Part shown: positions 1-64,000 of the stretch, piece after piece
Numbering within the stretch: the stretch's first letter is position 1
How the letters are laid out: the number at the start of each line of letters is the position of its first letter
Source: Candidatus Omnitrophota bacterium
Lineage (GTDB): Bacteria; Omnitrophota; Gorgyraeia; Zapsychrales; Fredricksoniimonadaceae
Reading direction: 5' to 3'
Assembly: GCA_903860135.1 (NCBI GenBank)
Contig: CAIOPG010000009.1
Span: 111,805-175,804 of the forward strand
DNA: 64,000 nucleotides
The notes under the pieces: model-generated
Told to the model about the DNA's origin: nothing
Seen by the model: only the letters and a program-made list of their open reading frames with translations
The model's database searches: none
Program-made: the position numbers and the translations under genes

Positions 1-390
1 AACATTTTCAGCCGATGTTAAAATCATCCCGGTATCGAGCAAGTCTGAAACCTGCGCTTCCGGAACATATGTGGATTGTAAATCTGTCGTTAAGGTGTTT
101 GCTTCCTGAATGGCAACGACCGTCACCGGTGTTTCCGCAGGCGTTAAGGGTATAAAGGCAGGGAACAGATCAGAAGCGGATAAAAGAATCCGCGGCTCAA
201 GCGCTTCAAGTTGAAATTTTGACTGTCTTGAATTCACAAGCGGTATCCTGCCAAGATCAGGTGTATAAATTTTTTGATGATAAATTGAATTTACATCCAA
301 AGCCTGTTTACTGTCAACACCAAAATAAAAATTTTTTAAAGCCCTCAGGCAATATCGCCCTGACCGAAAGATAGTCCGTCTTCCAGCCAT
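1..390 (-). CDS. secA: C-terminal continuation of the SecA-family gene in a different frame (helical scaffold domain region); partial, runs off left edge
   Basis: The minus-strand frame opens at ATG 390..388 and has no stop before position 1. Its translation reads MAGRRTIFRSGRYCL...LEALEPRILLSASDL. This aligns with the SecA segment just after the point where the upstream ORF stops: RRAIYSQRNELL ... LRERILAQS. Confidence 0.45.
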   Translation of the reverse strand, partial: MAGRRTIFRSGRYCLRALKNFYFGVDSKQALDVNSIYHQKIYTPDLGRIPLVNSRQSKFQLEALEPRILLSASDLFPAFIPLTPAETPVTVVAIQEANTLTTDLQSTYVPEAQVSDLLDTGMILTSAENV

Positions 391-2333
391 GTGTCGGCCT
401 GCAGGACACTGCGGCGGCGCTGAGAATTACTCCTTAAGGCCGCAGCCTGGGCCCAATGGATCAGCCCTTGTGCAGCCTGATAAGCACCGGGATGCCCCTG
501 TTCCAATGCATAAGCGATTCGCTGGCGGACTGCTTCGGGTAAATATCGGCACAACAACTCATCATCCAGACTGACAAAAGACCGGGCACTGCCCGCATCT
601 CCCTGTCGTGCCGCCCGGCCAAAAAGTTGCCGGTCGATGCGCCGGCTTTCATGGCATTCGGTAGCAATAACATGCAACCCGCCCAAAGCCGCCACACCAT
701 TACCCAACAGAATATCCGTTCCGCGGCCAGCCATATTTGTGGCTACTGTTATCGCACCGTGCTGTCCGGCCTGGGCGACAATAGCCGCTTCTTCCTTATG
801 TTGAACCGCATTCAAAACCCGGTGAGACAAGTTCAACCGATCCAATCTGCGGGACAGGTCTTCACTGATCCGCACACTGCGCGTGCCGATCAGGACCGGC
901 CGTCCGCTGTGGTGAATCCGGGATATCTCTTCTGTAATGGCCTGCCATTTGGCTTCGTGAGTAACGCGTATCTGACGCTTATAAACCTGACGCTGGCAAG
1001 GTTTGTTTTCCAGGATTGGCACCACCGTCAGTCCATAGACCTGCCATAACTCCTGCCGAGCTTCACGCGCCGTACCGGTCATCCCGCACAACCGATGAAA
1101 GAACCGGAAGAATCGCTGAAAACTCAGCCGAGCCAAGGTCTCATTCATAGGCGAAATATCAAGGTTCTCCTTGGCCTCTATCATCTGATGCAATCCGGCC
1201 TGCCAGCTGCGTTGTGCCATCTTGCGGCCGGTGAACTCATCGACGATCACCACCTTGCCCTGATCCAGGACATATTGTTTGTCGCGAATATAGAATTCTC
1301 GTGCGGTCAAAGCCTGTTCCATCAACTCTTCGAGCCGGTGCACCCCCTGGAACATGACCGGAAAGCCTGCTGCTGCCGCCACAAGCCGTTCACGGCCGCG
1401 CCCGGTGATCCTAACCTCGTGATAACGGGTATCCACCTGATAATCAATGAGAGGATCGAATACCCCGGCCAACCTGGCAGCTGCGAAGCAGGCCGCAGTC
1501 AAAAATTGATCATTGCGGGCGCTGGATATGATCAGCGGCGTAACAGCTTCATCGATCAGCACACTATCGGCTTCATCCACAATAGCACTGTGGATCCCCC
1601 GCATCACCAGTTGCTGATCAAAGCGGGCCTGCATGCCCAAATAAGAGCGAATTTGCCGCCGATTATATTTCTGCAAGAGTCCCAAAAAAAGCCGGTCGCG
1701 CAGAAAATCCGCAGCCATTTCCTTTGCCGTCACATAGGTGATATCTTTCAAATAGTTTTCCCGGCGTTCAACGGGACTCATCACCCCGGTTACCGCGCCT
1801 GCGGAAACCCCGCAATAATCATACAAAGGTTTTAGCCAACGGCTATCCCGTTCGGCCAGATAATCATTAACAGTGATGATATGAGCCGGCAGGCCTGTCC
1901 AACCCAGAAGGACCGCATAAAGACCGGCCGTAAGGGTTTTTCCTTCTCCGGTAGCCATCTCAATGATATGGCCTTGGGCCAGGCCAAGGGCGCCGGCCAT
2001 CTGCACCCGATACGGGTCCAGTCCCAGACTGCGGCGAGCCGATTCCCGTACGGCGGCCAATGCCGACAGGATCGACTGTTCATGACCTGTCTTATGCCGC
2101 CGAAAAATGGAACGATATTGCCGTAACGAGGCCTTGAGCTGATCATCAGACATTCGTTCCATGGCCGATCGATACGTTTCGATGGCCATCGCTGATGTGC
2201 GCAATCGGCGGCTGACCAAAGGTGAATTGCGGAATAGCCCGGCGATATGGGCAAAGACCGCATCCGGCCCCGTCGGTAGAGGGCGAGGGCGAACAATAAG
2301 TGTCCGTTGATAGTCGTGACTCAATGTACTCAT
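345..2333 (-). CDS. secA: SecA-family preprotein translocase ATPase (motor domains NBD1/PPXD/NBD2 and start of HSD); reading frame broken near 380, so the gene may be a pseudogene or an assembly error
   Basis: SecA hallmarks are present: MATGEGKTLTA (Walker A), IVDEADSVLIDEAVTPLIIS (DEAD box), GMTGTA, ATNMAGRGTDI and HESRRIDRQLFGRAARQGDAGS. The N-terminus MSTLSHDYQRTL resembles SecA's SRNDRTL. The start at 2333 overlaps the stop of the upstream M50-HlyD gene as TGATG. The ORF track extends the start to 2402. Confidence 0.8.
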   Translation of the reverse strand: MSTLSHDYQRTLIVRPRPLPTGPDAVFAHIAGLFRNSPLVSRRLRTSAMAIETYRSAMERMSDDQLKASLRQYRSIFRRHKTGHEQSILSALAAVRESARRSLGLDPYRVQMAGALGLAQGHIIEMATGEGKTLTAGLYAVLLGWTGLPAHIITVNDYLAERDSRWLKPLYDYCGVSAGAVTGVMSPVERRENYLKDITYVTAKEMAADFLRDRLFLGLLQKYNRRQIRSYLGMQARFDQQLVMRGIHSAIVDEADSVLIDEAVTPLIISSARNDQFLTAACFAAARLAGVFDPLIDYQVDTRYHEVRITGRGRERLVAAAAGFPVMFQGVHRLEELMEQALTAREFYIRDKQYVLDQGKVVIVDEFTGRKMAQRSWQAGLHQMIEAKENLDISPMNETLARLSFQRFFRFFHRLCGMTGTAREARQELWQVYGLTVVPILENKPCQRQVYKRQIRVTHEAKWQAITEEISRIHHSGRPVLIGTRSVRISEDLSRRLDRLNLSHRVLNAVQHKEEAAIVAQAGQHGAITVATNMAGRGTDILLGNGVAALGGLHVIATECHESRRIDRQLFGRAARQGDAGSARSFVSLDDELLCRYLPEAVRQRIAYALEQGHPGAYQAAQGLIHWAQAAALRSNSQRRRSVLQADTWLEDGLSFGQGDIA

Positions 2334-4486
2334 CAGAGATAGTAGCGTTTCTGCAACAACTGTTGAACCCGGCGCCAGCCTTGTTTGAAAAGGGGCTCCC
2401 ATCGCAAATTATACCGGATGACTCCTGAACGGCCGTGCCAGAACACCACTCTTGCAGAATGCTCAAGCCCAACGCGCAACTCATAAAATGGTTCCGCTGA
2501 TTTGCGTCCGCTCTGGTCTTTGACATCCACCGGGATATCACCGCCCCCCATCCAGCCCAGGGCCAACGAAGGCAGTTCAGATTGCTCCATGGGAATCTTG
2601 ACATAACTCCGGCCAGCGATATCGATGTGGGCCTGGCCATGCAAACGCACCGTCGAAGAAAGAATCTCGTTAGCAAAAATACGCGACACATCCTGTTCCG
2701 ATACAACACTACGAAAAACAAAAGACCTCTCGTCAACGAGCTGACCCACGGGAAAGCCGCGCGGCAGCCACATTCCCCGGTAATTGGCCAAGTTGGGTGC
2801 TGACCACTGGGCATCGATCGGCGCCCGTACCAGGCATTCTTTCTGCTGACCCATCAGCTGATCCAGCTGTTCCTGTAAAGCTGCTATCCGCCGCTGGGTT
2901 GGATGAATATCTGCCGTAGTCCGCGCCAAATTTTCATGCAAACGGGCATTCTCCTGCTCAATGGCAGCTTTCACATCCTGAACTTTCCAGTCTAATTCCT
3001 GGTTCTCGATCCGTAAAAGCAATGTCCCTCTCTGGACACGGGAGCCGGACAAAGCCGGGGCCTCATGGATGATACCGGCCACAGGCATGGCAACCATCTG
3101 ATAGCCAGAAGCCTCGAGCACTCCCGTCGTCTTAAACGATGAAGGGAAGGGAATGATCGAACCAAAAAGGATCACGGCGAGGGCACCACCACCACATACG
3201 GCATAAGCCCGGCCTCGGACCTTCATCAGGCGTGGATTAAAGAAAAGATACTGGCTGGTACGGATAAGCGGCAAAATACCCCATGATACAAGCCCTGCGG
3301 CCCCCATCAGCATACCTAATAACAGAAAACGGTCCGATATAAAAAATAGGATGCCGATGGACAAAAAGAACCGGTAAATACCGCTCAGTATCCCATAAAT
3401 CGTCAACCACACGGCTTCTTTCCTTGACGTTACCGGCGGCTGAGCCTCGCGCATACCAAACACATAGCGTTCCAGGAAATAAGTCATTTCCTGCTGCGCC
3501 AACTGCGCCATATTGGCAATATCAAGAAGATCAGAAAGAATATAATAGCCGTCGTAACGCAACAGAGGGTTAATATTGAACAGGACCGTTGAGACCGATG
3601 CCACAAAAATAATATTATAAGCCAGGGAGTGGATCAGTCCCGGTCCGGTGGCCGCCCAGACAAAAACAGCCAGTGCGGCAATAAAAAGTTCCACGATCAT
3701 GCCAGCTGACCCCACCATGACGCGCGCAATTTTACGGCGAAACGCCCAAGCCCCGGACGCATCCACATAGGGCAATGGCGTAAAGATCATGAACATCACG
3801 CCCATAACATGCGTTTCTCCGCCAAAATGCCTGACGGCCATGGCATGCCCGAATTCATGCAAGGTCTTGACCAGCGCGAGTCCCAGATATAAAAGAAGAA
3901 GATTGGATGGCGCTAGAATCCCCTGGCTTTGCGCCTGCAATTCCTGCCAATGATCAACAGCACTTTTTATAGCAAACCCAAGCACCGCCAACCATAAAGC
4001 CGCTCCGAGTTTAGAAAAAATCCAGCAAAAGAACGGATAGACCCGATTCAGCCAGGGTTGAGGATCTAACAACGGGATACGGAAAAACATAATATTCTGC
4101 AGATTGAACCAACGGGTCTTGCGCTGGCGTTGTTGATTCCGTTCAAACAAGCGAAGACTTTCCCACGGCATCCGATACTGTAACAGATTAGCCTGATACA
4201 GCTGAGACAAAAGCTGAACCAGTTCTTCCTGGCCAGGAGCATGGTCCGGATCACGTTCCAGTGCTTGACGCCAAACATCTTCAACCGTATGCAATCCGTT
4301 CAAACGGGATAAAAATTCCCAGGCTTCGGGGCGAATACGAAAAAACGTATTCCCCAGCGGATCTTCGAGCACATACCATTTCTGTCCCTGAAAAAATTGC
4401 CGCCGGATATTCACAGCGGAACGCAAACAGATACGCTGGTCGGCAATACGGTACCAGGATTCATGGAACATTTTACTCTGGGACAT
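2333..4486 (-). CDS. Fusion of an M50 (site-2-protease-like) membrane metalloprotease domain with a C-terminal HlyD-type membrane-fusion (periplasmic adaptor) domain
   Basis: It has HEFGHAMAVRHFGGETH (HExxH zinc motif) inside hydrophobic segments and NPLLRYDGYYILSDLL (the S2P NxxPxxxxDG motif). The C-terminal ~300 aa show HlyD/biotin-lipoyl-like barrel features and a coiled coil (IENQELDWKVQDVKAAIEQENARLHENL). Confidence 0.75.
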   Translation of the reverse strand: MSQSKMFHESWYRIADQRICLRSAVNIRRQFFQGQKWYVLEDPLGNTFFRIRPEAWEFLSRLNGLHTVEDVWRQALERDPDHAPGQEELVQLLSQLYQANLLQYRMPWESLRLFERNQQRQRKTRWFNLQNIMFFRIPLLDPQPWLNRVYPFFCWIFSKLGAALWLAVLGFAIKSAVDHWQELQAQSQGILAPSNLLLLYLGLALVKTLHEFGHAMAVRHFGGETHVMGVMFMIFTPLPYVDASGAWAFRRKIARVMVGSAGMIVELFIAALAVFVWAATGPGLIHSLAYNIIFVASVSTVLFNINPLLRYDGYYILSDLLDIANMAQLAQQEMTYFLERYVFGMREAQPPVTSRKEAVWLTIYGILSGIYRFFLSIGILFFISDRFLLLGMLMGAAGLVSWGILPLIRTSQYLFFNPRLMKVRGRAYAVCGGGALAVILFGSIIPFPSSFKTTGVLEASGYQMVAMPVAGIIHEAPALSGSRVQRGTLLLRIENQELDWKVQDVKAAIEQENARLHENLARTTADIHPTQRRIAALQEQLDQLMGQQKECLVRAPIDAQWSAPNLANYRGMWLPRGFPVGQLVDERSFVFRSVVSEQDVSRIFANEILSSTVRLHGQAHIDIAGRSYVKIPMEQSELPSLALGWMGGGDIPVDVKDQSGRKSAEPFYELRVGLEHSARVVFWHGRSGVIRYNLRWEPLFKQGWRRVQQLLQKRYYL

Positions 4487-4492
4487 AAAGTG

Positions 4493-6355
4493 TCACCACC
4501 AGAACTTAACAAGCAGAAAATCAAGCGTTTTGTGCGTCCACATCCACAGCAAGGTCTTGTACCCGCCCCGGAGTTTACCAACACCCGTCATGCCTGGCCG
4601 CCACCACGACGGAGTTTCAGACAATAATGCCGCGTGGACAACAAAATAATTACCCTTGTCATTGGCTATCGCGACAGGTTCAATGCGTATAACCTTGACC
4701 CGGCGCATATCCTGAGGGCGGCTGGCCAGAATGACTTGTCCGTCAACCGCAAACTTAAGGTGTTGTATCTCCGATTCAGGGACATTCAATTCCACATAGA
4801 TCTTGCCGGACCGCGCAACCCGAAATAAATTTTCTCCCTGACGCACAATCGAACCGATACGTTCCTTGAGGTCCCCCTCAACAATAATGCCGTCAAACGG
4901 AGATTTAATGTCCATCTGTGACAAACGATATTGCACAAGCCCTCGCTTGGCAGTCGTCTGATCCACCATCGCCTGGGCCATGCGCATCGTTGCCAGATCA
5001 TCCTGCGCCCGGACTTTTTCTGTTTCACGTTGATAACGGCTGATCTCCGCCTCGAGCGACGAACTCTCGAGTTGCAATTCATCCTTATCCAACTGCAGGA
5101 GAACCTGACCCGTCACAACGTCATCTCCTGGGCGTACATTCACCGCGGCAATATGCCCGTCGGTCGGAGCCGTCAGGTAAGCCACATTATCGGTGCGCAC
5201 GATCACAGGCGCATGGACCTGATAAGGAAACGGAATAAGTGCCATGAGGATCACCAAACAACCAGCCCCTATCCAGAGATAACGCCAAAACTCTTTTCTG
5301 TTCTCTTGCCACCTGGCCAAAACCGACAAAAAACGGTGCCAAGCTACAAATCCGATCCAGCGGTCATTGTCTTTCAGGTCCGCCATTCGGCGAGAAATCC
5401 CATCACATTCCATATGAATCAACGCCAATTCCTGGGATGTAAAAGCACCGGTGGTGCGTTCTAACACAAAGCCGGCGACGGGAACGTCATTAAGACGTAA
5501 GGGAACTGTACAAAGAAACGGAAGTTTCTGCGATTTCTGGTACGCTTCATGGTCACGAACAATATGCCGGCCACTATTATCATGAGGCATGACAATCTCG
5601 GTATTTTGATCGAGTGCTTCCTCGACAACGGCCTCGAGCATTTTCACCTGATCCATCTTGGCTTCAAAATGATCCCGATGACTGATCGCCTTAAGCCGCA
5701 CATAATGCTTTTCCAGCCAGCCTAGACTGACCTGCTGACATTGATGGCGTCCGGCTATTTCATTGCATACCACCATCGCCGCGGCAAGGAAATGTTTCTC
5801 ATTATTGATCAATGAAGAAAGGTCAAGAATCCCGGCCAGATTTTCTACCTGTCCTTTAGCTTCCTGAAGCAGGCGCACGGTGTTGTAACTGGCAGGCACA
5901 TCCGCCAGCAGCAAGAGTTTTTCAAAACGCTCGGCGTTCGGCCGTGCGGTTCCTGAAGGCAGAATGAACCCCGCATAACATAAATCCTGCGACCGTCCGG
6001 TTAAAATGGGAAGTGCGACCACAAAACGATCGCCACTGATCCAAATGTCAACCACTGCCGTTGTACCAGCTAAAATATCCCGGTGAGAAAGCCACTCCAG
6101 AAAAATCCCGATCAGAAAGTGGGACTTTTTATCTGCGGGTGCTACCGTAATGGCCTGCCATGATTGACCGATGCCAGCATTCTTTACAGCAAGAACCCCG
6201 ACTTCCGCCTGACACTTCTTACAAAGGAAATCCAGATACGCTGGCCAAAATTCAGCCGGAGTCCCAATAAAATTCCGCAAGGCCAGAGCATCCGCCGGAG
6301 CGTTGTTCGGTGCAGGCGGTGGCCCGCTGTTATGGCGCGGTGAGTCCATTGTCAT
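4493..6355 (-). CDS. HlyD-family periplasmic adaptor with a large N-terminal cytoplasmic GAF-like sensor domain
   Basis: About 340 aa of soluble N-terminal domain are followed by a single TM (FWRYLWIGAGCLVILMALIPFPY). A HlyD signature follows: coiled coil plus the biotin-lipoyl hybrid motif (GQVLLQLD ... DIKSPFDGIIVEGDLKERIGSIVRQGENLFRVA). Confidence 0.7.
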   Translation of the reverse strand: MTMDSPRHNSGPPPAPNNAPADALALRNFIGTPAEFWPAYLDFLCKKCQAEVGVLAVKNAGIGQSWQAITVAPADKKSHFLIGIFLEWLSHRDILAGTTAVVDIWISGDRFVVALPILTGRSQDLCYAGFILPSGTARPNAERFEKLLLLADVPASYNTVRLLQEAKGQVENLAGILDLSSLINNEKHFLAAAMVVCNEIAGRHQCQQVSLGWLEKHYVRLKAISHRDHFEAKMDQVKMLEAVVEEALDQNTEIVMPHDNSGRHIVRDHEAYQKSQKLPFLCTVPLRLNDVPVAGFVLERTTGAFTSQELALIHMECDGISRRMADLKDNDRWIGFVAWHRFLSVLARWQENRKEFWRYLWIGAGCLVILMALIPFPYQVHAPVIVRTDNVAYLTAPTDGHIAAVNVRPGDDVVTGQVLLQLDKDELQLESSSLEAEISRYQRETEKVRAQDDLATMRMAQAMVDQTTAKRGLVQYRLSQMDIKSPFDGIIVEGDLKERIGSIVRQGENLFRVARSGKIYVELNVPESEIQHLKFAVDGQVILASRPQDMRRVKVIRIEPVAIANDKGNYFVVHAALLSETPSWWRPGMTGVGKLRGGYKTLLWMWTHKTLDFLLVKFWW

Positions 6356-7220
6356 TTGATAATGTCATGACAGCATTAAGGCCTGGCACAACACCTCCCT
6401 TATCATTATCGAGCAACACCTTGATTTTGCGCAGGCCGCTGGCGGCATCGGCTACAGGGGCAATATACTCTACCACCCCTTCCCGTCGTACCATCTGCTC
6501 CCCATCTCCTATCTTGAGAAAAACCCTGCGCCCGGTTTGTAACTGGCTGGCCAAATTATGATCAACATTCGTCACGAAACGAACCTTGCTAACATCAACC
6601 ACTCGAAAGACAGCTTCCTGCGGTTGGCAGGACTCGCCCGCCTCCAGCTTGAGGTCTACCACAATCCCGTCGAAAGGCGCCTTGATGAACCGCTTGTTAA
6701 GTTCGGCATTGGCCAGTTGGAATTCAAGCTGTTCACGCCGGCGTGTAACTTTCAAGTTGGCCACTTCATACTTGGCCAGGTCATAGTCCAGTTTCTTTTT
6801 GCGCAACTCCTCGGCACTGACGGAATGGGTTTGCTGATAAAGCGCCAGCGTACCTTTAAGGTCGTATAACAACAGCGCCACCTTGCTTAAGGCCGAATCA
6901 AGTTCACTGCTGTTGGTGGCAATAAGTTTACGCCGTTCCACTTCAAGCGTTTCGACTTCTTTTTCCAACTCAACCACCGGATCACCGCTTTTTACACAAT
7001 CACCTTCTTTATGGACAAGGCGAGCCACCTTACCGGCCACTTCAACCCCGATCTTTGCTTGACGGAAAGGCTCAATAATACCAGCACTCGAAAACGCTTC
7101 CGCACACCAGCCTTGACCGGGAGCCACTAGGATCATCGCAAATAATAAAAATATTCCGCCACTCCATGCGCGTATGCCTTGACGAGAAAAATAATTCAAG
7201 AATTTCATTTTAGTCCTCAA
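6330..7220 (-). CDS. HlyD/RND-type membrane fusion protein (periplasmic adaptor subunit)
   Basis: It has an N-terminal signal/anchor and the adaptor motifs GDCVKSGDPVVELEKE and KAPFDGIVVDLKLEAGE. It overlaps both the upstream and downstream genes, consistent with an operon. Confidence 0.8.
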   Translation of the reverse strand: MRTKMKFLNYFSRQGIRAWSGGIFLLFAMILVAPGQGWCAEAFSSAGIIEPFRQAKIGVEVAGKVARLVHKEGDCVKSGDPVVELEKEVETLEVERRKLIATNSSELDSALSKVALLLYDLKGTLALYQQTHSVSAEELRKKKLDYDLAKYEVANLKVTRRREQLEFQLANAELNKRFIKAPFDGIVVDLKLEAGESCQPQEAVFRVVDVSKVRFVTNVDHNLASQLQTGRRVFLKIGDGEQMVRREGVVEYIAPVADAASGLRKIKVLLDNDKGGVVPGLNAVMTLSNDNGLTAP

Positions 7221-8856
7221 GTTTTTCGTAATATTTTGAATACAACTTTGTGTTCTCGCTATAACTTTCCAGATTATTGTCGATCAACAACGAACCGCGC
7301 GTCAGGGCCAATTCCTGCACCATCTGATAATAGCGAACCTGTTGTTCGAGTGTTTTCTTTCGCGTATCCGCGTATTTTTCATTGACTTCATAAACCAAAC
7401 GATTATGACTTAACCCCATCTTCATTTTTCGAATCTCTATGTTCAGTAAAGACTTTTTAATGTCCGACGCGGTCTGATATGCCTTAACCCGCTGATTGAG
7501 TAGTTTTACCCGAGTAACAAGGGTATTGACCACCGCCATTACCGCAAAGCGGGTTTGCTTAAAGGATTCTTCGGATTTCTTACGTTTAATGCGGGCAGAA
7601 TCCAGTTCCCGACGCTCCTTAAACCCCAAAAGAAGAGGCACCTTGACTTCAAACCCGACAGACCAAGCGGGATAATTGTGATCTTGGATCTCATGCCAAG
7701 CTACCGAATTATCACGTCCATAGCCATTGTACCCGTAACGTCCGTTGACGTTGACTTCTGGAAAAGATTGATTGAGATAATAACGGTAGGCCATCTTGTC
7801 GCGCTCCAACTCATGGATCTTGATCATGATATCCGGCTGCCAATTTAATTCGTCTTCTGAAAGGCGCTCCAGATGAACCTTCATTTGCTTGTCGATCCAC
7901 CCACCGGATCGAGACATCCCTTGCACCCTGATCTTATGAACCGAATTATATTCTCGCTTGTATCCCAAGGTGATCTTAAGTTGATTCATAGCCACCAGCT
8001 GATCTTCATAAGCTTCACAGCGTGCGGCCAGCCCTTGCAAGAACTCAGAGCGGATATCCAGCAATTCAGCCTCGGACATCTTGCCCACGTTGTGGCGCAC
8101 CCGGCCGTCATCGAGCAACCATTTTAAAATGTGATACGTATCTGATGCAATACAAAATTTCTGTTGGGCAAAAGCCAGATTCCAGTACGCCGCCTGCACC
8201 TGATAAATACCTGCCATCAGTTTCTGACGGTATTGATGGTACCCGATAACACGATCTTCCAAAGCCAACCGTGTTTTGACCATTGGCGCACCAGACCATG
8301 CCCCTTTCAATAATGGCTGTGATAAATCCGCCCCGGTAAAGGCCTCATATTCACGCCCTGGCCGTGGATTAATATTGCTACGGATAGAATTCAAGGTATA
8401 CGCCAGTTTATATTCAGCGCCGGTAGGTAAAGCCCCCTTCAAACCGGTACTGTATTTGTCGGTCAAATCGTCATAGACCGGAAGGCCGCCCAAAGCAACA
8501 CTTTCTTGAGAGGTGTTCTCCCTTTTCAGGCCTTCTCTATTATAGGAGGCAAATACCTGTGGCTCGAATTCCCCAAGGCTAGCGACAACGGCATTGCGGC
8601 GTATCAACCAATCGTGGTAGGCATCCCTAACCTCAGGGTTGGTCTTGATCGCTTGGGCAACAACATCCATCAATGACAAGTCAGCTACAGGCAACGCTAA
8701 CGCTGTCGTTGTCCGGGTTAACGATAACAATATAAAAAGAATAATCGGGAATAAAGAATGAGGCATAACACGTGCGGTCAAGAAGCAAAGAAACACTTTC
8801 ATCACGTTATTCACCATTAGCAAGAAAGGTATCCATCGTCTCAAAACCAAAGTCAA
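7210..8856 (-). CDS. TolC-like outer membrane efflux protein (outer membrane factor)
   Basis: A signal peptide precedes typical OMF repeats (LSLMDVVAQAIKTNPEVRDAYHDWLIRRN). The 548-aa length is typical, and the gene is the first in a run of adaptor genes. Confidence 0.8.
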   Translation of the reverse strand: MTLVLRRWIPFLLMVNNVMKVFLCFLTARVMPHSLFPIILFILLSLTRTTTALALPVADLSLMDVVAQAIKTNPEVRDAYHDWLIRRNAVVASLGEFEPQVFASYNREGLKRENTSQESVALGGLPVYDDLTDKYSTGLKGALPTGAEYKLAYTLNSIRSNINPRPGREYEAFTGADLSQPLLKGAWSGAPMVKTRLALEDRVIGYHQYRQKLMAGIYQVQAAYWNLAFAQQKFCIASDTYHILKWLLDDGRVRHNVGKMSEAELLDIRSEFLQGLAARCEAYEDQLVAMNQLKITLGYKREYNSVHKIRVQGMSRSGGWIDKQMKVHLERLSEDELNWQPDIMIKIHELERDKMAYRYYLNQSFPEVNVNGRYGYNGYGRDNSVAWHEIQDHNYPAWSVGFEVKVPLLLGFKERRELDSARIKRKKSEESFKQTRFAVMAVVNTLVTRVKLLNQRVKAYQTASDIKKSLLNIEIRKMKMGLSHNRLVYEVNEKYADTRKKTLEQQVRYYQMVQELALTRGSLLIDNNLESYSENTKLYSKYYEKLED

Positions 8857-9181
8857 TTGTCCTCTTTAGTCTTCAAGGGTCTACTTAAACACAAAGCATC
8901 TGGTTAAAATCATTGATCTTTATGGCAGACAACAAGACTCTACTTAAATATAAATTTTGATATTTTTGATTGACAAGAAATACTACAACATAAATCGAAA
9001 TTCATCAATAAAATAAAATTTCACAAATATGACCCGAACTCCAAATTATAACTAGCACACGATGGATCAATAAATTATCTATAGGTCGGAGAGGCTAAGT
9101 GAACAACGGCATACTTCACGCCGTCAAGGACAGCAGCCATAGCAGTAATGACATGCCGTGTTATCTCCTGATGCAATACGA
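8857..9181. promoter_or_regulatory. AT-rich 325-bp intergenic region upstream of the tolC-led operon; contains a direct repeat TCTACTTAAA(C/T)A(C/T)AAA x2
   Basis: It is the largest non-coding gap in the left 18 kb. It lies immediately 5' of the tolC-like start and its repeat units are about 50 bp apart. Confidence 0.4.
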
Positions 9182-9889
9182 TTACGACAGATTTTCTTCC
9201 TTATGCCCACGCTCCCGCCCTGAATACACCGTCCTCGGTGGGACAATGGTGCCCTTGGGAACGATAACGCCGGGGGCGATGATGGCGTGATCGCCGATCT
9301 CGACGCCGGGCATGATCACGGAGTTTAATCCTACAACGACATGCGCCCCGATCTTGACCTTCTTTAACTTCAGCCCCTTGCGCTCGAACAAATGGCAAAT
9401 GACCGTGGCATTGCCGCCAATGACCGTATTATCGCCGATCTCCAGTAATGAAAGGTCTGCCACATTCTTGGAGTTGATCTGCACATTCAAGCCAAGCTTT
9501 GCCCCCATCATGCGGTAAAAAAGATTCGCAAAGGGCGTCAAGAGCATGAAATCCATGAAGAACGCCTTGACCGCCTGCACGAGCGCGTTCAAGAAGAACC
9601 ACTTGAAAAGTTCGCCGTCCTTAAATCCAAAAGAGCCTTCCTTGAGCCGAAGGCACAGCAATATATTCAACATGCCTACAAAGAACATCAGCGTCAAACC
9701 AAAGAAAAAGAAACCGGCAGCGATTCCAATACCCAGCGCCAACGCGCGGTGAAAGCTTGGCCAATCCGCCGAAACCTGGATCAAATTCAACAACACCGCC
9801 AGCGCCGGTGCCAGCGCCGCCCCGACGACCAAGGCGCCAAGGAAATATAAGAACACCACAATAACGCCCTGCACGATCGCTCGGATCAT
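9182..9889 (-). CDS. Membrane-anchored hexapeptide-repeat (left-handed beta-helix) acyl/acetyltransferase family protein
   Basis: Two to three N-terminal TM helices are followed by hexapeptide repeats (IGDNTVIGGNATV ... IGAHVVVGLNSVIMPGVEIGDHAIIAPGVIV). Confidence 0.65.
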   Translation of the reverse strand: MIRAIVQGVIVVFLYFLGALVVGAALAPALAVLLNLIQVSADWPSFHRALALGIGIAAGFFFFGLTLMFFVGMLNILLCLRLKEGSFGFKDGELFKWFFLNALVQAVKAFFMDFMLLTPFANLFYRMMGAKLGLNVQINSKNVADLSLLEIGDNTVIGGNATVICHLFERKGLKLKKVKIGAHVVVGLNSVIMPGVEIGDHAIIAPGVIVPKGTIVPPRTVYSGRERGHKEENLS

Positions 9890-10004
9890 AAATGATCCCC
9901 CCTATACCAATTGTTTAATATTGCAGAATAACCCCATCCTATCGGCTTTCAGTTTCACTCTCCGTGTCACTTAAATATGACCATTCAAATTGAACAATCA
10001 AAGT

Positions 10005-11195
10005 TCACTTCTTTGAAATGAACTTTGGCATTGCCCGCCGCATAAACTCATCAAAGAGTGGAACTGTGAATGCCACATCACCATATGTTGGACTATAAAT
10101 CATCCCTTTATTGATCAAATTCGCGCGTGTTGGCCCAATGCTGTTTAACTTAACACCTAAGATATCTGCAATATCTCCCGTCCGCTGAACATCCGCGCCT
10201 AAATGAGCCATGGCCCGAAGATATTCTTTTTCTCGTGGAGTAAGCCGATCAAAACGAACACGAAAGAAATTCTCATCCAATCGTTTTATAACGGTTGCTG
10301 TGGCTTTCTGGACATCCAATAAAGAGATCGAGGATTTCTCTGCATAATTCCAAGACTGGTAGCCCCATTCCTGAATAAAATATGGATACCCTTGTGTTAA
10401 CCGAATGATTTCTTTGATGGCATCGCCAGAAAACTTAACGCCGGCACGCACAACCGGATCTTGAAGTGCTTTCGTCGCATCAGAAGATGAGAGCGGCCCT
10501 ATTTCAGGAAATTCAAAAAGCCGTTCGGCATACGATTTAGACTCACCCGCAAGCCTTGTCAATATAGGAAGTCCAGCAGCTAATAAAACCAAAGGCAATT
10601 GCCTCTGTTGCATTTTATGCATCGCCATTATTAAAGCACTTAATTCTTTCTCAGACAGATACTGAATCTCATCAATTAACAACGCCACTGCCGTCCCTCG
10701 ATCCTGGGCGGCTTCAGCCACAGCAATAAATAGATTTGAAAGATCAGCTTCCAGATCGCCACTGTCGGCCGTACCTCGCTCTGGTTCAATATCAAGACCA
10801 AATTCAATGTCCGCAACTTTAACCTTTATGGCACTTATAAAACTTCTAAGCACCCCGAGACCGCGACGAACCTTTGCGCTCGCCCCCTTCTCTCGATCCA
10901 GTTCAAAAAGTAACCGCCGCAAATGAGGTGTCAATAATGCGGCCAAACCTTTATCTTCATGCGCTTCCAGCGTGATCGTATGATAAGCGGAATTTCTTGC
11001 TAATCTCTCGACCTCATTGAGAAGAACTGTTTTTCCCACTCCCCTCAATCCAACAAAAAGCAAACTCTTCTCGGAACGGCGTTGACGCACTCGCCCTAAA
11101 AGAACTTTAGATTTCTCGATTATTTGATCGCGACCAACTAATTCAGGAGGTGGTGAACCAGCTCCTGGTGAAAATGGATTTGCAATATGATCCAT
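10005..11195 (-). CDS. AAA-type ATP-binding protein (archaeal-ATPase/ORC-Cdc6-like family) with a C-terminal winged-helix-like region
   Basis: It has a Walker A motif (GLRGVGKT) and Walker B motif (LLIDEIQYL), and the N-terminal motif NPFSPGAGSPPPELVGRD. The preferred start is the ATG at 11195, which has a GGAGGA Shine-Dalgarno; the ORF track uses a TTG at 11207. Confidence 0.7.
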   Translation of the reverse strand: MDHIANPFSPGAGSPPPELVGRDQIIEKSKVLLGRVRQRRSEKSLLFVGLRGVGKTVLLNEVERLARNSAYHTITLEAHEDKGLAALLTPHLRRLLFELDREKGASAKVRRGLGVLRSFISAIKVKVADIEFGLDIEPERGTADSGDLEADLSNLFIAVAEAAQDRGTAVALLIDEIQYLSEKELSALIMAMHKMQQRQLPLVLLAAGLPILTRLAGESKSYAERLFEFPEIGPLSSSDATKALQDPVVRAGVKFSGDAIKEIIRLTQGYPYFIQEWGYQSWNYAEKSSISLLDVQKATATVIKRLDENFFRVRFDRLTPREKEYLRAMAHLGADVQRTGDIADILGVKLNSIGPTRANLINKGMIYSPTYGDVAFTVPLFDEFMRRAMPKFISKK

Positions 11196-11273
11196 ACAAT
11201 CCTCCAAATGTTATAGCAAGTTATACATAGTTATAGCATAATTATCGTATAACTACAAATAACTTAGTATAAC
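11196..11273. promoter_or_regulatory. Operator-like imperfect palindrome: three GTTATA half-sites followed by three TATAAC/ATAACT half-sites
   Basis: The sequence is GTTATAGCAAGTTATACATAGTTATAGCATAATTATCGTATAACTACAAATAACTTAGTATAACT. It lies directly upstream of the ATPase gene. Confidence 0.4.
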
Positions 11274-13538
11274 TCAAATATCACGACAAGCCCGCTGATC
11301 CTGATTACCAACCTTATCTATCCCAAAGCGCGTATACACATACGAAACCCCCAGGAACAATACACCGAGCACGATCAGGGTGATAATCTTGAAAATGATA
11401 TCCAGCCCTGACAATTCGATCAGCACCACGCGTCCCAGCGTCAGTGCCAACAATAGCATGCCGCCCATCCGTTCGGTCTTGTTGCCGGTAAAGAAACCCG
11501 CAAGGATGACAACAACACTGGCAACCCCAAGGCCCAGCGATATCAACGACGGGGCAACATACTGGTGCACGGCAATAACAAGAACAATAAGTCCAGCGAA
11601 GAACGCTACTTCAGCTTCCTTCTCAAGAAAGGGAACGCTTGTTGGCCGAGTGGTGATCCTTTTGATCAAATAATAAAAAACAAATAGCGCTGCAACATCA
11701 CAACTCACAATGAACCAACCCAGGAACATATTGTACGGGGCAATATGATCAAACAGCAACACAACCGCCCCGAGTGCCATAGCCAGCCAGGCATAAGCCC
11801 TGAATCGCCTTAGATCAAGGACAAAACTTAATACCAATAGCACCAAGCCCGCGACAGATAAAGCAAATGCCACCCATGGCTCACGCACGAACGTACTCAC
11901 CCATAAGGTCGCATACATCACAGCCGCCAATGAAAAAAGCTGATCGAACAGATGATCAACCCCATCAGGCGTTGCCGCTTGCTTCATGCGCTGCAGCCAG
12001 TAGAAACATACCCCGGCAGAAACCGCCGCCAGAAAATAAATGCATCCATACCAGCTCCACACGATCCCCAGGAAATGAATATACGACGGGTACTCCAACC
12101 CGAGCAACACTATCTTTAAAGCTGTGCCGACCGCCAGGGCATACGCCAGATAACGGTATACCCGCTCCTTGCCATACACCCCGACGAACAATAAGAACGG
12201 GATCTCGATCAACCATAACGTCAAGGCCGTGGTCGGCAAAAATTTTATCGCAATGGCCAATGTCATGGCACTCACAGCGGCCACAATATCGCTGATAAAC
12301 ATTTTCTCCTGTTTTTGTTGCTTCATCCACAAGGCCAACAACCAATAGACCAATCCAGTACCAAGAAAGAATACAAACATCTGATCATGGAACAGATGGA
12401 TTAGTCTATAGGAAAGAAGGCTGTATAGGACAATATTCCTCAAATTCGTAGCCGCGACAACACGCTCTTTCACGGGATCAGTGCTCACTTTTATCAGATG
12501 AACGCCGGCAAGAAAGACAGCCCCATATGCCGTCAGGAATGTAAGGTTCAATAAATTTTGTTCGTGCGATGAAAAAAGCTGAGGCGTTACCCACATGCCA
12601 TGGATGCCATAGGTCACGATGACCCCCAAGGCAAGGATGTTGACCCACTGAAACTTATAAACCATGAACAATATGATAGCCGCCAGCAACAATAAACTGA
12701 CAAGCGTAAACGGTGTGACACTGCCGACAGTCAACGTCAAATACGCCACACCAACAACAACCGCCATCATTGACTCTGATCTATAACGTACGCCATGAAC
12801 CATCATGCCCGCGACAACCACGGCCAGCAGGAACGAATTTATCCCCTCACTGGCCAATATCCTTGATGCTTCAAAATGATGCATCGCGTAGGTCGTAAAA
12901 TATATGATCGCCCAGGCACCGCCCAAAAGAACCCGTCCATACGCCATGAACTTCTCCTTAGATTCCAGCCGGAGTCCGACGAAGAATAGGGCAACCCCGA
13001 CCAGATACCCGAAAGCAACCCGCACGAATGGCCCAAAATATTGGAACGAATAACTGATCAGAAACGCCACGCCCAGCGCCAGGATCGCGATCCCGATCTT
13101 GTTCAACCAGTTGCGCCCGAAATCCAGTTCCATATCAGCGGGCCTGACAGGATTTTCATCGGCAACGGCAATCTCTTCAGGCAAGCTCTCCTTAACACTA
13201 ACAACATCATTGCGGGCATCAAATGCCTGAATGGCCGTGCCTCCTTCCGCAAGTTTGCCCATCAACATTTCCAGATTCTTCGCCCTTGCCTCGAGCGCGC
13301 CCAATGATCGTTGCAATTCCCCCAGCTGACGTCGGGCATCGTGAAGATCATGGGCTCCCGGCACTGCAACATCCAACGGATCTTTCTTTGATGGAAGCAC
13401 GAGCGCTATAAGCACAGCCAACGGACCTGTAAAAACCGCCAAGGCAAAGAATAGCCAAGCCCCAAGTTTCTTCTGATCGGCAAGGTACAGCGTGGCGATA
13501 ATGGATATACACCAAATCGATGTAAAGAAGCTATGCAT
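11274..13538 (-). CDS. Large polytopic membrane protein with an N-terminal coiled coil (DUF2339-like)
   Basis: At 754 aa it has 20 or more hydrophobic segments and an N-terminal coiled coil (RRQLGELQRSLGALEARAKNLEMLMGKL). Confidence 0.55.
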   Translation of the reverse strand: MHSFFTSIWCISIIATLYLADQKKLGAWLFFALAVFTGPLAVLIALVLPSKKDPLDVAVPGAHDLHDARRQLGELQRSLGALEARAKNLEMLMGKLAEGGTAIQAFDARNDVVSVKESLPEEIAVADENPVRPADMELDFGRNWLNKIGIAILALGVAFLISYSFQYFGPFVRVAFGYLVGVALFFVGLRLESKEKFMAYGRVLLGGAWAIIYFTTYAMHHFEASRILASEGINSFLLAVVVAGMMVHGVRYRSESMMAVVVGVAYLTLTVGSVTPFTLVSLLLLAAIILFMVYKFQWVNILALGVIVTYGIHGMWVTPQLFSSHEQNLLNLTFLTAYGAVFLAGVHLIKVSTDPVKERVVAATNLRNIVLYSLLSYRLIHLFHDQMFVFFLGTGLVYWLLALWMKQQKQEKMFISDIVAAVSAMTLAIAIKFLPTTALTLWLIEIPFLLFVGVYGKERVYRYLAYALAVGTALKIVLLGLEYPSYIHFLGIVWSWYGCIYFLAAVSAGVCFYWLQRMKQAATPDGVDHLFDQLFSLAAVMYATLWVSTFVREPWVAFALSVAGLVLLVLSFVLDLRRFRAYAWLAMALGAVVLLFDHIAPYNMFLGWFIVSCDVAALFVFYYLIKRITTRPTSVPFLEKEAEVAFFAGLIVLVIAVHQYVAPSLISLGLGVASVVVILAGFFTGNKTERMGGMLLLALTLGRVVLIELSGLDIIFKIITLIVLGVLFLGVSYVYTRFGIDKVGNQDQRACRDI

Positions 13539-13552
13539 AAAAACACCTTTCG

Positions 13553-14284
13553 TTATAAGGTTTCTTTAAACCACGCCCAACACACCCCCATAAACTTCTC
13601 CGGTGCCTGGTCGAACATCGTCTCGGCATGACCCAATTTCTCGAGGATCACGAGCTTCTTGGGCTCCCTGGCCTGTGCAAATAATTTCCGGCTGTGCGCG
13701 GCGTTGATAAGCCAGTCATCGGCCCCATGCACAAACAAAACTGGCCGGGGAGCAATGCGCGCAACAACGTCGATGGGGGCTGTCTTGGGTTCCCATGGAT
13801 GCCCCGGACGAACCCCTTTGCCCCGTGCTTTATGTCCCATATTCAACTTTAAATCATCAAGCATTCCAGGTTTCCAGAACTGATAATCAATCTTCCAGAA
13901 ATCATACGGAGCGCTCACCGCGATCAGGGTTTTGATGTCAGGATTTTGTGCCGTTTCCAGCAGACTGATCGCGGCTCCCAACGAAAACCCCATCAAGCCG
14001 ATCGCCTCATACCCGCAGGTTTTCACATGATCGATCACGGCTTTTAAATCCGCGCATTCCCGGGATGTCCATGTGAAAAGCCCCGAACTTTTTCCATGCC
14101 CGCGGAAATCAAAAGCCACGACATCGTAATGAACAGCCAGGGCGTTAGCCATCGCACGAAAAAGATAGGCGTCTTTGGTATTGAAGAACCCATGTGCCAG
14201 GATAACCACCTTGTGGAACCCCTGCGCATGATGCACGGCTTCAATGCGATGTCCATCCTGGGTTTTTAACGTCACCTCACGCAT
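13553..14284 (-). CDS. Alpha/beta-hydrolase fold esterase/lipase (GxSxG)
   Basis: It has a GFSLGA nucleophile elbow and an HGFF oxyanion region. It overlaps the upstream aas-like gene by 8 nt. Confidence 0.75.
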   Translation of the reverse strand: MREVTLKTQDGHRIEAVHHAQGFHKVVILAHGFFNTKDAYLFRAMANALAVHYDVVAFDFRGHGKSSGLFTWTSRECADLKAVIDHVKTCGYEAIGLMGFSLGAAISLLETAQNPDIKTLIAVSAPYDFWKIDYQFWKPGMLDDLKLNMGHKARGKGVRPGHPWEPKTAPIDVVARIAPRPVLFVHGADDWLINAAHSRKLFAQAREPKKLVILEKLGHAETMFDQAPEKFMGVCWAWFKETL

Positions 14285-17200
14285 CAGTCTTACCTTTACT
14301 GGCTGCGGTCAATTCCTGGGCCAAAGCCTTGATGCGCTTTAAATCCGTCTTGCCCGTCCCCAAAACAGGGATCGCCTCAATGCGGTAAAAGTTATCTTTC
14401 TTGGGTATCCATAAATTGGGGATCCCTTTGCTGACCAGCGACGCGCATACTGCCTCAACATCCATATCAACCGTATGCACCACGACCAGCTTCTCGCCTT
14501 TCTTCTCATCGGCCACAGCGGTGACGGCCACCACCGGATCCGTCGCCCCGATCGCTTCCATGATATTTTCTTCAACCTTAATATGCGGCACCATCTCACC
14601 GCCGATCTTGCTGAAACGGCTCAGGCGGTCGGTGATCTTGATAAACCCGTCTGCGTCGATCGTGGCAATATCGCCGGTGATATACCAGCCATCCTTGAGG
14701 ACCTCAGCTGTTTTCCCGGGATTATTCAAATATCCCTTCATCACATTAGCGCCTTTAACCAAAAGCAACCCATCCTGATCCGGCCCCTTGAGTTCAAAGG
14801 TATCCGGGTCGACCACCTTGGCCGCTACTCCTGGGATAGGATGCCCTACTTTGCCGAACTTGTGGCCGGTCTGTGTGGCGTCAGCTCCTCCCTTATAATG
14901 CGGAAACCCGACGGTCACAATCGGCGACAGTTCGGTTGCGCCATAGCCTTCGAACGGAACAAACCCAAACTTTTCCTGAAAAGCCTGCGCCAATGGCTCT
15001 TTCAGTTTCTCGGCGCCGACAACGGCCATGCGCACGGTAGCAAACTGTTCTTTTGTGCATTTCTTGACATACGCTGACAAGAAGGTCGGCGTTCCCATCA
15101 GGATCGTCCCTTTGTATTTTAAGGCCAGTTTGCCGATGGTACCGGCATCGAGCGGATTGGTGTGGTAAACAACACCGACAGCCGTGCCGACGGGGAAACA
15201 CAGGGTCGCGGTGAATCCAAAAGAATGGAAAAATGGCAATGCCGCCACCACCACATCGTTCTTCTGTATATTAAAAACCTGATACAACCCTTCGATATTG
15301 GAAAAAACATTAGCGTGCGTCAATTGAACCCCCTTGGGTTCGCCTGTCGAACCGCTTGAGAATATCACGGTCGCCGTCTCATCCACGTTGAGCTTGTCAC
15401 CGCGCACAAACAGGGCACTCAAGGCCCGGGCAGGCAAGATAAACGCCGCCAAGAAATACAGCCCCGCCGCCATAGGATGGATCCGGACCTTGATATCCTC
15501 CAGAAAGACCATCTCCGGCTTAACGGCAATCCCGGCTTTCTCCACGAAGGCCCGTGACGTGATGATCATCCGCATGGCGCACTGCCTGACACAGGAATCA
15601 AATGCTTCCGCCGAAAGCGTAAAGTTCAGATTAACGGGAATCTTGCCCGCGAATGCCACTGCCAGATTACACATAGCCGCCATGCATGATGACGGTAATA
15701 ATATTCCTACCATATCCGGAGAATCTTTTAACTGACGCACGGGATGAAACAATACCCTCGCCATGGCAACTACCCCGGCAAAAACCTGGGGATATGTCAG
15801 GTGTGTGCCCATCGAGTCTGCCATACAGGATTTGAACGGATGGCGTTTCACTTCGTCGACAAACGCCAGATGCAGTTTCTTGCGCCATGCCCCGCGTAAA
15901 ATGTTTGCCTCCGCTCCGAGCTCCTGCACGGTCAGTCGAACCTCATGCACCTTTGCCGTAGCAGGCATCGCTTTCCCGAAAACAATAGATACCGGATAAA
16001 GTGTAAAACGCGGGATCTTCCAGAAATAACGGCCATGGGCAAACGTATAAATACTACCCCAGATATTATCGAGATACAGCGGGATGATCGGTGCCGTGAG
16101 CCCTTTCATGATGTGTTCAAAACCTTTATTAAACGGCAGCATATTCCCTGTCCGCGTTAAATGCCCTTCAGGGAAAATACATACCAGCTCACCGCTTTCG
16201 ATCGCTTGCCTCGCGGTTAAAAGGGCGGTCATGATGGCTTTGGGACCTTCAGAACTATCGATCGGGATCACCTTAAGGATACGGCAAAAAAGATTGATCA
16301 CCGGAAGTGCATACATCTTGCGATACATGATAAAGCGTACCGGGCGTTTGAGGGCCGCGAGGATCAGGATCGCATCAACATAGGAAATGTGATTGGCAAT
16401 GAGCAGCGCCCCGCCTTCTTCCGGCACATGCGCACTGTTGACCACGCGCAATTTATAGATCGAATGCGCCAACAGCCAATTCACCAGACGCACCAGCGCG
16501 ATGGGTAAGGTCACGACGATATAGATCGTGGCCAAGAGCGCCATCCCCGCGATGATCCAGAAGATCTTGTCCGGACCGATCGCCAGCTGTCCTCCAAAAT
16601 ACCAAAGGAATGCCCCGGCCACCAATGACCCGCACGCTGAAACCATATTAAGCACAGACAGATACTGCCCGCGCTCTGCCGTCGGGCTCCAGCGCTGGAA
16701 GAACGCATTGAGCGGCACGGTATAAAACCCGGCGCAAACGCCGAGGATAAACAACAGGATCATGGCCATATTAAAATGACCGCCCCATCCCAGCAAGAAC
16801 GACATCAGTGTCATCCCTAGGGCACCCAGCGGCACGAGGCCGAGCTCGACTTTCTTTTCCGACGCCGCTCCCGCCCAGACACTCCCGGCGGCAATGCCCA
16901 GGGAAACGGCAACAAGAAGGATGCTGATATGCACCTGGTCAACTGCCAGCACATGCGCCCCGTAAACAAGGATGTTCATCTGAAATACAGCCCCCAGAAA
17001 ACTAAAGAAAGCCAGGGCGATCATCGTCAGGAAAAGCCCCTTGTCTTTGAGTATCCCTGAAAACGCATTGCCCGCACCGGAAAAAAATCCCTGTGGCAAT
17101 GTGTTGATCGGCTGTTCTGCGCGGATCAAGAAACTAACACCAAACCCTACCAAAGCCAGAGCCGCCATCACAAACCCGACACTAAACAAATGCCCTGAAA

Positions 17201-17735
17201 GGATCTTGAACAATAGCCCGCCCGCCGCTGTGCCCAAGATGATCCCGCTAAAAGTACACAACTGAAAATACCCGTTGCCCCGCGAAAGCTCTTCCTCATC
17301 CAACATCTCCGGCAATATCCCCAGCTTGGCCGGGCTGAACAGAGCACTATCGATCATGAACAATAATAATGCCCCACACAAAAACCATAAATCCCCCGTT
17401 GACAAAGCCCATGCGCCCAGGAGTGCCAGCCCGATCTTGACCAGCCCCATCAGAATAATAATGGTGCGCTTGTTGAAACGATCTGATAAATACCCCGCCA
17501 GCGGCGATAATATAATAAAAGGAAGGACATATAAGATCCCGACGATACTGACTGCGGCCGCCGCTTCACCGGCAGACACCAATACCTGAAGGGCATACAA
17601 GGACACCACCACTTTCAACAAGCTGTCCGTGACAGCTCCCAGGAATTGCGCCCCGAGCAGGGCTTTAAACGATACCGACTGGCACGTCTTGTCCATGATA
17701 ATCCTCCTCGATAAGCCCCCACATATCTTCGCCAT
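14277..17735 (-). CDS. aas: Tri-domain fusion: MFS lysophospholipid transporter (LplT-like) + PlsC-type acyltransferase + AMP-binding acyl-ACP/CoA synthetase (Aas-like)
   Basis: About 400 aa of MFS transmembrane helices come first. Then follows the HxxxxD acyltransferase motif (ANHISYVDAILI), then the AMP-binding motif IFSSGSTGEPKGVQLTH. The total is 1152 aa. Confidence 0.8.
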   Translation of the reverse strand: MAKICGGLSRRIIMDKTCQSVSFKALLGAQFLGAVTDSLLKVVVSLYALQVLVSAGEAAAAVSIVGILYVLPFIILSPLAGYLSDRFNKRTIIILMGLVKIGLALLGAWALSTGDLWFLCGALLLFMIDSALFSPAKLGILPEMLDEEELSRGNGYFQLCTFSGIILGTAAGGLLFKILSGHLFSVGFVMAALALVGFGVSFLIRAEQPINTLPQGFFSGAGNAFSGILKDKGLFLTMIALAFFSFLGAVFQMNILVYGAHVLAVDQVHISILLVAVSLGIAAGSVWAGAASEKKVELGLVPLGALGMTLMSFLLGWGGHFNMAMILLFILGVCAGFYTVPLNAFFQRWSPTAERGQYLSVLNMVSACGSLVAGAFLWYFGGQLAIGPDKIFWIIAGMALLATIYIVVTLPIALVRLVNWLLAHSIYKLRVVNSAHVPEEGGALLIANHISYVDAILILAALKRPVRFIMYRKMYALPVINLFCRILKVIPIDSSEGPKAIMTALLTARQAIESGELVCIFPEGHLTRTGNMLPFNKGFEHIMKGLTAPIIPLYLDNIWGSIYTFAHGRYFWKIPRFTLYPVSIVFGKAMPATAKVHEVRLTVQELGAEANILRGAWRKKLHLAFVDEVKRHPFKSCMADSMGTHLTYPQVFAGVVAMARVLFHPVRQLKDSPDMVGILLPSSCMAAMCNLAVAFAGKIPVNLNFTLSAEAFDSCVRQCAMRMIITSRAFVEKAGIAVKPEMVFLEDIKVRIHPMAAGLYFLAAFILPARALSALFVRGDKLNVDETATVIFSSGSTGEPKGVQLTHANVFSNIEGLYQVFNIQKNDVVVAALPFFHSFGFTATLCFPVGTAVGVVYHTNPLDAGTIGKLALKYKGTILMGTPTFLSAYVKKCTKEQFATVRMAVVGAEKLKEPLAQAFQEKFGFVPFEGYGATELSPIVTVGFPHYKGGADATQTGHKFGKVGHPIPGVAAKVVDPDTFELKGPDQDGLLLVKGANVMKGYLNNPGKTAEVLKDGWYITGDIATIDADGFIKITDRLSRFSKIGGEMVPHIKVEENIMEAIGATDPVVAVTAVADEKKGEKLVVVHTVDMDVEAVCASLVSKGIPNLWIPKKDNFYRIEAIPVLGTGKTDLKRIKALAQELTAASKGKTDA

Positions 17736-18195
17736 CTCTTCATTCTAACTTGATTATTTTTCCTTAAAAGATATAAACTAAATATGTGCTCGTGACACAT
17801 ATACTGGCACTTGAATATATCCGGCACATGATAATCCCGACAACCCCCGAATATAACATCCCCACCCCAGGATCAACGCTACGGCAACAAACAAACTGAT
17901 CAGCCAGAAATTGATATCAATTTTCATGCCACACCTCTAAGCTATGGTCACGCCGTATTGAATCATTTTCCCTACCTCAAAAAATCCTGACATATACCAA
18001 TCTTTAACCATCTTTAACAGCCGCCACATGACACCCTCCTTAACTAGTCATCTATTGACCTATCAACTATCGAGATAAAAAAATAAAATGATAAAAATGA
18101 TTTGATCGAACTTCTCAAAACTTAACACCTAATAGTTGACTTGTCAACATATAAGAATGTGCTACTTATTGACAGGATAAGTATCTTGGATATAT

Positions 18196-20085
18196 TTAAG
18201 GCCTTAATTGATACCAAGCCTGGAACATGATGTAAGTTCCTATTTTCTTCCGATGATCGTTCTTAAATGTCGCGTGTTCCAGGAACATTTGTTTAATATA
18301 AACAGGATCAAATAATCCCTGTTTCTTGAGATAGCCTTCATCAAAAAATTCATTGATCAAACCGCGACAGCGCCTGTCCTGCAACCACTTTGTAAATGGT
18401 ATGGCAAAGCCCTGTTTCCTTCTCTTTAAAATTTTATTGGGCACATATTTTTGCGCAACCGCCTTAAAAAGGCGCTTTTGAAAAATATAATCTGTGGGTA
18501 AATGCCAGGCAAATTCCATTAATTGATGATCAAGATACGGAACCCGTAACTCAAGGGAAGCGGCCATCGAGGCTCTATCGGCTTTGACCAAGAGGTCATC
18601 TGTCAAATAACCATAAATATCCATATATTGGATTTTCTTGAGGACATTGTTAGCTGAAGTCCGACTCAAAATATTTCTATAGTGCTCTTCCAATCCAGCA
18701 GGATCTATCGTTCCAAATATATTTGAAGCGAACAATGACTTTTTTTCTTCCGCCAGAAAAGCCCCCATCCACTTTAAATGACGCGCGCACGGATCTTTCA
18801 AAACCCTTCCGGCGCGTAGAAATTGCCTGGCTTTAAACCCTAATGTAAAATATTCAGAACTGACCGGTAAACAATTACCCAAGACATGGGGAAGGCTTCT
18901 CAATAATGACGCCGGTATAGCCTTAGAACTCTCAAGGAATTTATGGGCCAAATAAGTAGGATACCCCATGAACAACTCATCGCCGCCTTCACCGGACAAG
19001 GCAGTCTTGACGTATTGTCGAACAAAACGGCTCAGGAAGTATGTCGGGAATACTGACATATCCCCTAGCGGCTCATCGAGTTGTCGGGATACCTCGGGAA
19101 AGATCGAAATAAAATCATTCAATGTAAAGACGCGGTGATGATGCTGTGTGCCCAGTGAGCGCGCAACCATATGGGCATATTCGGATTCATCAAAAGTTCG
19201 TTCTTCAAAACCAATAGAAAAAGTATTGCATTTTCCCGATAAGGACCGCATTGCCAAAGCAGCCAGGGTGCTGGAATCAAGCCCACCGCTTAAAAGTACC
19301 CCGACCGGAACATCTGCTGTCAAATGTTCATGGACAGAAGTCTTCAGCAATTGCTCCAAACGTTCACCAGCATCCGGAAAAGAAATAACCCTGGCCTCGG
19401 CCTTTGATCGTCCTAAATCCCAATACCCATGCTCCTCCAGGCCTGACGGGCTGTGGATCAAGAACGTTCCTGGTCTTAATTTATATAGATTTTTGTAGAT
19501 ACAAAAAGGCGCGGGAACATATTCCAGTGAAAAGTACAGATCAAGTGCCTTAAGATCAAGCTCACGACTAATAAAAGGCAAATTCAATAACGGCTTTATT
19601 TCAGAAGCAAAAGCAAAAATGCTCTGGTTATGGAAATAATATAATGGCTTTATCCCGAATCTGTCCCGGGCAACAAACAGGTTCTTCTTTTTGTTATCCC
19701 ACAAAGCAAAAGCAAACATCCCCTTCAGCCGCTCAAGGCACCGCTCACCTATTTCTTCATAAAGATGGACAATGACCTCGATATCCGTTGTTGAATGAAA
19801 CTTGTGGGATCGTTGTTGCAGTTCTGCCCTTAGGGCTGAAGCATTATAAATTTCTCCGTTGCAAACAAGAATTAGCGATCTGTCTTCATTAAAGATTGGC
19901 TGAACACCGGCTGTCGAGAGATCCACAATGCTTAACCTTGTGGCACCAAGGAACAGCCTTTCTTCAACACCGCAATATTCCCCCCTGGCATCAGGCCCTC
20001 GATGCGACAGAGCATCGAGCATCCTGTAACGTATATCCTGCAAATCATCAGGTGCTATGCCTTTAACACCACAAATACCACACAT
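18196..20085 (-). CDS. asnB: Asparagine synthetase B-type glutamine amidotransferase (class II GATase + PP-loop synthetase domain)
   Basis: It has N-terminal MCGICG, then RGPD, then a SGGLDSS PP-loop. The 629-aa length fits. Confidence 0.85.
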   Translation of the reverse strand: MCGICGVKGIAPDDLQDIRYRMLDALSHRGPDARGEYCGVEERLFLGATRLSIVDLSTAGVQPIFNEDRSLILVCNGEIYNASALRAELQQRSHKFHSTTDIEVIVHLYEEIGERCLERLKGMFAFALWDNKKKNLFVARDRFGIKPLYYFHNQSIFAFASEIKPLLNLPFISRELDLKALDLYFSLEYVPAPFCIYKNLYKLRPGTFLIHSPSGLEEHGYWDLGRSKAEARVISFPDAGERLEQLLKTSVHEHLTADVPVGVLLSGGLDSSTLAALAMRSLSGKCNTFSIGFEERTFDESEYAHMVARSLGTQHHHRVFTLNDFISIFPEVSRQLDEPLGDMSVFPTYFLSRFVRQYVKTALSGEGGDELFMGYPTYLAHKFLESSKAIPASLLRSLPHVLGNCLPVSSEYFTLGFKARQFLRAGRVLKDPCARHLKWMGAFLAEEKKSLFASNIFGTIDPAGLEEHYRNILSRTSANNVLKKIQYMDIYGYLTDDLLVKADRASMAASLELRVPYLDHQLMEFAWHLPTDYIFQKRLFKAVAQKYVPNKILKRRKQGFAIPFTKWLQDRRCRGLINEFFDEGYLKKQGLFDPVYIKQMFLEHATFKNDHRKKIGTYIMFQAWYQLRP

Positions 20086-20091
20086 AAGACT

Positions 20092-21600
20092 TTATAACTT
20101 TCTTTGTATGGCCACATGGTAGATCTGATATTTACCATGACCACCAAGATCTTTGGTAAAGACAGCTTCAAGGGTGATATCACCGAAAACCAAAATCTTT
20201 TTATTAAAATCAAAATTCATTACCTTCTGGACAGGACCTTTTGAATTCAAAACAACATACTCCGGTTGTTGGTCTTTTATAAAAGTTTCGAATGAACCTG
20301 CACTGTTTTGAAAAGAACTTTGGAAATATGTTGTCCCGATATCTTGATATCTTTCTTTGGGAAAGCCACTCTTGAGGATTATACTCTGCCAATAGACTGC
20401 AAAAGGATCCCAATCAATGAAGAAACATCTTCCTGAAGAAAGATTCTCCCGTAACCATCGCGATAAGTCATTAATATCTTCAGTTGAAACACTGTTCATA
20501 TAACGTAATGAAACGGATCTTGTTTGTGCAATATGATAAAAATTTATCAATAGCAATATCAGTAACAGACTGTATACCCACCACTTTTTTTGAAGAAAAC
20601 GATCGGAAATATGGTCGAATAAGAATACAGCATAGGGAATCAACAATAACCCAAGAATAAGGCTGTATTTTTCATGGTGCCATTGATGGGCAATAAATGA
20701 ATTGACAGATAATGATGTGAATCCAATAACGAAGAAGTATGCCAAAAACAACTTCTGTCCTGATAACTTGATCGAGGTGATCATCCCCAACAAACCACCT
20801 ATTAAAAATAAACCACCGGAACTGCGCCAAAGAACAGACAACCAGCTCCATAGAGAAGGATCATAAAAGATCTTTTTTTCCATGATCTCCATATTAGATG
20901 TTTGTGCCGAACGTTCAAAAGTATAAAATGGCAGATTAAACACAAAATAATTGAGGGCAAGCCATGCAACGGGTGCAATTAATAGAAGTCCTAAGAATAA
21001 TACAGAAGATTTCTTGTTTTTATTTAATAATATAAAAAAGAAAATAGGGATAAATAACCAGCATTCAAAACGTAATAGTGCCGCGATGTTAAAGGCTAAC
21101 GCCGATAAAATAAAAGACGAGGTTTTAGGCGTCTTAGAAATGTAATCAAGAAAGAAATATAATGCACTAAAAATAAAGAAATAATACATGGCCTCAGAAG
21201 TTGTAATGCAACTTTGAACAACATGTAATGGATAAAAAGCAAGGATCAAACACGAAAGGAAAGCAATGCGTTTAGAAAATATGACTTTAATACATCCATA
21301 AAAAGGCAATACCACGAGGATCCCAAATACAACAGTAATGATTTTAGGCAACAACATCGGATCTCGCCAAATAGATAAAAATATAGCCAAAAAATAAACA
21401 TACAGCATGGAACAATTGCCGTTGAAATTATGTCGAAATCCAGGGTAGTCAATCACTGACAAGGACTGTAAAACATTACTAATAGCAATCCCTGGCATAT
21501 TTTCATAACTTAGCAAACAAATCATACGGACCAGCATAGCCAGCAGGATCAACAATAAAATACGAAACTTCTCATTATTAAACCATACGAGTATTTTCAT
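20092..21600 (-). CDS. Polytopic membrane glycosyltransferase, GT-C fold (ArnT/PMT-like, GT39/83-like)
   Basis: About 11 TM helices with an AT-rich, low-complexity membrane-protein composition. The family call rests on architecture only. Confidence 0.5.
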   Translation of the reverse strand: MKILVWFNNEKFRILLLILLAMLVRMICLLSYENMPGIAISNVLQSLSVIDYPGFRHNFNGNCSMLYVYFLAIFLSIWRDPMLLPKIITVVFGILVVLPFYGCIKVIFSKRIAFLSCLILAFYPLHVVQSCITTSEAMYYFFIFSALYFFLDYISKTPKTSSFILSALAFNIAALLRFECWLFIPIFFFILLNKNKKSSVLFLGLLLIAPVAWLALNYFVFNLPFYTFERSAQTSNMEIMEKKIFYDPSLWSWLSVLWRSSGGLFLIGGLLGMITSIKLSGQKLFLAYFFVIGFTSLSVNSFIAHQWHHEKYSLILGLLLIPYAVFLFDHISDRFLQKKWWVYSLLLILLLINFYHIAQTRSVSLRYMNSVSTEDINDLSRWLRENLSSGRCFFIDWDPFAVYWQSIILKSGFPKERYQDIGTTYFQSSFQNSAGSFETFIKDQQPEYVVLNSKGPVQKVMNFDFNKKILVFGDITLEAVFTKDLGGHGKYQIYHVAIQRKL

Positions 21601-23081
21601 ATTGAAGAATGCGGATCAATGTTTTCTTTTTCTTTCAATGCAATATGAGGATTAAGTTTGGGTTGATTGACAATACTTTTACGCAACCCCATATCTTCGA
21701 CCATTTTTGAAAAACTGAACACTCTTTCGGCACGTGCGTCACGGTTAAGGCCGTTACTATCCACAAAAAGCATGGGATCCAAATCCCAGCTTAGGCCATA
21801 ACACGCTGTATTTTGCCCAATATCAGATTCAGGAAAAAGTGTAAACCCTGAAATATTTGTGACTTCAGAAATATAGGCCTTATTGCGACGCAAAAAGACA
21901 GCCACTTCATCCAGGTCATTCTTTGTTTCTCCTGGGAAACCGACAATGATATTAACATTTGTACAGATACCCGCATTATGGGACATCCGTAAAACATTCT
22001 CTATTTCACTAGGGGTATAAAATTTCTTCATCCTGGTAAGTATACTTTTGGCTACATGTTCCATGCCATAAATAAGGGTATGACAACCAGCCTTCTTCAT
22101 TTTCTCACACAACCGTTCGGTCATATCCGAACGGATCACCGCATAGCTCACCCAATTAAACTTTAATCCGGAATCAATGATCAGATCACACAAAGATTCC
22201 AGCAAACGTAAATTCCCGTTGCATAACAGGTCATTCCATTCAAAGGCTTTTGTTTTGTTGATCCGGCAATGGTACTCAATTTCACGAAAGGCATGTTCTG
22301 CTGAACGCGACCTGTATTTCGGCCAAAGGATATGATCAATGCAATACGAACACTTATTGATACAGCCGCGGGTTAACAATAAAGGTAAGGGTTTATAGTC
22401 ATTCCCATTATTGTATAATGAAAGATCAAATTCTTCATATGTTGGAAAAGGCAAAAGATCAAGATCAACGCAAGGGATCGCCGGGATAGGTGTGCCACGG
22501 CCTACTTCTTTGGCCGGAAAAATACCAGGTTCAAGTTCAATGCGTTCCCCTTTTTTTATACGTTTGATCAAGGACAAAAAAACCATTTCGCCTTCACCTA
22601 TGACAAAATAGTCTACGAATCCCGGTGTGATCAATTCTCTGGGATGTATAAAATATGTTGCCGCACCACCGAAAACGATAATACGGTTACTATCATACGC
22701 TTTGATATTTTCGGCCAGTTTATTGGCTAAGAAAATACTGACCATATTGACTGAAAAAGCAATGATCTTGACATCAGAGCGAATGACCCAAGCGATAAAA
22801 TCAAGTAACTCGCCGTTGAACTTATCAAATATAATGTCTGCTATTTCCGCTTGATAGAATGAATTGGTACTGTCCGGAGACCAAAGATCCTTAATATTAT
22901 CGACACTTTTGTTAAACAATAAAATATTCAGATCGACCAATTCAACAGAACACTGTTGTTGTTTCAAATATGCCGTTAAATACGCGGGACCTAAGGGGGG
23001 CATCTTTGTAAATAATGGCGGTGGAATGATCAGCAATACATCCTTACCATCAAGATGATAGCGTGAAAGATCCAATGACAT
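21597..23081 (-). CDS. B12-binding (class B) radical SAM enzyme
   Basis: An N-terminal cobalamin-binding-like Rossmann domain is followed by CINKCSYC (CxxxCxxC). Confidence 0.8.
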   Translation of the reverse strand: MSLDLSRYHLDGKDVLLIIPPPLFTKMPPLGPAYLTAYLKQQQCSVELVDLNILLFNKSVDNIKDLWSPDSTNSFYQAEIADIIFDKFNGELLDFIAWVIRSDVKIIAFSVNMVSIFLANKLAENIKAYDSNRIIVFGGAATYFIHPRELITPGFVDYFVIGEGEMVFLSLIKRIKKGERIELEPGIFPAKEVGRGTPIPAIPCVDLDLLPFPTYEEFDLSLYNNGNDYKPLPLLLTRGCINKCSYCIDHILWPKYRSRSAEHAFREIEYHCRINKTKAFEWNDLLCNGNLRLLESLCDLIIDSGLKFNWVSYAVIRSDMTERLCEKMKKAGCHTLIYGMEHVAKSILTRMKKFYTPSEIENVLRMSHNAGICTNVNIIVGFPGETKNDLDEVAVFLRRNKAYISEVTNISGFTLFPESDIGQNTACYGLSWDLDPMLFVDSNGLNRDARAERVFSFSKMVEDMGLRKSIVNQPKLNPHIALKEKENIDPHSSI

Positions 23082-23115
23082 AAATATTCTTTCCTTACAT
23101 AATAGAAAAATTTAT

Positions 23116-24222
23116 CTAACTTTTACAACAGCGGCCACAAACCTTAAGAGGTTCTTCTTTTATCATTTTTCTGAACTGTTGATAGCTCTTTGAATGCCAT
23201 ATGACTTCCAAAGAGTCTTTGCGGATATTGCCAAACACACAGCATGTTAGAAATTGACACGGTAGAATATCGCCATTATGATTGATAAAAACAGAGTGGG
23301 ATATGAATCGGCAATGATTTTTCCGTAGCGGGTTATCGCTATACCAATCACGCATCTGTTCATCCGTCAGATGCGGTTTCATATATACAGGCAAGTCCGC
23401 ATACTGAAGAAGCCGCCTCAAATGAAGAACTTTATTGATAAAACCTTCCGGTAAATTCTTCTCGAGCAAAAAGATTTCCGGCTTTAAATCAAGGCCATTA
23501 ACAATAAAAGGGATCGATCGGGCATATTCAGCTGGAGTCATAAAATTAAATTGTTCTATCTTGATTGAATCAACTCCTATCAAACGTAAATCAACGAATA
23601 AAGACGGTAATGAAGCAATATTTTCAGGCAACGGGATACAGCTGACCATAATACGCATGCCTGTGCGTTTATTCTTGATCAACCGTTTTAAATTTTCTAT
23701 TGTTCGATCAAATGCGCCTGTGATGCCTACAACTTGATCATGAATTTCACGAGTGCCATACAGCGACACGATCAAGATATCCACATATTTCAAAGCAGAT
23801 ATTAAACTATCACCGTGCAGAAGAGATCCGTTGGTCGTCAACATGCATTTAAGACCATTTTGCTTGATGCAAGCTAATATATCATTAAAATCTTTACACA
23901 TAAACGGCTCACCACCGCTAAAATGTACTACCGACTGAAATTTCCTGATACTTCCAATGAAATTCTTAATTGTTAGTAGATCCATACTTTGAATTGGCAC
24001 ACAATCATTTGAACGCTTGAGCGTTGAAACACACATCCGGCACACATAATTGCATTTTAAAGTTATCAGAAAGTTAATAGTTAAGGGGAAGTTTGTCGGT
24101 TGCCCGCTAAGAAAGTTGATCGCTCCGGTAAAAATATTTCTTGGGATAAAGACATAACGGTAGAGTTTATAAATGAGCAGATTAGATAAGAATGAATTAA
24201 ATATCTGATTAAGAAAGTTCAT
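23116..24222 (-). CDS. Radical SAM enzyme with a C-terminal Cys-rich SPASM/twitch-like domain
   Basis: It has CNYVCRMC and FSGGEPFM (SAM glycine-rich motif), plus a C-terminal CQFLTCC ... CGRCC cluster. Confidence 0.75.
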   Translation of the reverse strand: MNFLNQIFNSFLSNLLIYKLYRYVFIPRNIFTGAINFLSGQPTNFPLTINFLITLKCNYVCRMCVSTLKRSNDCVPIQSMDLLTIKNFIGSIRKFQSVVHFSGGEPFMCKDFNDILACIKQNGLKCMLTTNGSLLHGDSLISALKYVDILIVSLYGTREIHDQVVGITGAFDRTIENLKRLIKNKRTGMRIMVSCIPLPENIASLPSLFVDLRLIGVDSIKIEQFNFMTPAEYARSIPFIVNGLDLKPEIFLLEKNLPEGFINKVLHLRRLLQYADLPVYMKPHLTDEQMRDWYSDNPLRKNHCRFISHSVFINHNGDILPCQFLTCCVFGNIRKDSLEVIWHSKSYQQFRKMIKEEPLKVCGRCCKS

Positions 24223-24229
24223 AAAAAGA

Positions 24230-25924
24230 TTACCTGATAATCAGAAAGTTATTCAAAACTAAAACATCCAGAGCGCACTCGTTGAACGAATGTAAGGCAT
24301 CCTGAAATGAGCATACGATAGGTTCTTCATGCCTGTTAAAACTTGTGTTTAATACTGTCGCTACGCCTTTCTTTTGTTCATATTTCTCAAGTATCCTGTA
24401 TATTCTTGGATTATCAGCCATTGACACGATCTGGGGGCGTGCTGTGCCATCAATGTGAGCAGCGGCAGGACATAGATCCTTTAATCTGTCCGTTCCATCA
24501 ACAGCAAAAGTCATAAATTTCAAAGCATACGTCATGTTATCGATACCCTTATAAAAACCTGCCGCCTCCCTATCAAGGCTTATGGGAGCAAACGGCATAA
24601 AAGAAGAACGATCCATTTTTTTGTTTAACCATTCCATGGCGGATACATCATCAGCCCTGTATAGAATAGAACGATTCCCCAGAGATCGCGGACCAAACTC
24701 CATTCGCCCGTTAAAATGACCTACGGTACATCCTTGGGCCAACAAATCCGCTACGCGCGCACACAAAGAGTCTTCTTCCAGAAAAGTAAATGTTACTTTT
24801 TCATTGTCCAGAAATGATCGAATATCAGCATTATCATATTGCGGGCCAAGATAAACATTCCTAAAACAAAAAGGTTCCGGCTTTAGGAATGCCAACCCGG
24901 CACCAACAGCCAACCCACCATCACCCATGTGCGGAAATACGTAAACATTTTCTATTTTTTTAACGTCTTTGATCCGATGATTGAGACTAACATTAGCGGC
25001 AATGCCCCCGGCCAACGCAACCCTGAATATATCTGTTTTGGCAACCCAATATGAAACGAACTTTACTATTTCATCTTCAAAGTTCTTTTGAAAATTAAAG
25101 GCTACGTCTTCTCTGGAATAGCCCTTTAACTGTTTGTACACACCACTTTTCATGGATTCTGGAATGAAATGATTCTTCCAGTTAAAACCTTCGGTCTTTT
25201 TGATAAAGCTTAAACTGGATTTAGCAACAGCCATTATATCTTCATTAAAACGACCAAAAGATGCCAAACTCGTGATCTTACCTTCATGTCTTAACGCCAT
25301 AAACCCGAGAAATTCAGTCAACCTTTGGTAATAAGTACCGATCGCACTAAAACCTGACTGTTCATAAATACGTTTAAGTTCATTGCCATAACCAATATTA
25401 ACCGTCACACTGACACCATCACCCATGGCATCAAGCGTGAACACCAGCGTTTTTTCATTGTTTCCACTCGAATAATAGGCACCTGCCGCATGGGCTTCAT
25501 GATGATCAATGCAATGAACCGGGGCATGAATACCCAAACGACCAAGGCGAAAAGCTATGATCTTGCCTGAAAGGAATGCTTCTATACGCTCAGGGAACCT
25601 CATGTGCCGCAAAGTTACCTGATAAATAATATACAGATTCAATAAAAAACTAAATTGTGATTCTCTTTCTCTTAGACCGCTATGCCACGAAGGTAAAAGA
25701 CGCAGCATACTGGCAGGTGTCATGCGCGATGCCAGCAAAACGTGGTCAACGGTTGACGGGAGAATGCCTGTATGCTGTAAACATGCTTGTATCGATAATA
25801 GGGGAAAGCCACCTTGAAGCTTATGCCTGGTCAACCGTTCCTCATTCACAGCAAAAAGTAATTCATGATCTCTAAAAATACAGGCACCACTATCATGATT
25901 ATCAGAAATGCTTAGTGTGATCAT
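24230..25924 (-). CDS. Carbamoyltransferase (NodU/CmcH/TobZ family)
   Basis: It has an N-terminal Kae1/YgjD-like ASKHA domain (LSISDNHDSGACIF ... VNEERLTRHK) plus a C-terminal carbamoyltransferase domain. The 564-aa length fits. Confidence 0.75.
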   Translation of the reverse strand: MITLSISDNHDSGACIFRDHELLFAVNEERLTRHKLQGGFPLLSIQACLQHTGILPSTVDHVLLASRMTPASMLRLLPSWHSGLRERESQFSFLLNLYIIYQVTLRHMRFPERIEAFLSGKIIAFRLGRLGIHAPVHCIDHHEAHAAGAYYSSGNNEKTLVFTLDAMGDGVSVTVNIGYGNELKRIYEQSGFSAIGTYYQRLTEFLGFMALRHEGKITSLASFGRFNEDIMAVAKSSLSFIKKTEGFNWKNHFIPESMKSGVYKQLKGYSREDVAFNFQKNFEDEIVKFVSYWVAKTDIFRVALAGGIAANVSLNHRIKDVKKIENVYVFPHMGDGGLAVGAGLAFLKPEPFCFRNVYLGPQYDNADIRSFLDNEKVTFTFLEEDSLCARVADLLAQGCTVGHFNGRMEFGPRSLGNRSILYRADDVSAMEWLNKKMDRSSFMPFAPISLDREAAGFYKGIDNMTYALKFMTFAVDGTDRLKDLCPAAAHIDGTARPQIVSMADNPRIYRILEKYEQKKGVATVLNTSFNRHEEPIVCSFQDALHSFNECALDVLVLNNFLIIR

Positions 25925-25943
25925 ACGATCAACTCAAAAAATG

Positions 25944-27458
25944 TTAGGTAGCCGAACGATTAACCAATGAAATTTCTTTGTTACTATTGGATGTCTCAAC
26001 AACAGCACCAAAAGCAGAAAATGCCTTGTTGATTTCGCTAAAAGAAAGTCGTTGCAACTGATAAAGGAACTGTTTGGGGCGAAAATAAAATTCCCGGATC
26101 GCCTTCTTTTGAAGAAGCCTGAGTTTCTCTGCTGTTAATCCAGGCGTCACCCAAATAGGAACCTGTCCCGTAAAAGCAATATATGAAGAATACCTTTGCC
26201 AAACAGAAGTATCCAAAGTTCCATCCGCCCTCACCCCGGTATCAATTTCACCCTTGCTCGATAACTCATGAAACATGGGAGAGCCTGGGTAAGGAACAAA
26301 AATACTGAATTGTGCCATATCCAAAGGTAATTTTTTGGCGAAAGCGATGGTCTGCAGTGAATCCTGGTACGTTTCTCCAGGTAAACCCAGAATAAAAAGA
26401 CCGCCAATAACGATCCGTGTGTGTTTCTTGACCAAGGCAATGCTGTATTCTATATCAGCCAAATTGGTACCTTTATTAACACGTTCTAATAAGCTTTGCA
26501 CGCCGGATTCAATGCCAAAAGACATATCATGACAACCGGCAGACTCCATGGCACGGATCATCTCGGTGTCGATGCAATTAACATGCGCTTCACACCCCCA
26601 ACGGAATTTAAGTTTTGACTCCTTGATCTTATGGCAAAGCTCAAGTGTTCTCTGTTTATCAACCGCGAAGATAGGATCCATGAAGAAAATGTAATTGGTC
26701 TTGTATTGTTCAATAAGCACCTGTATTTCTTCCAAAACCTGGGGAATACTATAATGCCTTCGCCCATGATGCTTTTGTACAGCACAAAAAGCACAGTTAA
26801 ACGGACAGCCTCGCGACGTGAACATATGTTTGGCAACACGTCCCAGGCGATAACTGTAGGGCATATTGGTAATGTTGGGGAAATTGTAAAGTTTGGGATC
26901 AAGCATATCTCTGGCAGGAAGAGGCAATGATGCCAAATCTTTTACAAGAGCACATTCTGTAGGTGGACGATAACAACCATTTAACAAAAGGGATAAAGAA
27001 GGAATGTCTGCCAAACTGCTTTTATCTTCAATCTGTTTGATGATCCTTACAAATACTTCTTCCCCATCGCCATGAACCACACAATCAGCACAGCCACTTC
27101 TCAAGTAAGCTTCTGCGTAGGCTCCTGCGTGTACATTGCCCAATACCACGAAAATACCAGGGCAGTTTTGTTTTACCCATCGACCGATCTCAAAAACAAC
27201 TTCTCCATTGGAAATAAAAGAAGTCAGTCCGATCACATCCGGTTTTGTTTTTACAATAAAGTCTTTTACCATCTCATTAGAAAACTTGGCAGCAAAAGCA
27301 TCCAGAACTTTTACATCATAACCGGATTGTCTGATATATGCCGCTATCGAGAGTAACCCCAGCGGTTCCAGAACAGGCATAAATTGAGAGCCTTTGCCTA
27401 AGAAATTTTGCAAATCATCGGGTGGATTAATCAATAATATCTTTAATGGTTTAATCAT
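25944..27458 (-). CDS. B12-binding (class B) radical SAM enzyme
   Basis: An N-terminal B12-binding-like domain is followed by TSRGCPFNCAFCAV. Confidence 0.8.
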   Translation of the reverse strand: MIKPLKILLINPPDDLQNFLGKGSQFMPVLEPLGLLSIAAYIRQSGYDVKVLDAFAAKFSNEMVKDFIVKTKPDVIGLTSFISNGEVVFEIGRWVKQNCPGIFVVLGNVHAGAYAEAYLRSGCADCVVHGDGEEVFVRIIKQIEDKSSLADIPSLSLLLNGCYRPPTECALVKDLASLPLPARDMLDPKLYNFPNITNMPYSYRLGRVAKHMFTSRGCPFNCAFCAVQKHHGRRHYSIPQVLEEIQVLIEQYKTNYIFFMDPIFAVDKQRTLELCHKIKESKLKFRWGCEAHVNCIDTEMIRAMESAGCHDMSFGIESGVQSLLERVNKGTNLADIEYSIALVKKHTRIVIGGLFILGLPGETYQDSLQTIAFAKKLPLDMAQFSIFVPYPGSPMFHELSSKGEIDTGVRADGTLDTSVWQRYSSYIAFTGQVPIWVTPGLTAEKLRLLQKKAIREFYFRPKQFLYQLQRLSFSEINKAFSAFGAVVETSNSNKEISLVNRSAT

Positions 27459-29391
27459 GCATGATTTCCTTAAGGTTAAAGATCAACGCATCGATCTCTT
27501 CGGCAGTGGTCCATTTGCTCAAACTTATGCGCATAGCCTGCAGGGCCTCATCAAGGGAACGACCCATCGCCAATAAAACACTGCTGGGGATCAAGACGCG
27601 CGAAGAACAAGCCGCTCCTGTAGCAATATAGATCCCGCGCTGATTTAATTGCGTGACAATATCTTTACCACTTCTATTCTTGAAGGAAATATTTATATTA
27701 TTGCAAAGTCTGTTATGGGCAGGACCATTCAATTGTGCACTATCAAAATCTTGCGTTAAACGTGAAATACAGTAATCCCGCAACTGTGCGATTTGACTGA
27801 TGTGTTCTTCCTGCGCGATATCAACAGCTTTCCCAAATCCCGCAATGCCATGGACATTATATGTACCCGAACGTAAATCTTGTTCCTGACCACCCCCATG
27901 CAAAAGCGGTGCCATGGAGATCCCTTTACGAACATATAATGCACCGACACCGCCCGGGCCATAGATTTTATGGGCACTAAGACTGACCATATCCAATTTT
28001 TGTTGTTGAACATTCAATTCAACTTTGGTGAAACTCTGGCACGCATCAACATGAAAGGCTACACCATTCTGGCGGCAAATTTCTCCAATAGCGGCAACAG
28101 GTTCAATGGTCCCAATCTCATTATTGGCATGCATGATCGAAACAAGGATCGTATCTTTCCTTATCAATCGAAGAACTTCGTCAGGATCAATAAAGCCCTC
28201 AGCGTTGACGCCAACGACTGAAATATTAAATCCAAAATTCTTTAACCATACCGCAGGCGCCATAACACTGGGATGTTCTATCGCGGAAATTATAATGTGC
28301 CTTCCCTCGCCTTGATGAGCAAAAGCAAATCCTTTAATGGCAAAATTATTAGATTCAGTACCGCCAGATGTAAAAATAACTTCGTCCGGCTCGGCATTGA
28401 TCCTTTTGGCAATCTCGGTACGCACATCCTCAATAATTTTCTTTCCTTGTATGCCGCGTTCATGCGACGCAGAGGCATTACCAACATACACTTGCTGTAA
28501 ATGCGCCATGACTTTAATAACTTCCGGGTCAAGTTTGGTCGTCGCATTATTATCAAAATAAATCGACGTCGGCACTGTCAATTGCACCTGTTTTCTTGTC
28601 AGTGAATGACGCAAAGAAGAAAATCTTTGTGTATCATGAGCAAAGAACTTATCAGATATATAATTCAAATAACCATATTTCAAGGTACAACAACCACCTT
28701 GTTCCTTAAAAATAACTTTTAACGGCAATCGCAATAAATTAAAGACAAGGCTCATCAGACACGACGGTTGCGTGCTTCTATACTGACTATATAACCCCTT
28801 ACCTAATTCTATGCCCAAACTTTTTAGAAAGACAACCCTGTTTTCCGTAGAATCCTTGTATAAACCTATAAATCTTAATAAAGAAATAATTTTATTATTA
28901 TTTAACGAATGTACGGATTCATCGTAATAATTTGGCGCGACTATCATTATTCCGTAAGTTTTATAAATTTCAGCCAACAATCCTTTTACATCTTTATGCT
29001 GCTCTAAAGCATGGGAATCATAGAAATTGCTTCCATCAAGGACACAGTCAATCCCCTGCGCTTTACAATATTTGATTGTATACATATGCATGGCACACTT
29101 GCAACCCAAACACCAGGAATAAAGGAATTTATATTTTAAATTATCCAATACACACCGTAAAGGGCCGCCTCTACTGGAGGTAATAAATTTTCGTATATCT
29201 ATGATGTGATGTTCAAGCTTATGACCGTATATTCTTTGTAATTGTAGAAAACTTCGAGATGAAAATTTTTCATTGATCATACCCGGGACAAGGTAAGTGA
29301 TCAGGACGAGTTTGTCATATTTATCGACACTCTTAACCACCGTATATGTTGAATCAACACCTCCGGAAAACAATACAACCGCAGTATTCAT
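27451..29391 (-). CDS. Fusion protein: N-terminal PP-loop ATP pyrophosphatase (QueC/TtcA/ThiI-like, SGGxDS) + C-terminal class-V aminotransferase-fold cysteine desulfurase (NifS/IscS-like)
   Basis: The N-terminus has VVLFSGGVDSTY and a CLGCKC cysteine motif. The C-terminal ~380 aa have IFTSGGTESNN, the AHKIYGPGGVGALYVR PLP-lysine region, and a catalytic-Cys-loop-like ATGAACSS. Confidence 0.75.
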   Translation of the reverse strand: MNTAVVLFSGGVDSTYTVVKSVDKYDKLVLITYLVPGMINEKFSSRSFLQLQRIYGHKLEHHIIDIRKFITSSRGGPLRCVLDNLKYKFLYSWCLGCKCAMHMYTIKYCKAQGIDCVLDGSNFYDSHALEQHKDVKGLLAEIYKTYGIMIVAPNYYDESVHSLNNNKIISLLRFIGLYKDSTENRVVFLKSLGIELGKGLYSQYRSTQPSCLMSLVFNLLRLPLKVIFKEQGGCCTLKYGYLNYISDKFFAHDTQRFSSLRHSLTRKQVQLTVPTSIYFDNNATTKLDPEVIKVMAHLQQVYVGNASASHERGIQGKKIIEDVRTEIAKRINAEPDEVIFTSGGTESNNFAIKGFAFAHQGEGRHIIISAIEHPSVMAPAVWLKNFGFNISVVGVNAEGFIDPDEVLRLIRKDTILVSIMHANNEIGTIEPVAAIGEICRQNGVAFHVDACQSFTKVELNVQQQKLDMVSLSAHKIYGPGGVGALYVRKGISMAPLLHGGGQEQDLRSGTYNVHGIAGFGKAVDIAQEEHISQIAQLRDYCISRLTQDFDSAQLNGPAHNRLCNNINISFKNRSGKDIVTQLNQRGIYIATGAACSSRVLIPSSVLLAMGRSLDEALQAMRISLSKWTTAEEIDALIFNLKEIMHD

Positions 29392-29437
29392 ATTGACTCC
29401 CTGTCAATTTGTAAAATACGGCATTTAAGTATGAAAT

Positions 29438-30358
29438 TCACAAAATATTCCTGATAAAATATGTTTTCTTTTTCTCATAATAGATACGCATGGTTATTTC
29501 AGCAATAAGACCCATCAGGATCAACTGCAACCCAATAATCGAAAACATAACAAAAAGAAACAATAATGGACTAACCCATATGCCATTATAAAATACTTTC
29601 CTTATAATAATGATTAAACCAACACAGAAAGAAAGAAATATCAAAGAAATACCGCATCCTCCAAAAATATACATAGGCTTATTCAAATAATTATTAATGA
29701 ATTCTGCGACAAAGAAATCCAGGATCAATCGAAAAACACGCGACAACCCATATTTCGACTTTCCTGCAATACGTTTGCGATGCGACACAGCTATTTCAGC
29801 GACTAACCCACCTTGCCTGGCGACATAAATCACCATAAGGCGATGCATTTCACTATATAAACGAAAACGTTCAAATACAACCTTGCGATAGGCTTTAAGC
29901 GTACACCCCACATCATGCAATTTTATACCGGTGATTTTAGAAATTAATAAATTTGCCAGGTAGGAAGGTACCTTTCGGATAAGGAAGGGGTCTTGTCGGC
30001 TCTTGCGCCAGCCACTCACAACATCAAAACCTTCTTCAAGTTTAGCCAATAAGGATGGTATATCTTTGGGATCATTTTGAAGATCGGCATCAAAGAATAC
30101 CAGAACCTCACCTGAAGCATGATCGATGCCGGCCTGCATCGCTTCTGTCTGGCCAAAATGACGCGTAAATTCTATAACACGAATATGAGAATAATCAGTT
30201 CTAATTTGTTTTAATACCGATAAACTATGATCAACACTCCCATCATCAACATAAATGATCTCATACGGCCCTATCATCTTCAAGGCATTAACGATTTCCT
30301 CTTGCAAGACGGGCAAATTAGCTTCTTCATTATAAACAGGGATAATAATTGAAATCAT
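29438..30358 (-). CDS. GT2 polyprenyl-phosphate sugar synthase (DPM1/ArnC/GtrB-like) with C-terminal TM helices
   Basis: It has IIIPVYNEEANLP and YEIIYVDDGSVDHS, plus a C-terminal hydrophobic pair. Confidence 0.8.
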   Translation of the reverse strand: MISIIIPVYNEEANLPVLQEEIVNALKMIGPYEIIYVDDGSVDHSLSVLKQIRTDYSHIRVIEFTRHFGQTEAMQAGIDHASGEVLVFFDADLQNDPKDIPSLLAKLEEGFDVVSGWRKSRQDPFLIRKVPSYLANLLISKITGIKLHDVGCTLKAYRKVVFERFRLYSEMHRLMVIYVARQGGLVAEIAVSHRKRIAGKSKYGLSRVFRLILDFFVAEFINNYLNKPMYIFGGCGISLIFLSFCVGLIIIIRKVFYNGIWVSPLLFLFVMFSIIGLQLILMGLIAEITMRIYYEKKKTYFIRNIL

Positions 30359-31518
30359 AGTGTGTATACCTTTTCAAGACGCTTCACAAGGTTGCGCCAG
30401 TTATATGTATCCTCCGCTCGTTTTCGTGCAGCCATAGACATTTGATAACGTAGTTCAGGATTAACCGCCAGCTTCAGGATCCCCTTTGCCATTTCACCAG
30501 GGCTTCCTGGGTGAACCAGTAAACCGGCCTCACCCAACATATTTCTGACTTCGCCCACATCACTGGCTACGATCGGCTTTCCAGCTGCCATATACTCAGC
30601 GATCTTCAATGGGCTTTTACAACGCGTGACTTTATTGTCTTCAAAAGGAGCCACACAAATATCAGCCGCAGCAATATATTCAGGAATATCAATATAGGGG
30701 ATAAAATCAGTAAAAAGAACTTTATCCTCAAGACAAAGTTCAATGGCATTTGCACGCAAGGCTTCAAGCTCTGAACCACTGCCGGCGATCATAAGTTTTA
30801 TGGTCAAATTGACATTTTCTTGCTCAATAAGCTTAAAGACCTGTAAAAGGATCTTTACATATTGGCAAGAATGCAACTGGCCATGATAAAAAACAACAAT
30901 GGAATCGCAAAGATCATGCTTCTGGCGGATATTTTCAGCCTTACGGCCGAAATGAAAGCGTGTTAGATCTGCGCCAACGGGGATCAAAACTACTTTTCTT
31001 TCATTAGCTCCCCGCTTGACAGCTAACTTCCTCAATAACTCACTCGATACACTAACACTATCCGCGAGGAAAGGGAGTGTATGTTCCATTAAAAAAAATG
31101 AAAACCATACTAAGATCGATGTGGGTGACCTTTGGGGGATAGCGCATTCAAATATCTTTTCTTCCCTATCATCCCAGTCATAATGAAGTGGTTTGCAGGC
31201 CATCAATGCCGCTAGAATTGCCGGGATCGAAGCGTAAAAATGCGCTTTCTGAAGATGAATGATATCTACTGTACGCGCAAATTTATAAAGCACCGCCGTA
31301 TTCTTGATGAATGACCTTATAGAAATCTTTCTGTTGAGAGGAATAATATAAACACCGCGAATGGTGTCACGGTAATGCATTTTCATAGGAAAGTATGCCA
31401 AAGTAACCGTGTGATCATGATAAACCAGTTCTTCGGCGAATTTCTTAATACGGATCGTCCATGGTTCCATGGGCGAATATAAATCATGAGGATGGATCAT
31501 TAAAACTTTCATCATCAA
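30355..31518 (-). CDS. Glycosyltransferase family 4 (GT-B)
   Basis: The C-terminal GT4 signature EGFGLPLLEAM is present as a variant (SPLKIAEYMAAGKPIVASDVGEV). Confidence 0.75.
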   Translation of the reverse strand: MMMKVLMIHPHDLYSPMEPWTIRIKKFAEELVYHDHTVTLAYFPMKMHYRDTIRGVYIIPLNRKISIRSFIKNTAVLYKFARTVDIIHLQKAHFYASIPAILAALMACKPLHYDWDDREEKIFECAIPQRSPTSILVWFSFFLMEHTLPFLADSVSVSSELLRKLAVKRGANERKVVLIPVGADLTRFHFGRKAENIRQKHDLCDSIVVFYHGQLHSCQYVKILLQVFKLIEQENVNLTIKLMIAGSGSELEALRANAIELCLEDKVLFTDFIPYIDIPEYIAAADICVAPFEDNKVTRCKSPLKIAEYMAAGKPIVASDVGEVRNMLGEAGLLVHPGSPGEMAKGILKLAVNPELRYQMSMAARKRAEDTYNWRNLVKRLEKVYTL

Positions 31519-33158
31519 CCACCTGGAAAAACAATGGTTTTACGGAAGAACTTTATCGTTTGTAAACAACCAGTAAGAAAGAAATGATACCCGGCTAATA
31601 AAAATATTAGCGGGAGAAACAGTAACCGTCTGAAAAATATACGCCGGGAAGCTTTTATGATATGCGTATTATTTTGTAATATTCTCTGGGCATTCAGTGG
31701 ACTTTCTCCGTCATAAATACCGATAAAATTCGTCTGTATACTTAATCCGCGCAAGAATTCGTAGATCTCTTTTATGCGCTGTTTTCTAATGAAAGGCGTA
31801 TTCTTGCCATCTAATGTTTCCCATGCTTCACACGCATCTTTCCCAGGCGGACAAACAATGCTGAATTTCTCGGGGAATATTTCAAGGTCGGTCAAAGCAG
31901 TAATATGGCATGGATTAAGGCTAGACACGGTATCCAGATGATCACGAATTTCTTCCAGATTTTTCTTTGTAAGCTGGAAATCCTGTTCTGTTTCGCCAGG
32001 AAAGCCTATGATCAGATTGATCCATGTATTGATACCGGCTTTTTTTGTGTTTTCTAAAACCACGTTGATATCAGCAAAACAGAATGGTTTCCCCATCATC
32101 TTCAGTACATTGTCAGACAAACTCTCAACACCATAAATGATGGTTGTCATGCCAGCCTGTTTTAATTTACGCAACAAGGCGGGCTTCATGTCTGTCCGAA
32201 CAATGCCCTGGGCCGTCCAATGAATAGTTAAGCCTGCGGCCATAATAAGATCTGCCAATTCGTCGAGGACATTCAGGTTCCCATTAAATAATAAATCATT
32301 ACAACGAAAAGTCTTCTTGCCTAAATGATCGCGCACTGTTTTCATCTCTTCAAAAATATTTTTTGCCGAACGGAAACGAAAACGAGCATCCCACATCCGC
32401 CAATCATTACAAAAAGTACAGCGATTGACACACCCCCGGCTGAATAGAATAGGCATTTCTCCCTGGACATCATACTTCTTTAATGGGAATTTATGCCAGG
32501 CAGGAAATGGGAGTGTATCAAGATTGGAGATACAGGGGGCTTGCTCGATCTTGCCATAATTCCCTGTAACCACAGGAACAATACCCGCACGTTTAACTGG
32601 ACGATTGGCAATACATGCAGAAACTATTTCAAAGAAAGATTCCTCCCCTTCTCCGGCAACGATAAAATCAACAACGCCCTCAGGCAGTAATGATGCCGCA
32701 TGATGGTTGGAGGTCAAAAAACGAAAAGGCATAGGATTTTCATGCAAAAAGCAGCACGAAGAACCGCCAAAAACAATACGGATATTCTGTGCCTTCTCGC
32801 GTAAAGCTTTAGCCATTTCAATCGAAAAAAGAATATTAGCCCCATGGAGCGAAAACCCTACAATCTTAAATTTCTTATCAATAATATTCTGAACGGCTGA
32901 CTGAATAGCCGTCGAAAACTTTTCTTTGATAAATGGGAACATATTTTCTTGAGACCAAAGATGAAAGTTCTCCATCTGCCATAATCGGCGGTCTTCTGTG
33001 CCGGCAGAAGAATACAATGAAATATTTAGATCCATCACATCGCACAAAATGCCTTTATGCTCAAGATACGCGGCAATATAAGCAATGCCGATGGGCGGAA
33101 GACATGTTCCCCACATAGGACAGATCACCAGCAGAACATCTCTGGATAACGGCATCAT
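31515..33158 (-). CDS. B12-binding (class B) radical SAM enzyme
   Basis: It has FSRGCVNRCTFCND plus an N-terminal B12-binding-like domain. Confidence 0.8.
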   Translation of the reverse strand: MMPLSRDVLLVICPMWGTCLPPIGIAYIAAYLEHKGILCDVMDLNISLYSSAGTEDRRLWQMENFHLWSQENMFPFIKEKFSTAIQSAVQNIIDKKFKIVGFSLHGANILFSIEMAKALREKAQNIRIVFGGSSCCFLHENPMPFRFLTSNHHAASLLPEGVVDFIVAGEGEESFFEIVSACIANRPVKRAGIVPVVTGNYGKIEQAPCISNLDTLPFPAWHKFPLKKYDVQGEMPILFSRGCVNRCTFCNDWRMWDARFRFRSAKNIFEEMKTVRDHLGKKTFRCNDLLFNGNLNVLDELADLIMAAGLTIHWTAQGIVRTDMKPALLRKLKQAGMTTIIYGVESLSDNVLKMMGKPFCFADINVVLENTKKAGINTWINLIIGFPGETEQDFQLTKKNLEEIRDHLDTVSSLNPCHITALTDLEIFPEKFSIVCPPGKDACEAWETLDGKNTPFIRKQRIKEIYEFLRGLSIQTNFIGIYDGESPLNAQRILQNNTHIIKASRRIFFRRLLFLPLIFLLAGYHFFLTGCLQTIKFFRKTIVFPGG

Positions 33159-35893
33159 TATTTCACCATTCTGGCTATGCTTTTGAATAAAAACTTCTGA
33201 AAAGGAGATAATGATTTAAGGTGTTGTTTGACGATCATATTCCTGCCGATATCATCACAGCTTTTATAACAACCCGTCTTACAGTTTTCATCATTACCAA
33301 TGAAATTAAAGAAATTATCATCTTTGTTGGAACTTAATGCTTTTTGACGGAATTCACATTGTTGTTGAGAATTCCATATCTCATGAAAAGAATGCTTGTA
33401 TATGTTACCTACAGGCATACGATGCGCTTTTAAACAAAAGTTAACATCCCCATCGGACATGATCCGGCTGAAAACCCATCCCACATAACATGGAGAATCC
33501 GCAAGCAAACCACTATCATATTGAGCATCCTCAGCTCCTGAATCAGAAATTCGACGCATAAAATGCTCAAGGTTACTCACGATGACCCGTAATGTCTTGG
33601 CTTGAATACGACGGCACTGTTCAAGAACAGCTTCGCGCTGGTCTTTATTTAGGATTAAACTATCGGTAGCATCAGGGATCGTATCAACAACAGTAAATTC
33701 AACACACTCGGATCGCGTCTGCTCGGCAAAATCAACCATTTGTTCAACTTCCATAAAATTCAAGTTAGAAATCACATTATAAATCTTTACACGCGGGCCA
33801 CGATGCTTTTTAAGTGAATTAAGCATTGTTAACGTGGACTTTAAACGATAAAAGGTTGCTTCGTCTTTGTTGGGATGGGTCAGTACATACGTTTGTGGCG
33901 TAGCCGCCCATATGCTGACAGTCATCTCGTCCAAACCCATATAAATAAGCCGCCTCACGACGATCTCATTGACAAGGGTAAAATTGGTATTGACACAACA
34001 GTGCATCCCTCTATGTTTGGCATGTCCGAGGATTTGGAGTATATCCGGATGCATAAATGGTTCACCACCACCAGAGAAAAACAACTCACGGGTGCCCAGC
34101 TGAGCCAATTCATCAATAATGCTTTCGGCAAGATATAAGGGGATAGTCTTGTGACGCCGGGCCCCGGTATACTGACGATCACGCAATAACGGGGAATTAC
34201 ACCAACAACTGACACAATTATTATTGCACTTACTGGTTAGATCAATCTGAACGCAATCTGGCCCCTTGAAAGCACGTGAGCCGTGGTATATCCCCAGAAT
34301 ATTAAGTATATTCTTTTTTATTTTCTTTAATATTACTTCCTTCGTACGCCAGAATGTTTTCAAATGAATGCCCATGGCTTTAACTTTGATGCGCACGCGT
34401 GATACAGCGCTTGAAACACCTAGAACACCATGTACACGAATATACACAAACAATCGTCTCAGCATCTTGTAAAGATCTTGGTGCATCCAATGGCCTTGCC
34501 ACTTATTCAAATATTCTTGGAACGAAGATAACTGTCGAGGCCTTGTTTTGTACACATGCGCCAGCCATATCGTATCCGCCGTTCTCTTGGCTTTCTGGAG
34601 ATCAGTAGCACTCATATGTTCGGTCCTGAGCATCGAACGCGCATTGCCGTCGTAATCGTTCAAATTACGCGAAACCACAAAACCTTTTTGCAATAGTTCG
34701 TCGAAATAACTCGTGCCAGGAAAAGCCGTGTTTATCGAAAATTGTAACGAATCAGGATCGAGCGATAATGCCAGGTCAATGGTTTTCTTTACTGTCTGAC
34801 GGGTTTCTCCGGGCAGACCAAAAGAAAATGTCAAATGAGTCTTTATGCCTATGGCTTTTGTAAAACGGATCATTCTTTCTGCCTTGACAATATCCAGTCC
34901 TTTGTTGATATTATCAAGAAGTTGCTGGTCAGCCGATTCGACTCCATATTTGATCGCCTCAAGTCCCGCCGCGCGTAAGGCCAGAAGGATATCTTCATCC
35001 ATGATATCGGCACGCGCCATCATGGCCCAGGGAACATTTAATCCCCGGCGCAGGATTTCTTTTGAGAATTCCATCATTCTCAATTTCCCGATATTAGCTG
35101 TGTCATCGTCGAAGTAAATCGACTTAAATCCCTTTTGACGGACAAGAAATTCCATCTCGTCAACGACATCCTTGATGCTGCGCGTCCGGTATCGACGTGT
35201 GCCATACATCAACTGGGGCCAGACACAGAAAGAGCAATGATAGGGACAGCCTCGTGATGCCCACATCTGCACACTGGGCAACGGTATGCCTCCAGGCGTA
35301 TCATTATATTTATGCATGGGCAAACCATCGCGCGCAGGCCATGGCAGATCATCAAGATGCTCAAGTAATGGACGCACCGGATTGATCATGACATGAGCTT
35401 TATCGCGCCAGATCAACCCTAAAACACCTGTCCCGTCTTTCTTGGTAGAAAGCCTGCGAACAAGTTCAAGCAATGTAATTTCATACTCACCTTGCAGGAC
35501 ATAATTTATACGGGGATTTCTTTCAAGAAAACCAGTGGTACGAATATTTATTTCCGGGCCACATAACGCTACCGGCAAGTCCTTGGGAATACGATTAAGA
35601 ATATGGAGGTCATTGTCGAGAGATGGCGCGGATGTCTCACCTACCAATAGATCCCATCCGCCGGAAACAACCGTTTGGATGAATTTAGCGACAGGCATTT
35701 CATCAGCTAAAGCATCCAGAACTGTAACCTCAAAACCTTGTTGCTTCAAAAGAGCTGCGGCATACGCCATGAAAAAAGGGTATGGCAAATATTTTTTTTC
35801 TTCGGCTGTCTTGATGTGCGGCCAACGAGATCCAGCCCGCACGCCCCAGTAACGCCCTTTTTTCCAAGGGAAGTTGGCCAAAAGGATTTTCAT
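33158..35893 (-). CDS. Double radical-SAM fusion: B12-binding rSAM domain + second rSAM domain with a SPASM-like Cys cluster
   Basis: The N-terminal half has ASRGCPYHCSFCVW. The C-terminal half has LTSKCNNNCVSCWC, FSGGGEPFM and a terminal cysteine cluster. The C-terminal half is homologous to the 23116..24222 protein. Confidence 0.8.
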   Translation of the reverse strand: MKILLANFPWKKGRYWGVRAGSRWPHIKTAEEKKYLPYPFFMAYAAALLKQQGFEVTVLDALADEMPVAKFIQTVVSGGWDLLVGETSAPSLDNDLHILNRIPKDLPVALCGPEINIRTTGFLERNPRINYVLQGEYEITLLELVRRLSTKKDGTGVLGLIWRDKAHVMINPVRPLLEHLDDLPWPARDGLPMHKYNDTPGGIPLPSVQMWASRGCPYHCSFCVWPQLMYGTRRYRTRSIKDVVDEMEFLVRQKGFKSIYFDDDTANIGKLRMMEFSKEILRRGLNVPWAMMARADIMDEDILLALRAAGLEAIKYGVESADQQLLDNINKGLDIVKAERMIRFTKAIGIKTHLTFSFGLPGETRQTVKKTIDLALSLDPDSLQFSINTAFPGTSYFDELLQKGFVVSRNLNDYDGNARSMLRTEHMSATDLQKAKRTADTIWLAHVYKTRPRQLSSFQEYLNKWQGHWMHQDLYKMLRRLFVYIRVHGVLGVSSAVSRVRIKVKAMGIHLKTFWRTKEVILKKIKKNILNILGIYHGSRAFKGPDCVQIDLTSKCNNNCVSCWCNSPLLRDRQYTGARRHKTIPLYLAESIIDELAQLGTRELFFSGGGEPFMHPDILQILGHAKHRGMHCCVNTNFTLVNEIVVRRLIYMGLDEMTVSIWAATPQTYVLTHPNKDEATFYRLKSTLTMLNSLKKHRGPRVKIYNVISNLNFMEVEQMVDFAEQTRSECVEFTVVDTIPDATDSLILNKDQREAVLEQCRRIQAKTLRVIVSNLEHFMRRISDSGAEDAQYDSGLLADSPCYVGWVFSRIMSDGDVNFCLKAHRMPVGNIYKHSFHEIWNSQQQCEFRQKALSSNKDDNFFNFIGNDENCKTGCYKSCDDIGRNMIVKQHLKSLSPFQKFLFKSIARMVK

Positions 35894-35897
35894 AAAC

Positions 35898-36188
35898 TCA
35901 CAGGCCCCTCACTTTTTGATCAACAAGATCCCTGATCTCCTGCTTTAAAGCGTTAGCATATTGTCCGGAACGTTCCATATTGGAAAGGATCCTGGCAAAG
36001 TCATGTCGAATTTCAAATATCAACTGCCCCATGATGGCCAATAGCCTTAATAAAAACCAGCTAATAAAGCTTCCAAAAACCATCAACCAGAAAGATAACA
36101 TCATCGGTGTAAAGAAAAATACGGCCATGAAGATACCTGCCGCTAAAAGGATGTGCGCGAATAATTTGATGTAACGTGTTGTTCTCAT
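35898..36188 (-). CDS. Small two-TM membrane protein
   Basis: Its start and stop abut the flanking genes and it has two hydrophobic helices. Function is unknown. Confidence 0.45.
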   Translation of the reverse strand: MRTTRYIKLFAHILLAAGIFMAVFFFTPMMLSFWLMVFGSFISWFLLRLLAIMGQLIFEIRHDFARILSNMERSGQYANALKQEIRDLVDQKVRGL

Positions 36189-38518
36189 TAAATCTCTCCT
36201 CCGATATTTATAAAGCCTTTAAAAAAGTTATACTCTCCAGCCTCAACAAAAGATTCCTCTTGTTTATGTACCCGCGAGCAATGCAATAATCTGGATTCCG
36301 CCCCATGAAGATGCGCCGCATTTTCAAGCATGATCCTCTGCTGGGGCAACAGATCCGGGATAAATGCAAGCGCTGGCATGGCATCCCCACGCAAAAGCAA
36401 GCCATGATGACCATCTGCTGCACGTGAAGACAGACAAATCCTGAAGAAATCATCTAGCGTAACATCTTCGGGGAAGACATGAACAGCCTCTCCCGCAGAC
36501 CAATGCCGGTACACAGGATCAAGCATAAGGGCTGTCTCATAGACCTTTAACGGGCAGGCTTTTAAAACCTGCATGGATAGATCCAAACGTATCTTTGTAT
36601 CCGAAACAAGTTGAATATCCCATATTTGAGAAACAGGGAGCCATGGCCAACGCCCCACAACGACCAATCGATCAACACCGGCAGATATGACACGCCAAAG
36701 GGCTTGTGTTGAATCATACCAGATCCCATCCGCATATAGCGATGTATACAACCCCATCCCTGTGGTAAGAACATTGGGTGTATGACGTAAACAACACTGG
36801 CCTTCCGAAAAATGTAGATTGAGTTCCATTTTCGTTAAAGTATGGGCAACAACGTTATGATGCGGCAGGATACTACTGCTTTCGTCACGAACCTGTTCGG
36901 ACATCACTTGAAAAGAATAATGATGTTTAATGATAGGTTGCGGATACAATAATTCTTTATCCGCTACGGTTAAGAAATAAAAACAGATTTTACCTTCAGT
37001 ATGCGCATAAGACGCTGTGATCTGATTATCCTGTGATGATACGCACAATACATCATTCTTCAAGCCCATGAAAAACCCTTTTTCTTTTCCACAAAACGAT
37101 GAGTTTTTCATTACCCCAGGCTGGCTGAGCAAACGACACTCCGTGCGCAAACTATCGACAGGTTGTTCATCTAAAGATCGCGTTTCTACCCGGAAATCAA
37201 TGTTCCCATCGGACATGAGGACCCATCGCCAAATTTGAGTCACATGTACCGGCTTAGGCCATCTTAAAAAACAAAGAATAAATGTTTTTGAAACTTTTAT
37301 GATCCTCCAACTGGCCGCAGAAGAAGAAACATCTTTAAAACGTCCTTTATTAAACAAAGTGCGGATACCATCATCATCAGTTAACAAATTATCACTGGAA
37401 AATATTTGCACCCCTAAATTCTGAGGAGATGCAACAACAACCCTGAATCCTTGCGCATCCAAAAGTTCCACGGGGCCCGATCTTCTTGCCTTATTACAAT
37501 TAGTGCGCGACTCCTGGGCCTTACGCCAAATATCCTGCTCATACCGGATGCGTTCTTGCAATTCAAGACTGTTCCGCTGCTCCTGGTCCAAACGCCATTC
37601 AGCTTGTTCGTGACGGATGCGTTCCGCCTGCGCTTTATGCCAGGCCGTTTGCTCAAGTATATTTCTTTCTTCCTGGGCCTTAAGCCAAATTTCTTGATCC
37701 AGTCTACGACGATTTTCTTCATCCTGTTGTCGATCAGCCGCCGCGGCTCTTTCACGTAGATCATCCGCAACTATTTTTGCTCCAAGATATTTATAGGAAC
37801 TTTTATCAACATCTAATGGTAAAAGATACGCCTGAACAACCTCATCGAGCGGGCCATCCTGAAGAATATTACCTTGCCTAAGATACAAACCCCGTGTACA
37901 AACTTGCCGGGCTGTACCAAAATCATGCGTCACAAAGATAATGGTTTTATTCTTTGATTTGAACTCCAATACTTTATCAATACATTTAATCCGGAATCCG
38001 TCATCTCCGACGGCAAGGCAATCATCGATCAGCAAGATGTCCGGATCAACATGAATGGCCAGACTGAACGCCAGACGAACGTACATCCCTTGTGAATAAC
38101 AACGCACCGGAACATCAATAAATTTCCCAATATCCGCAAACCGGAGGATCTGCTCAAGTTTGCTGTTGAGCTCCTCCCGGCTAAAATCATACAGGCTCGC
38201 ATTAAGAAGGAGGTTATCCCGTCCGGTTAATTCCGAATGGAACCCGGCACCAAGATCCAGCAAGCTCGACACTCGGCCATGGATCCTGACCTGACCTTTT
38301 TCTGGCTTCAATAAACCCGCCAAAATACGCAACAGGGTCGACTTCCCGGCACCATTAGGACCGATAATAGCTACAGCTTCACCTTTATGGACAGAAAAAG
38401 ACACATCCTGAAGCGCCTTAAAATTCTCGCGTATGATCTGAGTTTCAGTCTTGATCTCTAATTGATAAGTCTCCGAGATATTGGTCAATTCTATGGCTGT
38501 ATTGTTTTCTGATGTCAT
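36188..38518 (-). CDS. Wzt/TagH/KpsT-like ABC transporter ATP-binding protein with a ~500-aa C-terminal extension (coiled-coil repeats + large beta-rich domain)
   Basis: It has GPNGAGKSTLLRILAGLL and ABC signature and Walker B motifs. This is followed by 4-5 tandem ~15-aa repeats, W(L/H/R)KAQ(E/A)ER..., then about 400 aa of non-NBD sequence. Confidence 0.8.
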   Translation of the reverse strand: MTSENNTAIELTNISETYQLEIKTETQIIRENFKALQDVSFSVHKGEAVAIIGPNGAGKSTLLRILAGLLKPEKGQVRIHGRVSSLLDLGAGFHSELTGRDNLLLNASLYDFSREELNSKLEQILRFADIGKFIDVPVRCYSQGMYVRLAFSLAIHVDPDILLIDDCLAVGDDGFRIKCIDKVLEFKSKNKTIIFVTHDFGTARQVCTRGLYLRQGNILQDGPLDEVVQAYLLPLDVDKSSYKYLGAKIVADDLRERAAAADRQQDEENRRRLDQEIWLKAQEERNILEQTAWHKAQAERIRHEQAEWRLDQEQRNSLELQERIRYEQDIWRKAQESRTNCNKARRSGPVELLDAQGFRVVVASPQNLGVQIFSSDNLLTDDDGIRTLFNKGRFKDVSSSAASWRIIKVSKTFILCFLRWPKPVHVTQIWRWVLMSDGNIDFRVETRSLDEQPVDSLRTECRLLSQPGVMKNSSFCGKEKGFFMGLKNDVLCVSSQDNQITASYAHTEGKICFYFLTVADKELLYPQPIIKHHYSFQVMSEQVRDESSSILPHHNVVAHTLTKMELNLHFSEGQCCLRHTPNVLTTGMGLYTSLYADGIWYDSTQALWRVISAGVDRLVVVGRWPWLPVSQIWDIQLVSDTKIRLDLSMQVLKACPLKVYETALMLDPVYRHWSAGEAVHVFPEDVTLDDFFRICLSSRAADGHHGLLLRGDAMPALAFIPDLLPQQRIMLENAAHLHGAESRLLHCSRVHKQEESFVEAGEYNFFKGFINIGGEI

Positions 38519-39288
38519 ATGCGTTGAAGGAATTTATGTTCTTTATTTAAAAAAATAAACGCGCCTGTAAATAAAGCCAGCATAGATAAAGCTATAGATA
38601 TACCAAACTCGACAAAATCCCATGGGACTCCGTTTAATAATGCCGCCCTGAACAACATCAAGAATGGATAAAATGGATTCCAATCGATCACCACCCTGAA
38701 TTCTGCTGGAACAATATCCACAGCATAGAATACAGGCGTAAGCCATAACCAAAATGTCAAAAAAGTATTCAACATATGCGTAATATCACGCCATTGTACC
38801 GACAAACCGGATAATACCAAAGACAATCCGAGGGTAAATATAAACAATGTAATTAAAGCCACTCCTAATAAAGGTAAAACCATCAACCGTTGCACATCGA
38901 TCATAATAAACAATGGTAAAACGGCTAAAAGACCAATTAAAAATATAACAAAATTTGCCAGTACAACTGAAAGAGGAATGATTTCCCGTGGTAACGGGAA
39001 TTGTTTTAAAACAGCCGCATGCGCGGGGATCGACATAGCTGCTTCCTGTAATGAACCGGCAAAGAACGTCCATGGCAGTAAACCAGAAAGAATATAAAGA
39101 TAAAAGTTGGTAGATGACATCCTGAGAATATGCGTAAACACAAAACTGATGATCAGCGCCAGCAATAACGGATTTATAAATGCCCACAACATCCCCAAAA
39201 AAGAACCGGCATATTTCGCTCTCAGGTTCTTGTTGACCAGATTCCAAATAATTTCACGATGAGTAAAGAATAAAGAAAATATTTTCAC
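38515..39288 (-). CDS. ABC-2 type polysaccharide export permease (Wzm/TagG/KpsM-like)
   Basis: Six TM helices in 257 aa. It is translationally coupled to the ATPase. Confidence 0.8.
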   Translation of the reverse strand: MKIFSLFFTHREIIWNLVNKNLRAKYAGSFLGMLWAFINPLLLALIISFVFTHILRMSSTNFYLYILSGLLPWTFFAGSLQEAAMSIPAHAAVLKQFPLPREIIPLSVVLANFVIFLIGLLAVLPLFIMIDVQRLMVLPLLGVALITLFIFTLGLSLVLSGLSVQWRDITHMLNTFLTFWLWLTPVFYAVDIVPAEFRVVIDWNPFYPFLMLFRAALLNGVPWDFVEFGISIALSMLALFTGAFIFLNKEHKFLQRI

Positions 39289-40601
39289 AATAAGATCAAT
39301 CCTGGGTCATTAAGCATGCGCGGAATCCCCTTGCCTTCCAGTATCACATCTTCCATCGACATATACCGCCAACCACCATAACGGCCACAGCACAGCACCC
39401 GGTGCTTGCGTAAAAAAGCAAGGATGACTTGCCGGGCAGACGCGTAATTATTGTCATAAATAGGATAGCCAAAAACAATATCATTAACATCACGGCATTC
39501 AATATTATCTCCAGTATTTAACAAACCTACTTTCCTGAGATCTTTTTCAATACGCGCAATAATAGTTTCCCTGTTTATCGGTTTATACCTGGAATAGGAA
39601 ACTTCAGCATATAAAGAAGTCATACCGGGTGGCGTTAAATCAGCAGAGAAATTATGAAAAAAGCCGACTCTAAAGAAACACAGGTTTTCTTGAGGGAAAT
39701 ATATCCAATGCCGCGAAGATGGATTCTCTTGCCGTAACCCAAAATTAACATTAAATATTGAATTCCAGCGGAGTGCTCCGAAAGCCCGCGCCACATCAGC
39801 AGGAAGATCCTTGATTAAACTCCCAAGTTCGGGCAAAGGGATGGTTGAAACAAGATCGCTGAATTCTCTCTTCTCGCCATTGGTAAAGACCATCCGTCTT
39901 TGTTGCAGATCTATCTCTGCCAGACAAAAATTATGATAGATATTGCGGATATCATTGGCGAATGCTGAAGCCAACTGTCCTATCCCACCTTTACGCGGAT
40001 ACCAGAAATGCGAGTTATAGCCCAACAATTGACGGCTATCATGTACAGCCCCATCGATCACACGATCCATACTGGGCAGAGGGATAAAGCCATCCAACCA
40101 TTCCCCGGTCATCTGCCGTGGATGAACAGTCCAGAACTTTGTATTGTACGGGATCATAAAATGACCTGCTATTCCGTCGCCAAAAGTTCCTTCGATCCAC
40201 TTTAGAAAGTTTTCTTTTCCGGGATCTTGCGTGGTGCGTTTAGCCTTGATGAATCCGGTCAAACATTCCTTAAGAACAGGCCGCGATAAACCATAAAGAT
40301 TCGCCTGAAATGGATAACGGATATAACGTTCATCACAATAAACCCAGGAATCCCGGCGATGCTTGACAAGATTATCTTTCAATAATTTACGCACAAGATC
40401 AAAAACTTCTCGATGACGAAAATGTAAAACATGACCATCATAATCAAACGTGAAACCACTGATCTTCTTGGAACGGCACAACCCCCCCGATGTTGTATTC
40501 TTTTCATAAAGACAACACGGGATATCTCTTTCTTGTAAATGCCATGCTGTGCTTAAGCCAGCCAGTCCAGCACCAATGATACTCACACCATTACGCGCCA
40601 T
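39285..40601 (-). CDS. FAD-dependent oxidoreductase, UDP-galactopyranose-mutase-like
   Basis: It has the N-terminal dinucleotide motif IIGAGLAGLS and a C-terminal segment CCGRYGGWRYMSMEDV resembling the UGM GRLGTYRYLDMD. Confidence 0.5.
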   Translation of the reverse strand: MARNGVSIIGAGLAGLSTAWHLQERDIPCCLYEKNTTSGGLCRSKKISGFTFDYDGHVLHFRHREVFDLVRKLLKDNLVKHRRDSWVYCDERYIRYPFQANLYGLSRPVLKECLTGFIKAKRTTQDPGKENFLKWIEGTFGDGIAGHFMIPYNTKFWTVHPRQMTGEWLDGFIPLPSMDRVIDGAVHDSRQLLGYNSHFWYPRKGGIGQLASAFANDIRNIYHNFCLAEIDLQQRRMVFTNGEKREFSDLVSTIPLPELGSLIKDLPADVARAFGALRWNSIFNVNFGLRQENPSSRHWIYFPQENLCFFRVGFFHNFSADLTPPGMTSLYAEVSYSRYKPINRETIIARIEKDLRKVGLLNTGDNIECRDVNDIVFGYPIYDNNYASARQVILAFLRKHRVLCCGRYGGWRYMSMEDVILEGKGIPRMLNDPGLILL

Positions 40602-41583
40602 GTTCCTCCAAGAATAATAACAAAAAGATCATAAGAATACTGACCACAACAACGATTAACGCCATAGACCAAGCCAAAGGAACAGTAAAAGATCTATAAA
40701 GATATATCCCGAGAATGGAAAACAACCCTGCCATAGCAGACATACCCAATAAAACTTGCTGACGGGTGAACCCACGCCCAAGGAATCTTAACGCCAGATG
40801 ATCATCACTTTTTTGCAGTGGATTAATCTTTTTTCTTAATCGAAAAAAAACAAGGCAAACTGTTTCAAACACAGGCAACCAAAGGATCATCAAGACACTA
40901 AACCCCATGGCCATACTCGGGACATCCCCCAGAAGCGTCAGCGTCAATGCTGCCAGAATAAACCCCAAACAATGACTCCCGGCATTGCCCAGATATATTT
41001 TTGCAGGGGGAAAATTTAGGAAAAGGAAACCTAAAATAGCAGGCACAAGTACACATGCTATTACGGCAACATCCCGGCAGTCTGTCATGGCAGCGATACA
41101 GCCAACTGTTACAACAGCCAATAATGTAATGACGGAACAAACCCCATCACTGACGTCCAAGAGATTAAAAGCATTGGTTAATCCAACGATCCATAATAAA
41201 TTCAGGATGAAACTACCCGGATCACCGATCACAGGAAGATGAATGCCTATGCCACAAAAAAGCAAACCTAAAGCACACATGATCTGCCACAAGAACTTCT
41301 GCAAAATAGAAGCTGATTTCCAGTCATCACAAACACCAAATATCAAAATGATCAGAGACCAGAAAGAAATGCTGATGATGCGTTCATATGGATAAGTAAC
41401 AAACAAGAATATCTTATTAAAGAATAAGGTCAGAAGAAGTATTGCCACAATTGCAATACCCCCCACTAAAGGGATACCCCCATCGAGAAGGATATTTCGG
41501 TCTTTTGAAATATTACCTAACATTTTCGATAGAAGAAAAGATAAACATAAAATGATAATGAAAGAAATTAGTGGGAAGGACAT
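40591..41583 (-). CDS. Polyprenyl-phosphate sugar-1-phosphate transferase (WecA/WbpL/MraY family, GT4 membrane)
   Basis: Ten or more TM helices with the NAFNLLDVSDGVCS motif (family NAxNxxDGxDGL). It would be the initiating enzyme. Confidence 0.75.
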   Translation of the reverse strand: MSFPLISFIIILCLSFLLSKMLGNISKDRNILLDGGIPLVGGIAIVAILLLTLFFNKIFLFVTYPYERIISISFWSLIILIFGVCDDWKSASILQKFLWQIMCALGLLFCGIGIHLPVIGDPGSFILNLLWIVGLTNAFNLLDVSDGVCSVITLLAVVTVGCIAAMTDCRDVAVIACVLVPAILGFLFLNFPPAKIYLGNAGSHCLGFILAALTLTLLGDVPSMAMGFSVLMILWLPVFETVCLVFFRLRKKINPLQKSDDHLALRFLGRGFTRQQVLLGMSAMAGLFSILGIYLYRSFTVPLAWSMALIVVVVSILMIFLLLFLEEHGA

Positions 41584-42749
41584 TCCGTCATCCGTAGCAG
41601 ACCTTGAAGATAAACTTGCTCGATGGATCGCGATGTTCCTTCGATGGAGAACTCCTCGGACATAACCTTTAAATTAGCGTTTATCGCTAGTCGTTGCCTG
41701 ATCGCCGTATTCTTAAGCAAGAAAGCAACTTTAGCTGTCATTGCTGGATAGTTCCCCGGTTCAACCAATTCACCAGTCTCTCCAGGTATAATGACATCAC
41801 CAACGCCGCCTGTATCAGTCGCTATAACCGCAATGTTCGCAGCCATGGCCTCCAGAACAACCACCGGAAGTCCCTCGTACAACGATGTCAATATAAAAAC
41901 ATCCATAATACTGAGAATATCAGGGATATCATCTCTCCAGCCAGTCAATATTACATCAGAGACGAGATCATTGTCATGCAAAAAAGAATTAATCTTAACT
42001 TTAAATACACCATCCCCAACCATAAGAAACTTCACCTCCGGGATTGTCTGCTTCAACTCTTTAGCCATACGCAAGAAAGACAACGGATCTTTCTGCGGCT
42101 TCCAGCAAGCAACCGTACCAACGATCTGACAATCAGGGGATATCCCGAGTCTTGTTCGTATCATCCTGTTTGAGGCAACAGGACGTTGATAATCATTGAA
42201 GCGAATGCCACATCGGATAAGAACGTAAGCATCTAATGGCTTTATGGCCAATTTAAGCCCACGCGCTTGATCCATCGATGCCACAACGATCAAAACATGC
42301 GTGAAGCGTGCGCAGAGCCGCTCGAGTGCTACAGCAATCCAATAAGCATATTTGGACTGATAACTATTAAAACTCCAACCATGAACCGTATGCACAATAA
42401 ATTTTACTCCGGCTAACCGTGCGGCTATACGACCAATAACACCAGCTTTTGAACTATGTGTATGCACGATCTCGAACCTGTTTTTCTTAATAAAGAAATA
42501 AAGATCGATCAGAGCCAAAATATCTTTAAACGGGGAAAAGTCCCTGTCTAGGAAAGAAGAAAAAAACACCCGTACACCGGGTAATGAGCAAAAGCTTTCG
42601 GCAAGATAACCATTTTTTGCTGTATAGAGATTGAGCTCAAAAAGCGTTTTATCAATATTTTCTAATAATGATAAAACATGCTTTTGGGCGCCGCCTAATT
42701 CAGGTTTGGTCAGCACAAAGAGTACCCGAATCATTGACACTAACTCCAA
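41568..42749 (-). CDS. Glycosyltransferase family 4
   Basis: GT-B fold with EGLPVVVLEAMAANIAVIATDTGG. Confidence 0.8.
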   Translation of the reverse strand: MELVSMIRVLFVLTKPELGGAQKHVLSLLENIDKTLFELNLYTAKNGYLAESFCSLPGVRVFFSSFLDRDFSPFKDILALIDLYFFIKKNRFEIVHTHSSKAGVIGRIAARLAGVKFIVHTVHGWSFNSYQSKYAYWIAVALERLCARFTHVLIVVASMDQARGLKLAIKPLDAYVLIRCGIRFNDYQRPVASNRMIRTRLGISPDCQIVGTVACWKPQKDPLSFLRMAKELKQTIPEVKFLMVGDGVFKVKINSFLHDNDLVSDVILTGWRDDIPDILSIMDVFILTSLYEGLPVVVLEAMAANIAVIATDTGGVGDVIIPGETGELVEPGNYPAMTAKVAFLLKNTAIRQRLAINANLKVMSEEFSIEGTSRSIEQVYLQGLLRMTECPSH

Positions 42750-42797
42750 AAAAAATAAATAAAATGGTAAAAGATTATATGATGATACAATTAAAAA

Positions 42798-43967
42798 ATG
42801 ATTTATGCACTTGCTATCTTCATCTTCTTGCGTCCTTTTATTTGCTCCCCTGCATTTCCAAAAATCAACTTGTTCTACGCTATAGCTTTATTTATTTTTC
42901 TTTTAATATGGATACTCCTGAAAAAACCAAGACTGCCGGAGAAAAATATTTTTGGCGGCATCATGGCTTTTTCCGGCAGTCTTGCCATAGCGGCAATCCT
43001 TACAAAGTCACCCACATCAATGCTGATGAACGTGTTGCAATATATGAGTGGTATCCTGCTTTTTTTAATCTGCCGCGTGATGCCTTATGCTCAAACGGAT
43101 AAAATACTTCAAACCATCATCGCCTCCGGCATAACCATTTGTCTCCTAGGATTACATCAATTCTTTTTTGATTTCCCGGGCACACTCCATTATCTGAATA
43201 ATCCTCAGGTCGTTGATCCTTTGGTTACACAATTTATCCAACAAAAACGTGTCTATTCAGTCCTGATAACACCCAATACGCTTGGTGCCTACCTGATCAT
43301 GCTTTTGCCACTGTTTTTATTTCTAAGGAACAAAATATGGTTATTGCCACTGGGAGGAGTTCTGATCCTGACAAAGTCGATCGGCACTTTTTTGACACTA
43401 CTTATTACTTTCCCGTTCTATGCCTATCAACGCCGACTTTCTAATCTTTCTATCTTTTTTCTATTCTTGGGGGTCATCCTCACAAGCATAGGTATCATCT
43501 GGTGGCGTTCATCTACTCCCACACACGATTTTAATCCCGGCTTCTCTTTGGATATGCGCTGGCAATACTGGAAAGAAACCTGGGCTATTATAAAACTTCA
43601 CCCGATCACCGGCATAGGACTCGGGAATTTCAATCTCCCTGATGCCCGTTACACACACAATCTTTTTCTTCAACTTTGGGCCGAAACAGGCATCGCCGGA
43701 ATGCTTTCTTTCATATACTTGATAAGCCTGCTCCTACATAAAGCATGGCAAACCATGAATACGACTTTATCCCCCCAACGTCCCACAGCCCTCTTTTTTG
43801 CTGTTACTGTTTTTCTCGTGCACAATATGATTGATTTTTCATTCTTTCTTCCGGAAGTTTCCCTGATATGGTGTGTTCTCCTAGGGCTTGCCTGCAACCC
43901 CTCTGCCCCACCAGACGTTGCCTCCATGCCCGTTGGAAACAACTCAAATCAGACCAAAAGCCTCTGA
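42798..43967 (+). CDS. O-antigen ligase/polymerase-like (Wzy_C family) membrane protein
   Basis: About 10 TM helices with a large loop containing H(N)xxxxxWAE (HNLFLQLWAETGIAG). The start codon is uncertain because only 48 bp separate it from the divergent gene. Confidence 0.65.
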   Translation: MIYALAIFIFLRPFICSPAFPKINLFYAIALFIFLLIWILLKKPRLPEKNIFGGIMAFSGSLAIAAILTKSPTSMLMNVLQYMSGILLFLICRVMPYAQTDKILQTIIASGITICLLGLHQFFFDFPGTLHYLNNPQVVDPLVTQFIQQKRVYSVLITPNTLGAYLIMLLPLFLFLRNKIWLLPLGGVLILTKSIGTFLTLLITFPFYAYQRRLSNLSIFFLFLGVILTSIGIIWWRSSTPTHDFNPGFSLDMRWQYWKETWAIIKLHPITGIGLGNFNLPDARYTHNLFLQLWAETGIAGMLSFIYLISLLLHKAWQTMNTTLSPQRPTALFFAVTVFLVHNMIDFSFFLPEVSLIWCVLLGLACNPSAPPDVASMPVGNNSNQTKSL

Positions 43968-44835
43968 ACACCCTCTGACGGAAAATCACGACATATCCCC
44001 AGGCCAATATGTCATAACCCACGACAGGTATCAGACAAATAAATAACCGCCACCAGGCTTCATTCTTGATAAGCACAAGGTAACGATTCCTGAGTAAAAG
44101 AATATTCAATTCATCATTGAGGTATCGCCGTGCCAGTGGCAAGACACGCTCATTATTCTGACGCACCGTGCCGCCACGCACATGAAAAGCAACAGCTTTG
44201 GCAACATAATAGGCCGACCAGCCACGCCGCTGACCTCGCCAGGAAATATCAATATCCTCAAAGAATATCCGGAAGTCCGGATCAAACCAGTTTCCCCCTT
44301 CGCGAACATCATCTAGCATCTTGCGCCGGAAAAGAGCCGCCGCGCAATTCACCGCAAAAACATACCCGGAACAATTAAACTGCCCGTGATCCTGTTCCCC
44401 GTAACCCCGCTCTCTGGGTGTACGCCACAAGGTTAAGCTCATTCCGGTACTATCGACTGTCTTGGCATCCAGACGAAGGATCTTGCCCGTAACCATCCCA
44501 ACCCTGGCAGAAACCTTAAACCCTTCCAAGGCTTCGCTCAAGAAAGAAGGCTCAAGGCAAACATCATCATTTAAACATAAAACGTACTCTCCCCGGGATT
44601 GAGCGATCCCCTGATTCAAGGCCTCGCAATACATCAGATTCCTGCTCGCAGAAATAATTTTAACCGAAGGATATTGAAAAGATACTCTGGCACGGACCGC
44701 TGCAGCTAACGAATTATCAATAACAATGATCTCAACATGAGCATACGTTTGGAGGGCTATGGTCTGCAAGCAAGATAAGAAATAATCATTGACCCCACAG
44801 GTCACCATCACGATGCTGACAACATCATCTTTCAT
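43804..44835 (-). CDS. Glycosyltransferase family 2
   Basis: SIVMVTCGVNDYFLSCLQTIALQTYAHVEIIVIDNS. Its 3' end overlaps the convergent ligase ORF by 164 nt. Confidence 0.75.
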   Translation of the reverse strand: MKDDVVSIVMVTCGVNDYFLSCLQTIALQTYAHVEIIVIDNSLAAAVRARVSFQYPSVKIISASRNLMYCEALNQGIAQSRGEYVLCLNDDVCLEPSFLSEALEGFKVSARVGMVTGKILRLDAKTVDSTGMSLTLWRTPRERGYGEQDHGQFNCSGYVFAVNCAAALFRRKMLDDVREGGNWFDPDFRIFFEDIDISWRGQRRGWSAYYVAKAVAFHVRGGTVRQNNERVLPLARRYLNDELNILLLRNRYLVLIKNEAWWRLFICLIPVVGYDILAWGYVVIFRQRVFRGFWSDLSCFQRAWRQRLVGQRGCRQALGEHTISGKLPEERMKNQSYCAREKQ

Positions 44836-45046
44836 TGGCGTTTCCTACCTTTTGAATAGAATGAAAATATTGCGTGTCTTTAAGACCAGGCGACGGGACA
44901 ACATCCCCGTAAAAAGTGGCTTTAAGAAATCGTGAGTTCACATTATGCTCTAAAAACAAGCTCTGAATATATAAAAACGACAATATACACTGACGTCGAA
45001 CAACGGACCTTAACGCCTTTCGATAGATACCTCACGAATTAGAAAG

Positions 45047-45131
45047 ATCAGAACCTATGAAACGGACAGAACCAAATGCAAACACCGATCAAAACAATAA
45101 CACCTAAAATAACTGCAAATGTCTTACTCAT
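45047..45131 (-). CDS. 27-aa hydrophobic micro-ORF (MSKTFAVILGVIVLIGVCIWFCPFHRF) with a strong AGGAGG Shine-Dalgarno
   Basis: The ATG lies 7 nt downstream of AGGAGGA. The peptide is a single TM helix. It is not in the ORF track because it is shorter than 60 aa. Confidence 0.35.
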
Positions 45132-45186
45132 GTGAATCCTCCTTGTTTAGCAAACAATAAACCTCACAAAACGTCCCCAATGCTTG

Positions 45187-45552
45187 TTAGTGACAATCGT
45201 GATGAGCACAGGCATTCTGAACAGATATCTCCTCAAGCTTGCCACTGGCAAACTGGACCGCAACATCAGCAACCGTCCCGGAAATTGCCCGATAAACCTT
45301 GATCCCTCCCTGATTCAACTTCTGGATCGCGCCAGAACCTGCACCACCTGTCACAACTGCATTCACGCTCTTCCCGGCAATCGCCGCCATCGGCTGGCAC
45401 ATCCCGTGCGCATGGTGCTGGTTGGCATTGGTAATGATCTCAACAGAGCCGTTGTCTGTGTCGTAAATCGTGAAGAATGGCGCACTGCCAAAATGACCAA
45501 AAACCGTTGCTTCTTTACCTTTGTTCGTTTCTGTGGGGATACAAATCTTCAT
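45187..45552 (-). CDS. NifX/NifB-C-terminal-domain-like (dinitrogenase FeMo-cofactor-binding fold) small protein
   Basis: KICIPTE ... ATVFGHFGSAPFFTIYD matches the family consensus. The preferred start is M18, which gives an ATGA overlap with the DUF134 stop. Confidence 0.7.
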   Translation of the reverse strand: MKICIPTETNKGKEATVFGHFGSAPFFTIYDTDNGSVEIITNANQHHAHGMCQPMAAIAGKSVNAVVTGGAGSGAIQKLNQGGIKVYRAISGTVADVAVQFASGKLEEISVQNACAHHDCH

Positions 45553-45872
45553 TTCTCGACTTCTTTTGTTTGTTGGTTTAATTTCTTGGCGAATCTGGGA
45601 CAATTTATACGAAGCGCTTTCCCTCTAATAAGTGCTTCAGCAATCTTGGCATGAGCACGATTGATAATGTTGCCAAATGTCGGGCGTGAAATACCCATTT
45701 GTACCGCCGCCTCTTCTTGATATTTTCCTTCAAGATCAGCAAGACGCACCGCTTCCATCTCATCCACCTCAAGGACGATCTCGGATAGTTCTGTCATGGG
45801 AATACCGCGTGGCTTAAAGTAAGCCGTCTTCAGATCAAGACACACGGTTCTTTTCTTATAAGGTCTTGGCAT
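45549..45872 (-). CDS. DUF134/UPF0251-family small DNA-binding protein (sigma-70 region-4-like HTH)
   Basis: It has VDEMEAVRLADLEGKYQEEAAVQMGISRPTFGNIINRAHAKIAEAL. It forms a classic pair with the NifX-like gene. Confidence 0.7.
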   Translation of the reverse strand: MPRPYKKRTVCLDLKTAYFKPRGIPMTELSEIVLEVDEMEAVRLADLEGKYQEEAAVQMGISRPTFGNIINRAHAKIAEALIRGKALRINCPRFAKKLNQQTKEVEK

Positions 45873-45921
45873 GATTACCTCTTAACTTTCATTATTAGCA
45901 TATGTCAATAATAACAGCAAA

Positions 45922-45960
45922 AAAATATATGTCAATTACTCATACTAAACGGAACATGTT
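45922..45960. promoter_or_regulatory. Direct repeat ATATGTCAAT x2 (29-nt spacing) upstream of the DUF134 gene
   Basis: The sequence is gcATATGTCAATaataacagcaaaaaaatATATGTCAATtactc, 50-90 nt 5' of the minus-strand DUF134 start. Confidence 0.35.
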
Positions 45961-46032
45961 TAGCGGGGCTTCGGGTCGGCCACTCGCCCCGCCTATAGGA
46001 CGCTCCTATTCGTCGCGTCCAGCGGAGCTCAA

Positions 46033-46049
46033 GTTCGAATCCATGCCTC
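46033..46049 (+). other. 16-nt tRNA 3'-end fragment (T-loop to acceptor) in inverted orientation relative to the adjacent tRNA-Tyr
   Basis: GTTCGAATCCATGCCT on the plus strand is identical to tRNA-Tyr positions 53-68, which are encoded on the minus strand 60 nt away. No cloverleaf can be folded around it. Confidence 0.4.
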
Positions 46050-46063
46050 AAAGAAAATTAAAA

Positions 46064-46088
46064 AGCCCCCGCTGTGCGGAGGCTTTTT
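46064..46088. terminator. Rho-independent terminator hairpin flanked by A-run and T-run (bidirectional)
   Basis: aaaaAGCCCCCGCtgtGCGGAGGCTtttt has an 8/9-bp GC-rich stem. It lies just downstream, on the minus strand, of the tRNA pair. Confidence 0.6.
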
Positions 46089-46092
46089 ATAA

Positions 46093-46178
46093 TGGTGGGC
46101 AGGCATGGATTCGAACCATGGAAGAGCAAGCTCAACAGATTTACAGTCTGTCCCCTTTGGCCACTTGGGTACCTACCC
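46093..46178 (-). tRNA. tRNA-Tyr (GTA), long variable arm, CCA encoded
   Basis: The minus-strand sequence is GGGTAGGTACCCAAGTGGCCAAAGGGGACAGACTGTAAATCTGTTGAGCTTGCTCTTCCATGGTTCGAATCCATGCCTGCCCACCA. Acceptor, D, anticodon (loop CTGTAAA) and T stems all pair. Confidence 0.85.
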
Positions 46179-46193
46179 TTGAAACATAAATAA

Positions 46194-46266
46194 AGCCGAC
46201 GAGAGGTTTCGAACCCCCGACCTGCTGATTACAAATCAGCTGCTCTACCAGCTGAGCTACATCGGC
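46194..46266 (-). tRNA. tRNA-Thr (TGT)
   Basis: The minus-strand sequence is GCCGATGTAGCTCAGCTGGTAGAGCAGCTGATTTGTAATCAGCAGGTCGGGGGTTCGAAACCTCTCGTCGGCT. The anticodon stem is GCTGA/TCAGC with loop TTTGTAA. Confidence 0.75.
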
Positions 46267-46371
46267 GTAAAATATCTAACCAGCGGCGCGTATATTAGCA
46301 AAAGGTGTAATTGATGTAAAGAGAGAATGTTGCTTTGTGGTTTTTTTATTATTTTTTGGTATCATAGGGGC

Positions 46372-48051
46372 ATGCTTGAAACATTGACTGTTAAAAATTT
46401 CGGGATCATTGAAGCCGTTGCCATTGAATTGACCCCCGGTCTTAATATCCTCACCGGCGAAACCGGTGCCGGGAAGTCCATCCTCATCGATGCCCTGCGC
46501 TTCTGCCTCGGCGAACGGTTCCAAACAAGTTACCTGCGCGATGACGGAGTCCCCTGCACGGTTGAAGCGGTATTTGCACTCTCACCGGATCTATGGAAGA
46601 AGATCGAAGGCCTGCACGACTTTCAGTCCGACGATGCCACCCTGGTCATCCAGCGCACCGTTACACACGATGGCAAAAACCGTATCCGGGTCAACGGCCT
46701 TACAGCTTCTGTCTCCCAGCTAAAAGAGATCGGTGATGCCCTCATTGATTTCCATGGTCCCCATGACCACCAGCAGCTTTTGGCCGAACAGCATCATCTG
46801 GAGATCATCGATTCCCTGACCAGCCTCGATGCGGTTCAAACGGAATATGCAACCATCTATCATACGTTCTGCCATATCAGGACCCAAATAGAAGAACTCA
46901 AGGCCATGGCTCAAAGCCGCGAACGCGACCTGCACCTGCTCGATCACCAGATCAAGGAACTCGAACAAGTCCCGCTCGATGAAGCGGTGCATGAAGAAAT
47001 TGCCCGCAGCCGGATCAAGATCTCCAATGCCCAGAAACTGCATGAAAATATCAGCCAGGCCATGGCGATCCTTGAAGACGAAGACGCCGGCATAGCACTC
47101 ATGCTCGGACGTACCTTCAAGCCCCTGCAGGCCCTTGCGGCCATTGATGAAAACGCAGCAAAATTTTTGAATCAACTTTCAGCTGTCCAGGATCAGGCCG
47201 CTGAATTGTCTGCGGCCTTGCGGGACTATGCTGATTCTCTGCTGTTTGATCGTGCGGCGGCACAACGTGTGCATGAACAGTTCGACGCTTATCAGGATAT
47301 CCTGCGCAAATATGGGCCCTTGATGGAAGATGCCCGTCGCACCTACGCTGAAATCAGTCAAAAATTCGCCCTGCTCAATGATTTCGAACACCACGCCGGC
47401 ACGCTCGACAAAGACTTGAATGCCCACGAAGCGGATCTCACCCGCCTGGCTAAGAACATGTCCCAGCGGCGCAAGAAAACAGCTGATGCCCTTAAGAAGA
47501 CCATCGAGCAGGAATTGCACGAACTGGGTTTTAAAGCCATCGCCTTTGAAGCCCGCTTTGAAAAGAAGCCGCTCGCGCCCGACGGGTCCGACAAAATTGT
47601 TTTCTATATCAGCACAAATGCCGGTGAAGGCCTGAAACCACTTGCCGCGATCGTTTCATCTGGTGAGGCCGCGCGCATCATGCTCGCCATCAAGCGTGCC
47701 CTGATGATAGCCGACCCGGTGCCAGTCCTGATCTTTGACGAGATCGACGCCCAGATCGGCGGCCGCCTGGGAACGGTCATCGGAACCAAGCTCAAGGAGA
47801 TCGCCACGCACCGCCAGGTTATTCTGATCACCCATTTGCCCCAGATCGCGGCATTCGCCCAGACACATTTTAAGATCACCAAGCACGTCGATCAAGGACG
47901 GACCCGCACGGCAGTCGCGGCGATTGCGGGACAAATGCGCGTGGATGAGCTGGCGCACATGATGGCTGGCGACAAGATGACCGCCGCCGCCATCAAGCAT
48001 GCCCGGGAAATGCTCAAGGATGCCGCATCACACGCCGCATCCAACCAGTAG
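46372..48051 (+). CDS. recN: DNA repair protein RecN
   Basis: N-terminal MLETLTVKNFGIIE...LNILTGETGAGKSILIDAL and C-terminal SMC-like signature/Walker B (LIFDEIDAQIGG). The start is the ATG at 46372, which has an AGGGG RBS; the ORF track starts at 46327. Confidence 0.85.
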   Translation: MLETLTVKNFGIIEAVAIELTPGLNILTGETGAGKSILIDALRFCLGERFQTSYLRDDGVPCTVEAVFALSPDLWKKIEGLHDFQSDDATLVIQRTVTHDGKNRIRVNGLTASVSQLKEIGDALIDFHGPHDHQQLLAEQHHLEIIDSLTSLDAVQTEYATIYHTFCHIRTQIEELKAMAQSRERDLHLLDHQIKELEQVPLDEAVHEEIARSRIKISNAQKLHENISQAMAILEDEDAGIALMLGRTFKPLQALAAIDENAAKFLNQLSAVQDQAAELSAALRDYADSLLFDRAAAQRVHEQFDAYQDILRKYGPLMEDARRTYAEISQKFALLNDFEHHAGTLDKDLNAHEADLTRLAKNMSQRRKKTADALKKTIEQELHELGFKAIAFEARFEKKPLAPDGSDKIVFYISTNAGEGLKPLAAIVSSGEAARIMLAIKRALMIADPVPVLIFDEIDAQIGGRLGTVIGTKLKEIATHRQVILITHLPQIAAFAQTHFKITKHVDQGRTRTAVAAIAGQMRVDELAHMMAGDKMTAAAIKHAREMLKDAASHAASNQ

Positions 48052-48142
48052 AAAAATCCCTTGCCCGCTGATTTAGCCCGTGATAATTTAGCATCTTCAT
48101 TTGAAACATGGTCATTCCAATCAACCCACAGGAGTTCATGAT

Positions 48143-49348
48143 ATGAAAAAGATCGGTATCCTTACTTCCGGCGGCGACTGCGGCGGCCTCAATGGCGTTG
48201 TCAAGGGCGCGGCTCAAATGGCCAATAGCCTCGGCATCACGCCTTACGTTGTCCCCAACGGCTACGCAGGCCTCTACAATCTCGTTGAAATGGATTCCCT
48301 GACAGCATTGACACCCGAGCGCGCCGACAGGATCGACGCCAACCTCGCCGGCTCTGAAGCCGGGCATTCCCGTGTCAAGGTCAAGAAGATCGAAGACCCC
48401 AGGAAATACGAACGCATCAAGGAAGGCATGAAGAAATTCGGGATCGACGGTCTTGTTATTTCCGGCGGCGACGATTCAGGTTCTGTGATGGTCGACCTTT
48501 ACGAGCAGGGCATCAAGTGCGTCCACGCCCCCAAGACCATGGACCTCGACCTCCAGACCTACTCTGTTGGCGGCGATTCCACGGTCAACAAGATCGCGAC
48601 CTATGTGGAAGAACTAAAGACAACCGCCCTCACCCACAACCGCATCATGGTGTTGGAAGTGTTCGGTCGTTACGCCGGTCATACAGCGTTTCGTGGTGGA
48701 GTTGCGGCAGATGCGGATGCCATTTTGATCCCTGAAATTCCTTCGGATTTTGATATCGTCTACAACCACATGAAAGCGCGATATTTCGGCCGCATCTTAA
48801 AGAACGATGTTTTGGCCGGGCAATACATGGTCGTTGTCGCGGAAGGTTTAAAGACCGCCGACGGATCCGAGATCTACGATGAATCTGCCGGGATGGATTC
48901 TTTCGGCCACAAGAAACTCGCCGGCGCCGCCAAATACGCTTGCCAGGAGCTTACCAAACGCCTCAAAGCCGATCCGGAAATCAAAGGTCTCATGAAACAA
49001 GCGCATATGTATGTAGAAAAAATGAATGAGATCCCCGAAGTGCGTTCCGTTGTCCCGGGCCATCTGGTTCGTTGCGGGCACTCCTCCGCTTTTGACGTCT
49101 GCTTCGGTAAAGAAGCCGGTGCCGCGGCGGTGATGCTCCTTCAACAAGGTATCGTGGGCGTCACCATTGTAGGGATCGACGGGGCACAGGTGCGCTACAT
49201 GGAATCCAAGAAAGCCATCGTACAGCGTCACGTCGACCTCGATCAGGTCTCTGTCTATGAACAAATGGGTGTCTGCTTCGGACGGCCTGTAAATGCTTAT
49301 ACGCCTAAATTCGAAAAAGCTGAAGGCAGGATCGCGCGTCACATGTAA
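48143..49348 (+). CDS. 6-phosphofructokinase, probably PPi-dependent
   Basis: MKKIGILTSGGDCGGLNGVVKG. The GGDDSG motif has Asp where ATP-dependent PFKs have GGDGS. An AGGAG RBS sits 8 nt upstream. Confidence 0.8.
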   Translation: MKKIGILTSGGDCGGLNGVVKGAAQMANSLGITPYVVPNGYAGLYNLVEMDSLTALTPERADRIDANLAGSEAGHSRVKVKKIEDPRKYERIKEGMKKFGIDGLVISGGDDSGSVMVDLYEQGIKCVHAPKTMDLDLQTYSVGGDSTVNKIATYVEELKTTALTHNRIMVLEVFGRYAGHTAFRGGVAADADAILIPEIPSDFDIVYNHMKARYFGRILKNDVLAGQYMVVVAEGLKTADGSEIYDESAGMDSFGHKKLAGAAKYACQELTKRLKADPEIKGLMKQAHMYVEKMNEIPEVRSVVPGHLVRCGHSSAFDVCFGKEAGAAAVMLLQQGIVGVTIVGIDGAQVRYMESKKAIVQRHVDLDQVSVYEQMGVCFGRPVNAYTPKFEKAEGRIARHM

Positions 49349-49367
49349 GCGGTAAATTAATATTCAA

Positions 49368-49400
49368 TAAAAAACCCGGCCTAACCACCGGGTTTTTTAT
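49368..49400. terminator. Bidirectional rho-independent terminator between the convergent pfk gene and DUF2079 gene
   Basis: aaaaaaCCCGGcctaaccaCCGGGttttttattttt. Confidence 0.7.
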
Positions 49401-50815
49401 TTTTCAACCTGCCTGTGAAGGAGCCTCAATGTCCCGCGTTGGTACAACACGCACCACCCTTGCGACAGGAACGCGTCCACACGCCGTTGTTCGTCAATAG
49501 AATGATCCATCCAGGGATCATCGAGATCGATCAACGCATAGGCGACATCACGGGGAAGCTCAAAGAGGCGGCCCATGGCAAATTCAGTATTCCTGGCTAT
49601 CGCAAGATCCTGAAACTTTTTATTAAAGACCTTATAAAAAGGATATATTGATGCCCGTGATGATAACGGCACAAGGACATCAAAAGAAGCCACAACGCTT
49701 GCCGATGGAGGGATATTTTGAATAAGCGCCCAGCGATCGTGCACCTCCTTAGCATTCAAATACCCTATACGCCTCATTAACATTTTCTCATAACAGACGA
49801 TACCCAGCAAACACCCCGTTGTCACAACAGCCAATAAAGAAACATAAATAAGCCGGCCCAACCTGGCACGGACCCGCGCCAATGCATCAATGCCGGCAAT
49901 GAAAATAAAAGGTGTTAACGCAAATGCATAAAAATAAAATATCCGGTGTTCGGTAACATGGATGGAAAGGGTATGTTGCAGGAAAACCGGGATCCCCAGC
50001 CACAAAGGAACCGAAGGCAGAAAAGCAAGCCCGAAAAAGGGGCCTGAAAGCTCCTGCCAAAAGCGCCCGTTCTCGGCTGAGAAAAAATATTGCTGTAAAG
50101 CCTGGGGCGAAACAAAAAGATGTTTATACCTTAGCCAGGCTGAAACCCCCTCGCCGCCCCTGAAGTATTTGACAGAGATCATGGCCAGGGCCAGCGTCAA
50201 TAGCGCAAAAATAAGGATGCCCCACGTCCAGGCAAAAGAACGCCGCTGAAATAATCCATACACCCCGAAGGCCATAACAACCAGGATAAGATTTTCTTTT
50301 GTAAGGCAAAGACATACGGCCGCGATCCAGAAAAGACGGAGATCATCCTTGCGGTGCGCATAAAACATCATGAATATAAATAATGGCGCAAAACATTCGA
50401 AACTGAATTCGTACAGCATCGCAAAGCTGTTGGGAACAAAGAAAGAAAAAAGGATGGTCATGAGTAACGCCCCCTTGTCCCCCAACTTTTCCCGGGCTAT
50501 TAGATACAAGAAATACAGGCTCACGGCAAAAGCAGCCGCTTTAACATAAAGGAGCGTGAGCGGCGACGGGAACACAGCATAAAAAGGAAGGATCAAAAAA
50601 GCACCATAAGAGGCATGGTCGCCCAGGAAATTATACCCAAAGATAGAACTATACTGGTGCCCTTGGGTCAAATTCCAGAACGATTGATTAAAGAACGCAA
50701 AATCCCAGTTATCGAAACCAAGGTTGATATATTTATACGTCAGCGCACATGCCCACGCGAGAAAGACAACGGTCATCACCCAGAAAACAGGCGTCAGCTT
50801 CTTAACAACCATCAA
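49397..50815 (-). CDS. Polytopic membrane protein, DUF2079-like (putative GT-C-type glycosyltransferase)
   Basis: 472 aa with about 12 TM helices and NLGFDNWDFAFFNQSFWN in the first loop. The family call is tentative. Confidence 0.5.
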   Translation of the reverse strand: MMVVKKLTPVFWVMTVVFLAWACALTYKYINLGFDNWDFAFFNQSFWNLTQGHQYSSIFGYNFLGDHASYGAFLILPFYAVFPSPLTLLYVKAAAFAVSLYFLYLIAREKLGDKGALLMTILFSFFVPNSFAMLYEFSFECFAPLFIFMMFYAHRKDDLRLFWIAAVCLCLTKENLILVVMAFGVYGLFQRRSFAWTWGILIFALLTLALAMISVKYFRGGEGVSAWLRYKHLFVSPQALQQYFFSAENGRFWQELSGPFFGLAFLPSVPLWLGIPVFLQHTLSIHVTEHRIFYFYAFALTPFIFIAGIDALARVRARLGRLIYVSLLAVVTTGCLLGIVCYEKMLMRRIGYLNAKEVHDRWALIQNIPPSASVVASFDVLVPLSSRASIYPFYKVFNKKFQDLAIARNTEFAMGRLFELPRDVAYALIDLDDPWMDHSIDEQRRVDAFLSQGWCVLYQRGTLRLLHRQVEK

Positions 50816-52260
50816 GGCCTCTCCATGCGCGTTTCAGGCGCATACCTAAAGATCCATACTGCATTCCTGAATTGTTTGACCAGCACAAACCCCATTTTCT
50901 CAATATCAGCCCTCTTGCCCGCGTCAAACGGATACAGCCACGACGGCTGATGGAAGAACTCCCACCTGTCAACCACAAGATACGCCGTACCATTAGCTGT
51001 CCTGACGGGATGAAATTGATCCCTGGGCATAAGCACCGGGAATATACGGCCGCCATCTTCACTGAACGCGATCCCTGAACAATATTTCATTTGCCGGCGT
51101 GATCCTGAGAAAATAACATCCTGGGCAGATACATTTTTGCGTACCCAGTCCCCTGCCTCAAGGAATCCTGTGTACCCTGTGGACAAGGAAGACGCATCTT
51201 TATACCCAAAGAACGGAATGAACAAAAATAATCCGGCAACAAGAACAAAGCACTTGAGCACCCGGCGCCAATAAGGGTCATTAACCAGAAGGCCGGTTAC
51301 TTTCTTGATGCCCAAAGCGCTGACGATCGCCAGTAAAGGCACCACCGGCAGGGCATACCGGATATCTTTCTCTGCCGTCAATGACATGACACACAAAGGC
51401 ACGGCGATCATGCCATAAAAAAGAGTCCTGATACCAGCCGGATACCCTGGAAGAAAAAGAATACCTGCCGTAAAGAACCCGCCAACGATCAACCCGCCAA
51501 CGAGTATTTTAAAATTTAATAAATAATATAACGCCGATTGCTCAAAACAAACACCTGGGCCGCCATGAGACTTCAAAAAGAAAGCCAAAAATATAAAGAA
51601 AGGCACCAATGGCAGGCAGACGGCCGCACCCGTAAACCCCAACGCCTTCAGGCGGTCTATAAACCGAAACCCATTCAATCCAAATATGAAATACACACCC
51701 AGCACAGGAAGGACAAACAAAACCGCGTACCACTTGCAAATGATCACAAGGATAGCGGCAAGAATAGTCCACCCCAGGACTTTGCTATCCTTCAATTTAT
51801 TTGATGCATAAATATGAAGCAATGCTAAAGCAAAAAGAAGATAACAAACAGTTAACAAACCGTCGATGAGGATCAAACTGGCATGGTCATAATACACCAC
51901 ATTCAACGCAAGCAAAAGCATGGCCAATAACCCGCTGAAAAGGCCAAAGGCTCTTTTCCCAAGTTCAAAAACAAGCACTAGACCGGCAAGATTGATCAGG
52001 ATCGTCACCATGTGAAAACCAACGAGACCCGGCGACAAGCCATCACCGGCGGCGATGATCAAAGGGAAGAAAGGCAGGTGTCCGGATAGTGTGACCGCGC
52101 GCAATATGGTCTGAGGATCATTCAGGAACTGCTGCGCGATATAAGCGTACAACGCTTCATCGGGCCATAAGCGCTCGACAAATAAGGCCGGGATACGTGC
52201 CATCAAGGAAAGGCTGATGATGATAAGAAAAAAAACGGCAGATCCATAGCGAAGGAACAT
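50812..52260 (-). CDS. ArnT/PMT-like GT-C membrane glycosyltransferase (GT39/83-like)
   Basis: Multi-TM protein with FVERLWPDEALYAYIAQQF in the first periplasmic loop. The start is reassigned to M52 (ATG at 52260, with an AGGAG RBS) to remove a 98-nt overlap with acpS. Confidence 0.6.
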   Translation of the reverse strand: MFLRYGSAVFFLIIISLSLMARIPALFVERLWPDEALYAYIAQQFLNDPQTILRAVTLSGHLPFFPLIIAAGDGLSPGLVGFHMVTILINLAGLVLVFELGKRAFGLFSGLLAMLLLALNVVYYDHASLILIDGLLTVCYLLFALALLHIYASNKLKDSKVLGWTILAAILVIICKWYAVLFVLPVLGVYFIFGLNGFRFIDRLKALGFTGAAVCLPLVPFFIFLAFFLKSHGGPGVCFEQSALYYLLNFKILVGGLIVGGFFTAGILFLPGYPAGIRTLFYGMIAVPLCVMSLTAEKDIRYALPVVPLLAIVSALGIKKVTGLLVNDPYWRRVLKCFVLVAGLFLFIPFFGYKDASSLSTGYTGFLEAGDWVRKNVSAQDVIFSGSRRQMKYCSGIAFSEDGGRIFPVLMPRDQFHPVRTANGTAYLVVDRWEFFHQPSWLYPFDAGKRADIEKMGFVLVKQFRNAVWIFRYAPETRMERP

Positions 52261-52315
52261 CAATACTCCTGTTGCGGATCCAACACCAGCCGGATCATCA
52301 CCCTCGACACAGGTA

Positions 52316-52669
52316 TTACTCTTTGGTCTCAACAAGAGCGCTGGCAACCGCATAGAATTTTGAATGAGAAATGGATAAGTGAACAACATAACCCTCGGGC
52401 AGGCCCTTAACACAACAAACCGGTTTACCGCTGGTCTCGTTGATGATCGTCATATCTTTCCAGTTCACATCCTTACGCCCAAGGGCCTTATAAACAGCCT
52501 CTTTCGCCGCAAAGCGCCCGGCGTAATGCGGATAAGGCACAACATGTGACTGCGCATAAGCGATCTCTCCCGGATTAAAAACCCGTTCCAGAAAACGCTC
52601 ACCCCAGCTATCCACCGCCGAACGGATCCGCCCGATCTCGATGACATCAATGCCTGTTCCGATGATCAT
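52316..52669 (-). CDS. acpS: Holo-[acyl-carrier-protein] synthase (4'-phosphopantetheinyl transferase)
   Basis: MIIGTGIDVIEIGRI...FAAKEAVYKALG...HLSISHSKFYAVA. The ATG at 52669 overlaps the pdxJ stop. The track ORF's Cys-rich N-terminal extension is the out-of-frame shadow of pdxJ. Confidence 0.85.
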   Translation of the reverse strand: MIIGTGIDVIEIGRIRSAVDSWGERFLERVFNPGEIAYAQSHVVPYPHYAGRFAAKEAVYKALGRKDVNWKDMTIINETSGKPVCCVKGLPEGYVVHLSISHSKFYAVASALVETKE

Positions 52670-53388
52670 GCACGCTCCTGCGCGAGCAGGCGCATCTCTT
52701 TGACCGCACGTTCCAGCCCGACAAAAATAGCATACGCCATGATGGAATGACCGATGTTGAGTTCGTGCATGGCAGGGATACGCGCCACAGGCGATGTGTT
52801 CTGATAATCCAACCCATGCCCGGCATTGACCACAAGCCCGTGGCGGTGCGCATAAGCCGTCATGCCCACAAGTTTCTTTAATTCGCGTGCTTGCGCCGCA
52901 GGTGTACGCGCCAGGGCATAACACCCGGTATGCAGCTCAATGGCACCGACCCCCAGCTCAATAGCCTTGTCGATCTGAGCCTTGTCAGGCGCAATAAAAA
53001 GGCTGATGGCTATCCCCTTGTCCCCGAGGCGCGCGCACGCCGCCTTGAGCCGGCGAAACCCGCCGATCACATCAAGCCCGCCCTCGGTCGTTAATTCCAG
53101 GCGCCGCTCAGGCACCAGTGTAACCTGAACAGGCCTGACACGGCAAGCCAGGTCAACAACCCCTGGAGCGATGGACATTTCCAGGTTAAACCGGATCGAA
53201 AGTTCCTTCTTGAGACGGACAACATCCTTATCCTGAATGTGGCGCCGGTCTTCCCTGAGATGGGCAACGATCGAATCAGCCCCGGCTTTTTCACATACCA
53301 GCGCAGCCTTTACCGGATCCGGATCAAAACCTCGCCGGGCCTGGCGTAAGGTGGCAACGTGATCAATATTAACTCCAAGGATCGGCAT
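52666..53388 (-). CDS. pdxJ: Pyridoxine 5'-phosphate synthase
   Basis: MPILGVNIDHVATLRQARRG...VAHLREDRRHI. There is a GGGAG RBS. Confidence 0.9.
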   Translation of the reverse strand: MPILGVNIDHVATLRQARRGFDPDPVKAALVCEKAGADSIVAHLREDRRHIQDKDVVRLKKELSIRFNLEMSIAPGVVDLACRVRPVQVTLVPERRLELTTEGGLDVIGGFRRLKAACARLGDKGIAISLFIAPDKAQIDKAIELGVGAIELHTGCYALARTPAAQARELKKLVGMTAYAHRHGLVVNAGHGLDYQNTSPVARIPAMHELNIGHSIMAYAIFVGLERAVKEMRLLAQERA

Positions 53389-53394
53389 AGCTCC

Positions 53395-53493
53395 CTACCT
53401 TAAAACTTCGCCATGCACATAGATCCATGTGATGACCGCAAGCCCCAATGCAATGATCTTTAACGATATATTCTTAGTCAAAGAAAGTTTCAT
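53395..53493 (-). CDS. 32-aa single-TM micro-ORF (MKLSLTKNISLKIIALGLAVITWIYVHGEVLR) translationally coupled to cdaA (ATGA)
   Basis: Its ATG overlaps the cdaA stop and its stop lies inside the pdxJ RBS. It occupies the position where a CdaR/YbbR regulator gene usually follows cdaA. Confidence 0.35.
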   Translation of the reverse strand: MKLSLTKNISLKIIALGLAVITWIYVHGEVLR

Positions 53494-54263
53494 TTTCTCT
53501 CCTTTACATGCGTGATCAATAAATCTTTAAGAATATCCTGCAAGCGCTCGATGCCGGTAACCGGGATGAATTTGCCATCACACGCCACCGACATTTCTCC
53601 GGTCTCCTCCGAAACAAGGACAACCACCGCATCGGTGTGTTCCGTAAGCCCGAGTGCCGCCCGGTGACGGGTACCAATAATCTTGCTCAGATTTTGATTA
53701 TCAGTTAATGGAAAAAGACAGGCCGCCGCCGCAAAACGCTGACCGCAAATAACAACGCCCCCGTCGTGGATCGGAGACTCATGCTTAAAGACAGCCTGTA
53801 TCAACTCGGCGGTGACAAGCCCGTCGACCTGAACGCCGCTCTCCACATATGTCGTCAGCTTTGTTTCCCGTTCAATGGCAATGATAGCCCCGGTCTTTTT
53901 CTCCGACAACTTAAAGACAGCGTCAGAAAGCTCCTGAATGACCGCCAAGACTTCCGACTCGCCAACAAAAAGATTGAAAAACCGCCCGCGGCCAAGGCGC
54001 GCAAGGCCGTGCCGGATTTCCTGCTGAAAAAGAATAACCATCGCCAAAATAGAAATGGCGAAAAACTGCCGGAGCAACCAATTAAGCGTATGAAATTCCA
54101 AAAGCTGGGCGGCAAGGAAAAGGATAGCCAGATAGGTGATGCCTTTGAGCACCTGAAAAGCGCGTGTGCCTTGAAAAAATAAAAGGATGCGATAAAAGAT
54201 CAGCCAGAGGATCATGATCTCCAAGAGGGGTTTAATGGTAGACCAGAACTGTAATAGATTCAT
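53490..54263 (-). CDS. cdaA: Diadenylate cyclase CdaA (membrane-anchored c-di-AMP synthase)
   Basis: Three N-terminal TM helices and a DAC domain with HDGGVV and GTRHRAALGLTE...LVSEETG. Confidence 0.85.
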   Translation of the reverse strand: MNLLQFWSTIKPLLEIMILWLIFYRILLFFQGTRAFQVLKGITYLAILFLAAQLLEFHTLNWLLRQFFAISILAMVILFQQEIRHGLARLGRGRFFNLFVGESEVLAVIQELSDAVFKLSEKKTGAIIAIERETKLTTYVESGVQVDGLVTAELIQAVFKHESPIHDGGVVICGQRFAAAACLFPLTDNQNLSKIIGTRHRAALGLTEHTDAVVVLVSEETGEMSVACDGKFIPVTGIERLQDILKDLLITHVKERK

Positions 54264-54283
54264 GCCGCCTCTTTCTTTCTGAT

Positions 54284-55159
54284 TTACGCCGCGCGAATAG
54301 CATCGGCCATGAGCGCGGCCTGTTTCATCACCTTGACATCATGTACGCGCATAATATGCGCCCCTGACATAACAGCCGTTGCGACAGTAACAACCGTCCC
54401 GACAAGCCTTCGCTTCTCAGCCACACCAAGGACTTTTCCGATAAATGATTTGCGCGATGTCCCGACAAGCACAGGATACCCGCACGAAAGAAATTCATCG
54501 AGGCGTCGCAGGATCTCCAGGTTTTGCTCCGGCACCTTTGAAAAGCCAATGCCTGGATCCAGCACAATATGATCTTTTGTAATACCGGCAACCAAACATT
54601 GTTCGAGTGCCAGCTCAAGTTCCGCCTTCACTTCTTTCACAACATCCCGGTAATGCGTCTTGCCGGGTAACTGCATGGTCCTGGAGGTGCCGCGCCTGTG
54701 CATCAATACCAGACCCGCTCCAGACTCGGCGACCAACGCCAGAAGTCTGCGGTCAGCCGGCGTCCCCTGGATCAGATTGACAATCGATGCACCAGCCTTC
54801 AAGGCTTCACGTGCCACACCAACAGATGCCGTATCTACGGACACAGGCACAGGCACTGTGGCCACCAGCGCCTTGATCAGCGGAACAACGCGTTGCGCCT
54901 CTTCTTTACACCCTGGAGGCGTCGATCCAGGACGCGAGGAAGCCCCGCCAATGTCCAGGATATCCGCGCCAGCCCGGATCAGTTTCAAGGCATACGCCAT
55001 GCCGGGAATTTTTTCCTGTTTTCCGCCGGCCAATACCCCGTCGCCGCTGAAAGAGTCCGGCGTTACATTAACAATCCCCATGACCAGGGTGCGCCCCCCA
55101 AGCTCAAGGCTATAATCCCGCGCCTTCCAGATAAACTTCCGGCACACGGGCGACGCCAT
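54284..55159 (-). CDS. folP: Dihydropteroate synthase
   Basis: GIVNVTPDSFSGDG. The ORF track starts at 55213; the ATG at 55159 is preferred because its N-terminus aligns with E. coli FolP. Confidence 0.85.
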   Translation of the reverse strand: MASPVCRKFIWKARDYSLELGGRTLVMGIVNVTPDSFSGDGVLAGGKQEKIPGMAYALKLIRAGADILDIGGASSRPGSTPPGCKEEAQRVVPLIKALVATVPVPVSVDTASVGVAREALKAGASIVNLIQGTPADRRLLALVAESGAGLVLMHRRGTSRTMQLPGKTHYRDVVKEVKAELELALEQCLVAGITKDHIVLDPGIGFSKVPEQNLEILRRLDEFLSCGYPVLVGTSRKSFIGKVLGVAEKRRLVGTVVTVATAVMSGAHIMRVHDVKVMKQAALMADAIRAA

Positions 55160-55163
55160 ATAA

Positions 55164-57086
55164 TCAGACGCCCTGGGCAGGCGGTACGTCGACCACCGCC
55201 ACCGGCATGCCAAGGATCAAACGCGCCTCATCAATATCGATCACTTCTTTTTCGATCAGATGATTGGCAATAATATCCAGTTTGGCGCGATACGCTGTAA
55301 TAAGATTCTTGGCGCGTTGATACGCCGCATCAACGAGCTTTTGCACCTCATCGTCGATCTGCTGGGCCGTTGATGCCCCATAATCCTTTTCTTCAAAGAT
55401 ATCCCGCCCCAGGAAAGCCGGATGGGTACTGCGCCCGTAAGCCCGTTTGCCCAGCGCATCATTCATCCCGAAAGAACAAACCATACTGCGCGCCAGCGAA
55501 GAAACCTTTTCAAGGTCGTTGGATACCCCTGTTGTCGAATCATTCATAAACGTCTGCTCACCCACAAGACCGCCCAGCAATACGGTCATCTGTCCGAACA
55601 GTTCTTTCTTGGTGTAATAATGCTTGTCTTCCGTCGGAGGAGTAAGCGTATAGCCGCCGGCCATCCCGCGCGGGATGATCGAAACCTTGGAAAATGTATC
55701 TACCTCATCAATGAGAAGGCTGAGCATGGCATGTCCTGCCTCATGGTAAGCGGTCATCTCTTTCTCTTTGCGGGAGGTAGTATGGGACTTTTTCTCGGGC
55801 CCCAGGGTCACGCGTTCCACTGCAGCGAGGAATTCGGCAATACCCACTGTCTCTCTATTCCGACGCGCCGCCAGCAGGGCCGCTTCATTACAAACATTGG
55901 CCAGGTCAGCCCCCGAGAAATAAACGGTCTGCCGGGCAATGCGGCGCAAATCCACATCAGGATCTGTCTTGATATTGCGGGAATGGACCTTCAGGATACC
56001 TTCACGCCCGTTGATGTCAGGCAATCCGACAACAACACGACGGTCAAACCGGCCAGGCCGTAAAAGCGCCGGATCGAGTGTGTCCGGGCGATTGGTGGCC
56101 GCCATGACAATAAGGCCGCTGGGCGCATTAAAACCGTCCATCTCGACCAGGAGCGCATTCAAGGTCTGCTCGCGCTCGTCGTTGCCACCGCCGATGCCCG
56201 CAAAACGCTGGCGGCCGACAGCATCAATTTCATCAATAAAAATAATACAGCCCTTGCCTAAGACACGCGATGCCTTGCGCGCCTGCTCAAAGAGGTCGCG
56301 CACGCGTGAAGCGCCAACGCCCACGAACATTTCAACAAAGTCAGATCCGCTCAGCGAAAAGAACGGCACATCAGCCTCACCGGCGACGGCCTTGGCCAAC
56401 AGCGTTTTGCCTGTTCCTGGCGGTCCTACCAAAAGCACCCCTTTGGGGATTTTCCCCCCCAGGCGTTCGAATTTCTTGGGCTCTTTCAGGAATTCAATGA
56501 TCTCCTGGAGTTCTTCTTTGGCCTCATCGACACCGGCAACATCAGCAAAAGTTATTTTGTTCTGCCCCTTTTCCGTCACCTTGGCGCGGGATTTCCCGAA
56601 AGACCATATCTTGTTGCCCATCTCCGCTCCGCGGCGGCCGACGAACCATATAAAGAAAATGATCAAGAAGACAGGGACAAATGAAAAGAACGCCTGGCTC
56701 CAGAATGTTTCCAGCGGCTGGACGGACAAGTCGGAAATATTTTCACGCATCGCCGCAAGGAGATCCTTATCATCCGCCGGAATATTGAGACGGAACTCGG
56801 AATTATCCTTGAACGTACCCCGGACAACATTTTCAGGTCCTTCCGAAAGCGTGGCCTTCCTGATCGTGCGTGTTTCTTTATTCAACTTCACCATCTCGTA
56901 AAACTGGCTGTACGAAACTTTGGACGCCGGTTTCCCGCTGGTGGTCGACTGATTGGCAATGATGAGAAAAATGGCGGCGATAATGAGCCAGAAAAGCCAA
57001 ACGCCACTGCCATCTTTATTATTGGTTGGCCGGGGAAGCTTGGGACCGGGAGATTTTTTGGGTGTTGCTGACTTCTGAACTGCCAT
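55164..57086 (-). CDS. ftsH: ATP-dependent zinc metalloprotease FtsH
   Basis: N-terminal TM helices, [23 protein letters not shown], an SRH region and the HEAGHA zinc site. Confidence 0.9.
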
Positions 57087-57140
57087 AGCGCGACTCCTGA
57101 TAAATTTTTTAAATTATTTTATACATTTTAATGGTTAAGC

Positions 57141-58157
57141 TCAAGAAAGAGTTATAAATTTATCCGTCACCGCCCCGCGCAGTCCCAGGGGCAACGATAA
57201 GACTGTTTTCACTCCTTCTAATCCGGCACGTTCAAGCACTTCCACATGCTTGCAAGCCAAAGCACCGGCCAAGGCACCGTTCATCCGCGCCACACCTTCA
57301 CGCAACACCATACGGCGCATGGAAGAAGAAAGGGCACACCACGCGGCACGGGTGATCACGGCCTTCGCCGCATACATCCGCATCACCTGTGGCAGGACCT
57401 TTTGAAGTTCATCATCGATAAACTCATGGTCAAGTGCCGCATTGACAGCCAGTTCAGCCAGCTTGTTCTTAATGGCCGGGCTAAACTCCTTAGAAATGTA
57501 CGGGATAAGTTTATGCCTGATCCGGTTACGCAGGAAATCATCGCCGGCATTGGTCGGATCCTCTCTGTACAAAAGACCCTGTTCAGCGATAAATCTTTCA
57601 ACTTCGGCACGCGTCATATCGAGCATCGGACGCACGAACACCGTCCCCGCGATGATCCGCCGCGGCAAGATCGCCCTTAACCCGGACAAGCCTGTGCCGC
57701 GCAACAGGCGCATCAAAACCGTTTCCGCTAGATCATCTTGGGTATGCGCCAGCACCACCGCATCAGCAAAAACTAAACGGGCTTTCCTGACAAAGAAATC
57801 AAACCGCCGCTGACGCGCAAAATCCTCGGTTGAAACTCCCGCCGGCTTTTTCAGTTTATTCCGTTCCCAGACACAATCCAAGGCAAGCCCGGCACATACC
57901 TTACGGACAAACGCACAATCCCTGGCCGATCCCGGGCGCAAGGCATGGTCATAATGTGCCACGGTCAGATGAAGGGCCAGGTCATGCCGCAAAGCATATA
58001 GAAGATGCAACAGCGCCACAGAATCAGCACCGCCGGAAACACCCACCAGAATCTTCGCTCCATGAGGGATCAACCGCTGACGAACCACCATGTCACGCCA
58101 GCGAACAAGGACAACAGCCCCGGGGATGTCGCGCCTTGAAACTTTACCGCTCACCAC
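57141..58157 (-). CDS. tilS: tRNA(Ile)-lysidine synthase
   Basis: ILVGVSGGADSVALLHLL PP-loop. It sits next to ftsH, which is the conserved synteny. Confidence 0.8.
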   Translation of the reverse strand: MVSGKVSRRDIPGAVVLVRWRDMVVRQRLIPHGAKILVGVSGGADSVALLHLLYALRHDLALHLTVAHYDHALRPGSARDCAFVRKVCAGLALDCVWERNKLKKPAGVSTEDFARQRRFDFFVRKARLVFADAVVLAHTQDDLAETVLMRLLRGTGLSGLRAILPRRIIAGTVFVRPMLDMTRAEVERFIAEQGLLYREDPTNAGDDFLRNRIRHKLIPYISKEFSPAIKNKLAELAVNAALDHEFIDDELQKVLPQVMRMYAAKAVITRAAWCALSSSMRRMVLREGVARMNGALAGALACKHVEVLERAGLEGVKTVLSLPLGLRGAVTDKFITLS

Positions 58158-58687
58158 TCCCCCTGCAGGCCACGCATTTCATGCCGGGCTTCCTGATAAG
58201 CTTCACGCAGTTTGTCTGCATATTTCATGTTGGGCGGCGTTAATTTCAATGCCGCGTAACCCGCGCGTACCAGTTCCGCATTTAAAAGTCTTCCGTCAGG
58301 CAAGATCACATACGCCAACAGTGATCCATCATTAGCCCGACGCTGCGTATCAAACTCCAGGTGAACCATGCGTCCTTCGCACAACCCTCGCGTAGAACGG
58401 ATGGCTTCATCCTCGAAAGGGACAACTGGATTATCATCCGAGATAATAAACCCGTGCTCATCGCGCCGGACATCTTTCATGCGCGGCGACCGCGCTCCCT
58501 GAATCCCGATCAGCGTGACTTTATCGCCGTTCTCCATCAAAAGAAAATCAACCGCCAGTGCCCGCTCCACACGGATATCCCGGTATTTTACCGACGATTC
58601 CAATAACGGATTTAAACTTTGCGCTTGCGCCCCAATCGGGATAATCATTGCCGACAACACTAAAAAAAATATAATCTTCTTTATCAC
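58151..58687 (-). CDS. Secreted thermonuclease (SNase-like)
   Basis: Signal peptide MIKKIIFFLVLSAMIIPIGAQA. The SNase fold motifs are VTLIGIQGARSP and DGSLLAYVILPDGRLLNAELVRAGYA. Confidence 0.75.
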   Translation of the reverse strand: MIKKIIFFLVLSAMIIPIGAQAQSLNPLLESSVKYRDIRVERALAVDFLLMENGDKVTLIGIQGARSPRMKDVRRDEHGFIISDDNPVVPFEDEAIRSTRGLCEGRMVHLEFDTQRRANDGSLLAYVILPDGRLLNAELVRAGYAALKLTPPNMKYADKLREAYQEARHEMRGLQGEW

Positions 58688-58726
58688 GTGATGGCCTCTC
58701 TAGATTAGGCTTCATAATACCATAAT

Positions 58727-60187
58727 TTATGGGAAAACTTGAAATATTGAATACTGAGCATTCGTCCAGATGATCCTGAAGCGCTCGGGAACCAATGAAA
58801 TCGATCTAAAAACAATATCCGAAAAATTATTGCCTAAAATAATATATCGGACATTAAACCCTCTGATCCTGTCATCCAAATCATAAGGATTACCATTCAT
58901 AACATAAGTTGATTTCTTCCCGGTCATCAATTTAAAAAGCCTCGGCTTGGCAAACATCACTACCTCATCTGACGCCACATGCTCCCGGACCCAGGCGAAC
59001 ATTTCCTGATTTTCCCGATAGAACAATACATCATCATTAAAATTATAGTTAAGCGCGATATCGAAACAATTCAGGGATAAAACCACCGCAAAAACAATAT
59101 TGGCCAAAAGCATCCGTTGCCCGAACAATCGATTCGAAATAGTTTTAATAAAATGGAAAGAATAGAATATCGCAAAGACATAAACCGGCAAAAGCACCCG
59201 CGCAAAAGCAGCCGGCGGTTGAGGGAAGAAAGCCCATGTATACACCAAAGCTAAATACACGGCCAAGAACAATCCCGTGAATGAAATGGATCGAGCCGCT
59301 ATTTTCCTGATAAGAAAGATAATCACAATGAACGGAAGCAAATAACCGGCAACATTCAATCCACCTGCTAAATAATGATTAAAGGTGAATGTCATCACCG
59401 TATGCTCCGGCACAAAGACCCATAACAAAGCTTTCAGGGTCAATGGCGCCTGATGCACAACCTGTTTAACAGTAACCCATGGATCCTGGGATATTTGATG
59501 CCAGTAGCCTGCGGCTGTTCCTAACAATAGATGTTGAACAACAGTTGTTACGGCAAGAACAATGCCAATGAAAAAAGCCTTCCTGTTCTCTTTCCTCAAT
59601 AATAGATGAGCCACGGCGGCAACAAATAGTGCTAATCCCGCCGATCTCGCCAGATAAGCAAGGACAGCGAAACCTGTGAAAAGATAAAAATATTTATCCC
59701 TGTGATCTTTCTGAAAATACTCATAAAAAATAACCGCGTATAAAACCAATCCCGTAAATAGAATATCTGATAAAACATTTTGTTTGAAAATAAAGAAAAA
59801 AGAAGACCACGCGAGCAAGACCATATATCTAAAAACATGTTCATCCTTCTTCAACGTAAAGAAAATATACGTCCCCGCGACAATGGCGCCCCAGAACAAA
59901 ACATTGATCGCTTTTAAAATAACAAAATTCATGCCGAAGAAATACAGCAGAGGGCTCAATATCAAAGGATAGAGCGGCGGCCAGATAACATTATAATCAA
60001 CAAGAATGCCATCAATGATGCCGGCTGTATAATGCCGGCCGGATATCAAATTCTGGGCATGAAGTATATACATGGCAAAATCATCACCCCAGTTATGCCC
60101 GTTCTTCAAGGTTAAAAGATTGATAAGGAAAGGCAATGCTATCAGCAAGCACTTGAAGATAAGGTGACGACTGTCCATGTTTTTCAT
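58727..60187 (-). CDS. Polytopic membrane protein, putative GT-C-fold glycosyltransferase
   Basis: 486 aa with 12 or more TM helices and no soluble domain. The call rests on architecture only. Confidence 0.4.
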   Translation of the reverse strand: MKNMDSRHLIFKCLLIALPFLINLLTLKNGHNWGDDFAMYILHAQNLISGRHYTAGIIDGILVDYNVIWPPLYPLILSPLLYFFGMNFVILKAINVLFWGAIVAGTYIFFTLKKDEHVFRYMVLLAWSSFFFIFKQNVLSDILFTGLVLYAVIFYEYFQKDHRDKYFYLFTGFAVLAYLARSAGLALFVAAVAHLLLRKENRKAFFIGIVLAVTTVVQHLLLGTAAGYWHQISQDPWVTVKQVVHQAPLTLKALLWVFVPEHTVMTFTFNHYLAGGLNVAGYLLPFIVIIFLIRKIAARSISFTGLFLAVYLALVYTWAFFPQPPAAFARVLLPVYVFAIFYSFHFIKTISNRLFGQRMLLANIVFAVVLSLNCFDIALNYNFNDDVLFYRENQEMFAWVREHVASDEVVMFAKPRLFKLMTGKKSTYVMNGNPYDLDDRIRGFNVRYIILGNNFSDIVFRSISLVPERFRIIWTNAQYSIFQVFP

Positions 60188-60261
60188 CGATATTTATTAA
60201 ACCCGGATTGTGCCCTGGCCGTCTTTCATCGACGAAACCATTTGCACGAAAATATGCGTTG

Positions 60262-62721
60262 TTATTTCAACTGGCCTTCCCCGATTTCAACATCCAGTCG
60301 ACAAAAAACCAAATAGGCCACTAAGTATATCGCCAGGGCCAAAAATAAGACTGCTTTAAAATCCATAAATTGAGCCAAAATAATGGCCAACATAGAACCT
60401 AGAACACTGAAACCGCAGTTAATGCCCCAAGCCCAAGGGATACCAGCGTTGCCACGCATTTCAATAATCTTAAGACCTTGGGGGAAGAAAATCCCCAAAG
60501 TAAAACCTATCGGTGCCAACAAAGCAACAACCAGTCCCACCCGAGCTGCAAAAGTCCAGCCTACAGCTGTGTTAACAATTGTTGTGCCAATACCAGTCAA
60601 AGTTAAGATCAAGAACATAATTGCCATCACCGCCGCGAGAACAACATTCTTCTTGTTCCCTCCGAAGAGACGCTGTACAAAAGGAAGGCACAGGCTTCCC
60701 ACGCCCGTCCAAAAGAGAAGCGCTGCGAGGACTACTGAAAGTGAACATATTGGCGTCCCTAGAATCAAAACGAACTTTTGCATTAAAGAGATCTCAATGA
60801 ACATATACCCGAACCCAAGACACGCGAAATAGACAATAAATGGAGCTACGATCTTCCCGGGGAATTCCTGAGGATCAATCCTTCGCCAGAGAATTAATGG
60901 GCCCATAATAAAAACAATGATGAAAATCGTCGCTTGGAGCAAAACCAGGAATTGTGTCCAAAAGATCACTGTACCAGTATGGTGAGTCACCTTAGGCTTG
61001 AGTATATCGGACCAATGGAATTTATAATATTTATAAAAGAAAGGATTATCATCCGTAACGACGGAAATGTCGTAAAGGTATTTGTTTACAAATATATTCT
61101 GTTGCCCTTGCTTAAAGAATTCCGCATATGCATCAAAGGCCTTATACAGATCATCGCCGATCTCCTTGTCCCTTTTTGATGGATACAGAAGAACCATCTC
61201 ATGGGAATGCAGAAAACCGATAAGCTTACGAAAATCTTCATCAGTGAAAACCGTCTTCTTAACAATGGTTATGGACCATCCCTTGTTCATGACGATGATA
61301 ACATGTTCCCACGGATTTTTGATACCCATTGTCCGCAAAGCCTCGAGAGCGATCGCCTCCAACCGTAGTGTTTCGCGAGGAGGTCGAAAGAGCCATCGAT
61401 TGAAAACAACGATACCATTATCATTGAGTATATTGAGATAATCTATCATTGCTTCTTTAGTATAAAGAAAGCTTTCGGCGTAGGCATAAGCCCCCGAAAA
61501 AAGCCCTGAGAACGTGTCCACGCCATTAAGAACGATCAAATCGTAATAATTTCTCGGAGCGACCTTAACCACATGGCGACCATCAAACGGCTTAACATTC
61601 GCCCAATCATATAGACGGCCTGAATATTCATACATATCCCCACCAGCAGACATAGCCCGAAAGGTCTCTGTGTTGATCTCCGCCCCGACAATCTCTTTGG
61701 CCCCGTGGGTCTTGGCCATAAAAATATCCCGTCCGCCCCCAGTCCCAATAATGAACACCTTAGGCTCATTTAACAACACATAAGGTGCTTCCATCGGCTG
61801 ACTGAAAAGCGAAATCTTAAAAGGAGCCTCACCTTTTTTAGGATAACGAAAAACGGGCGTCCCTGCTAAAAAGTTTGTCGAAAAATATGAGAACTCTGGC
61901 ATGGGATCGATATTGATTTGGAATGTACCCGCCGCGGTTTGTGCCATATACTGGCGAACATCCGGGTTCTTTATTCTATAAATATCAGTCCTTCCCATGG
62001 GATGCCAGCGGGCTGAAATCCGCTCAAAATCCTGCGCTTTAAAATGGCCGGGAATCCACTCCCATCCTTTGGCAGGATCAACCGTATAATTAACAGGTTC
62101 CGGCAACGCTCTGAACGCTAAAAGAAGCAATAACAAACTCACCCCGATCGCGATCCAACGACGATGCGCGAACAAAATGGCACCACCCAACGCCAAAGAA
62201 GCAAAGGAAAGGACGATCAATGAATGGACAACGGCAAAATGCATTAGAAAGAAGAAAAAGGCAGCAGCACCCATGGCCGCACCTAATAAATCAATAAAAT
62301 ACAAACGATGCGTTTCTTTGGGTAAAGTCGAAAATATATGGACAATCACAAACCCAATGAGCACAAAAGGGAGCATGAACATCGTATACGCCAGGAGCAA
62401 CATGGCCAATGCCTTGGATGTTACAAAAACATTCAACAAATATTCGACCCTGATGGGAAGATAAATAATTGTGTATGTGCTTATTAAAATAACAGCACCC
62501 AAGACAAATAATAGCTTAGCCAGCAACCGCTTGGAAGCATCCGGTGAAAGTTTCTTATTCCAAATTAATTGAATATTAGCACCGATCCCATAACCCAGGA
62601 TGGCAAAAGGAATAACGGTATAAACCACATGATTCCAGGCCTTCAGGTTCAACATCTTCGTCCAGAAAAGCTCCAGAAGGATGCAAAGAAAAGAAACAAA
62701 AAAGACAATAATGTAAGACAT
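60262..62721 (-). CDS. Large polytopic membrane protein with an embedded spermidine-synthase-like (SAM-MTase fold) domain
   Basis: 819 aa. TM bundles flank a ~250-aa soluble domain containing VFIIGTGGGRDIFMAKTHGAKEIVGAEIN...YDLIVLNGVD. Confidence 0.5.
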   Translation of the reverse strand: MSYIIVFFVSFLCILLELFWTKMLNLKAWNHVVYTVIPFAILGYGIGANIQLIWNKKLSPDASKRLLAKLLFVLGAVILISTYTIIYLPIRVEYLLNVFVTSKALAMLLLAYTMFMLPFVLIGFVIVHIFSTLPKETHRLYFIDLLGAAMGAAAFFFFLMHFAVVHSLIVLSFASLALGGAILFAHRRWIAIGVSLLLLLLAFRALPEPVNYTVDPAKGWEWIPGHFKAQDFERISARWHPMGRTDIYRIKNPDVRQYMAQTAAGTFQINIDPMPEFSYFSTNFLAGTPVFRYPKKGEAPFKISLFSQPMEAPYVLLNEPKVFIIGTGGGRDIFMAKTHGAKEIVGAEINTETFRAMSAGGDMYEYSGRLYDWANVKPFDGRHVVKVAPRNYYDLIVLNGVDTFSGLFSGAYAYAESFLYTKEAMIDYLNILNDNGIVVFNRWLFRPPRETLRLEAIALEALRTMGIKNPWEHVIIVMNKGWSITIVKKTVFTDEDFRKLIGFLHSHEMVLLYPSKRDKEIGDDLYKAFDAYAEFFKQGQQNIFVNKYLYDISVVTDDNPFFYKYYKFHWSDILKPKVTHHTGTVIFWTQFLVLLQATIFIIVFIMGPLILWRRIDPQEFPGKIVAPFIVYFACLGFGYMFIEISLMQKFVLILGTPICSLSVVLAALLFWTGVGSLCLPFVQRLFGGNKKNVVLAAVMAIMFLILTLTGIGTTIVNTAVGWTFAARVGLVVALLAPIGFTLGIFFPQGLKIIEMRGNAGIPWAWGINCGFSVLGSMLAIILAQFMDFKAVLFLALAIYLVAYLVFCRLDVEIGEGQLK

Positions 62722-62840
62722 CTACTTCTCCCGATTAAACCCGGTTCATGTCCTGACCGTCTTTCATCGACAATTGAGGATAAAGGCAGCCTAAAACATT
62801 TGATTGTGCGTAAAAGAGGTTTGGGAATAAAAAGAAAAAG

Positions 62841-62915
62841 TGCCGAGGGAGAGACTTGAACTCTCGACCTAGCGGGTATGAACCGCTCGCTCTAAACCAA
62901 CTGAGCTACCTCGGC
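62841..62915 (-). tRNA. tRNA with CAT anticodon (elongator Met or Ile2/lysidine type; not initiator)
   Basis: The minus-strand sequence is GCCGAGGTAGCTCAGTTGGTTTAGAGCGAGCGGTTCATACCCGCTAGGTCGAGAGTTCAAGTCTCTCCCTCGGCA. The 7-bp acceptor stem, anticodon loop TTCATAC and T-arm GAGAG/CTCTC all pair. Confidence 0.8.
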
Positions 62916-62993
62916 AAAATCATTGGGACTAAGCCACGCTACTAAAATGTTGCGGAATTATAGGACAAACCCGCATGAAGTTCAAGCAGGAAA

Positions 62994-63302
62994 TTAATAA
63001 CGTGTAAAGAAAACAATATACAGCAACCCGAGGATGACCAAAAACGCGGCGATATAAACATCGTTGTAAAAAAACAGATCACGCGCGCGCTCCTGGACTG
63101 TATAAGGGAACTTGACTGTTTCCGACGCGACATCACCCGAAGACTTCAACTGCAGGACTTCGTCCCGCTTGAGGCGCAAATACTGCCCGGCAATATGATA
63201 CGCGTGAAGCTTCTTCCCGTCGACAAGCTCCATCAGCTTCCCTTCGGAAACTTTCAGCATCTGCGCCGCCTCGCGCACGGTCACATACGGCCTGTTCATC
63301 AT
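62994..63302 (-). CDS. Excisionase/MerR-type HTH DNA-binding protein with a C-terminal TM anchor
   Basis: YVTVREAAQMLKVSEGKLMELVDGKKLHAYHIAGQYLRLKRDEV (HTH_17-like) plus the terminal hydrophobic helix VYIAAFLVILGLLYIVFF. Its ATG overlaps the bactofilin stop (ATGA). Confidence 0.65.
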   Translation of the reverse strand: MMNRPYVTVREAAQMLKVSEGKLMELVDGKKLHAYHIAGQYLRLKRDEVLQLKSSGDVASETVKFPYTVQERARDLFFYNDVYIAAFLVILGLLYIVFFTRY

Positions 63303-63844
63303 TTGCTAGTCCCTGCCGCCGCCCACTGGTCTATCTGGGCGCGTTCAAACTTGTAAACATCGCCTTCCATAACAACAGGGATCTTCCCCGCCCTGACAAG
63401 TTCAAGGATAACACCTTCCTCGATCTCAAGATATGCCGACAAACCCTTCAGATCGAACAACTCTGCCGCAGGTGCCGCTTCTTCCGCGGTCATGTGGCAA
63501 TGACCCTGAAAGATGGCCCCTTCGACCACATTGAGCTTCGGGGCATGGATATCACCGATCAATACCGCCGTCGGCATGAGCGTCAGAAGGCGCGTGGCAT
63601 TGACCGTGCCTTTCACCTTGCCGGCGATCACAATATTATCACCTGTTATGTCCGCCTCCACATCCGCACAGGTACCAACCGTCAGGGCTCCCTTCACATC
63701 CAGACTTCCCCTGAAATGACCGTTGATCCTTAGATCAACAGGCTCCTGAAAAGAAAGCGACCCATTCATCTGCGCATTGAGTTCTATCACATTAAGCGCA
63801 CCTGGCTCAGATAGCTTAACCGGTTTCTTGTCACCAAAAGCCAT
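63299..63844 (-). CDS. Bactofilin (DUF583 beta-helical cytoskeletal polymer) fused to a C-terminal excisionase-type HTH domain
   Basis: A repetitive beta-helix (DLRINGHFRGSLDVKGALTVGTCADVEADITGDNIVIAGKVKGTV...) is followed by LSAYLEIEEGVILELVRAGKIPVVMEGDVYKFERAQIDQW. An AAGGAG RBS precedes it. Confidence 0.7.
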   Translation of the reverse strand: MAFGDKKPVKLSEPGALNVIELNAQMNGSLSFQEPVDLRINGHFRGSLDVKGALTVGTCADVEADITGDNIVIAGKVKGTVNATRLLTLMPTAVLIGDIHAPKLNVVEGAIFQGHCHMTAEEAAPAAELFDLKGLSAYLEIEEGVILELVRAGKIPVVMEGDVYKFERAQIDQWAAAGTSK

Positions 63845-64000
63845 ATAAACTCCTTGTTATGCCCTACGGATACATTTTCAAATCACTATATGTTGATCAG
63901 GTTAACAAAAGAAAGCCTTCCCGTCAACGCGAAGCGTGGATGTGCGCCAGACCCGCTACCATGGCCGCATTGTCCATGCACAACGACAAAGGCGGAAAAC

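Follow-up and report, generated by a model that had tools for sequence, protein, structure and literature searches.

The colicin V system CvaAB-TolC and peptidase-containing ABC transporters represent type I secretion with a cleaved N-terminal leader. In colicin V-type systems, a C39 cysteine protease within the inner-membrane machinery recognises this leader and cuts it in a step coupled to export. Among giant RTX adhesin systems (LapA, with LapBCE and LapG/LapD, and MpIBP), Lap combines an ABC transporter with a signal at the C-terminus of the cargo, which is exported C-terminus first, and uses a soluble cysteine protease of the periplasm. The accessory SecA2-SecY2 system of Gram-positive bacteria has its own SecY2 channel, accessory proteins and a full-length SecA2.

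Giant RTX adhesin systems are mentioned in a preprint (10.64898/2026.03.19.712371). West-Roberts et al. (preprint, 10.1101/2023.11.21.568195) described SecA_DEAD domains embedded in giant proteins of Omnitrophota and Actinobacteriota, suggested that these domains help to export the giant proteins, and found type-II-secretion-like genes in their neighbourhood. A bioinformatic description by Kamneva, Poudel and Ward (PLoS One 2015, PMC4452313) concerns a locus that encodes a SecA_DEAD protein without wing/scaffold domain, a Peptidase_M50/HlyD protein, a GAF/HlyD protein and a small HlyD/biotin-lipoyl protein, sometimes with OEP and without an ABC transporter. SecA_DEAD was proposed as its ATPase and the M50 protein as a possible pore. 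No substrate was named, and neither an N-terminal RRE/PqqD domain nor SecA-less sister modules were mentioned.

The window analysed here, a 64,000-nucleotide stretch of Candidatus Omnitrophota DNA, carries a cassette with this identical gene set, so that the system is not, as a preliminary description of the window had held, undescribed. To the published account we add a probable cargo, giant proteins with LEPR leaders. Like colicin V-type systems, the cassette combines an adaptor and TolC conduit with what would be a leader-cutting protease domain inside the inner-membrane machinery. It differs from them in having no ABC transporter and a SecA paralogue as its ATPase, an intramembrane M50 metalloprotease plus RRE domain in place of C39, three different adaptors, and a presumed cargo of thousands of residues instead of a small bacteriocin. 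As in giant RTX adhesin systems, a dedicated TolC-type system stands beside a giant, presumably surface, protein, and a protease would handle the N-terminal region of the cargo. As in SecA2-SecY2, which serves adhesins, a second SecA would be dedicated to the export of very large proteins; unlike SecA2, it is truncated after NBD2, is partnered with adaptors and TolC, and occurs in diderm bacteria. The proteins of West-Roberts et al. likewise tie a SecA motor and preprotein-binding domains without scaffold or wing to giant proteins, whereas here a TolC/adaptor operon encodes the motor as a protein of its own, 662 aa long.

A five-gene operon with a truncated SecA paralogue

An ORF check confirmed the five ORFs, all on the minus strand, at the positions claimed earlier. 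They are listed with a promoter-like site in front of them:

8947..8976, minus strand: promoter-like site TTGTCA-18 nt-TATATT (consensus match only, 10 of 12 positions)
7210..8856, minus strand: TolC-family outer-membrane channel (OEP, 104.6 bits in two stretches)
6330..7208, minus strand: plain HlyD periplasmic adaptor (HlyD_3, HlyD_D23, TIGR01730)
4493..6355, minus strand: GAF-HlyD adaptor fusion, 620 aa (HlyD_3, HlyD_D23; GAF in orthologues)
2333..4486, minus strand: three-part RRE-M50-adaptor fusion (M50-HlyD), 717 aa
345..2333, minus strand: truncated SecA-like paralogue, 662 aa (SecA_DEAD, PP_bind, P-loop_SecA)

A single nucleotide separates the TAA of the OEP gene from the ATG of the plain HlyD gene, which overlaps the GAF-HlyD gene by 26 nt. 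The latter is followed after a 6-nt gap by M50-HlyD, whose stop codon shares the sequence TGATG with the SecA-like start, an overlap that suggests translational coupling. At related loci, the SecA-like gene follows M50-HlyD in 64 of 67 cases and GAF-HlyD precedes M50-HlyD in 60 of 66; this arrangement is not a matter of chance. Judged by its sequence, the cassette is a real and widely conserved five-gene envelope machine made of TolC, three adaptors and a truncated SecA motor. The promoter-like site belongs to an AT-rich gap of 325 nt that precedes the TolC gene; taken over the whole region, such sites are no more numerous than in shuffled controls.

The longest ORF of the OEP gene encodes 548 aa. 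Translation more likely begins at 8817, for a protein of 535 aa; gene calls on identical public contigs range from 530 to 535 aa, and the hydrophobic N-terminus of the protein represents a signal sequence. The plain adaptor (292 aa) is of the HlyD/RND_mfp type, with scores of 63.3 bits for HlyD_3, 59.6 bits for HlyD_D23 and 105.5 bits for TIGR01730 RND_mfp (cut-off 94.9), and has a membrane anchor or signal sequence at its N-terminus. In GAF-HlyD, roughly the first 350 aa, which include the GAF domain, are cytoplasmic, and a single transmembrane helix (aa 359-377) connects them to the HlyD part in the periplasm. Its GAF match in the window reaches 15.6 bits, under the Pfam gathering score of 22.4, and the domain is matched in 19 of 20 orthologues (best E 6.6e-10).

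The SecA-like protein matches SecA_DEAD with 299.9 bits. Against the SecA equivalog model it scores 570 bits, compared to a cut-off of 814, and it falls far under the cut-offs of all SecA2 models. Its alignment to B. subtilis SecA (841 residues) covers only residues 18-603, that is, the DEAD motor (NBD1 and NBD2), the preprotein cross-linking domain and the beginning of the scaffold helix. The wing domain, two-helix finger and C-terminal tail are missing, and the ATPase motifs GEGKT, DEAD, TGTA, GRGTD and RQGD are all kept.

No ABC, RND or MFS gene occurs in the operon. The left neighbour, where a pump gene was looked for, is instead a gene of 10,202-10,223 aa, in a view that reached as far as this giant gene (30 kb). 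Only one ABC-like ORF was found within 10 kb on either side across 83 related loci, and no ABC transporter recurs as a neighbour at 84 metagenome loci chosen by a LEPR DNA pattern (see below). Two parts of the preliminary description thus stand: TolC, the SecA paralogue and three adaptors of different kinds are encoded as one compact unit, and this unit has no pump within the operon, immediately to its left or as a conserved neighbour elsewhere. The profile matches agree with its domain assignments, directly for OEP and for HlyD_3 in two HlyD proteins, and through orthologues for GAF and M50.

The RRE-M50-adaptor fusion

The fusion protein has the following parts:

4187..4429, minus strand: RRE (PqqD-like) leader-peptide-binding domain, aa 20-100, predicted cytoplasmic
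3845..3859, minus strand: HEFGH, zinc-binding and catalytic motif of M50, aa 210-214 (sequence and orthologue alignment)
3548..3577, minus strand: NINPLLRYDG, second site-2-protease motif with the third zinc ligand Asp, aa 304-313
2336..3151, minus strand: periplasmic adaptor part, aa 446-717, with lipoyl, alpha-hairpin and beta-barrel elements

The seven predicted transmembrane segments leave the RRE domain on the cytoplasmic side of the inner membrane and the adaptor on the periplasmic side. The window copy fails the Pfam thresholds, scoring 14.9 bits for Peptidase_M50 (cut-off 27.2) and 13.3 bits for PqqD (below the gathering score). For the protease this failure is outweighed by orthologues, motifs and fold. 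Peptidase_M50 is matched in 19 of 20 orthologues (PqqD in 7 of 20), and H210, E211, H214, N304, N306, P307, D312 and G313 are invariant among 20 aligned orthologues. In SecA-less sister proteins the second motif reads NLNPLMRFDG.

The N-terminal 400 aa resemble M50-type leader peptidases of RiPP pathways, namely the daptide protease (NCBIfam daptide_HExxH, E 1e-48; 166 bits against an equivalog cut-off of 300) and YydH/LiaK (E 8e-10). The RRE fold lies within the first 100 aa and matches domains solved with bound leader peptides; such domains are known from PqqD and the lasso-peptide B1 proteins. Unlike RiPP leader peptidases, the M50 protein is joined to a periplasmic adaptor, RiPP-modifying enzymes are absent nearby, and the presumed leader is carried by proteins of 1,000 to 13,000 aa. 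The homology of the M50 half to RiPP leader peptidases and the presence of the RRE domain fit the proteolysis-coupled export put forward in the preliminary description; its signalling alternative found no support.

Giant proteins with LEPR leaders

The left edge of the window contains the beginning of the giant gene and two elements associated with it:

288..317, minus strand: promoter-like site TTGACA-18 nt-TAAATT (consensus match only, 10 of 12 positions)
1..237, minus strand: 5' end of the giant gene, which continues past the left edge (gene calls, translation)
175..216, minus strand: LEPR-XLL leader motif FQLEALEPRILLSA (NCBIfam NF012209 LEPR-8K)

This gene, a likely substrate of the cassette, was missed in the first reading of the window. 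Its length is given by gene calls on identical 257-kb and 272-kb contigs. The likely start is a GTG at 237 preceded by AGGA, with a TTG at 300 as the alternative. The motif FQLEALEPRILLSA begins 7 aa after the GTG start with basic residues in front of it, and the N-terminus scores 26.7 bits against NF012209 (cut-off 17). PG_binding_1 is the only domain within the first 2,635 aa of the protein. The promoter-like site lies between the SecA-like stop codon and the giant gene start, and the gene may have its own promoter there in addition to that of the operon.

A strict LEPR pattern was run on six-frame ORFs from 1.3 Mb of related loci and on reversed-sequence controls, which gave 21 matches and 1 match, respectively. 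Nearly all of the matches (19 of 21) lie 12-45 aa past the start of large ORFs. At 18 of 57 loci a LEPR ORF occurs no more than 10 kb from the cassette, and at 13 of 57 it is directly downstream of the SecA-like gene on the same strand. ORFs of at least 1,000 aa are present in 26 of 35 long loci, and of at least 2,000 aa in 12. At the other 39 of the 57 loci, no LEPR gene was present in this 10-kb range; several of these have convergent giant ORFs whose N-termini lie beyond the fetched DNA.

In the reverse direction, 84 metagenome loci were picked by the LEPR DNA pattern alone. They gave 86 LEPR matches, nearly all N-terminal on long ORFs. Recurrent neighbours were response regulators (6 loci), the SecA-like gene (5), SapC (3) and HlyD (3). 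The SecA-like gene is directly upstream of the LEPR gene at its 5 loci and is the sole secretion component that recurs beside independently sampled LEPR genes. About one-eighth of these LEPR genes adjoin a cassette, so most substrates would have to be encoded elsewhere. The same pairing is seen on finished plasmids of cultured bacteria. For example, the genes for a 12,918-aa LEPR-XLL protein of Pseudosulfitobacter and an 8,847-aa one of Methylosinus (N-terminus ..DTLEPRVLLNAD) each stand by GAF-HlyD, M50-HlyD, SecA-like and HlyD genes, joined in Methylosinus by TolC. The association between LEPR leader and cassette thus holds in both directions and in several phyla. LEPR-leader giant proteins are probably the cargo, and the LEPR tag is very probably the export signal of the giant protein in the window.

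A device for small molecules or small peptides, whether for efflux, RiPP maturation and export, or site-2-protease signalling, would make the proximity of giant genes incidental. RRE domains are a hallmark of RiPP pathways, and such a role would suit both the daptide and YydH/LiaK resemblance and the cassettes without a LEPR gene in their fetched flanks. It is nonetheless highly improbable, given that neither a RiPP-modifying enzyme nor a conserved gene for a short precursor lies in the 83 loci, that short LEPR ORFs are contig-end fragments or precede giant or fragmented large ORFs, and that the two-way association is with very large ORFs.

The leader consensus, drawn from 80 independent cases, consists of a basic stretch, the core [FL]-x-[LF]-E-x-L-E-P-R-[LVI]-L-L-S-[AG]-D, in which two Glu and one Arg never vary and Asp is frequent, and a segment rich in Ala, Leu, Gly and Val. 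In contrast to the Lap adhesins, no common element was seen at the C-termini of 13 complete LEPR ORFs, which seldom contain RTX motifs.

A proposed route of export

The reading we favour, with a probability of roughly 60%, is that the cassette is an ABC-independent, type-I-like machine that exports very large LEPR-leader proteins across the envelope, and that its substrate here is the protein of about 10,200 aa encoded next to it. The leader would be bound by the cytoplasmic RRE domain of the M50 fusion. The SecA paralogue, with its intact DEAD motor and preprotein clamp and without the parts by which canonical SecA docks on SecY, would push the chain, unfolded and N-terminus first, perhaps already during its translation. 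A candidate assembly for inner-membrane crossing is the seven-transmembrane M50 domain together with the anchors of the other two adaptors. Beyond it, the three adaptors would form a mixed periplasmic tunnel docked on the TolC-family channel. The intramembrane metalloprotease would cut off the leader, and the GAF domain may be a docking or gating module on the cytoplasmic side. The sequences show the gene content, the folds and motifs of the domains, the conserved clustering of the genes and their two-way association with LEPR-leader genes; in which order the steps occur, what forms the pore, leader cleavage and the direction of transport are our inference.

Cleavage might instead come later. 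The giant protein would be exported and displayed on the surface through the adaptor-TolC tunnel while the RRE-M50 fusion keeps hold of its leader at the inner membrane, until GAF-gated M50 cleavage frees it. Functionally, this would parallel the retention of LapA and its release under LapG/LapD control. A protease and a candidate sensor domain, each fused to an adaptor, are suggestive of such a switch, as is the regulation typical of site-2 proteases. The early peptidoglycan-binding domain suits an envelope-spanning protein, and the Ala-rich, weakly hydrophobic segment after the LEPR motif could occupy the intramembrane active site. However, no ligand or regulator has been identified, and the M50 half is most closely related to RiPP leader peptidases, which act constitutively, and not to regulated signalling proteases. 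We consider this version rather unlikely, although sequence analysis alone does not separate it from the favoured one.

The SecA paralogue could also hand LEPR proteins to the housekeeping SecYEG, leaving the adaptors and TolC to serve only the path from periplasm to outside and M50 to act as a signal-peptide-type peptidase. In favour of this route, the SecA homology of the protein is clear and includes the preprotein clamp, the cassette has no gene for an inner-membrane channel of its own, and in the leader a mildly hydrophobic stretch comes after a basic N-region. We regard this two-step route as quite improbable, because the SecY-coupling parts are those that the paralogue lacks, as PMC4452313 also notes, and because the charged residues of the leader core are unlike the hydrophobic region of Sec signals. 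Moreover, the translational coupling and near-constant adjacency of the SecA-like and M50 genes indicate a direct partnership between their products.

LEPR-type proteins are also still paired with the SecA-less sister modules, which keep the RRE-M50-adaptor fusion and include examples on E. coli IncF plasmids. A LEPR-XLL locus of Thalassospira likewise has no SecA-like gene, so the paralogue is not universally needed in cis. Large proteins beside the sister modules start with a variant LEPR leader, MALEPRFMFDAAG, ..SLEPRMLFDGA or ..FALESRQLFDGA; the leader thus tracks the fusion protein.

Layout and neighbours of the cassette

The preliminary description reported five packed ORFs on the minus strand of the window, and these are confirmed within positions 345-8856. 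Reading from the first cassette gene toward the left edge, the features are:

7210-8856, minus strand, TolC-family OEP (a start equivalent to 8817 is called on identical public contigs)
6330-7208, minus strand, plain HlyD adaptor
4493-6355, minus strand, GAF-HlyD, a 620-aa adaptor with a long cytoplasmic N-terminus
2333-4486, minus strand, M50-HlyD, a 717-aa membrane protease-adaptor fusion (the fusion)
345-2333, minus strand, SecA homologue
288-317, minus strand, near-consensus promoter-like site (TTGACA, 18 nt, TAAATT), after the SecA-like stop codon and ahead of the giant gene GTG
1-237, minus strand, 5' end of a giant gene, N-terminus MNSRQSKFQLEALEPRILLSASD...

The OEP and HlyD genes are joined by TAA, one base and ATG, the HlyD and GAF-HlyD genes overlap by 26 nt, the GAF-HlyD and fusion genes are 6 nt apart, and the fusion and SecA-like genes overlap in TGATG. 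The OEP gene is preceded by a 325-nt gap that is rich in AT and contains a promoter-like site. Scans for promoter and terminator consensus sequences give counts no higher than those of shuffled controls, so the case for a single transcript comes from gene spacing. The giant gene begins with GTG at 237, preceded by AGGA. Because of the promoter-like site at 288-317, this gene may have a promoter of its own, besides whatever transcription reads through from the cassette.

The absence of a pump from the operon, also claimed in the preliminary description, is borne out. The operon encodes no ABC, RND or MFS transporter, window positions 1-9000 contain no ABC transporter gene, the left neighbour of the window is a 10,202-10,223-aa ORF on two public contigs with the exact sequence, and among 83 related loci a single ABC-like ORF was found at a distance of up to 10 kb from the cassette. 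The membrane fusion protein and TolC-family outer-membrane factor of classical type I secretion are both present, and the dedicated ABC energizer is missing. The sole ABC_tran gene of the window is located 27 kb from the cassette in a separate, unrelated cluster, and an MFS-acyltransferase-ligase fusion lies 5 kb away in another. Neither adjoins the cassette elsewhere. These neighbouring features are:

14277-17735, minus strand, 1,152-aa fusion of MFS_1, acyltransferase and AMP-binding domains, the sole MFS domain near the cassette
18196-39288, minus strand, long co-oriented cluster containing the four features that follow
18196-20085, minus strand, asparagine synthase
27451-29391, minus strand, class-V aminotransferase fusion
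33158-35893, minus strand, 911-aa B12-binding/radical-SAM/SPASM protein
36188-38518, minus strand, 776-aa ABC_tran protein, with a 257-aa ORF preceding it

The upstream genes encoding Hexapep, AAA_16, DUF2339 and the MFS-acyltransferase fusion are missing from other loci and were therefore rejected as members of the system. The cluster at 18196-39288 may serve polysaccharide or peptide modification and export; judged by its position, it is unrelated to the cassette.

Contrary to the preliminary description, the system is not undescribed. Kamneva, Poudel & Ward (2015; PMC4452313) published this locus, in which secondary SecA_DEAD proteins that lack the wing/scaffold domain are co-encoded with Peptidase_M50/HlyD, GAF/HlyD and HlyD/biotin-lipoyl proteins and, in some cases, an OEP, with no ABC transporter. 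The locus occurs in several phyla with apparent horizontal transfer, and the authors proposed SecA_DEAD as the ATPase and the M50 protein as a possible pore, naming no substrate (PMC4452313). The window cassette shares all three features compared, namely wing/scaffold loss, the set of M50/HlyD, GAF/HlyD and small HlyD proteins, and the lack of an ABC transporter. In the literature searched, no later papers treat the system, and LEPR-XLL and DUF4347 receive incidental mentions only. The locus is of a kind already described in silico, never by experiment. None of three points presented below was found in the literature searched: the link to LEPR giant proteins, the RRE domain, or the sister modules without SecA. 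They supply the system with a concrete function that can be tested.

Relatives of the fusion number more than 5,000, with lengths of about 718 aa and identities of about 50%, and occur in many phyla; the nearest are 50-55% identical. Clustering at 50% identity gives 5,459 clusters (E<=1e-30), and the fusion is present in at least 589 species-representative genomes. In 80 genome loci fetched for comparison, the gene after the fusion is SecA-like in 64 of 67 informative cases and the gene before it is GAF-HlyD in 60 of 66. An OEP (33/44) and a plain adaptor (35/44) are also usually found within the locus.

Domains of the fusion and the SecA paralogue

In the window copies, Pfam matches to OEP, HlyD_3/HlyD_D23, SecA_DEAD, SecA_PP_bind and P-loop_SecA are all well over threshold. 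The GAF and M50 domains that had been read by eye fare differently at the two levels of comparison. The window copies fall below the Pfam gathering scores for both GAF (PF01590; 15.6 versus 22.4 bits) and Peptidase_M50 (PF02163; 14.9 versus 27.2 bits). In contrast, GAF is matched in 19 of 20 orthologues of the second adaptor (best 6.6e-10), which places this domain in the family, and Peptidase_M50 in 19 of 20 fusion orthologues at E<=0.01 (best 4.4e-10). A PqqD match in the window fusion is likewise under the gathering score (13.3 bits), and 7/20 fusion orthologues match PqqD. Judged by these matches and by the motifs and NCBIfam relationships given next, all three domains are real at the family level despite the sub-threshold window copies.

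The fusion carries two site-2-protease motifs, HEFGH at aa 210-214 and NINPLLRYDG at aa 304-313, the second of which (NxxPxxxxDG) contains the zinc-binding Asp. Residues H210, E211, H214, N304, N306, P307, D312 and G313 are invariant in 20 orthologues, and the M50 domain has the site-2-protease core fold. Among NCBIfam models, residues 23-397 are related to the daptide intramembrane leader peptidase (E 1e-48) and also to YydH/LiaK (E 8e-10). The RRE/PqqD-like domain has the expected fold, a three-stranded sheet with a three-helix winged-helix. Seven predicted transmembrane segments would place this domain on the cytoplasmic side of the membrane and the adaptor on the periplasmic side.

The SecA paralogue aligns only with residues 18-603 of the 841 in B. 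subtilis SecA, and so lacks the wing domain (HWD), the two-helix finger and the C-terminal tail (CTL). Its Pfam domains are DEAD, PP_bind (77.3 bits) and P-loop only. All ATPase motifs are kept (GEGKT at 129, DEAD at 253, TGTA at 419, GRGTD at 536 and RQGD at 576), and from its motifs and domains the protein is predicted to be a catalytically competent DEAD motor with a PPXD. It scores 570.7 bits against the SecA equivalog NF009538, for which the cut-off is 814, and is also below the cut-off of every SecA2 model. A two-step route via SecYEG, to be set against this loss of the SecY-docking parts, is quite improbable.

In RefSeq, two cassette SecA paralogues bear the name 'prepilin peptidase'. 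Both give SecA_DEAD scores of 331-347 bits with PP_bind and P-loop_SecA in Pfam, and the naming looks like a systematic misannotation. Their proteins are WP_244635385.1 and WP_114295152.1, and their genes in comparison loci L212 and L213 are:

L212 (NZ_AP022333.1), 14216-16132, SecA paralogue
L213 (NZ_CP085155.1), 15071-17095, SecA paralogue

LEPR-XLL giant proteins as candidate cargo

The giant gene at window 1-237 was overlooked in the preliminary description. The protein's N-terminus scores 26.7 bits against the NCBIfam LEPR-XLL model NF012209 (cut-off 17), and its length of 10,202-10,223 aa agrees with the definition of LEPR-XLL as a motif on very large proteins. In six-frame ORFs from 1.3 Mb of related loci, a strict LEPR pattern gives 21 matches versus 1 in reversed-sequence controls, and 19 of the 21 lie 12-45 residues after the start of large ORFs. 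A small HMM finds a LEPR ORF within 10 kb of the cassette in 18 of 57 loci; in 13 of the 57 it is on the same strand, directly after the SecA-like gene. Besides the window's own lineage, the loci with LEPR ORFs represent Verrucomicrobiota, Lentisphaerota, Planctomycetota and Gammaproteobacteria. An ORF of at least 1,000 aa is present in 26 of the 35 long loci. Several loci in which no LEPR gene is visible contain convergent giant ORFs with N-termini beyond the fetched DNA.

The association was also examined in reverse. A LEPR profile run against a 5.8-billion-protein set returned only fragments of up to 81 aa, and was replaced by a scan of metagenome loci with a DNA pattern for L-E-x-L-E-P-R-x-[LM]-L-S-[AG]. 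The five fragment matches on long contigs constitute a weak test: one has a cassette 6 kb away, and the others have SapC and a SecA_DEAD remnant, SapC alone, a 12,386-aa ORF that follows, or nothing relevant near. The DNA scan gave 86 matches in 84 loci, and essentially all of them are N-terminal in long ORFs and preceded by a basic segment. A SecA-like gene is immediately upstream of the LEPR gene in five of these loci. Only SecA-like, SapC and HlyD proteins are recurrent LEPR neighbours among secretion components, and no ABC transporter recurs across the 84 loci.

In six LEPR proteins and in the first 2,635 aa of the window giant, the sole significant Pfam domain is PG_binding_1, in the window giant. 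No RTX repeats common to LEPR proteins were found, nor any common C-terminal element in 13 complete LEPR ORFs from other loci, although type I secretion signals are poorly conserved in sequence. The C-terminus of the window giant protein lies beyond the available DNA. The basic R-R-x-F stretch that precedes the motif was considered as a Tat-like signal and rejected, because these residues occur in only 20-35% of sequences and folded export of a 10,000-aa protein is implausible.

Sister modules associate a related leader with the fusion in the absence of a SecA gene. Distant fusion relatives, 25-28% identical, keep the RRE, HELGH, NLNPLMRFDG and the adaptor. They are encoded on plasmids of Azospirillum, Kosakonia, Citrobacter and E. 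coli, in the order large Ig-like or DUF4347 protein (2,347-4,968 aa), TolC, HlyD, ~440-aa HlyD and RRE-M50-HlyD fusion. The large proteins start MALEPRFMFDAAG, ..WSLEPRMLFDGA or ..FALESRQLFDGA, and their LEPR-variant N-termini read ..LESRQLFDGA, ..LEPRMLFDGA or MALEPRFMFDAAG. This xxFDGA variant was searched for in SecA-containing loci and none was found. Since LEPR-type leaders occur beside SecA-less fusions, the leader tracks the RRE-M50-adaptor protein, and the SecA paralogue is a frequent but not universal partner. The module is present on 18 E. coli and 8 Citrobacter plasmids and, with no obvious ATPase, offers a tractable model. Examples among the comparison loci are:

L220, E. coli MS 115-1 IncF plasmid NZ_CP146666.1, 123597-143348
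L216, Kosakonia
L217, Azospirillum

A proposed export route and its distribution

The combined evidence best fits a type-I-like envelope exporter for giant proteins with LEPR leaders. The RRE domain is predicted to bind and read the leader in the cytoplasm, and the SecA paralogue would use ATP to thread the chain in the N-to-C direction. Passage of the inner membrane would involve the membrane domain of the fusion together with the anchors of the other adaptors, and a mixed tunnel of three adaptors would lead to TolC. A match to 6vej, a fused two-adaptor RND efflux construct, provides a precedent for such mixed assembly. The M50 site would remove the leader. Its cleavage could instead come later and release a protein that had been tethered at the surface, a scheme we consider unlikely. 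In the proposed exporter, an N-terminal signal and a SecA-type motor could allow export to start during translation, and the cell would then not have to maintain 10,000 residues of unfolded chain.

The export with coupled proteolysis and no classical pump envisaged in the preliminary description is supported, and the signalling role is not. A system for small peptides or for signalling is very improbable. We assign a probability of roughly 0.45, a little short of even odds, to the cassette being the core of a distinct, unnamed diderm secretion pathway. In this pathway a LEPR leader would be read by an RRE, a site-2-type protease-adaptor would act as both leader peptidase and translocon, and a SecA paralogue without SecY-docking parts would drive N-to-C, possibly co-translational, export. 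Cargo of 1,000 to over 12,000 residues would leave through mixed adaptors and TolC with no ABC transporter. The SecA-less sister modules, one of them on E. coli IncF plasmids, would then be a second branch.

Described routes for giant adhesins are ABC-driven type I systems with C-terminal signals. To our knowledge, how bacteria move proteins of at least 10,000 residues across two membranes is largely unknown. If correct, the proposal would give a function to LEPR-XLL, a common 'dark' N-terminal tag, and new jobs to a SecA paralogue and a site-2 protease. It would also allow many unannotated giant proteins to be predicted as surface-located or secreted.

The full system is found on plasmids of two cultured strains, and the sister module on those of E. 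coli. Plasmid pDSM107133_a (NZ_CP085155.1) of Pseudosulfitobacter sp. DSM 107133 encodes a 12,918-aa protein (N-terminus ..MEALEPRFLLSADP; RefSeq name LEPR-XLL), followed by GAF-HlyD, M50 fusion, SapC, SecA paralogue and HlyD. On pMSC49a (NZ_AP022333.1) of Methylosinus sp. C49, an 8,847-aa protein (N-terminus ..FDTLEPRVLLNADV) is followed by DUF3467, GAF-HlyD, fusion, SecA paralogue, HlyD and TolC. Thalassospira marina pCSC3H3 (L223; NZ_CP024200.1, 193606-212571) encodes a 4,033-aa LEPR-XLL protein, DUF3467, GAF-HlyD, M50 fusion, HlyD and TolC. This locus has no SecA-like gene and no room for one, so the SecA paralogue is not always in cis, even for the LEPR-XLL type.

Three kinds of accessory gene recur. 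In Methylosinus and Thalassospira, a gene for a DUF3467 protein of about 100 aa separates the giant gene from GAF-HlyD. SapC-family genes (PF07277; 248.7 bits in L058) recur beside SecA-like or LEPR genes, and a preprint (10.64898/2026.03.19.712371) places sapC and a tolC gene beside giant genes of Chlorochromatium. In four loci the SecA-like gene is directly followed by one for a protein of about 200 aa that has a signal peptide and matches nothing in Pfam. Their positions in the comparison loci are:

L212:9738-10058 and L223:9681-9977, DUF3467 protein
L055:5789-6526, L058:15114-15854, L059:15395-16126 and L213:14257-15078, also L087, L089, L095, L148 and L154, SapC family
L004:14191-14790, L008:5796-6395, L014:14158-14799 and L023:11748-12371, ~200-aa signal-peptide protein

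The Desulfobacter contig L087 carries a short LEPR ORF, SapC and a 209-aa SecA_DEAD fragment beside transposases, a set that looks like a decayed copy.

Follow-up and report, generated by a model that had tools for sequence, protein, structure and literature searches.

A membrane protease with a putative leader-binding domain, fused to a periplasmic adaptor: a candidate subunit of an exporter for giant LEPR-XLL proteins

The window analysed here, a stretch of 64,000 nucleotides from a Candidatus Omnitrophota bacterium (contig CAIOPG010000009.1), codes for a 717-aa membrane protein made of three parts, a leader-peptide-binding domain, an intramembrane zinc protease and a periplasmic adaptor. 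Because it belongs to a widespread, so far undescribed machine of five genes, which includes a truncated SecA-like motor as well as a TolC-like channel and lies beside giant proteins with an N-terminal LEPR-XLL motif, it probably recognises, trims and exports these giants. The reading that we favour, with moderate confidence, is that the protein acts as the leader-recognising and leader-cleaving adaptor subunit of an envelope-spanning exporter for LEPR-XLL giants, coupled to an outer-membrane factor (OMF) and powered by the SecA-like ATPase. The locus gives a testable candidate for three matters: the export of bacterial proteins of 10,000-36,000 residues, the purpose of the widespread N-terminal LEPR-XLL tag, and that of the truncated SecA modules linked to giant proteins.

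Architecture of the RRE-M50-MFP protein

The ORF is a genuine gene, given its homologues: more than 5,000 were found, nearly all of 715-722 aa and ~50% identical. The features of its product, the RRE-M50-MFP protein (pLDDT of the AF2 model, 78.9), are as follows.

2333..4486, minus strand: RRE-M50-MFP protein, ORF of 717 aa, with homologues of constant length and an AF2 model
4175..4432, minus strand: PqqD-like RiPP-recognition element (RRE), N-terminal and cytoplasmic, about aa 19-104, three strands and three helices
3152..4060, minus strand: polytopic M50/S2P membrane domain, aa 143-445, 7 TM helices
3845..3859, minus strand: HEFGH zinc-binding/catalytic motif, aa 210-214, read off the sequence
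aa 225-243: beta-hairpin of the M50/S2P domain, past the HExxH helix
3548..3577, minus strand: NINPLLRYDG motif with the third zinc ligand, D312, aa 304-313, read off the sequence
2336..3151, minus strand: periplasmic MFP/HlyD-type adaptor domain, aa 446-717, with lipoyl part, alpha-hairpin (496-549) and beta-barrel

The initial annotation had recognised HExxH and NxxPxxxxDG motifs inside a multi-TM domain, and both stood up to alignment: residues H210, E211, H214, N304, N306, P307, D312 and G313 are invariant among 30 sequences, with no loss of zinc ligands in any of these homologues. By hydropathy, TM segments were placed at 155-178, 188-206, 258-276, 284-309, 365-383, 387-405 and 429-451. 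Loops rich in K/R (207-257, 310-364 and 406-428) are interleaved with K/R-free ones, and from this alternation an N-in/C-out topology is deduced. Under the positive-inside rule, the two catalytic motifs fall on the cytoplasmic side, where TM2 and TM4 end, like in canonical S2Ps, and aa 452-717 are placed in the periplasm. The fusion to a periplasmic HlyD-type adaptor, also proposed in the annotation, is thus confirmed, the HlyD-like region being outside the cytoplasm and showing the lipoyl, alpha-hairpin and beta-barrel fold of MFPs, with a resemblance to HlyD, EmrA and MacA. The membrane part has the S2P core fold, and its predicted activity is the proteolysis of a membrane-proximal substrate.

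As for the N-terminal domain, annotated as cytoplasmic and of unknown function, its location holds, and a function can now be proposed, that of a PqqD-like, leader-binding RRE: it is a winged helix with three beta-strands followed by three helices, matches PF05402, and has the RRE fold of lasso-peptide B1 proteins. Taken alone, the window protein misses the Pfam thresholds of both M50 and PqqD. Its PF02163 (M50) score is 15.1 bits (E 0.015), below the 27.2 cut-off, and 29 of the 30 homologues match this profile at E<=0.01 (best, 4.4e-10). No sequence match to solved S2Ps was obtained at E<=1. Compared to site-2 proteases such as M. jannaschii S2P, SpoIVFB and RseP, the window protein lacks PDZ and CBS domains as well as a signalling context, and has an RRE and an MFP domain in addition.

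Relationship to RiPP leader peptidases

By sequence similarity, the RRE+M50 part comes nearest to leader peptidases of RiPP systems. The daptide protease profile NF041824 aligns with the whole RRE+M50 unit (aa 23-397, E 1e-48, 352 of 379 profile positions), and the YydH/LiaK profile NF058609 with a homologous core (8e-10). Daptide and YydH/LiaK proteases remove leaders from exported peptides. Scores nevertheless stay below the equivalog cut-offs (166.4 vs 300 bits for NF041824, 38.8 vs 225 for NF058609), so that the window protein is homologous to these peptidases while not being a member of either family. The RiPP proteases are also shorter (~250-380 aa), lack an MFP domain, and are found in RiPP clusters together with small precursors and ABC exporters.

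This kinship raises the question of a RiPP or small-peptide maturation exporter, in which RRE+M50 would trim a small modified peptide that leaves through the MFP/OMF path, comparable to daptide/YydF, the giants being bystanders. The two profile matches and the B1-like fold of the RRE agree with it, as does a cluster rich in radical-SAM/SPASM genes at 18-38 kb of the window. We nevertheless consider it improbable: scores are far under the equivalog cut-offs, the radical-SAM cluster is missing from the other loci, and in the 85 loci compared (5 metagenomic and 80 genomic) the cassette has no conserved neighbour that codes for a small precursor peptide or a modifying enzyme. Moreover, it is a SecA-type polypeptide motor that is conserved, not an ABC exporter, and linkage with LEPR-XLL genes was found in both search directions (see below). 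The small precursor peptides that the annotation suggested looking for, like the anti-sigma factors, are not conserved in these 85 loci, and the adjacent giant LEPR-XLL proteins are the likely substrates.

A five-gene operon with a truncated SecA-like ATPase

The gene is the fourth of an operon of five, in the order TolC-like OMF, small MFP, GAF-MFP, RRE-M50-MFP and SecA-like ATPase. They are tightly packed, with junctions that overlap or have 6-nt spacing. The four partners of the RRE-M50-MFP gene are listed here, L001 being one of the loci compared.

7210..8817, minus strand: TolC-family outer-membrane factor, ~535 aa (Pfam OEP, 7.4e-30; TIGR01844, 5e-19; gene call in L001)
6330..7208, minus strand: small membrane-anchored MFP, 292 aa (TIGR01730 RND_mfp; gene call in L001)
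4493..6355, minus strand: GAF-TM-MFP protein, 620 aa (Pfam HlyD_3 and HlyD_D23; hydropathy)
345..2333, minus strand: truncated SecA-like ATPase, 662 aa (Pfam SecA_DEAD, 2.4e-89, SecA_PP_bind and P-loop_SecA; same start called in L001)

With the Pfam OEP match, the operon itself is seen to encode a TolC-family channel, the partner that had been anticipated from the adaptor domain. The small MFP scores 105.5 bits against TIGR01730 RND_mfp, over the cut-off, and has a signal anchor at aa 15-40 (hydropathy). The GAF-TM-MFP protein consists of a ~358-aa cytoplasmic part, one TM (359-386) and a periplasmic HlyD domain; its GAF domain is detected at E 0.024 in the window protein, and GAF matches are recorded in homologues.

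The SecA-like gene begins with an ATG that overlaps the M50-MFP stop codon, an arrangement of translational coupling. Walker A and DEAD motifs are retained, and the protein aligns to B. subtilis SecA over residues 18-603 only, stopping there, inside the scaffold helix. By the domain boundaries of SecA structures, whose full set is NBD1-PPXD-NBD2-HSD-HWD with two-helix finger, the NBD1-PPXD-NBD2 motor common to SecA and SecA2 is present; the wing domain is lacking, as are two-helix finger and C-tail, which argues that this motor is not built for docking on SecY. It scores 570.7 bits against the NCBIfam SecA equivalog, for a cut-off of 814.

MFPs usually work with an OMF and an ABC, RND or MFS transporter. 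Here the OMF is present, and Pfam/NCBIfam profiles and gene calls revealed no ABC, RND or MFS pump in the operon or the conserved cassette; the SecA-like ATPase stands in its place. One could also think of a generic pump, for tripartite efflux or for envelope quality control, that has an M50 protein as an incidental membrane component and exports small molecules or degraded peptides. It would explain why three MFPs occur together with an OMF, a combination shared with systems for drug and metal efflux. It is nonetheless most unlikely, since it lacks an energiser of these three types, the partner that is conserved is an ATPase of protein translocation, and both the RRE domain and the linkage with tagged giants would be left without explanation.

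Type 1 secretion and the peptidase-containing ABC exporters (HlyBD-TolC; CvaAB-TolC for colicin V) share with the cassette an MFP + OMF conduit, through which they pass unfolded polypeptides in one step. In the CvaB/PCAT type, the transporter itself contains the peptidase that cleaves off an N-terminal leader. The operon differs from the type 1 scheme (ABC, MFP and OMF, with a C-terminal signal) in having no ABC transporter, a SecA-like ATPase and three different MFPs, and the conserved signal of its neighbours is N-terminal (LEPR-XLL) rather than of the C-terminal RTX type. Where PCATs have a C39 peptidase fused to the pump, the operon has an intramembrane M50 that is joined to an MFP. A review of tripartite systems is PMC8277102.

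Conservation of the cassette

The GAF-MFP/M50-MFP/SecA-like trio was found in at least 551 species of ~10 diderm phyla, and the set of five genes in four metagenomic loci at ~50% identity. The 80 genomic loci, one per species, come from Verrucomicrobiota, Planctomycetota, Desulfobacterota, Beta/Gammaproteobacteria, Nitrospira, Methylomirabilia, Fibrobacter and Lentisphaerae; one carrier, Pseudomaricurvus alkylphenolicus KCTC 32386 (locus L031), is in culture. Gene order is well kept: in 62 of the 69 assessable loci M50-MFP is followed directly by the SecA-like gene, and in 65 of 71 it is preceded directly by GAF-MFP. We found no paper or curated family describing the cassette with its M50-MFP.

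These loci also bear on regulated intramembrane proteolysis of the RseP/SpoIVFB kind, which the annotation had tied to an outer-membrane channel. The physical part of that idea, the fusion, its topology and the TolC-family gene, remains; the regulatory part finds no support. Cleavage of a membrane regulator, for example an anti-sigma factor, coupled to the channel would suit the S2P fold and motifs, the MFP domain and the OMF of the operon. We see very little chance of it, as genes for sigma, anti-sigma or other membrane regulators and gating PDZ or CBS domains are absent from this locus and from the 85 related loci. What is conserved instead is an RRE leader-binding domain with homology to RiPP leader peptidases in the protein, and as partners around it a truncated SecA-like ATPase and two further MFPs.

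Linkage with giant LEPR-XLL proteins

Directly after the operon in this genome comes a giant gene, called as 10,202 aa in L001 and 10,223 aa in L002, these two being the same genome.

1..237, minus strand: N-terminus of the 10,202-aa downstream gene (translation), extending beyond the window start
175..216, minus strand: LEPR-XLL leader motif of the giant protein, FQLEALEPRILLSA (NCBIfam NF012209)

The start is probably a GTG at 237, an alternative gene call beginning at 300; in the frame from 300, the NF012209 match covers aa 29-42 (22.5 bits, cut-off 17). FQLEALEPRILLSA is the sole LEPR-XLL motif in the window. Large neighbours are also present in other close loci (8,291 aa; more than 3,905 aa; 1,814 + 1,491 aa).

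More generally, an ORF starting with an LEPR-XLL motif was detected in 17 of the 80 genome loci, compared to 2 with the reversed-sequence null. Among these 17 ORFs, 10-11 begin at most 1.1 kb past the stop of the SecA-like gene, and ten exceed 1,100 aa and run off the locus. In 14 further loci, long same-strand ORFs enter from upstream, their N-terminus lying outside the view. The reverse search started from 80 metagenomic loci chosen solely by a DNA pattern for F.LE.LEPR.LLSA: SecA-like and/or M50-MFP genes stood beside the tagged gene in 12 of them, and cassette genes in 7 of the 33 whose upstream sequence measures 3 kb or more, where we estimate that chance would give the cassette in less than 1% of random loci. 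We conclude that the cassette is linked with LEPR-XLL genes in both search directions and across phyla. It adjoins only ~15-21% of the sampled LEPR-XLL genes, and many cassette loci, such as L007, have no tagged gene within 10 kb. The LEPR-XLL leader is the candidate ligand that the RRE would bind.

Proposed mechanism

In the export model, the leader would leave the ribosome first, as a basic stretch followed by F-x-L-E-x-L-E-P-R-x-L-L-S-A-D, and in the cytoplasm it would attach to the RRE of M50-MFP, the preprotein clamp of the SecA-like ATPase possibly taking part in the binding. The leader could also be read by the SecA-like PPXD instead, the RRE then having another ligand. The motor would thread the unfolded chain, N to C, into an inner-membrane conduit to which both M50-MFP and GAF-MFP presumably contribute their TM domains; a recognisable channel protein of the inner membrane is missing from the system, and S2P domains are not known to serve as a passage for polypeptides. 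At the cytoplasmic membrane face, the M50 active site would cut off the leader, in parallel with the C39 domain of peptidase-containing ABC exporters and with the daptide/YydH leader peptidases. The three MFP paralogues would build a periplasmic tunnel up to the TolC-like channel, and the chain would therefore exit the cell in one step.

The same architecture and LEPR-XLL linkage could serve retention and release. By analogy with LapA/LapG/LapD, a giant would sit in the MFP/OMF conduit with its leader tethered by the cytoplasmic RRE, until regulated M50 cleavage, possibly controlled via the cytoplasmic GAF domain of the adjacent MFP, frees it from the surface. The conserved GAF-type sensor domain of the partner MFP and the conserved catalytic residues fit such a device. 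However, the nearest RRE+M50 homologues are constitutive leader peptidases, and the examined loci have no conserved genes for c-di-GMP or other signalling, making it unlikely.

In the export model, each task finds its candidate part: the RRE for signal recognition, M50 for removal, the SecA-like ATPase for energy, and the three MFPs with the OMF for the conduit. If it is true, tripartite exporters gain a new energising principle, RRE domains act beyond RiPP biosynthesis, S2P proteases serve as secretion leader peptidases, and the cassette becomes a genomic marker to predict secreted giant adhesins and effectors in Verrucomicrobiota, Planctomycetota, Desulfobacterota and others. More tentatively, the five genes might represent an unrecognised class of protein secretion system in ~10 diderm phyla, where LEPR-XLL would be an N-terminal secretion signal read by the RRE and removed by an S2P-type peptidase, and a SecY-independent SecA-type motor, possibly acting co-translationally, would export proteins of 1,000 to more than 30,000 aa via a TolC-type duct.

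Relation to known giant proteins

LEPR-XLL proteins (NF012209) include the giant Cag_663/Cag_665 of Chlorobium chlorochromatii, with which the 10,202-aa protein shares the 24-aa N-terminal domain. Modules of SecA_DEAD and PPXD have been described embedded in giant proteins of Omnitrophota and Actinobacteriota, with only speculation on their role (bioRxiv 10.1101/2023.11.21.568195). Like the SecA-like ATPase, they lack the scaffold/wing regions and are associated with giant proteins; the ATPase differs as a separate 662-aa protein, coupled to M50-MFP in an OMF/MFP operon, a context absent from that report, where HlyD, TolC and M50 have 0 occurrences. A horizontally acquired secA was found to be co-expressed with giant proteins, which were said to be without known transport signals and for which a sap-like T1SS was proposed (bioRxiv 10.64898/2026.03.19.712371). 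Compared to this proposal, the cassette offers a specific candidate machinery for LEPR-XLL proteins.

A site-2 protease between an RRE and an adaptor domain

The ORF at 2333..4486 (minus strand) encodes a protein of 717 aa and is a real gene with wide conservation: against 5.8 billion proteins it gave more than 5,000 significant homologues, and the best 120 were all 714-728 aa long, with 47-52% identity and full-length coverage. The initial annotation had described the product as a site-2 protease (S2P) with HExxH and NxxPxxxxDG motifs, fused to a HlyD-type adaptor (MFP). Both motifs were found, as HEFGH (aa 210-214) and NINPLLRYDG (aa 304-313), and in an alignment of 30 sequences of the family H210, E211, H214, N304, N306, P307, D312 and G313 were invariant. 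Hydropathy revealed seven TM segments, with K/R-rich loops (207-257, 310-364 and 406-428) alternating with K/R-free ones (179-187, 277-283 and 384-386). This alternation makes the N-terminal ~150 aa cytoplasmic and aa 452-717 periplasmic, and sets the two catalytic motifs at those ends of TM2 and TM4 that face the cytoplasm, so that the topology predicted from hydropathy is 7-TM, N-in/C-out. The HlyD part thus falls in the periplasm rather than in the cytoplasm, no zinc ligand has been lost, and the fusion had been described correctly.

The N-terminal domain, initially held to be of unknown function, is now identified as a RiPP-recognition element (RRE, PqqD-like), a fold known for binding leader peptides. 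Residues 23-397, i.e. the RRE and the M50 core, are homologous to the daptide intramembrane metalloprotease (NCBIfam, E 1e-48, 352/379 profile positions), and the M50 core alone is homologous to YydH/LiaK (NCBIfam), with both scores well below the family cut-offs. Among 30 family members, Pfam matches were obtained for Peptidase_M50 in 29, PqqD in 10 and HlyD_D23 in 14, while the window protein itself gave sub-threshold matches only. A profile search of PDB sequences with the 717-aa protein matched MFPs alone, and the S2P and RRE parts were identified by fold comparison; the AF2 model of the entire protein has a mean pLDDT of 78.9. From the fold, NCBIfam and Pfam results, we conclude that the protein is an RRE-S2P-MFP (M50-MFP below), kin to RiPP leader peptidases and outside those families. 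The fusion had also been read as linking regulated intramembrane proteolysis to an outer-membrane channel; this signalling part of the interpretation finds no support, and we regard signalling proteolysis as very improbable.

A near-invariant motif, FHESWYR (aa 7-13, window 4447-4468, minus strand), lies at the extreme N-terminus, ahead of the RRE sheet, with F7, E9, S10, W11 and R13 standing out in the 30-sequence alignment. It was conserved enough to act as search pattern for the species scan, and may help to form the leader-binding surface or to dock the SecA-like ATPase encoded next door.

A conserved five-gene cassette

M50-MFP is gene four in a compact minus-strand operon of five:

7210..8817, minus strand: TolC-family channel (OMF), first gene
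6330..7208, minus strand: anchored MFP of 292 aa, second gene (small MFP)
4493..6355, minus strand: GAF-MFP of 620 aa, third gene (cytoplasmic part of ~358 aa, then one TM and an MFP domain)
2333..4486, minus strand: RRE-M50-MFP of 717 aa, fourth gene
345..2333, minus strand: SecA-like ATPase of 662 aa, its ATG overlapping the stop codon of the preceding gene

In the SecA-like protein, SecA_DEAD and PPXD are joined by a second P-loop domain, and Walker A and DEAD motifs are present; the protein ends after aligning to residues 18-603 only of B. subtilis SecA. Since the alignment stops at 603, we take it, from SecA structures, to be devoid of the helical wing domain, of the two-helix finger that enters SecY and of the C-terminal tail. 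The GAF match in the cytoplasmic part of GAF-MFP was found in homologues (E 0.024 in the window protein). No ABC, RND or MFS transporter gene is present in the operon, and generic efflux appears a most unlikely function. No cassette-specific NCBIfam model was matched at cut-off, the sole exception being the generic RND_mfp for the small MFP, and a promoter/terminator scan gave 15 hits, not above expectation (11 ± 3.5 in shuffled sequence).

Identity among the three MFP domains is ~21%. Directly after the last TM helix, the sequence IPFP opens the periplasmic part of both M50-MFP and GAF-MFP (window 3140-3151 and 5210-5230, minus strand; domains 21% identical), and may mark a common membrane-proximal contact.

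The same gene set was found in four metagenomic loci with ~50%-identical orthologues. When one genome per species was scanned, at least 551 species had a relative, and neighbours were counted in the best 80 loci, which came from Verrucomicrobiota, Lentisphaerae, Planctomycetota, Desulfobacterota, Beta- and Gammaproteobacteria, Nitrospira, Methylomirabilia and Fibrobacter, and included a cultured carrier, Pseudomaricurvus alkylphenolicus KCTC 32386. In these best 80, the SecA-like gene was directly downstream of M50-MFP in 62 of the 69 assessable loci and GAF-MFP was its direct upstream neighbour in 65 of 71. Usually the OMF and small MFP adjoin too, in variable order. We conclude from these conserved neighbours that M50-MFP is one subunit of a conserved multi-protein module.

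A sixth component was considered and rejected as a core part. In the three closest metagenomic loci, a ~190-200-aa protein with a signal peptide follows the SecA-like gene (L004:14191-14790, L006:14203-14769, L007:14254-14856). It is beta-rich, ends in ...PFNY in two of the three, and gave no Pfam or NCBIfam match. Neither the window nor any of the 80 genome loci has it, and it may be a clade-specific outer-membrane accessory. A cassette fragment was also seen in a MAG labelled 'uncultured Bifidobacterium sp.' (CAYSDO010000555.1, 1,985 nt). This short contig is probably mis-binned, a monoderm being an implausible host for an OMF/MFP system.

Linkage to LEPR-XLL giant proteins

Immediately after the SecA-like gene, the window's own genome encodes a protein of 10,202 aa, whose first ~80-100 codons lie inside the window (1..237 or 1..300, minus strand) and read ...NSRQSKFQLEALEPRILLSASD. 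The N-terminus matches NCBIfam NF012209 (LEPR-XLL) above cut-off, and this is the only LEPR-XLL motif of the whole window.

LEPR-XLL leader peptide, candidate ligand of the RRE: MNSRQSKFQLEALEPRILLSASD

Neighbour lengths in the other close loci were 8,291 aa, over 3,905 aa, and 1,814 plus 1,491 aa; LEPR-XLL also opens the protein of 1,814 aa. Among the best 80 genome loci, 17 have an ORF opening with LEPR-XLL or a LEQR, LEER or LESR variant, vs 2 matches in a reversed-sequence control. Ten or eleven of the 17 motif ORFs begin on the same strand no more than 1.1 kb beyond the SecA-like stop; ten exceed 1,100 aa and run off the locus end. In another 14 genome loci, long same-strand ORFs enter from upstream with their N-terminus out of view. 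The linkage was seen in Verrucomicrobiota, Planctomycetota, Comamonadaceae, Nitrospira and Gammaproteobacteria, a spread that argues for a functional link and against inherited gene order.

Conversely, at least 120 metagenomic stretches were picked with a degenerate DNA pattern that encodes F.LE.LEPR.LLSA, and 80 of them were taken as loci. All 80 carried the motif in frame at the N-terminus of an ORF. The SecA-like gene and/or M50-MFP lay beside the tagged gene in 12 of the 80, and in 7 of those 33 whose upstream sequence spans 3 kb or more; by our estimate, the cassette would turn up in a random locus of such size well below 1% of the time. The other tagged genes had unrelated neighbours, a pattern to be expected of a single machine with several substrates encoded at scattered sites. 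In these pattern-picked loci, F.LE.LEPR.LLSA(D) varies strikingly little: nearly always, a basic stretch comes before it, and Asp and then variable sequence come after, an arrangement that fits a leader/cargo boundary. Tagged ORFs range there from less than 300 aa to more than 4,500 aa, meaning that the putative substrates are not all giants.

Over the first 2,635 aa of the giant from this genome, Pfam recognised a single domain, PG_binding_1 (aa 2110-2158, within L001:14250-22154; 1.5e-12), which hints at an envelope or cell-wall target; Pfam gave no match on two other giants (L024 and L046). In two genome loci the motif ORF shares part of its stretch with a far longer ORF on the same strand, read in another frame (L012:3868-5274 with 2-4963, minus strand; L064:5639-6613 with 642-6230, minus strand). 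There a frameshift, be it an assembly error or real, probably interrupts the giant gene.

A proposed export route

The evidence tips slightly towards M50-MFP being the leader-recognising and leader-cleaving adaptor of a SecA-like-driven, OMF-coupled exporter for LEPR-XLL giants. The signal would be recognised by its cytoplasmic RRE, or possibly by the PPXD clamp of the SecA-like ATPase, and removed by the M50 site, homologous to leader peptidases, at the cytoplasmic face of the membrane; we would expect the cut near LLSA|D. Energy would come from a SecA-type polypeptide motor unable to dock on SecY in the usual way, and the conduit would be formed by the TM domains, the three MFPs and the OMF. 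Speculatively, an N-terminal signal combined with an N-to-C motor would permit export to start during translation, which is attractive at 10,000 aa. Cleavage may be constitutive or regulated. The GAF domain of the partner MFP suggests regulation and so points to another scheme, regulated release of the giant from the surface by M50 cleavage, which we hold to be unlikely.

For the exporter we favour, the nearest functional analogy would be the peptidase-containing ABC exporter with MFP and TolC (colicin V type), the ABC/C39 unit being replaced here by the SecA-like ATPase and M50. The system would then be a variant of the tripartite exporters, possibly a new class of secretion system. No description of the fusion or of the cassette was found among 8 million full texts. 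SecA_DEAD+PPXD modules without scaffold and wing have been described inside giant proteins of Omnitrophota and Actinobacteriota and proposed to take part in their export, in a study where HlyD, TolC and M50 go unmentioned (West-Roberts et al., bioRxiv 10.1101/2023.11.21.568195). In a Chlorochromatium preprint, a horizontally acquired secA (Cag_1676 of Chlorobium chlorochromatii CaD3) is reported to be co-expressed with giant proteins (bioRxiv 10.64898/2026.03.19.712371), which would fit the exporter model.

Other genes of the window

A run of minus-strand genes at 18199-38533 encodes asparagine synthase, a PMT_2-type glycosyltransferase, a carbamoyltransferase, a class-V aminotransferase fusion, a 781-aa ABC-ATPase protein, four B12-binding radical SAM enzymes (one with SPASM) and a separate SPASM radical SAM enzyme. 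The content resembles that of a natural-product or glycan-modification cluster. We weighed it as RiPP context for the cassette, which would then export small peptides, but the run does not recur next to the cassette elsewhere, and we find such an exporter distinctly improbable.

Four genes just upstream of the operon are absent from other cassette loci and present in contigs of the same genome:

9182-9889, minus strand: membrane-anchored hexapeptide acyltransferase, like the terminal domain of Pls/PosA NRPSs (TIGR02353, 3.9e-22)
10005-11207, minus strand: AAA_16 STAND-like ATPase
11274-13538, minus strand: DUF2339 membrane protein of 754 aa
14280-17744, minus strand: MFS+acyltransferase+AMP-binding (Aas-like) fusion

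Follow-up and report, generated by a model that had tools for sequence, protein, structure and literature searches.

A HlyD-type periplasmic adaptor with a tandem-GAF-like cytoplasmic region behaves as a core subunit of a conserved module with a SecA-like ATPase, an M50-like protease and TolC

Introduction

Periplasmic adaptors normally look like passive connectors with tiny cytoplasmic tails. What, then, is the task of an adaptor that places some 350 residues ahead of its membrane anchor? This question is raised by a gene within the 64,000-nucleotide stretch of DNA analysed here (the window), which a first, sequence-only reading had taken to encode a HlyD adaptor with a large cytoplasmic GAF-like region preceding a single transmembrane (TM) helix.

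The GAF-HlyD fusion is not new: it was published in 2015 by Kamneva, Poudel & Ward (PLoS One, PMC4452313) within a SecA-like/protease/adaptor/TolC module, and a regulatory or sensory role was suggested for it. The module described there comprises a truncated SecA_DEAD protein, a Peptidase_M50-like/HlyD protein, GAF-HlyD/biotin_lipoyl, HlyD and sometimes OEP/TolC, with table examples from Ruegeria pomeroyi, Magnetococcus marinus, Methylobacterium extorquens and Bordetella avium. The notion of a T1SS-like system powered by SecA likewise goes back to that paper, whose authors regarded the biological role as wholly unknown. For M. extorquens AM1, expression was reported for the GAF gene but not for the remaining operon (PMC4452313), a pattern that could point to an independent regulatory role of the GAF gene. 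No follow-ups on module function were found in the literature searched, and the accessible parts of a Chem Rev review of tripartite systems do not mention GAF.

The window locus belongs to this secondary SecA_DEAD-associated module and has the same five components. PMC4452313 names no cargo, PqqD-like domain or tandem-GAF structure; a candidate cargo, a PqqD-like domain and a tandem-GAF model are reported here, and the literature searched contained nothing on a linkage to giant LEPR-XLL proteins, on the PqqD-like domain or on the invariant site of the M50-like protease.

Results

GAF-HlyD is a core subunit of a five-gene module

The gene in question, hereafter GAF-HlyD, is an ATG-to-stop ORF on the minus strand with exactly the bounds 4493..6355 (620 aa), while the gene caller places the start two codons downstream, at 6349 (618 aa). 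Chance is no explanation for this ORF: the homologue search recovered 194 homologues (E down to 1e-151), and relatives are encoded in at least 556 species-level genomes. Its best homologue shares an identity of only about 42-44%. The fusion of a GAF-type region to HlyD, sought in other genomes, recurred in hundreds of them. In the window, GAF-HlyD is the middle one of five contiguous genes (345..8856):

7210..8802, minus strand: TolC-like outer-membrane factor, 530 aa (OEP 7.4e-30; the longest ORF extends to 8856)
6330..7208, minus strand: short HlyD/MFP adaptor of 292-296 aa whose N-terminus bears a signal or anchor (HlyD_3 4.1e-17)
4493..6355, minus strand: GAF-HlyD, a GAF-GAF-TM-HlyD adaptor (ORF, gene call, 194 homologues, AlphaFold model)
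2333..4486, minus strand: M50-HlyD, a PqqD-like + M50-like (HExxH) protease + HlyD-like domain protein, 717 aa (NCBIfam, TM scan)
345..2333, minus strand: SecA-like ATPase, 662 aa, with NBD1, preprotein cross-linking domain and NBD2 (Pfam)

Three module proteins carry HlyD-type domains. The short adaptor has a hydrophobic segment at residues 15-40 and scores 105.5 bits against RND_mfp, above the cutoff of 94.9. Rfam returned three tRNAs only over the 64-kb window.

We compared the locus with two sets of loci, one of 80 loci in species-level genomes carrying GAF-HlyD relatives and one of 80 metagenome loci, collected independently with M50-HlyD as the anchor. The five-gene order is repeated in most of these 160 loci and in many phyla, those of the species-level loci including Spirochaetota, Verrucomicrobiota, Desulfobacterota, Fibrobacterota, Nitrospirota, Acidobacteriota and Pseudomonadota. 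Around GAF-HlyD in the 80 species-level loci we found M50-HlyD 75 times, the short HlyD 67 times, the SecA-like gene 63 times and TolC 61 times. In the metagenome set GAF-HlyD lies immediately 5' of M50-HlyD in 57 of the 59 testable loci, and the SecA-like gene lies 3' of M50-HlyD in 49 of 50. Because of this adjacency (57/59), GAF-HlyD behaves as a core subunit of the module and not as an optional regulator. ABC, RND and MFS genes were found neither in the operon nor among the conserved neighbours in 80 loci.

Several other candidates for a place in the module were set aside. No flanking-ORF cluster occurred in more than 9 of the 80 loci, which leaves no further conserved neighbour that would explain the GAF region, and the hexapeptide acetyltransferase, AAA_16 ATPase and DUF2339 genes upstream in the window do not keep their adjacency in other loci. 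Two loci that lack the M50 or SecA-like gene (L042, L051) look fragmented and were not taken as informative variants; in two more (L126, L128) M50-HlyD has no GAF-HlyD or SecA-like gene nearby, with no obvious replacement gene.

The C-terminal half is a HlyD/MFP adaptor behind a single membrane anchor

The AlphaFold model of full-length GAF-HlyD (pLDDT 88.8) gives the order GAF-GAF, helix, TM helix, lipoyl domain, hairpin and barrel. Three features make up the part from the membrane onwards:

5225..5356, minus strand: juxtamembrane helix with a DRWxGxR motif and the single TM helix, residues ~334-377 (model, hydropathy)
4553..5224, minus strand: periplasmic adaptor with lipoyl/barrel-sandwich domain, short alpha-hairpin (425-479) and beta-barrel (Pfam, Foldseek)
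4496..4552, minus strand: conserved Trp-rich C-terminal helix, residues 602-620 (model helix 602-619)

Helices occupy residues 334-350 and 353-373 of the model, and hydropathy detected one hydrophobic segment only (359-377). Because there is a single TM helix, with basic residues on its N-terminal side, and no N-terminal signal peptide, the approximately 350 residues that precede it are assigned to the cytoplasm, which upholds the large cytoplasmic region of the sequence-only reading and sets its length at ~350 aa. In the DRWxGxR motif W333 and G335 are invariant, and R332 and R337 are at least 90% conserved.

Residues ~384-600 match HlyD_3 (4.4e-17), HlyD_D23 (3e-16) and also Biotin_lipoyl_2 in Pfam, and a Foldseek search with the full-length model retrieved EmrA, MacA, MexA, ZneB and AcrA at E 6e-15 to 1e-12. 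The hairpin at 425-479 is followed in the model by the barrel at 509-601, so that anchor, lipoyl domain, helical hairpin and beta-barrel, the parts by which an adaptor is recognised, are all present. The C-tail (584-620) is conserved at 90% or more in 16 of its 37 positions. GAF-HlyD falls under the cutoffs of the named NCBIfam adaptor subfamilies, the best being RND_mfp with 82.9 against 94.9 bits, and scores 42.9 against a cutoff of 208.65 for type_I_hlyD. The periplasmic half is a genuine HlyD/MFP adaptor, as had been claimed from the sequence, on the strength of the Pfam HlyD_3/HlyD_D23 and the Foldseek EmrA, MacA and MexA matches.

The cytoplasmic half folds as two GAF-like domains

The N-terminal region is not low-complexity and is modelled (pLDDT 86) as two alpha/beta domains (~19-150 and 186-331) with a long connecting helix:

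5906..6301, minus strand: GAF-A-like domain, residues ~19-150, poorly conserved (model secondary structure, Foldseek)
5801..5899, minus strand: long inter-domain helix, residues ~153-185 (AlphaFold helix 141/153-185)
5363..5800, minus strand: GAF-B domain, residues ~186-331, highly conserved (sub-threshold Pfam GAF, GAF hits of homologues)

The model shows the antiparallel sheet with flanking helices of a GAF fold. When this region was compared with the PDB by Foldseek, the best matches were tandem GAFs, led by PDE2A (3ibj, 1.1e-9) and accompanied by 1mc0, PDE5A, PDE6C, CyaB2 (1ykd) and phytochromes; the matches to PDE2A/5A/6C, CyaB2 and phytochrome GAFs have probability 1.00 (E 1e-9 to 5e-7), and whole-region alignments to tandem GAF structures span 355-390 columns. 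The single-GAF structure 3p01 superimposes with a TM score of 0.66-0.69. A confident fold with tandem GAF matches speaks against a low-complexity region devoid of any sensor fold. The only Pfam GAF match at the level of sequence is in GAF-B (E=0.0064) and falls short of the cutoff of 22.4 with 15.5-17.5 bits: neither domain reaches the gathering threshold and GAF-A has no hit at all. Thus, of the GAF assignment made from sequence, the fold was confirmed by AlphaFold and Foldseek, whereas the protein's own Pfam score stayed sub-threshold. Most of the 120 full-length homologues listed carry precomputed PF01590, PF13185 or PF13492 hits. As a profile search of the N-terminal alignment against all PDB sequences returned nothing at E<=1, the assignment rests on the fold and on the Pfam hits of the homologues. 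On the evidence of the model, the region is a soluble cytoplasmic module of two GAF-like domains.

The two domains are conserved very differently, with 4 of 132 positions in GAF-A and 31 of 146 in GAF-B conserved at 90% or more, and GAF-A lags far behind not only GAF-B but also the juxtamembrane segment and the C-tail. The conserved elements of GAF-B comprise the MEEALDQ helix, R267, H269, S283, P285, R287, E299, R300 and F305. The NKFDE motif is the signature tied to cyclic-nucleotide binding in tandem GAFs. Sequence and alignment show that it is absent from GAF-HlyD, the equivalent position being held by the invariant E299-R300, F305 and E309: VLERTTGAFTSQEL.

Do these domains bind a ligand? 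They might be sensors of a small molecule, a cyclic nucleotide or another metabolite, that switch the export complex allosterically, and this would agree with the match of the fold to the cNMP-regulated tandem GAFs of PDE2/5/6 and CyaB2, with the continuous helices that join GAF-B to the TM helix in the model and with the polar or charged, pocket-like character of the conserved GAF-B elements (helix 235-250, helix 267-276, S283/P285/R287 on one strand face, and E299/R300). By standard GAF topology, we take the most conserved of these elements to lie on the ligand-binding side of the sheet. However, an ER...F...E arrangement stands in place of the cNMP-type NKFDE, similarity to any solved GAF is missing from the PDB profile search, and clustering of flanking ORFs in 80 loci revealed no conserved cyclase, phosphodiesterase or regulator as a neighbour, and we regard metabolite sensing as unlikely, though it deserves to be kept in view.

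A different proposal, that the domains have lost ligand binding and act purely as a scaffold for oligomerisation or docking, with no part in signalling (a cytoplasmic ring under the adaptor oligomer, say), draws on the poor conservation of GAF-A and its lack of HMM signal and on the occurrence of GAF-HlyD in essentially every module, as expected of a structural part. Tandem GAFs are, moreover, classic dimerisation modules. Yet GAF-B is as conserved as the adaptor part, and its many invariant charged residues exceed what scaffolding usually needs; the linker from GAF-B to the TM helix is conserved too, making a pure scaffold improbable.

The partners include a site-2-protease-like protein and a wing-less SecA-like ATPase

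The neighbouring M50-HlyD protein has approximately seven TM helices in the TM scan and a C-terminal HlyD-like periplasmic domain with a weak HlyD_3 match. Two features were located within it:

4181..4372, minus strand: PqqD-like (RiPP-recognition-element-like) domain, residues 39-102 (Pfam PqqD E=0.023)
3845..3859, minus strand: HEFGH zinc-binding motif (translation; H210, E211 and H214 invariant)

Its match to NCBIfam daptide_HExxH is strong in E-value (1e-48) and lies with 166.4 bits below the cutoff of 300; Pfam Peptidase_M50 gave no hit at E<=0.01. The hallmark of site-2 proteases is a HExxH motif in a TM helix combined with a downstream NxxPxxxxDG motif that provides the third zinc ligand. 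Both motifs are present (HEFGH at 210-214; NPLLRYDG at 306-313), and H210, E211, H214, N304, P307, D312 and G313 are invariant in all 28 M50-like homologues. The PqqD match covers profile positions 3-67 of 67 and is shared by 23 of these 28 homologues (best E 1.4e-4), all below the Pfam gathering score.

The SecA-like protein matches SecA_DEAD (2.4e-89), SecA_PP_bind (1.7e-21) and P-loop_SecA (1.2e-55) in Pfam and retains Walker A (GEGKT) and DEAD-type motifs. It aligns only to residues 18-603 of the 841 of B. subtilis SecA (E 2e-123), there is no SecA_SW hit, and the wing domain, the two-helix finger and the C-terminal domain are absent. It stays under every SecA/SecA2 cutoff in NCBIfam, with 570.7 bits against an equivalog cutoff of 814.

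Giant LEPR-XLL proteins are likely cargo

Only 45 nt separate the SecA-like gene from a further gene, which runs off the start of the window; on the parent contig (L081, 16050 onwards), which belongs to metagenome assembly ENA ERZ27313599, it encodes 10,223 aa:

1..300, minus strand: start of the 10,223-aa gene, candidate cargo (parent-contig gene call)
178..210, minus strand: LEPR-XLL leader motif LEALEPRILLS in the giant protein (NCBIfam NF012209)

The giant protein scores 22.1 bits against NF012209 (cutoff 17), and LEALEPRILLS is the sole match of the LEPR-XLL regex within the 64-kb window. All five giant ORFs found downstream of SecA-like genes pass the NF012209 cutoff, the other four with 19.5-31.2 bits. 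A strict LEPR-XLL regex matched in 16 of 80 and 18 of 80 loci of the two sets versus none in reversed-sequence controls, mostly just 3' of the SecA-like gene. A LEPR-XLL gene in cis is found at only about 20-35% of loci; giant genes with this leader come after the SecA-like gene in about a quarter to a third of the testable loci, and a frame of at least 800 aa directly follows the SecA-like gene in 12 of the 46 loci with at least 2 kb of downstream sequence. The leader of the giant protein has no Sec-type hydrophobic core, and Pfam detected no domains in the first 1,936 of its 10,223 residues. Two giant LEPRxLL proteins of Chlorobium chlorochromatii share a co-expression cluster with a secA gained by horizontal transfer (Cag_1676), which may belong to such a module (bioRxiv 10.64898/2026.03.19.712371). 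LEPR-XLL-leader proteins, often giant, are therefore likely to be the cargo of the module.

That the module instead performs regulated intramembrane proteolysis or RiPP-like peptide maturation, its adaptors regulating the protease or exporting a small peptide, is very unlikely: the M50-like protein is indeed closest to the daptide metalloprotease, is also related to the YydH/LiaK RiPP proteases and bears a leader-recognition domain of the PqqD type, but conserved small precursor ORFs and RiPP-modifying enzymes are missing near the module in the 80 loci, the SecA-like protein with its cross-linking domain, the three adaptors and TolC point to polypeptide translocation across two membranes, and giant LEPR-XLL genes are linked in cis.

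Discussion

On balance, we lean towards reading the module as a five-protein, envelope-spanning export machine in which the tandem GAF would provide the adaptor with a cytoplasmic module for coupling or gating. From the observed domain architecture, folds, conservation and gene linkage we infer roles as motor, channel, protease, cargo and gate. The SecA-like protein, having kept both nucleotide-binding domains and the preprotein cross-linking domain, would be the motor; the multi-TM M50-like protein would form the inner-membrane component and its protease may remove a leader peptide recognised by its PqqD-like domain. The three adaptor-type periplasmic domains would connect to TolC, and LEPR-XLL-leader proteins, often giant, would serve as cargo. 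GAF-B is predicted to be coupled to the TM helix through its C-terminal helix and a DRWxGxR hinge, such that a partner docking on GAF-B, be it a metabolite, the SecA-like motor, or cargo or leader that has been engaged, may send a signal across the membrane, upon which the periplasmic adaptor would assemble or open the TolC duct.

More tentatively, and a little short of what we would call probable, the module may constitute a distinct double-membrane pathway dedicated to LEPR-XLL leaders, with cleavage by the PqqD/M50 protein, SecYEG-independent export from N- to C-terminus by the SecA-like motor, an adaptor/TolC duct and a tandem-GAF gate. In such a dedicated pathway the tandem-GAF adaptor, as modelled, might couple occupancy by cargo or ligand to the opening of the duct. 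An adaptor that carries a 350-residue tandem GAF and is conserved in many phyla would amount to a transmembrane switch built into a secretion duct. The LEPR-XLL linkage offers a testable answer to what is exported by a module that has lacked a known cargo since 2015, and to how giant proteins that carry no Sec, Tat or T1SS signal reach the outside. Many LEPR-XLL proteins are among the largest bacterial proteins known, giant examples being the 10,223-aa protein of this locus and perhaps one of 36,806 aa in C. chlorochromatii. The module is present in the genetically tractable R. pomeroyi, M. extorquens and B. avium.

Among known systems, type I secretion (HlyB-HlyD-TolC) resembles the module in that an adaptor anchored in the inner membrane, its N-terminal part lying in the cytoplasm, is combined with a TolC-family channel, the two being represented here by three HlyD-type proteins and the OEP-matching protein. 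In E. coli HlyD, a short tail in the cytoplasm reportedly binds substrate and triggers recruitment of TolC, and gating by GAF-HlyD might, by analogy, be an enlarged version of this response. That tail has ~60 aa, whereas the cytoplasmic part of GAF-HlyD is a 350-aa tandem GAF. Type I secretion has a dedicated ABC transporter, while the module has none and combines a SecA-like ATPase with three adaptor-type proteins. Very large proteins are exported by type I systems, their counterparts here being candidate cargo only, and the type I signal is C-terminal and RTX-type, in contrast to the N-terminal LEPR-XLL signal of the candidate cargo.

The tandem GAFs of PDE2/5/6 and CyaB1/CyaB2 share with GAF-HlyD the two GAF folds, the long helix between them and an output through the C-terminal helix, but identity is ~9-13%, there is no sequence-level hit and NKFDE is absent here; the output is an enzyme in the phosphodiesterases and cyclases and a TM helix with a periplasmic adaptor in GAF-HlyD.

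Canonical SecA and SecA2 align with the SecA-like protein over ~600 residues through NBD1, the cross-linking domain and NBD2. Canonical SecA goes with SecY, whereas the SecA-like gene is genetically linked to adaptors and TolC. Giant Omnitrophota proteins contain wing-less SecA domains of a similar kind (bioRxiv 10.1101/2023.11.21.568195).

Finally, PCATs and RiPP leader peptidases also join a leader-recognition domain and a protease physically to an export apparatus. PCATs employ a C39 cysteine protease on small peptides, whereas the module described here combines a M50/S2P-like metalloprotease with a SecA-like motor and giant candidate substrates.

GAF-HlyD sits in a five-gene operon for a proposed exporter

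The GAF-HlyD adaptor is encoded by an ATG-to-stop ORF of 620 codons that exactly fills 4493..6355 on the minus strand, with the gene caller placing the start two codons later in the parent contig (618 residues). Residues ~384-600 match Pfam HlyD_3 (4.4e-17), HlyD_D23 (3e-16) and Biotin_lipoyl_2, a single hydrophobic segment spans residues 359-377, and the first ~350 residues return zero Pfam matches at default thresholds. The ORF, the HlyD matches and the lone hydrophobic segment bear out the sequence-only reading of an HlyD adaptor with a large soluble domain ahead of a single TM helix. Since GAF-HlyD has no N-terminal signal peptide, basic residues are concentrated N-terminal to the TM segment and the adaptor domains can reach TolC only from the periplasm, the ~350-residue N-terminal region is probably cytoplasmic. 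GAF-HlyD is one of five minus-strand genes arranged head to tail, none of which encodes an ABC, RND or MFS transporter:

7210..8802, minus: TolC-like protein (OEP, 7.4e-30)
6330..7208, minus: short HlyD adaptor (RND_mfp above cutoff)
4493..6355, minus: GAF-GAF-TM-HlyD adaptor, GAF-HlyD (Pfam HlyD, AlphaFold tandem GAF)
4496-4552, minus: Trp-rich amphipathic C-terminal helix of GAF-HlyD after the beta-barrel, highly conserved (consensus ...LTHRTVDFLRLxLWW)
2333..4486, minus: 717-residue membrane protein, M50-HlyD (HEFGH and NPLLRYDG motifs, daptide metalloprotease match)
345..2333, minus: SecA-like ATPase (NBD1, preprotein cross-linking domain, NBD2)

Upstream of the TolC-like gene, 9182-17735 (minus) encodes a hexapeptide acetyltransferase, an AAA_16 STAND-like ATPase, a DUF2339 membrane protein, an alpha/beta hydrolase and a 1,152-residue MFS/acyltransferase/AMP-binding fusion (Aas-like); none of these genes is kept beside the module in other loci. 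Farther away, 18196-35893 (minus) holds an extended group of same-strand genes in which radical SAM enzymes are prominent (four B12-binding proteins, one also with SPASM, plus one SPASM-type protein), together with a carbamoyltransferase, an asparagine synthase, a class-V aminotransferase fusion, a GT2 glycosyltransferase and a PMT_2-like protein; it resembles a cluster for biosynthesis or glycan modification. Apart from three tRNA genes (46096-46266 and 62841-62915, minus), the window has no Rfam match.

The N-terminal region is modelled as a tandem GAF

Pfam GAF stays below threshold on residues 1-355 (E=0.026) and 175-335 (E=0.0064, 17.5 bits against a cutoff of 22.4), and does not match residues 24-170. 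A database search returned 194 homologues, and among the 120 listed, nearly all are full length (~600-630 residues) at 34-44% identity and most carry precomputed GAF, GAF_2 or GAF_3 matches; an HMM check thus favours GAF through the homologues, whereas the protein's own sequence falls short of the cutoff. The AlphaFold model of residues 1-350 (21-sequence alignment, pLDDT 86, pTM 0.70) confidently shows two alpha/beta domains (~19-150 and 186-331) with a long helix between them. Its top PDB matches by Foldseek are the tandem GAFs of PDE2A (3ibj, 1.1e-9; 1mc0), PDE5A, PDE6C and CyaB2 (1ykd), aligned over 350-390 columns, along with phytochrome GAF-PHY modules, and the single-GAF structure 3p01 gives a TM score of 0.66-0.69. 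Because a profile search of PDB sequences with the N-terminal region found nothing, kinship to solved GAFs is detectable at the fold level only. The predicted structure is the decisive evidence: it identifies a tandem GAF and confirms the GAF-like identity proposed earlier.

In the full-length model (56-sequence alignment, pLDDT 88.8), GAF-A, the long helix and GAF-B are followed by a helix (334-350), the TM helix (353-373), a lipoyl domain, a short hairpin (425-479), a beta-barrel and, at the C-terminus, a helix (602-619) that might fold back onto the inner membrane or touch another subunit. The adaptor half matches EmrA, MacA, MexA, ZneB and AcrA (Foldseek, E 6e-15 to 1e-12). Conservation along the protein is uneven:

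Positions conserved at 90% or more in GAF-HlyD
GAF-A: 4 of 132
GAF-B: 31 of 146
Juxtamembrane segment (DRWxGxR): 6 of 24
C-terminal tail: 16 of 37

GAF-HlyD belongs to the core of a widespread module

The fusion, which the earlier reading had suggested seeking in other genomes, does recur, and at least 556 species-level genomes (one genome scanned per species) encode a relative; they represent Spirochaetota, Verrucomicrobiota, Desulfobacterota, Fibrobacterota, Lentisphaerota, Nitrospirota, Acidobacteriota, Gemmatimonadota, Pseudomonadota and other phyla. The order TolC, HlyD, GAF-HlyD, M50-HlyD, SecA-like recurs in the 80 genome loci fetched. Of these, 75 have M50-HlyD, 67 the short HlyD, 63 the SecA-like gene and 61 TolC; missing genes mostly fall at contig ends. 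An independent metagenome scan anchored on M50-HlyD found GAF-HlyD, its GAF region included in the alignment, directly upstream in 57 of the 59 loci with enough upstream sequence, and SecA-like downstream in 49 of 50. The flanking genes of the fetched loci include no further conserved neighbour. GAF-HlyD is therefore a core part of the module. Two loci of metagenome Ga0272440 (L126 and L128) carry an M50-HlyD homologue with neither GAF-HlyD nor SecA-like nearby; in L128 a 272-residue protein lacking a Pfam match and unrelated metabolic genes follow.

The fusion itself is already known, and the protein here adds a member to the family reported in 2015 by Kamneva et al. (PMC4452313), who proposed a function in regulation and sensing for GAF-HlyD, a SecA-like protein in place of the ABC ATPase and the M50-like protein as the membrane part, and considered the module's biological role completely unknown. 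They name Chlorobi among the phyla with the module, and their table lists Ruegeria pomeroyi, Magnetococcus marinus, Methylobacterium, Nitrosospira, Bordetella avium, Achromobacter, Nitrospira defluvii, planctomycetes and verrucomicrobia (PMC4452313). We found no functional follow-up of the module in the literature searched.

Other module proteins and a candidate cargo

M50-HlyD has ~7 TM segments and a C-terminal HlyD-like periplasmic domain, and its HEFGH and NPLLRYDG motifs, invariant in 28 homologues, correspond to the zinc-ligand motifs known from S2P-type proteases. Among named families it comes closest to the daptide intramembrane metalloprotease (1e-48, below cutoff). At its N-terminus (4181-4372, minus) a PqqD-like domain aligns over the whole PqqD profile at a sub-threshold E=0.023 and is matched in 23 of the 28 homologues (best E 1.4e-4); the domain is of the RiPP-recognition-element type, and we found no mention of it in the 2015 module description (PMC4452313). 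The SecA-like protein, which falls below all SecA and SecA2 cutoffs, carries Walker A and DEAD-type motifs and is built of NBD1, the preprotein cross-linking domain and NBD2. It aligns only to residues 18-603 of the 841 in B. subtilis SecA and thus, unlike that canonical protein, lacks the wing domain, two-helix finger and C-terminal domain. As a parallel, giant Omnitrophota proteins contain embedded SecA domains that are likewise wing-less (bioRxiv 10.1101/2023.11.21.568195).

Starting 45 nt past the SecA-like stop, at position 300, a gene for a 10,223-residue protein runs off the window:

1-300, minus (16050-21857 in L081, the parent-contig locus): start of the giant gene, directly downstream of the SecA-like gene
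178-210, minus: LEPR-XLL leader motif LEALEPRILLS at the giant protein's N-terminus

This N-terminus reads ...SRQSKFQLEALEPRILLSASD... and passes the NCBIfam NF012209 "LEPR-XLL domain" cutoff (22.1 bits against a curated 17), as do four more giant ORFs after SecA-like genes at unrelated loci; the first 1,936 residues contain no Pfam domain. A strict LEPR-XLL regex hits 16 of 80 loci from genomes and 18 of 80 from metagenomes, always 10-72 residues from the open-frame start, with 0 matches in reversed-sequence controls and, across the 64-kb window, a single match, the giant protein's leader. Most matches lie at most a few hundred nt past the SecA-like gene, their frames leaving the locus after ~1,800-1,950 residues, and a downstream frame of at least 800 residues occurs in 12 of the 46 loci that extend 2 kb or more beyond SecA-like. 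The leader consensus, basic..F.LE.LEPR.LLSAD.L.G, has no hydrophobic core and is therefore not a Sec-type signal. Some loci encode small LEPR-XLL proteins (~220-420 residues) or two LEPR-XLL genes in a row (L060, 16748 and 17671; L063, 18893; L116, 1650; L043, 9400), so the leader is not confined to giant proteins.

We consider the giant LEPR-XLL protein a candidate cargo of the module, a proposal not found in the literature searched. A parallel comes from Chlorobium chlorochromatii, in which the giant proteins Cag_663 and Cag_665 have LEPRxLL N-termini and share a co-expression cluster with the horizontally acquired secA Cag_1676; the authors of that preprint propose a different export route, SapC/TolC/HlyD (bioRxiv 10.64898/2026.03.19.712371).

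A possible coupling role for GAF-B

On the best-supported reading, the module would be a T1SS-like exporter of LEPR-XLL proteins driven by the SecA-like protein, in which the PqqD-like/M50-like protein would recognise and cut off the leader and the tandem-GAF adaptor would act as a cytoplasmic coupling or gating subunit. As conserved helices link GAF-B to the TM helix, its occupancy could govern whether the periplasmic duct assembles or opens. The earlier interpretation holds in part: it was right about the GAF fold, as model and Foldseek indicate, whereas ligand gating is unproven. As to what might occupy GAF-B, conserved polar residues predicted on the ligand side of the fold fit a pocket, but ER...F...E stands where a cNMP-type NKFDE signature would be, no cyclase is linked to the module and GAF-HlyD behaves as an obligate subunit. 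We judge partner or cargo coupling at GAF-B somewhat more likely than a small-molecule signal that diffuses freely, although the two are not exclusive. The cargo and leader linkage makes the function of the GAF-HlyD family directly testable. The short tail of HlyD has a known substrate-sensing role, and gating by the tandem GAF, as proposed here, would be an extension of it.
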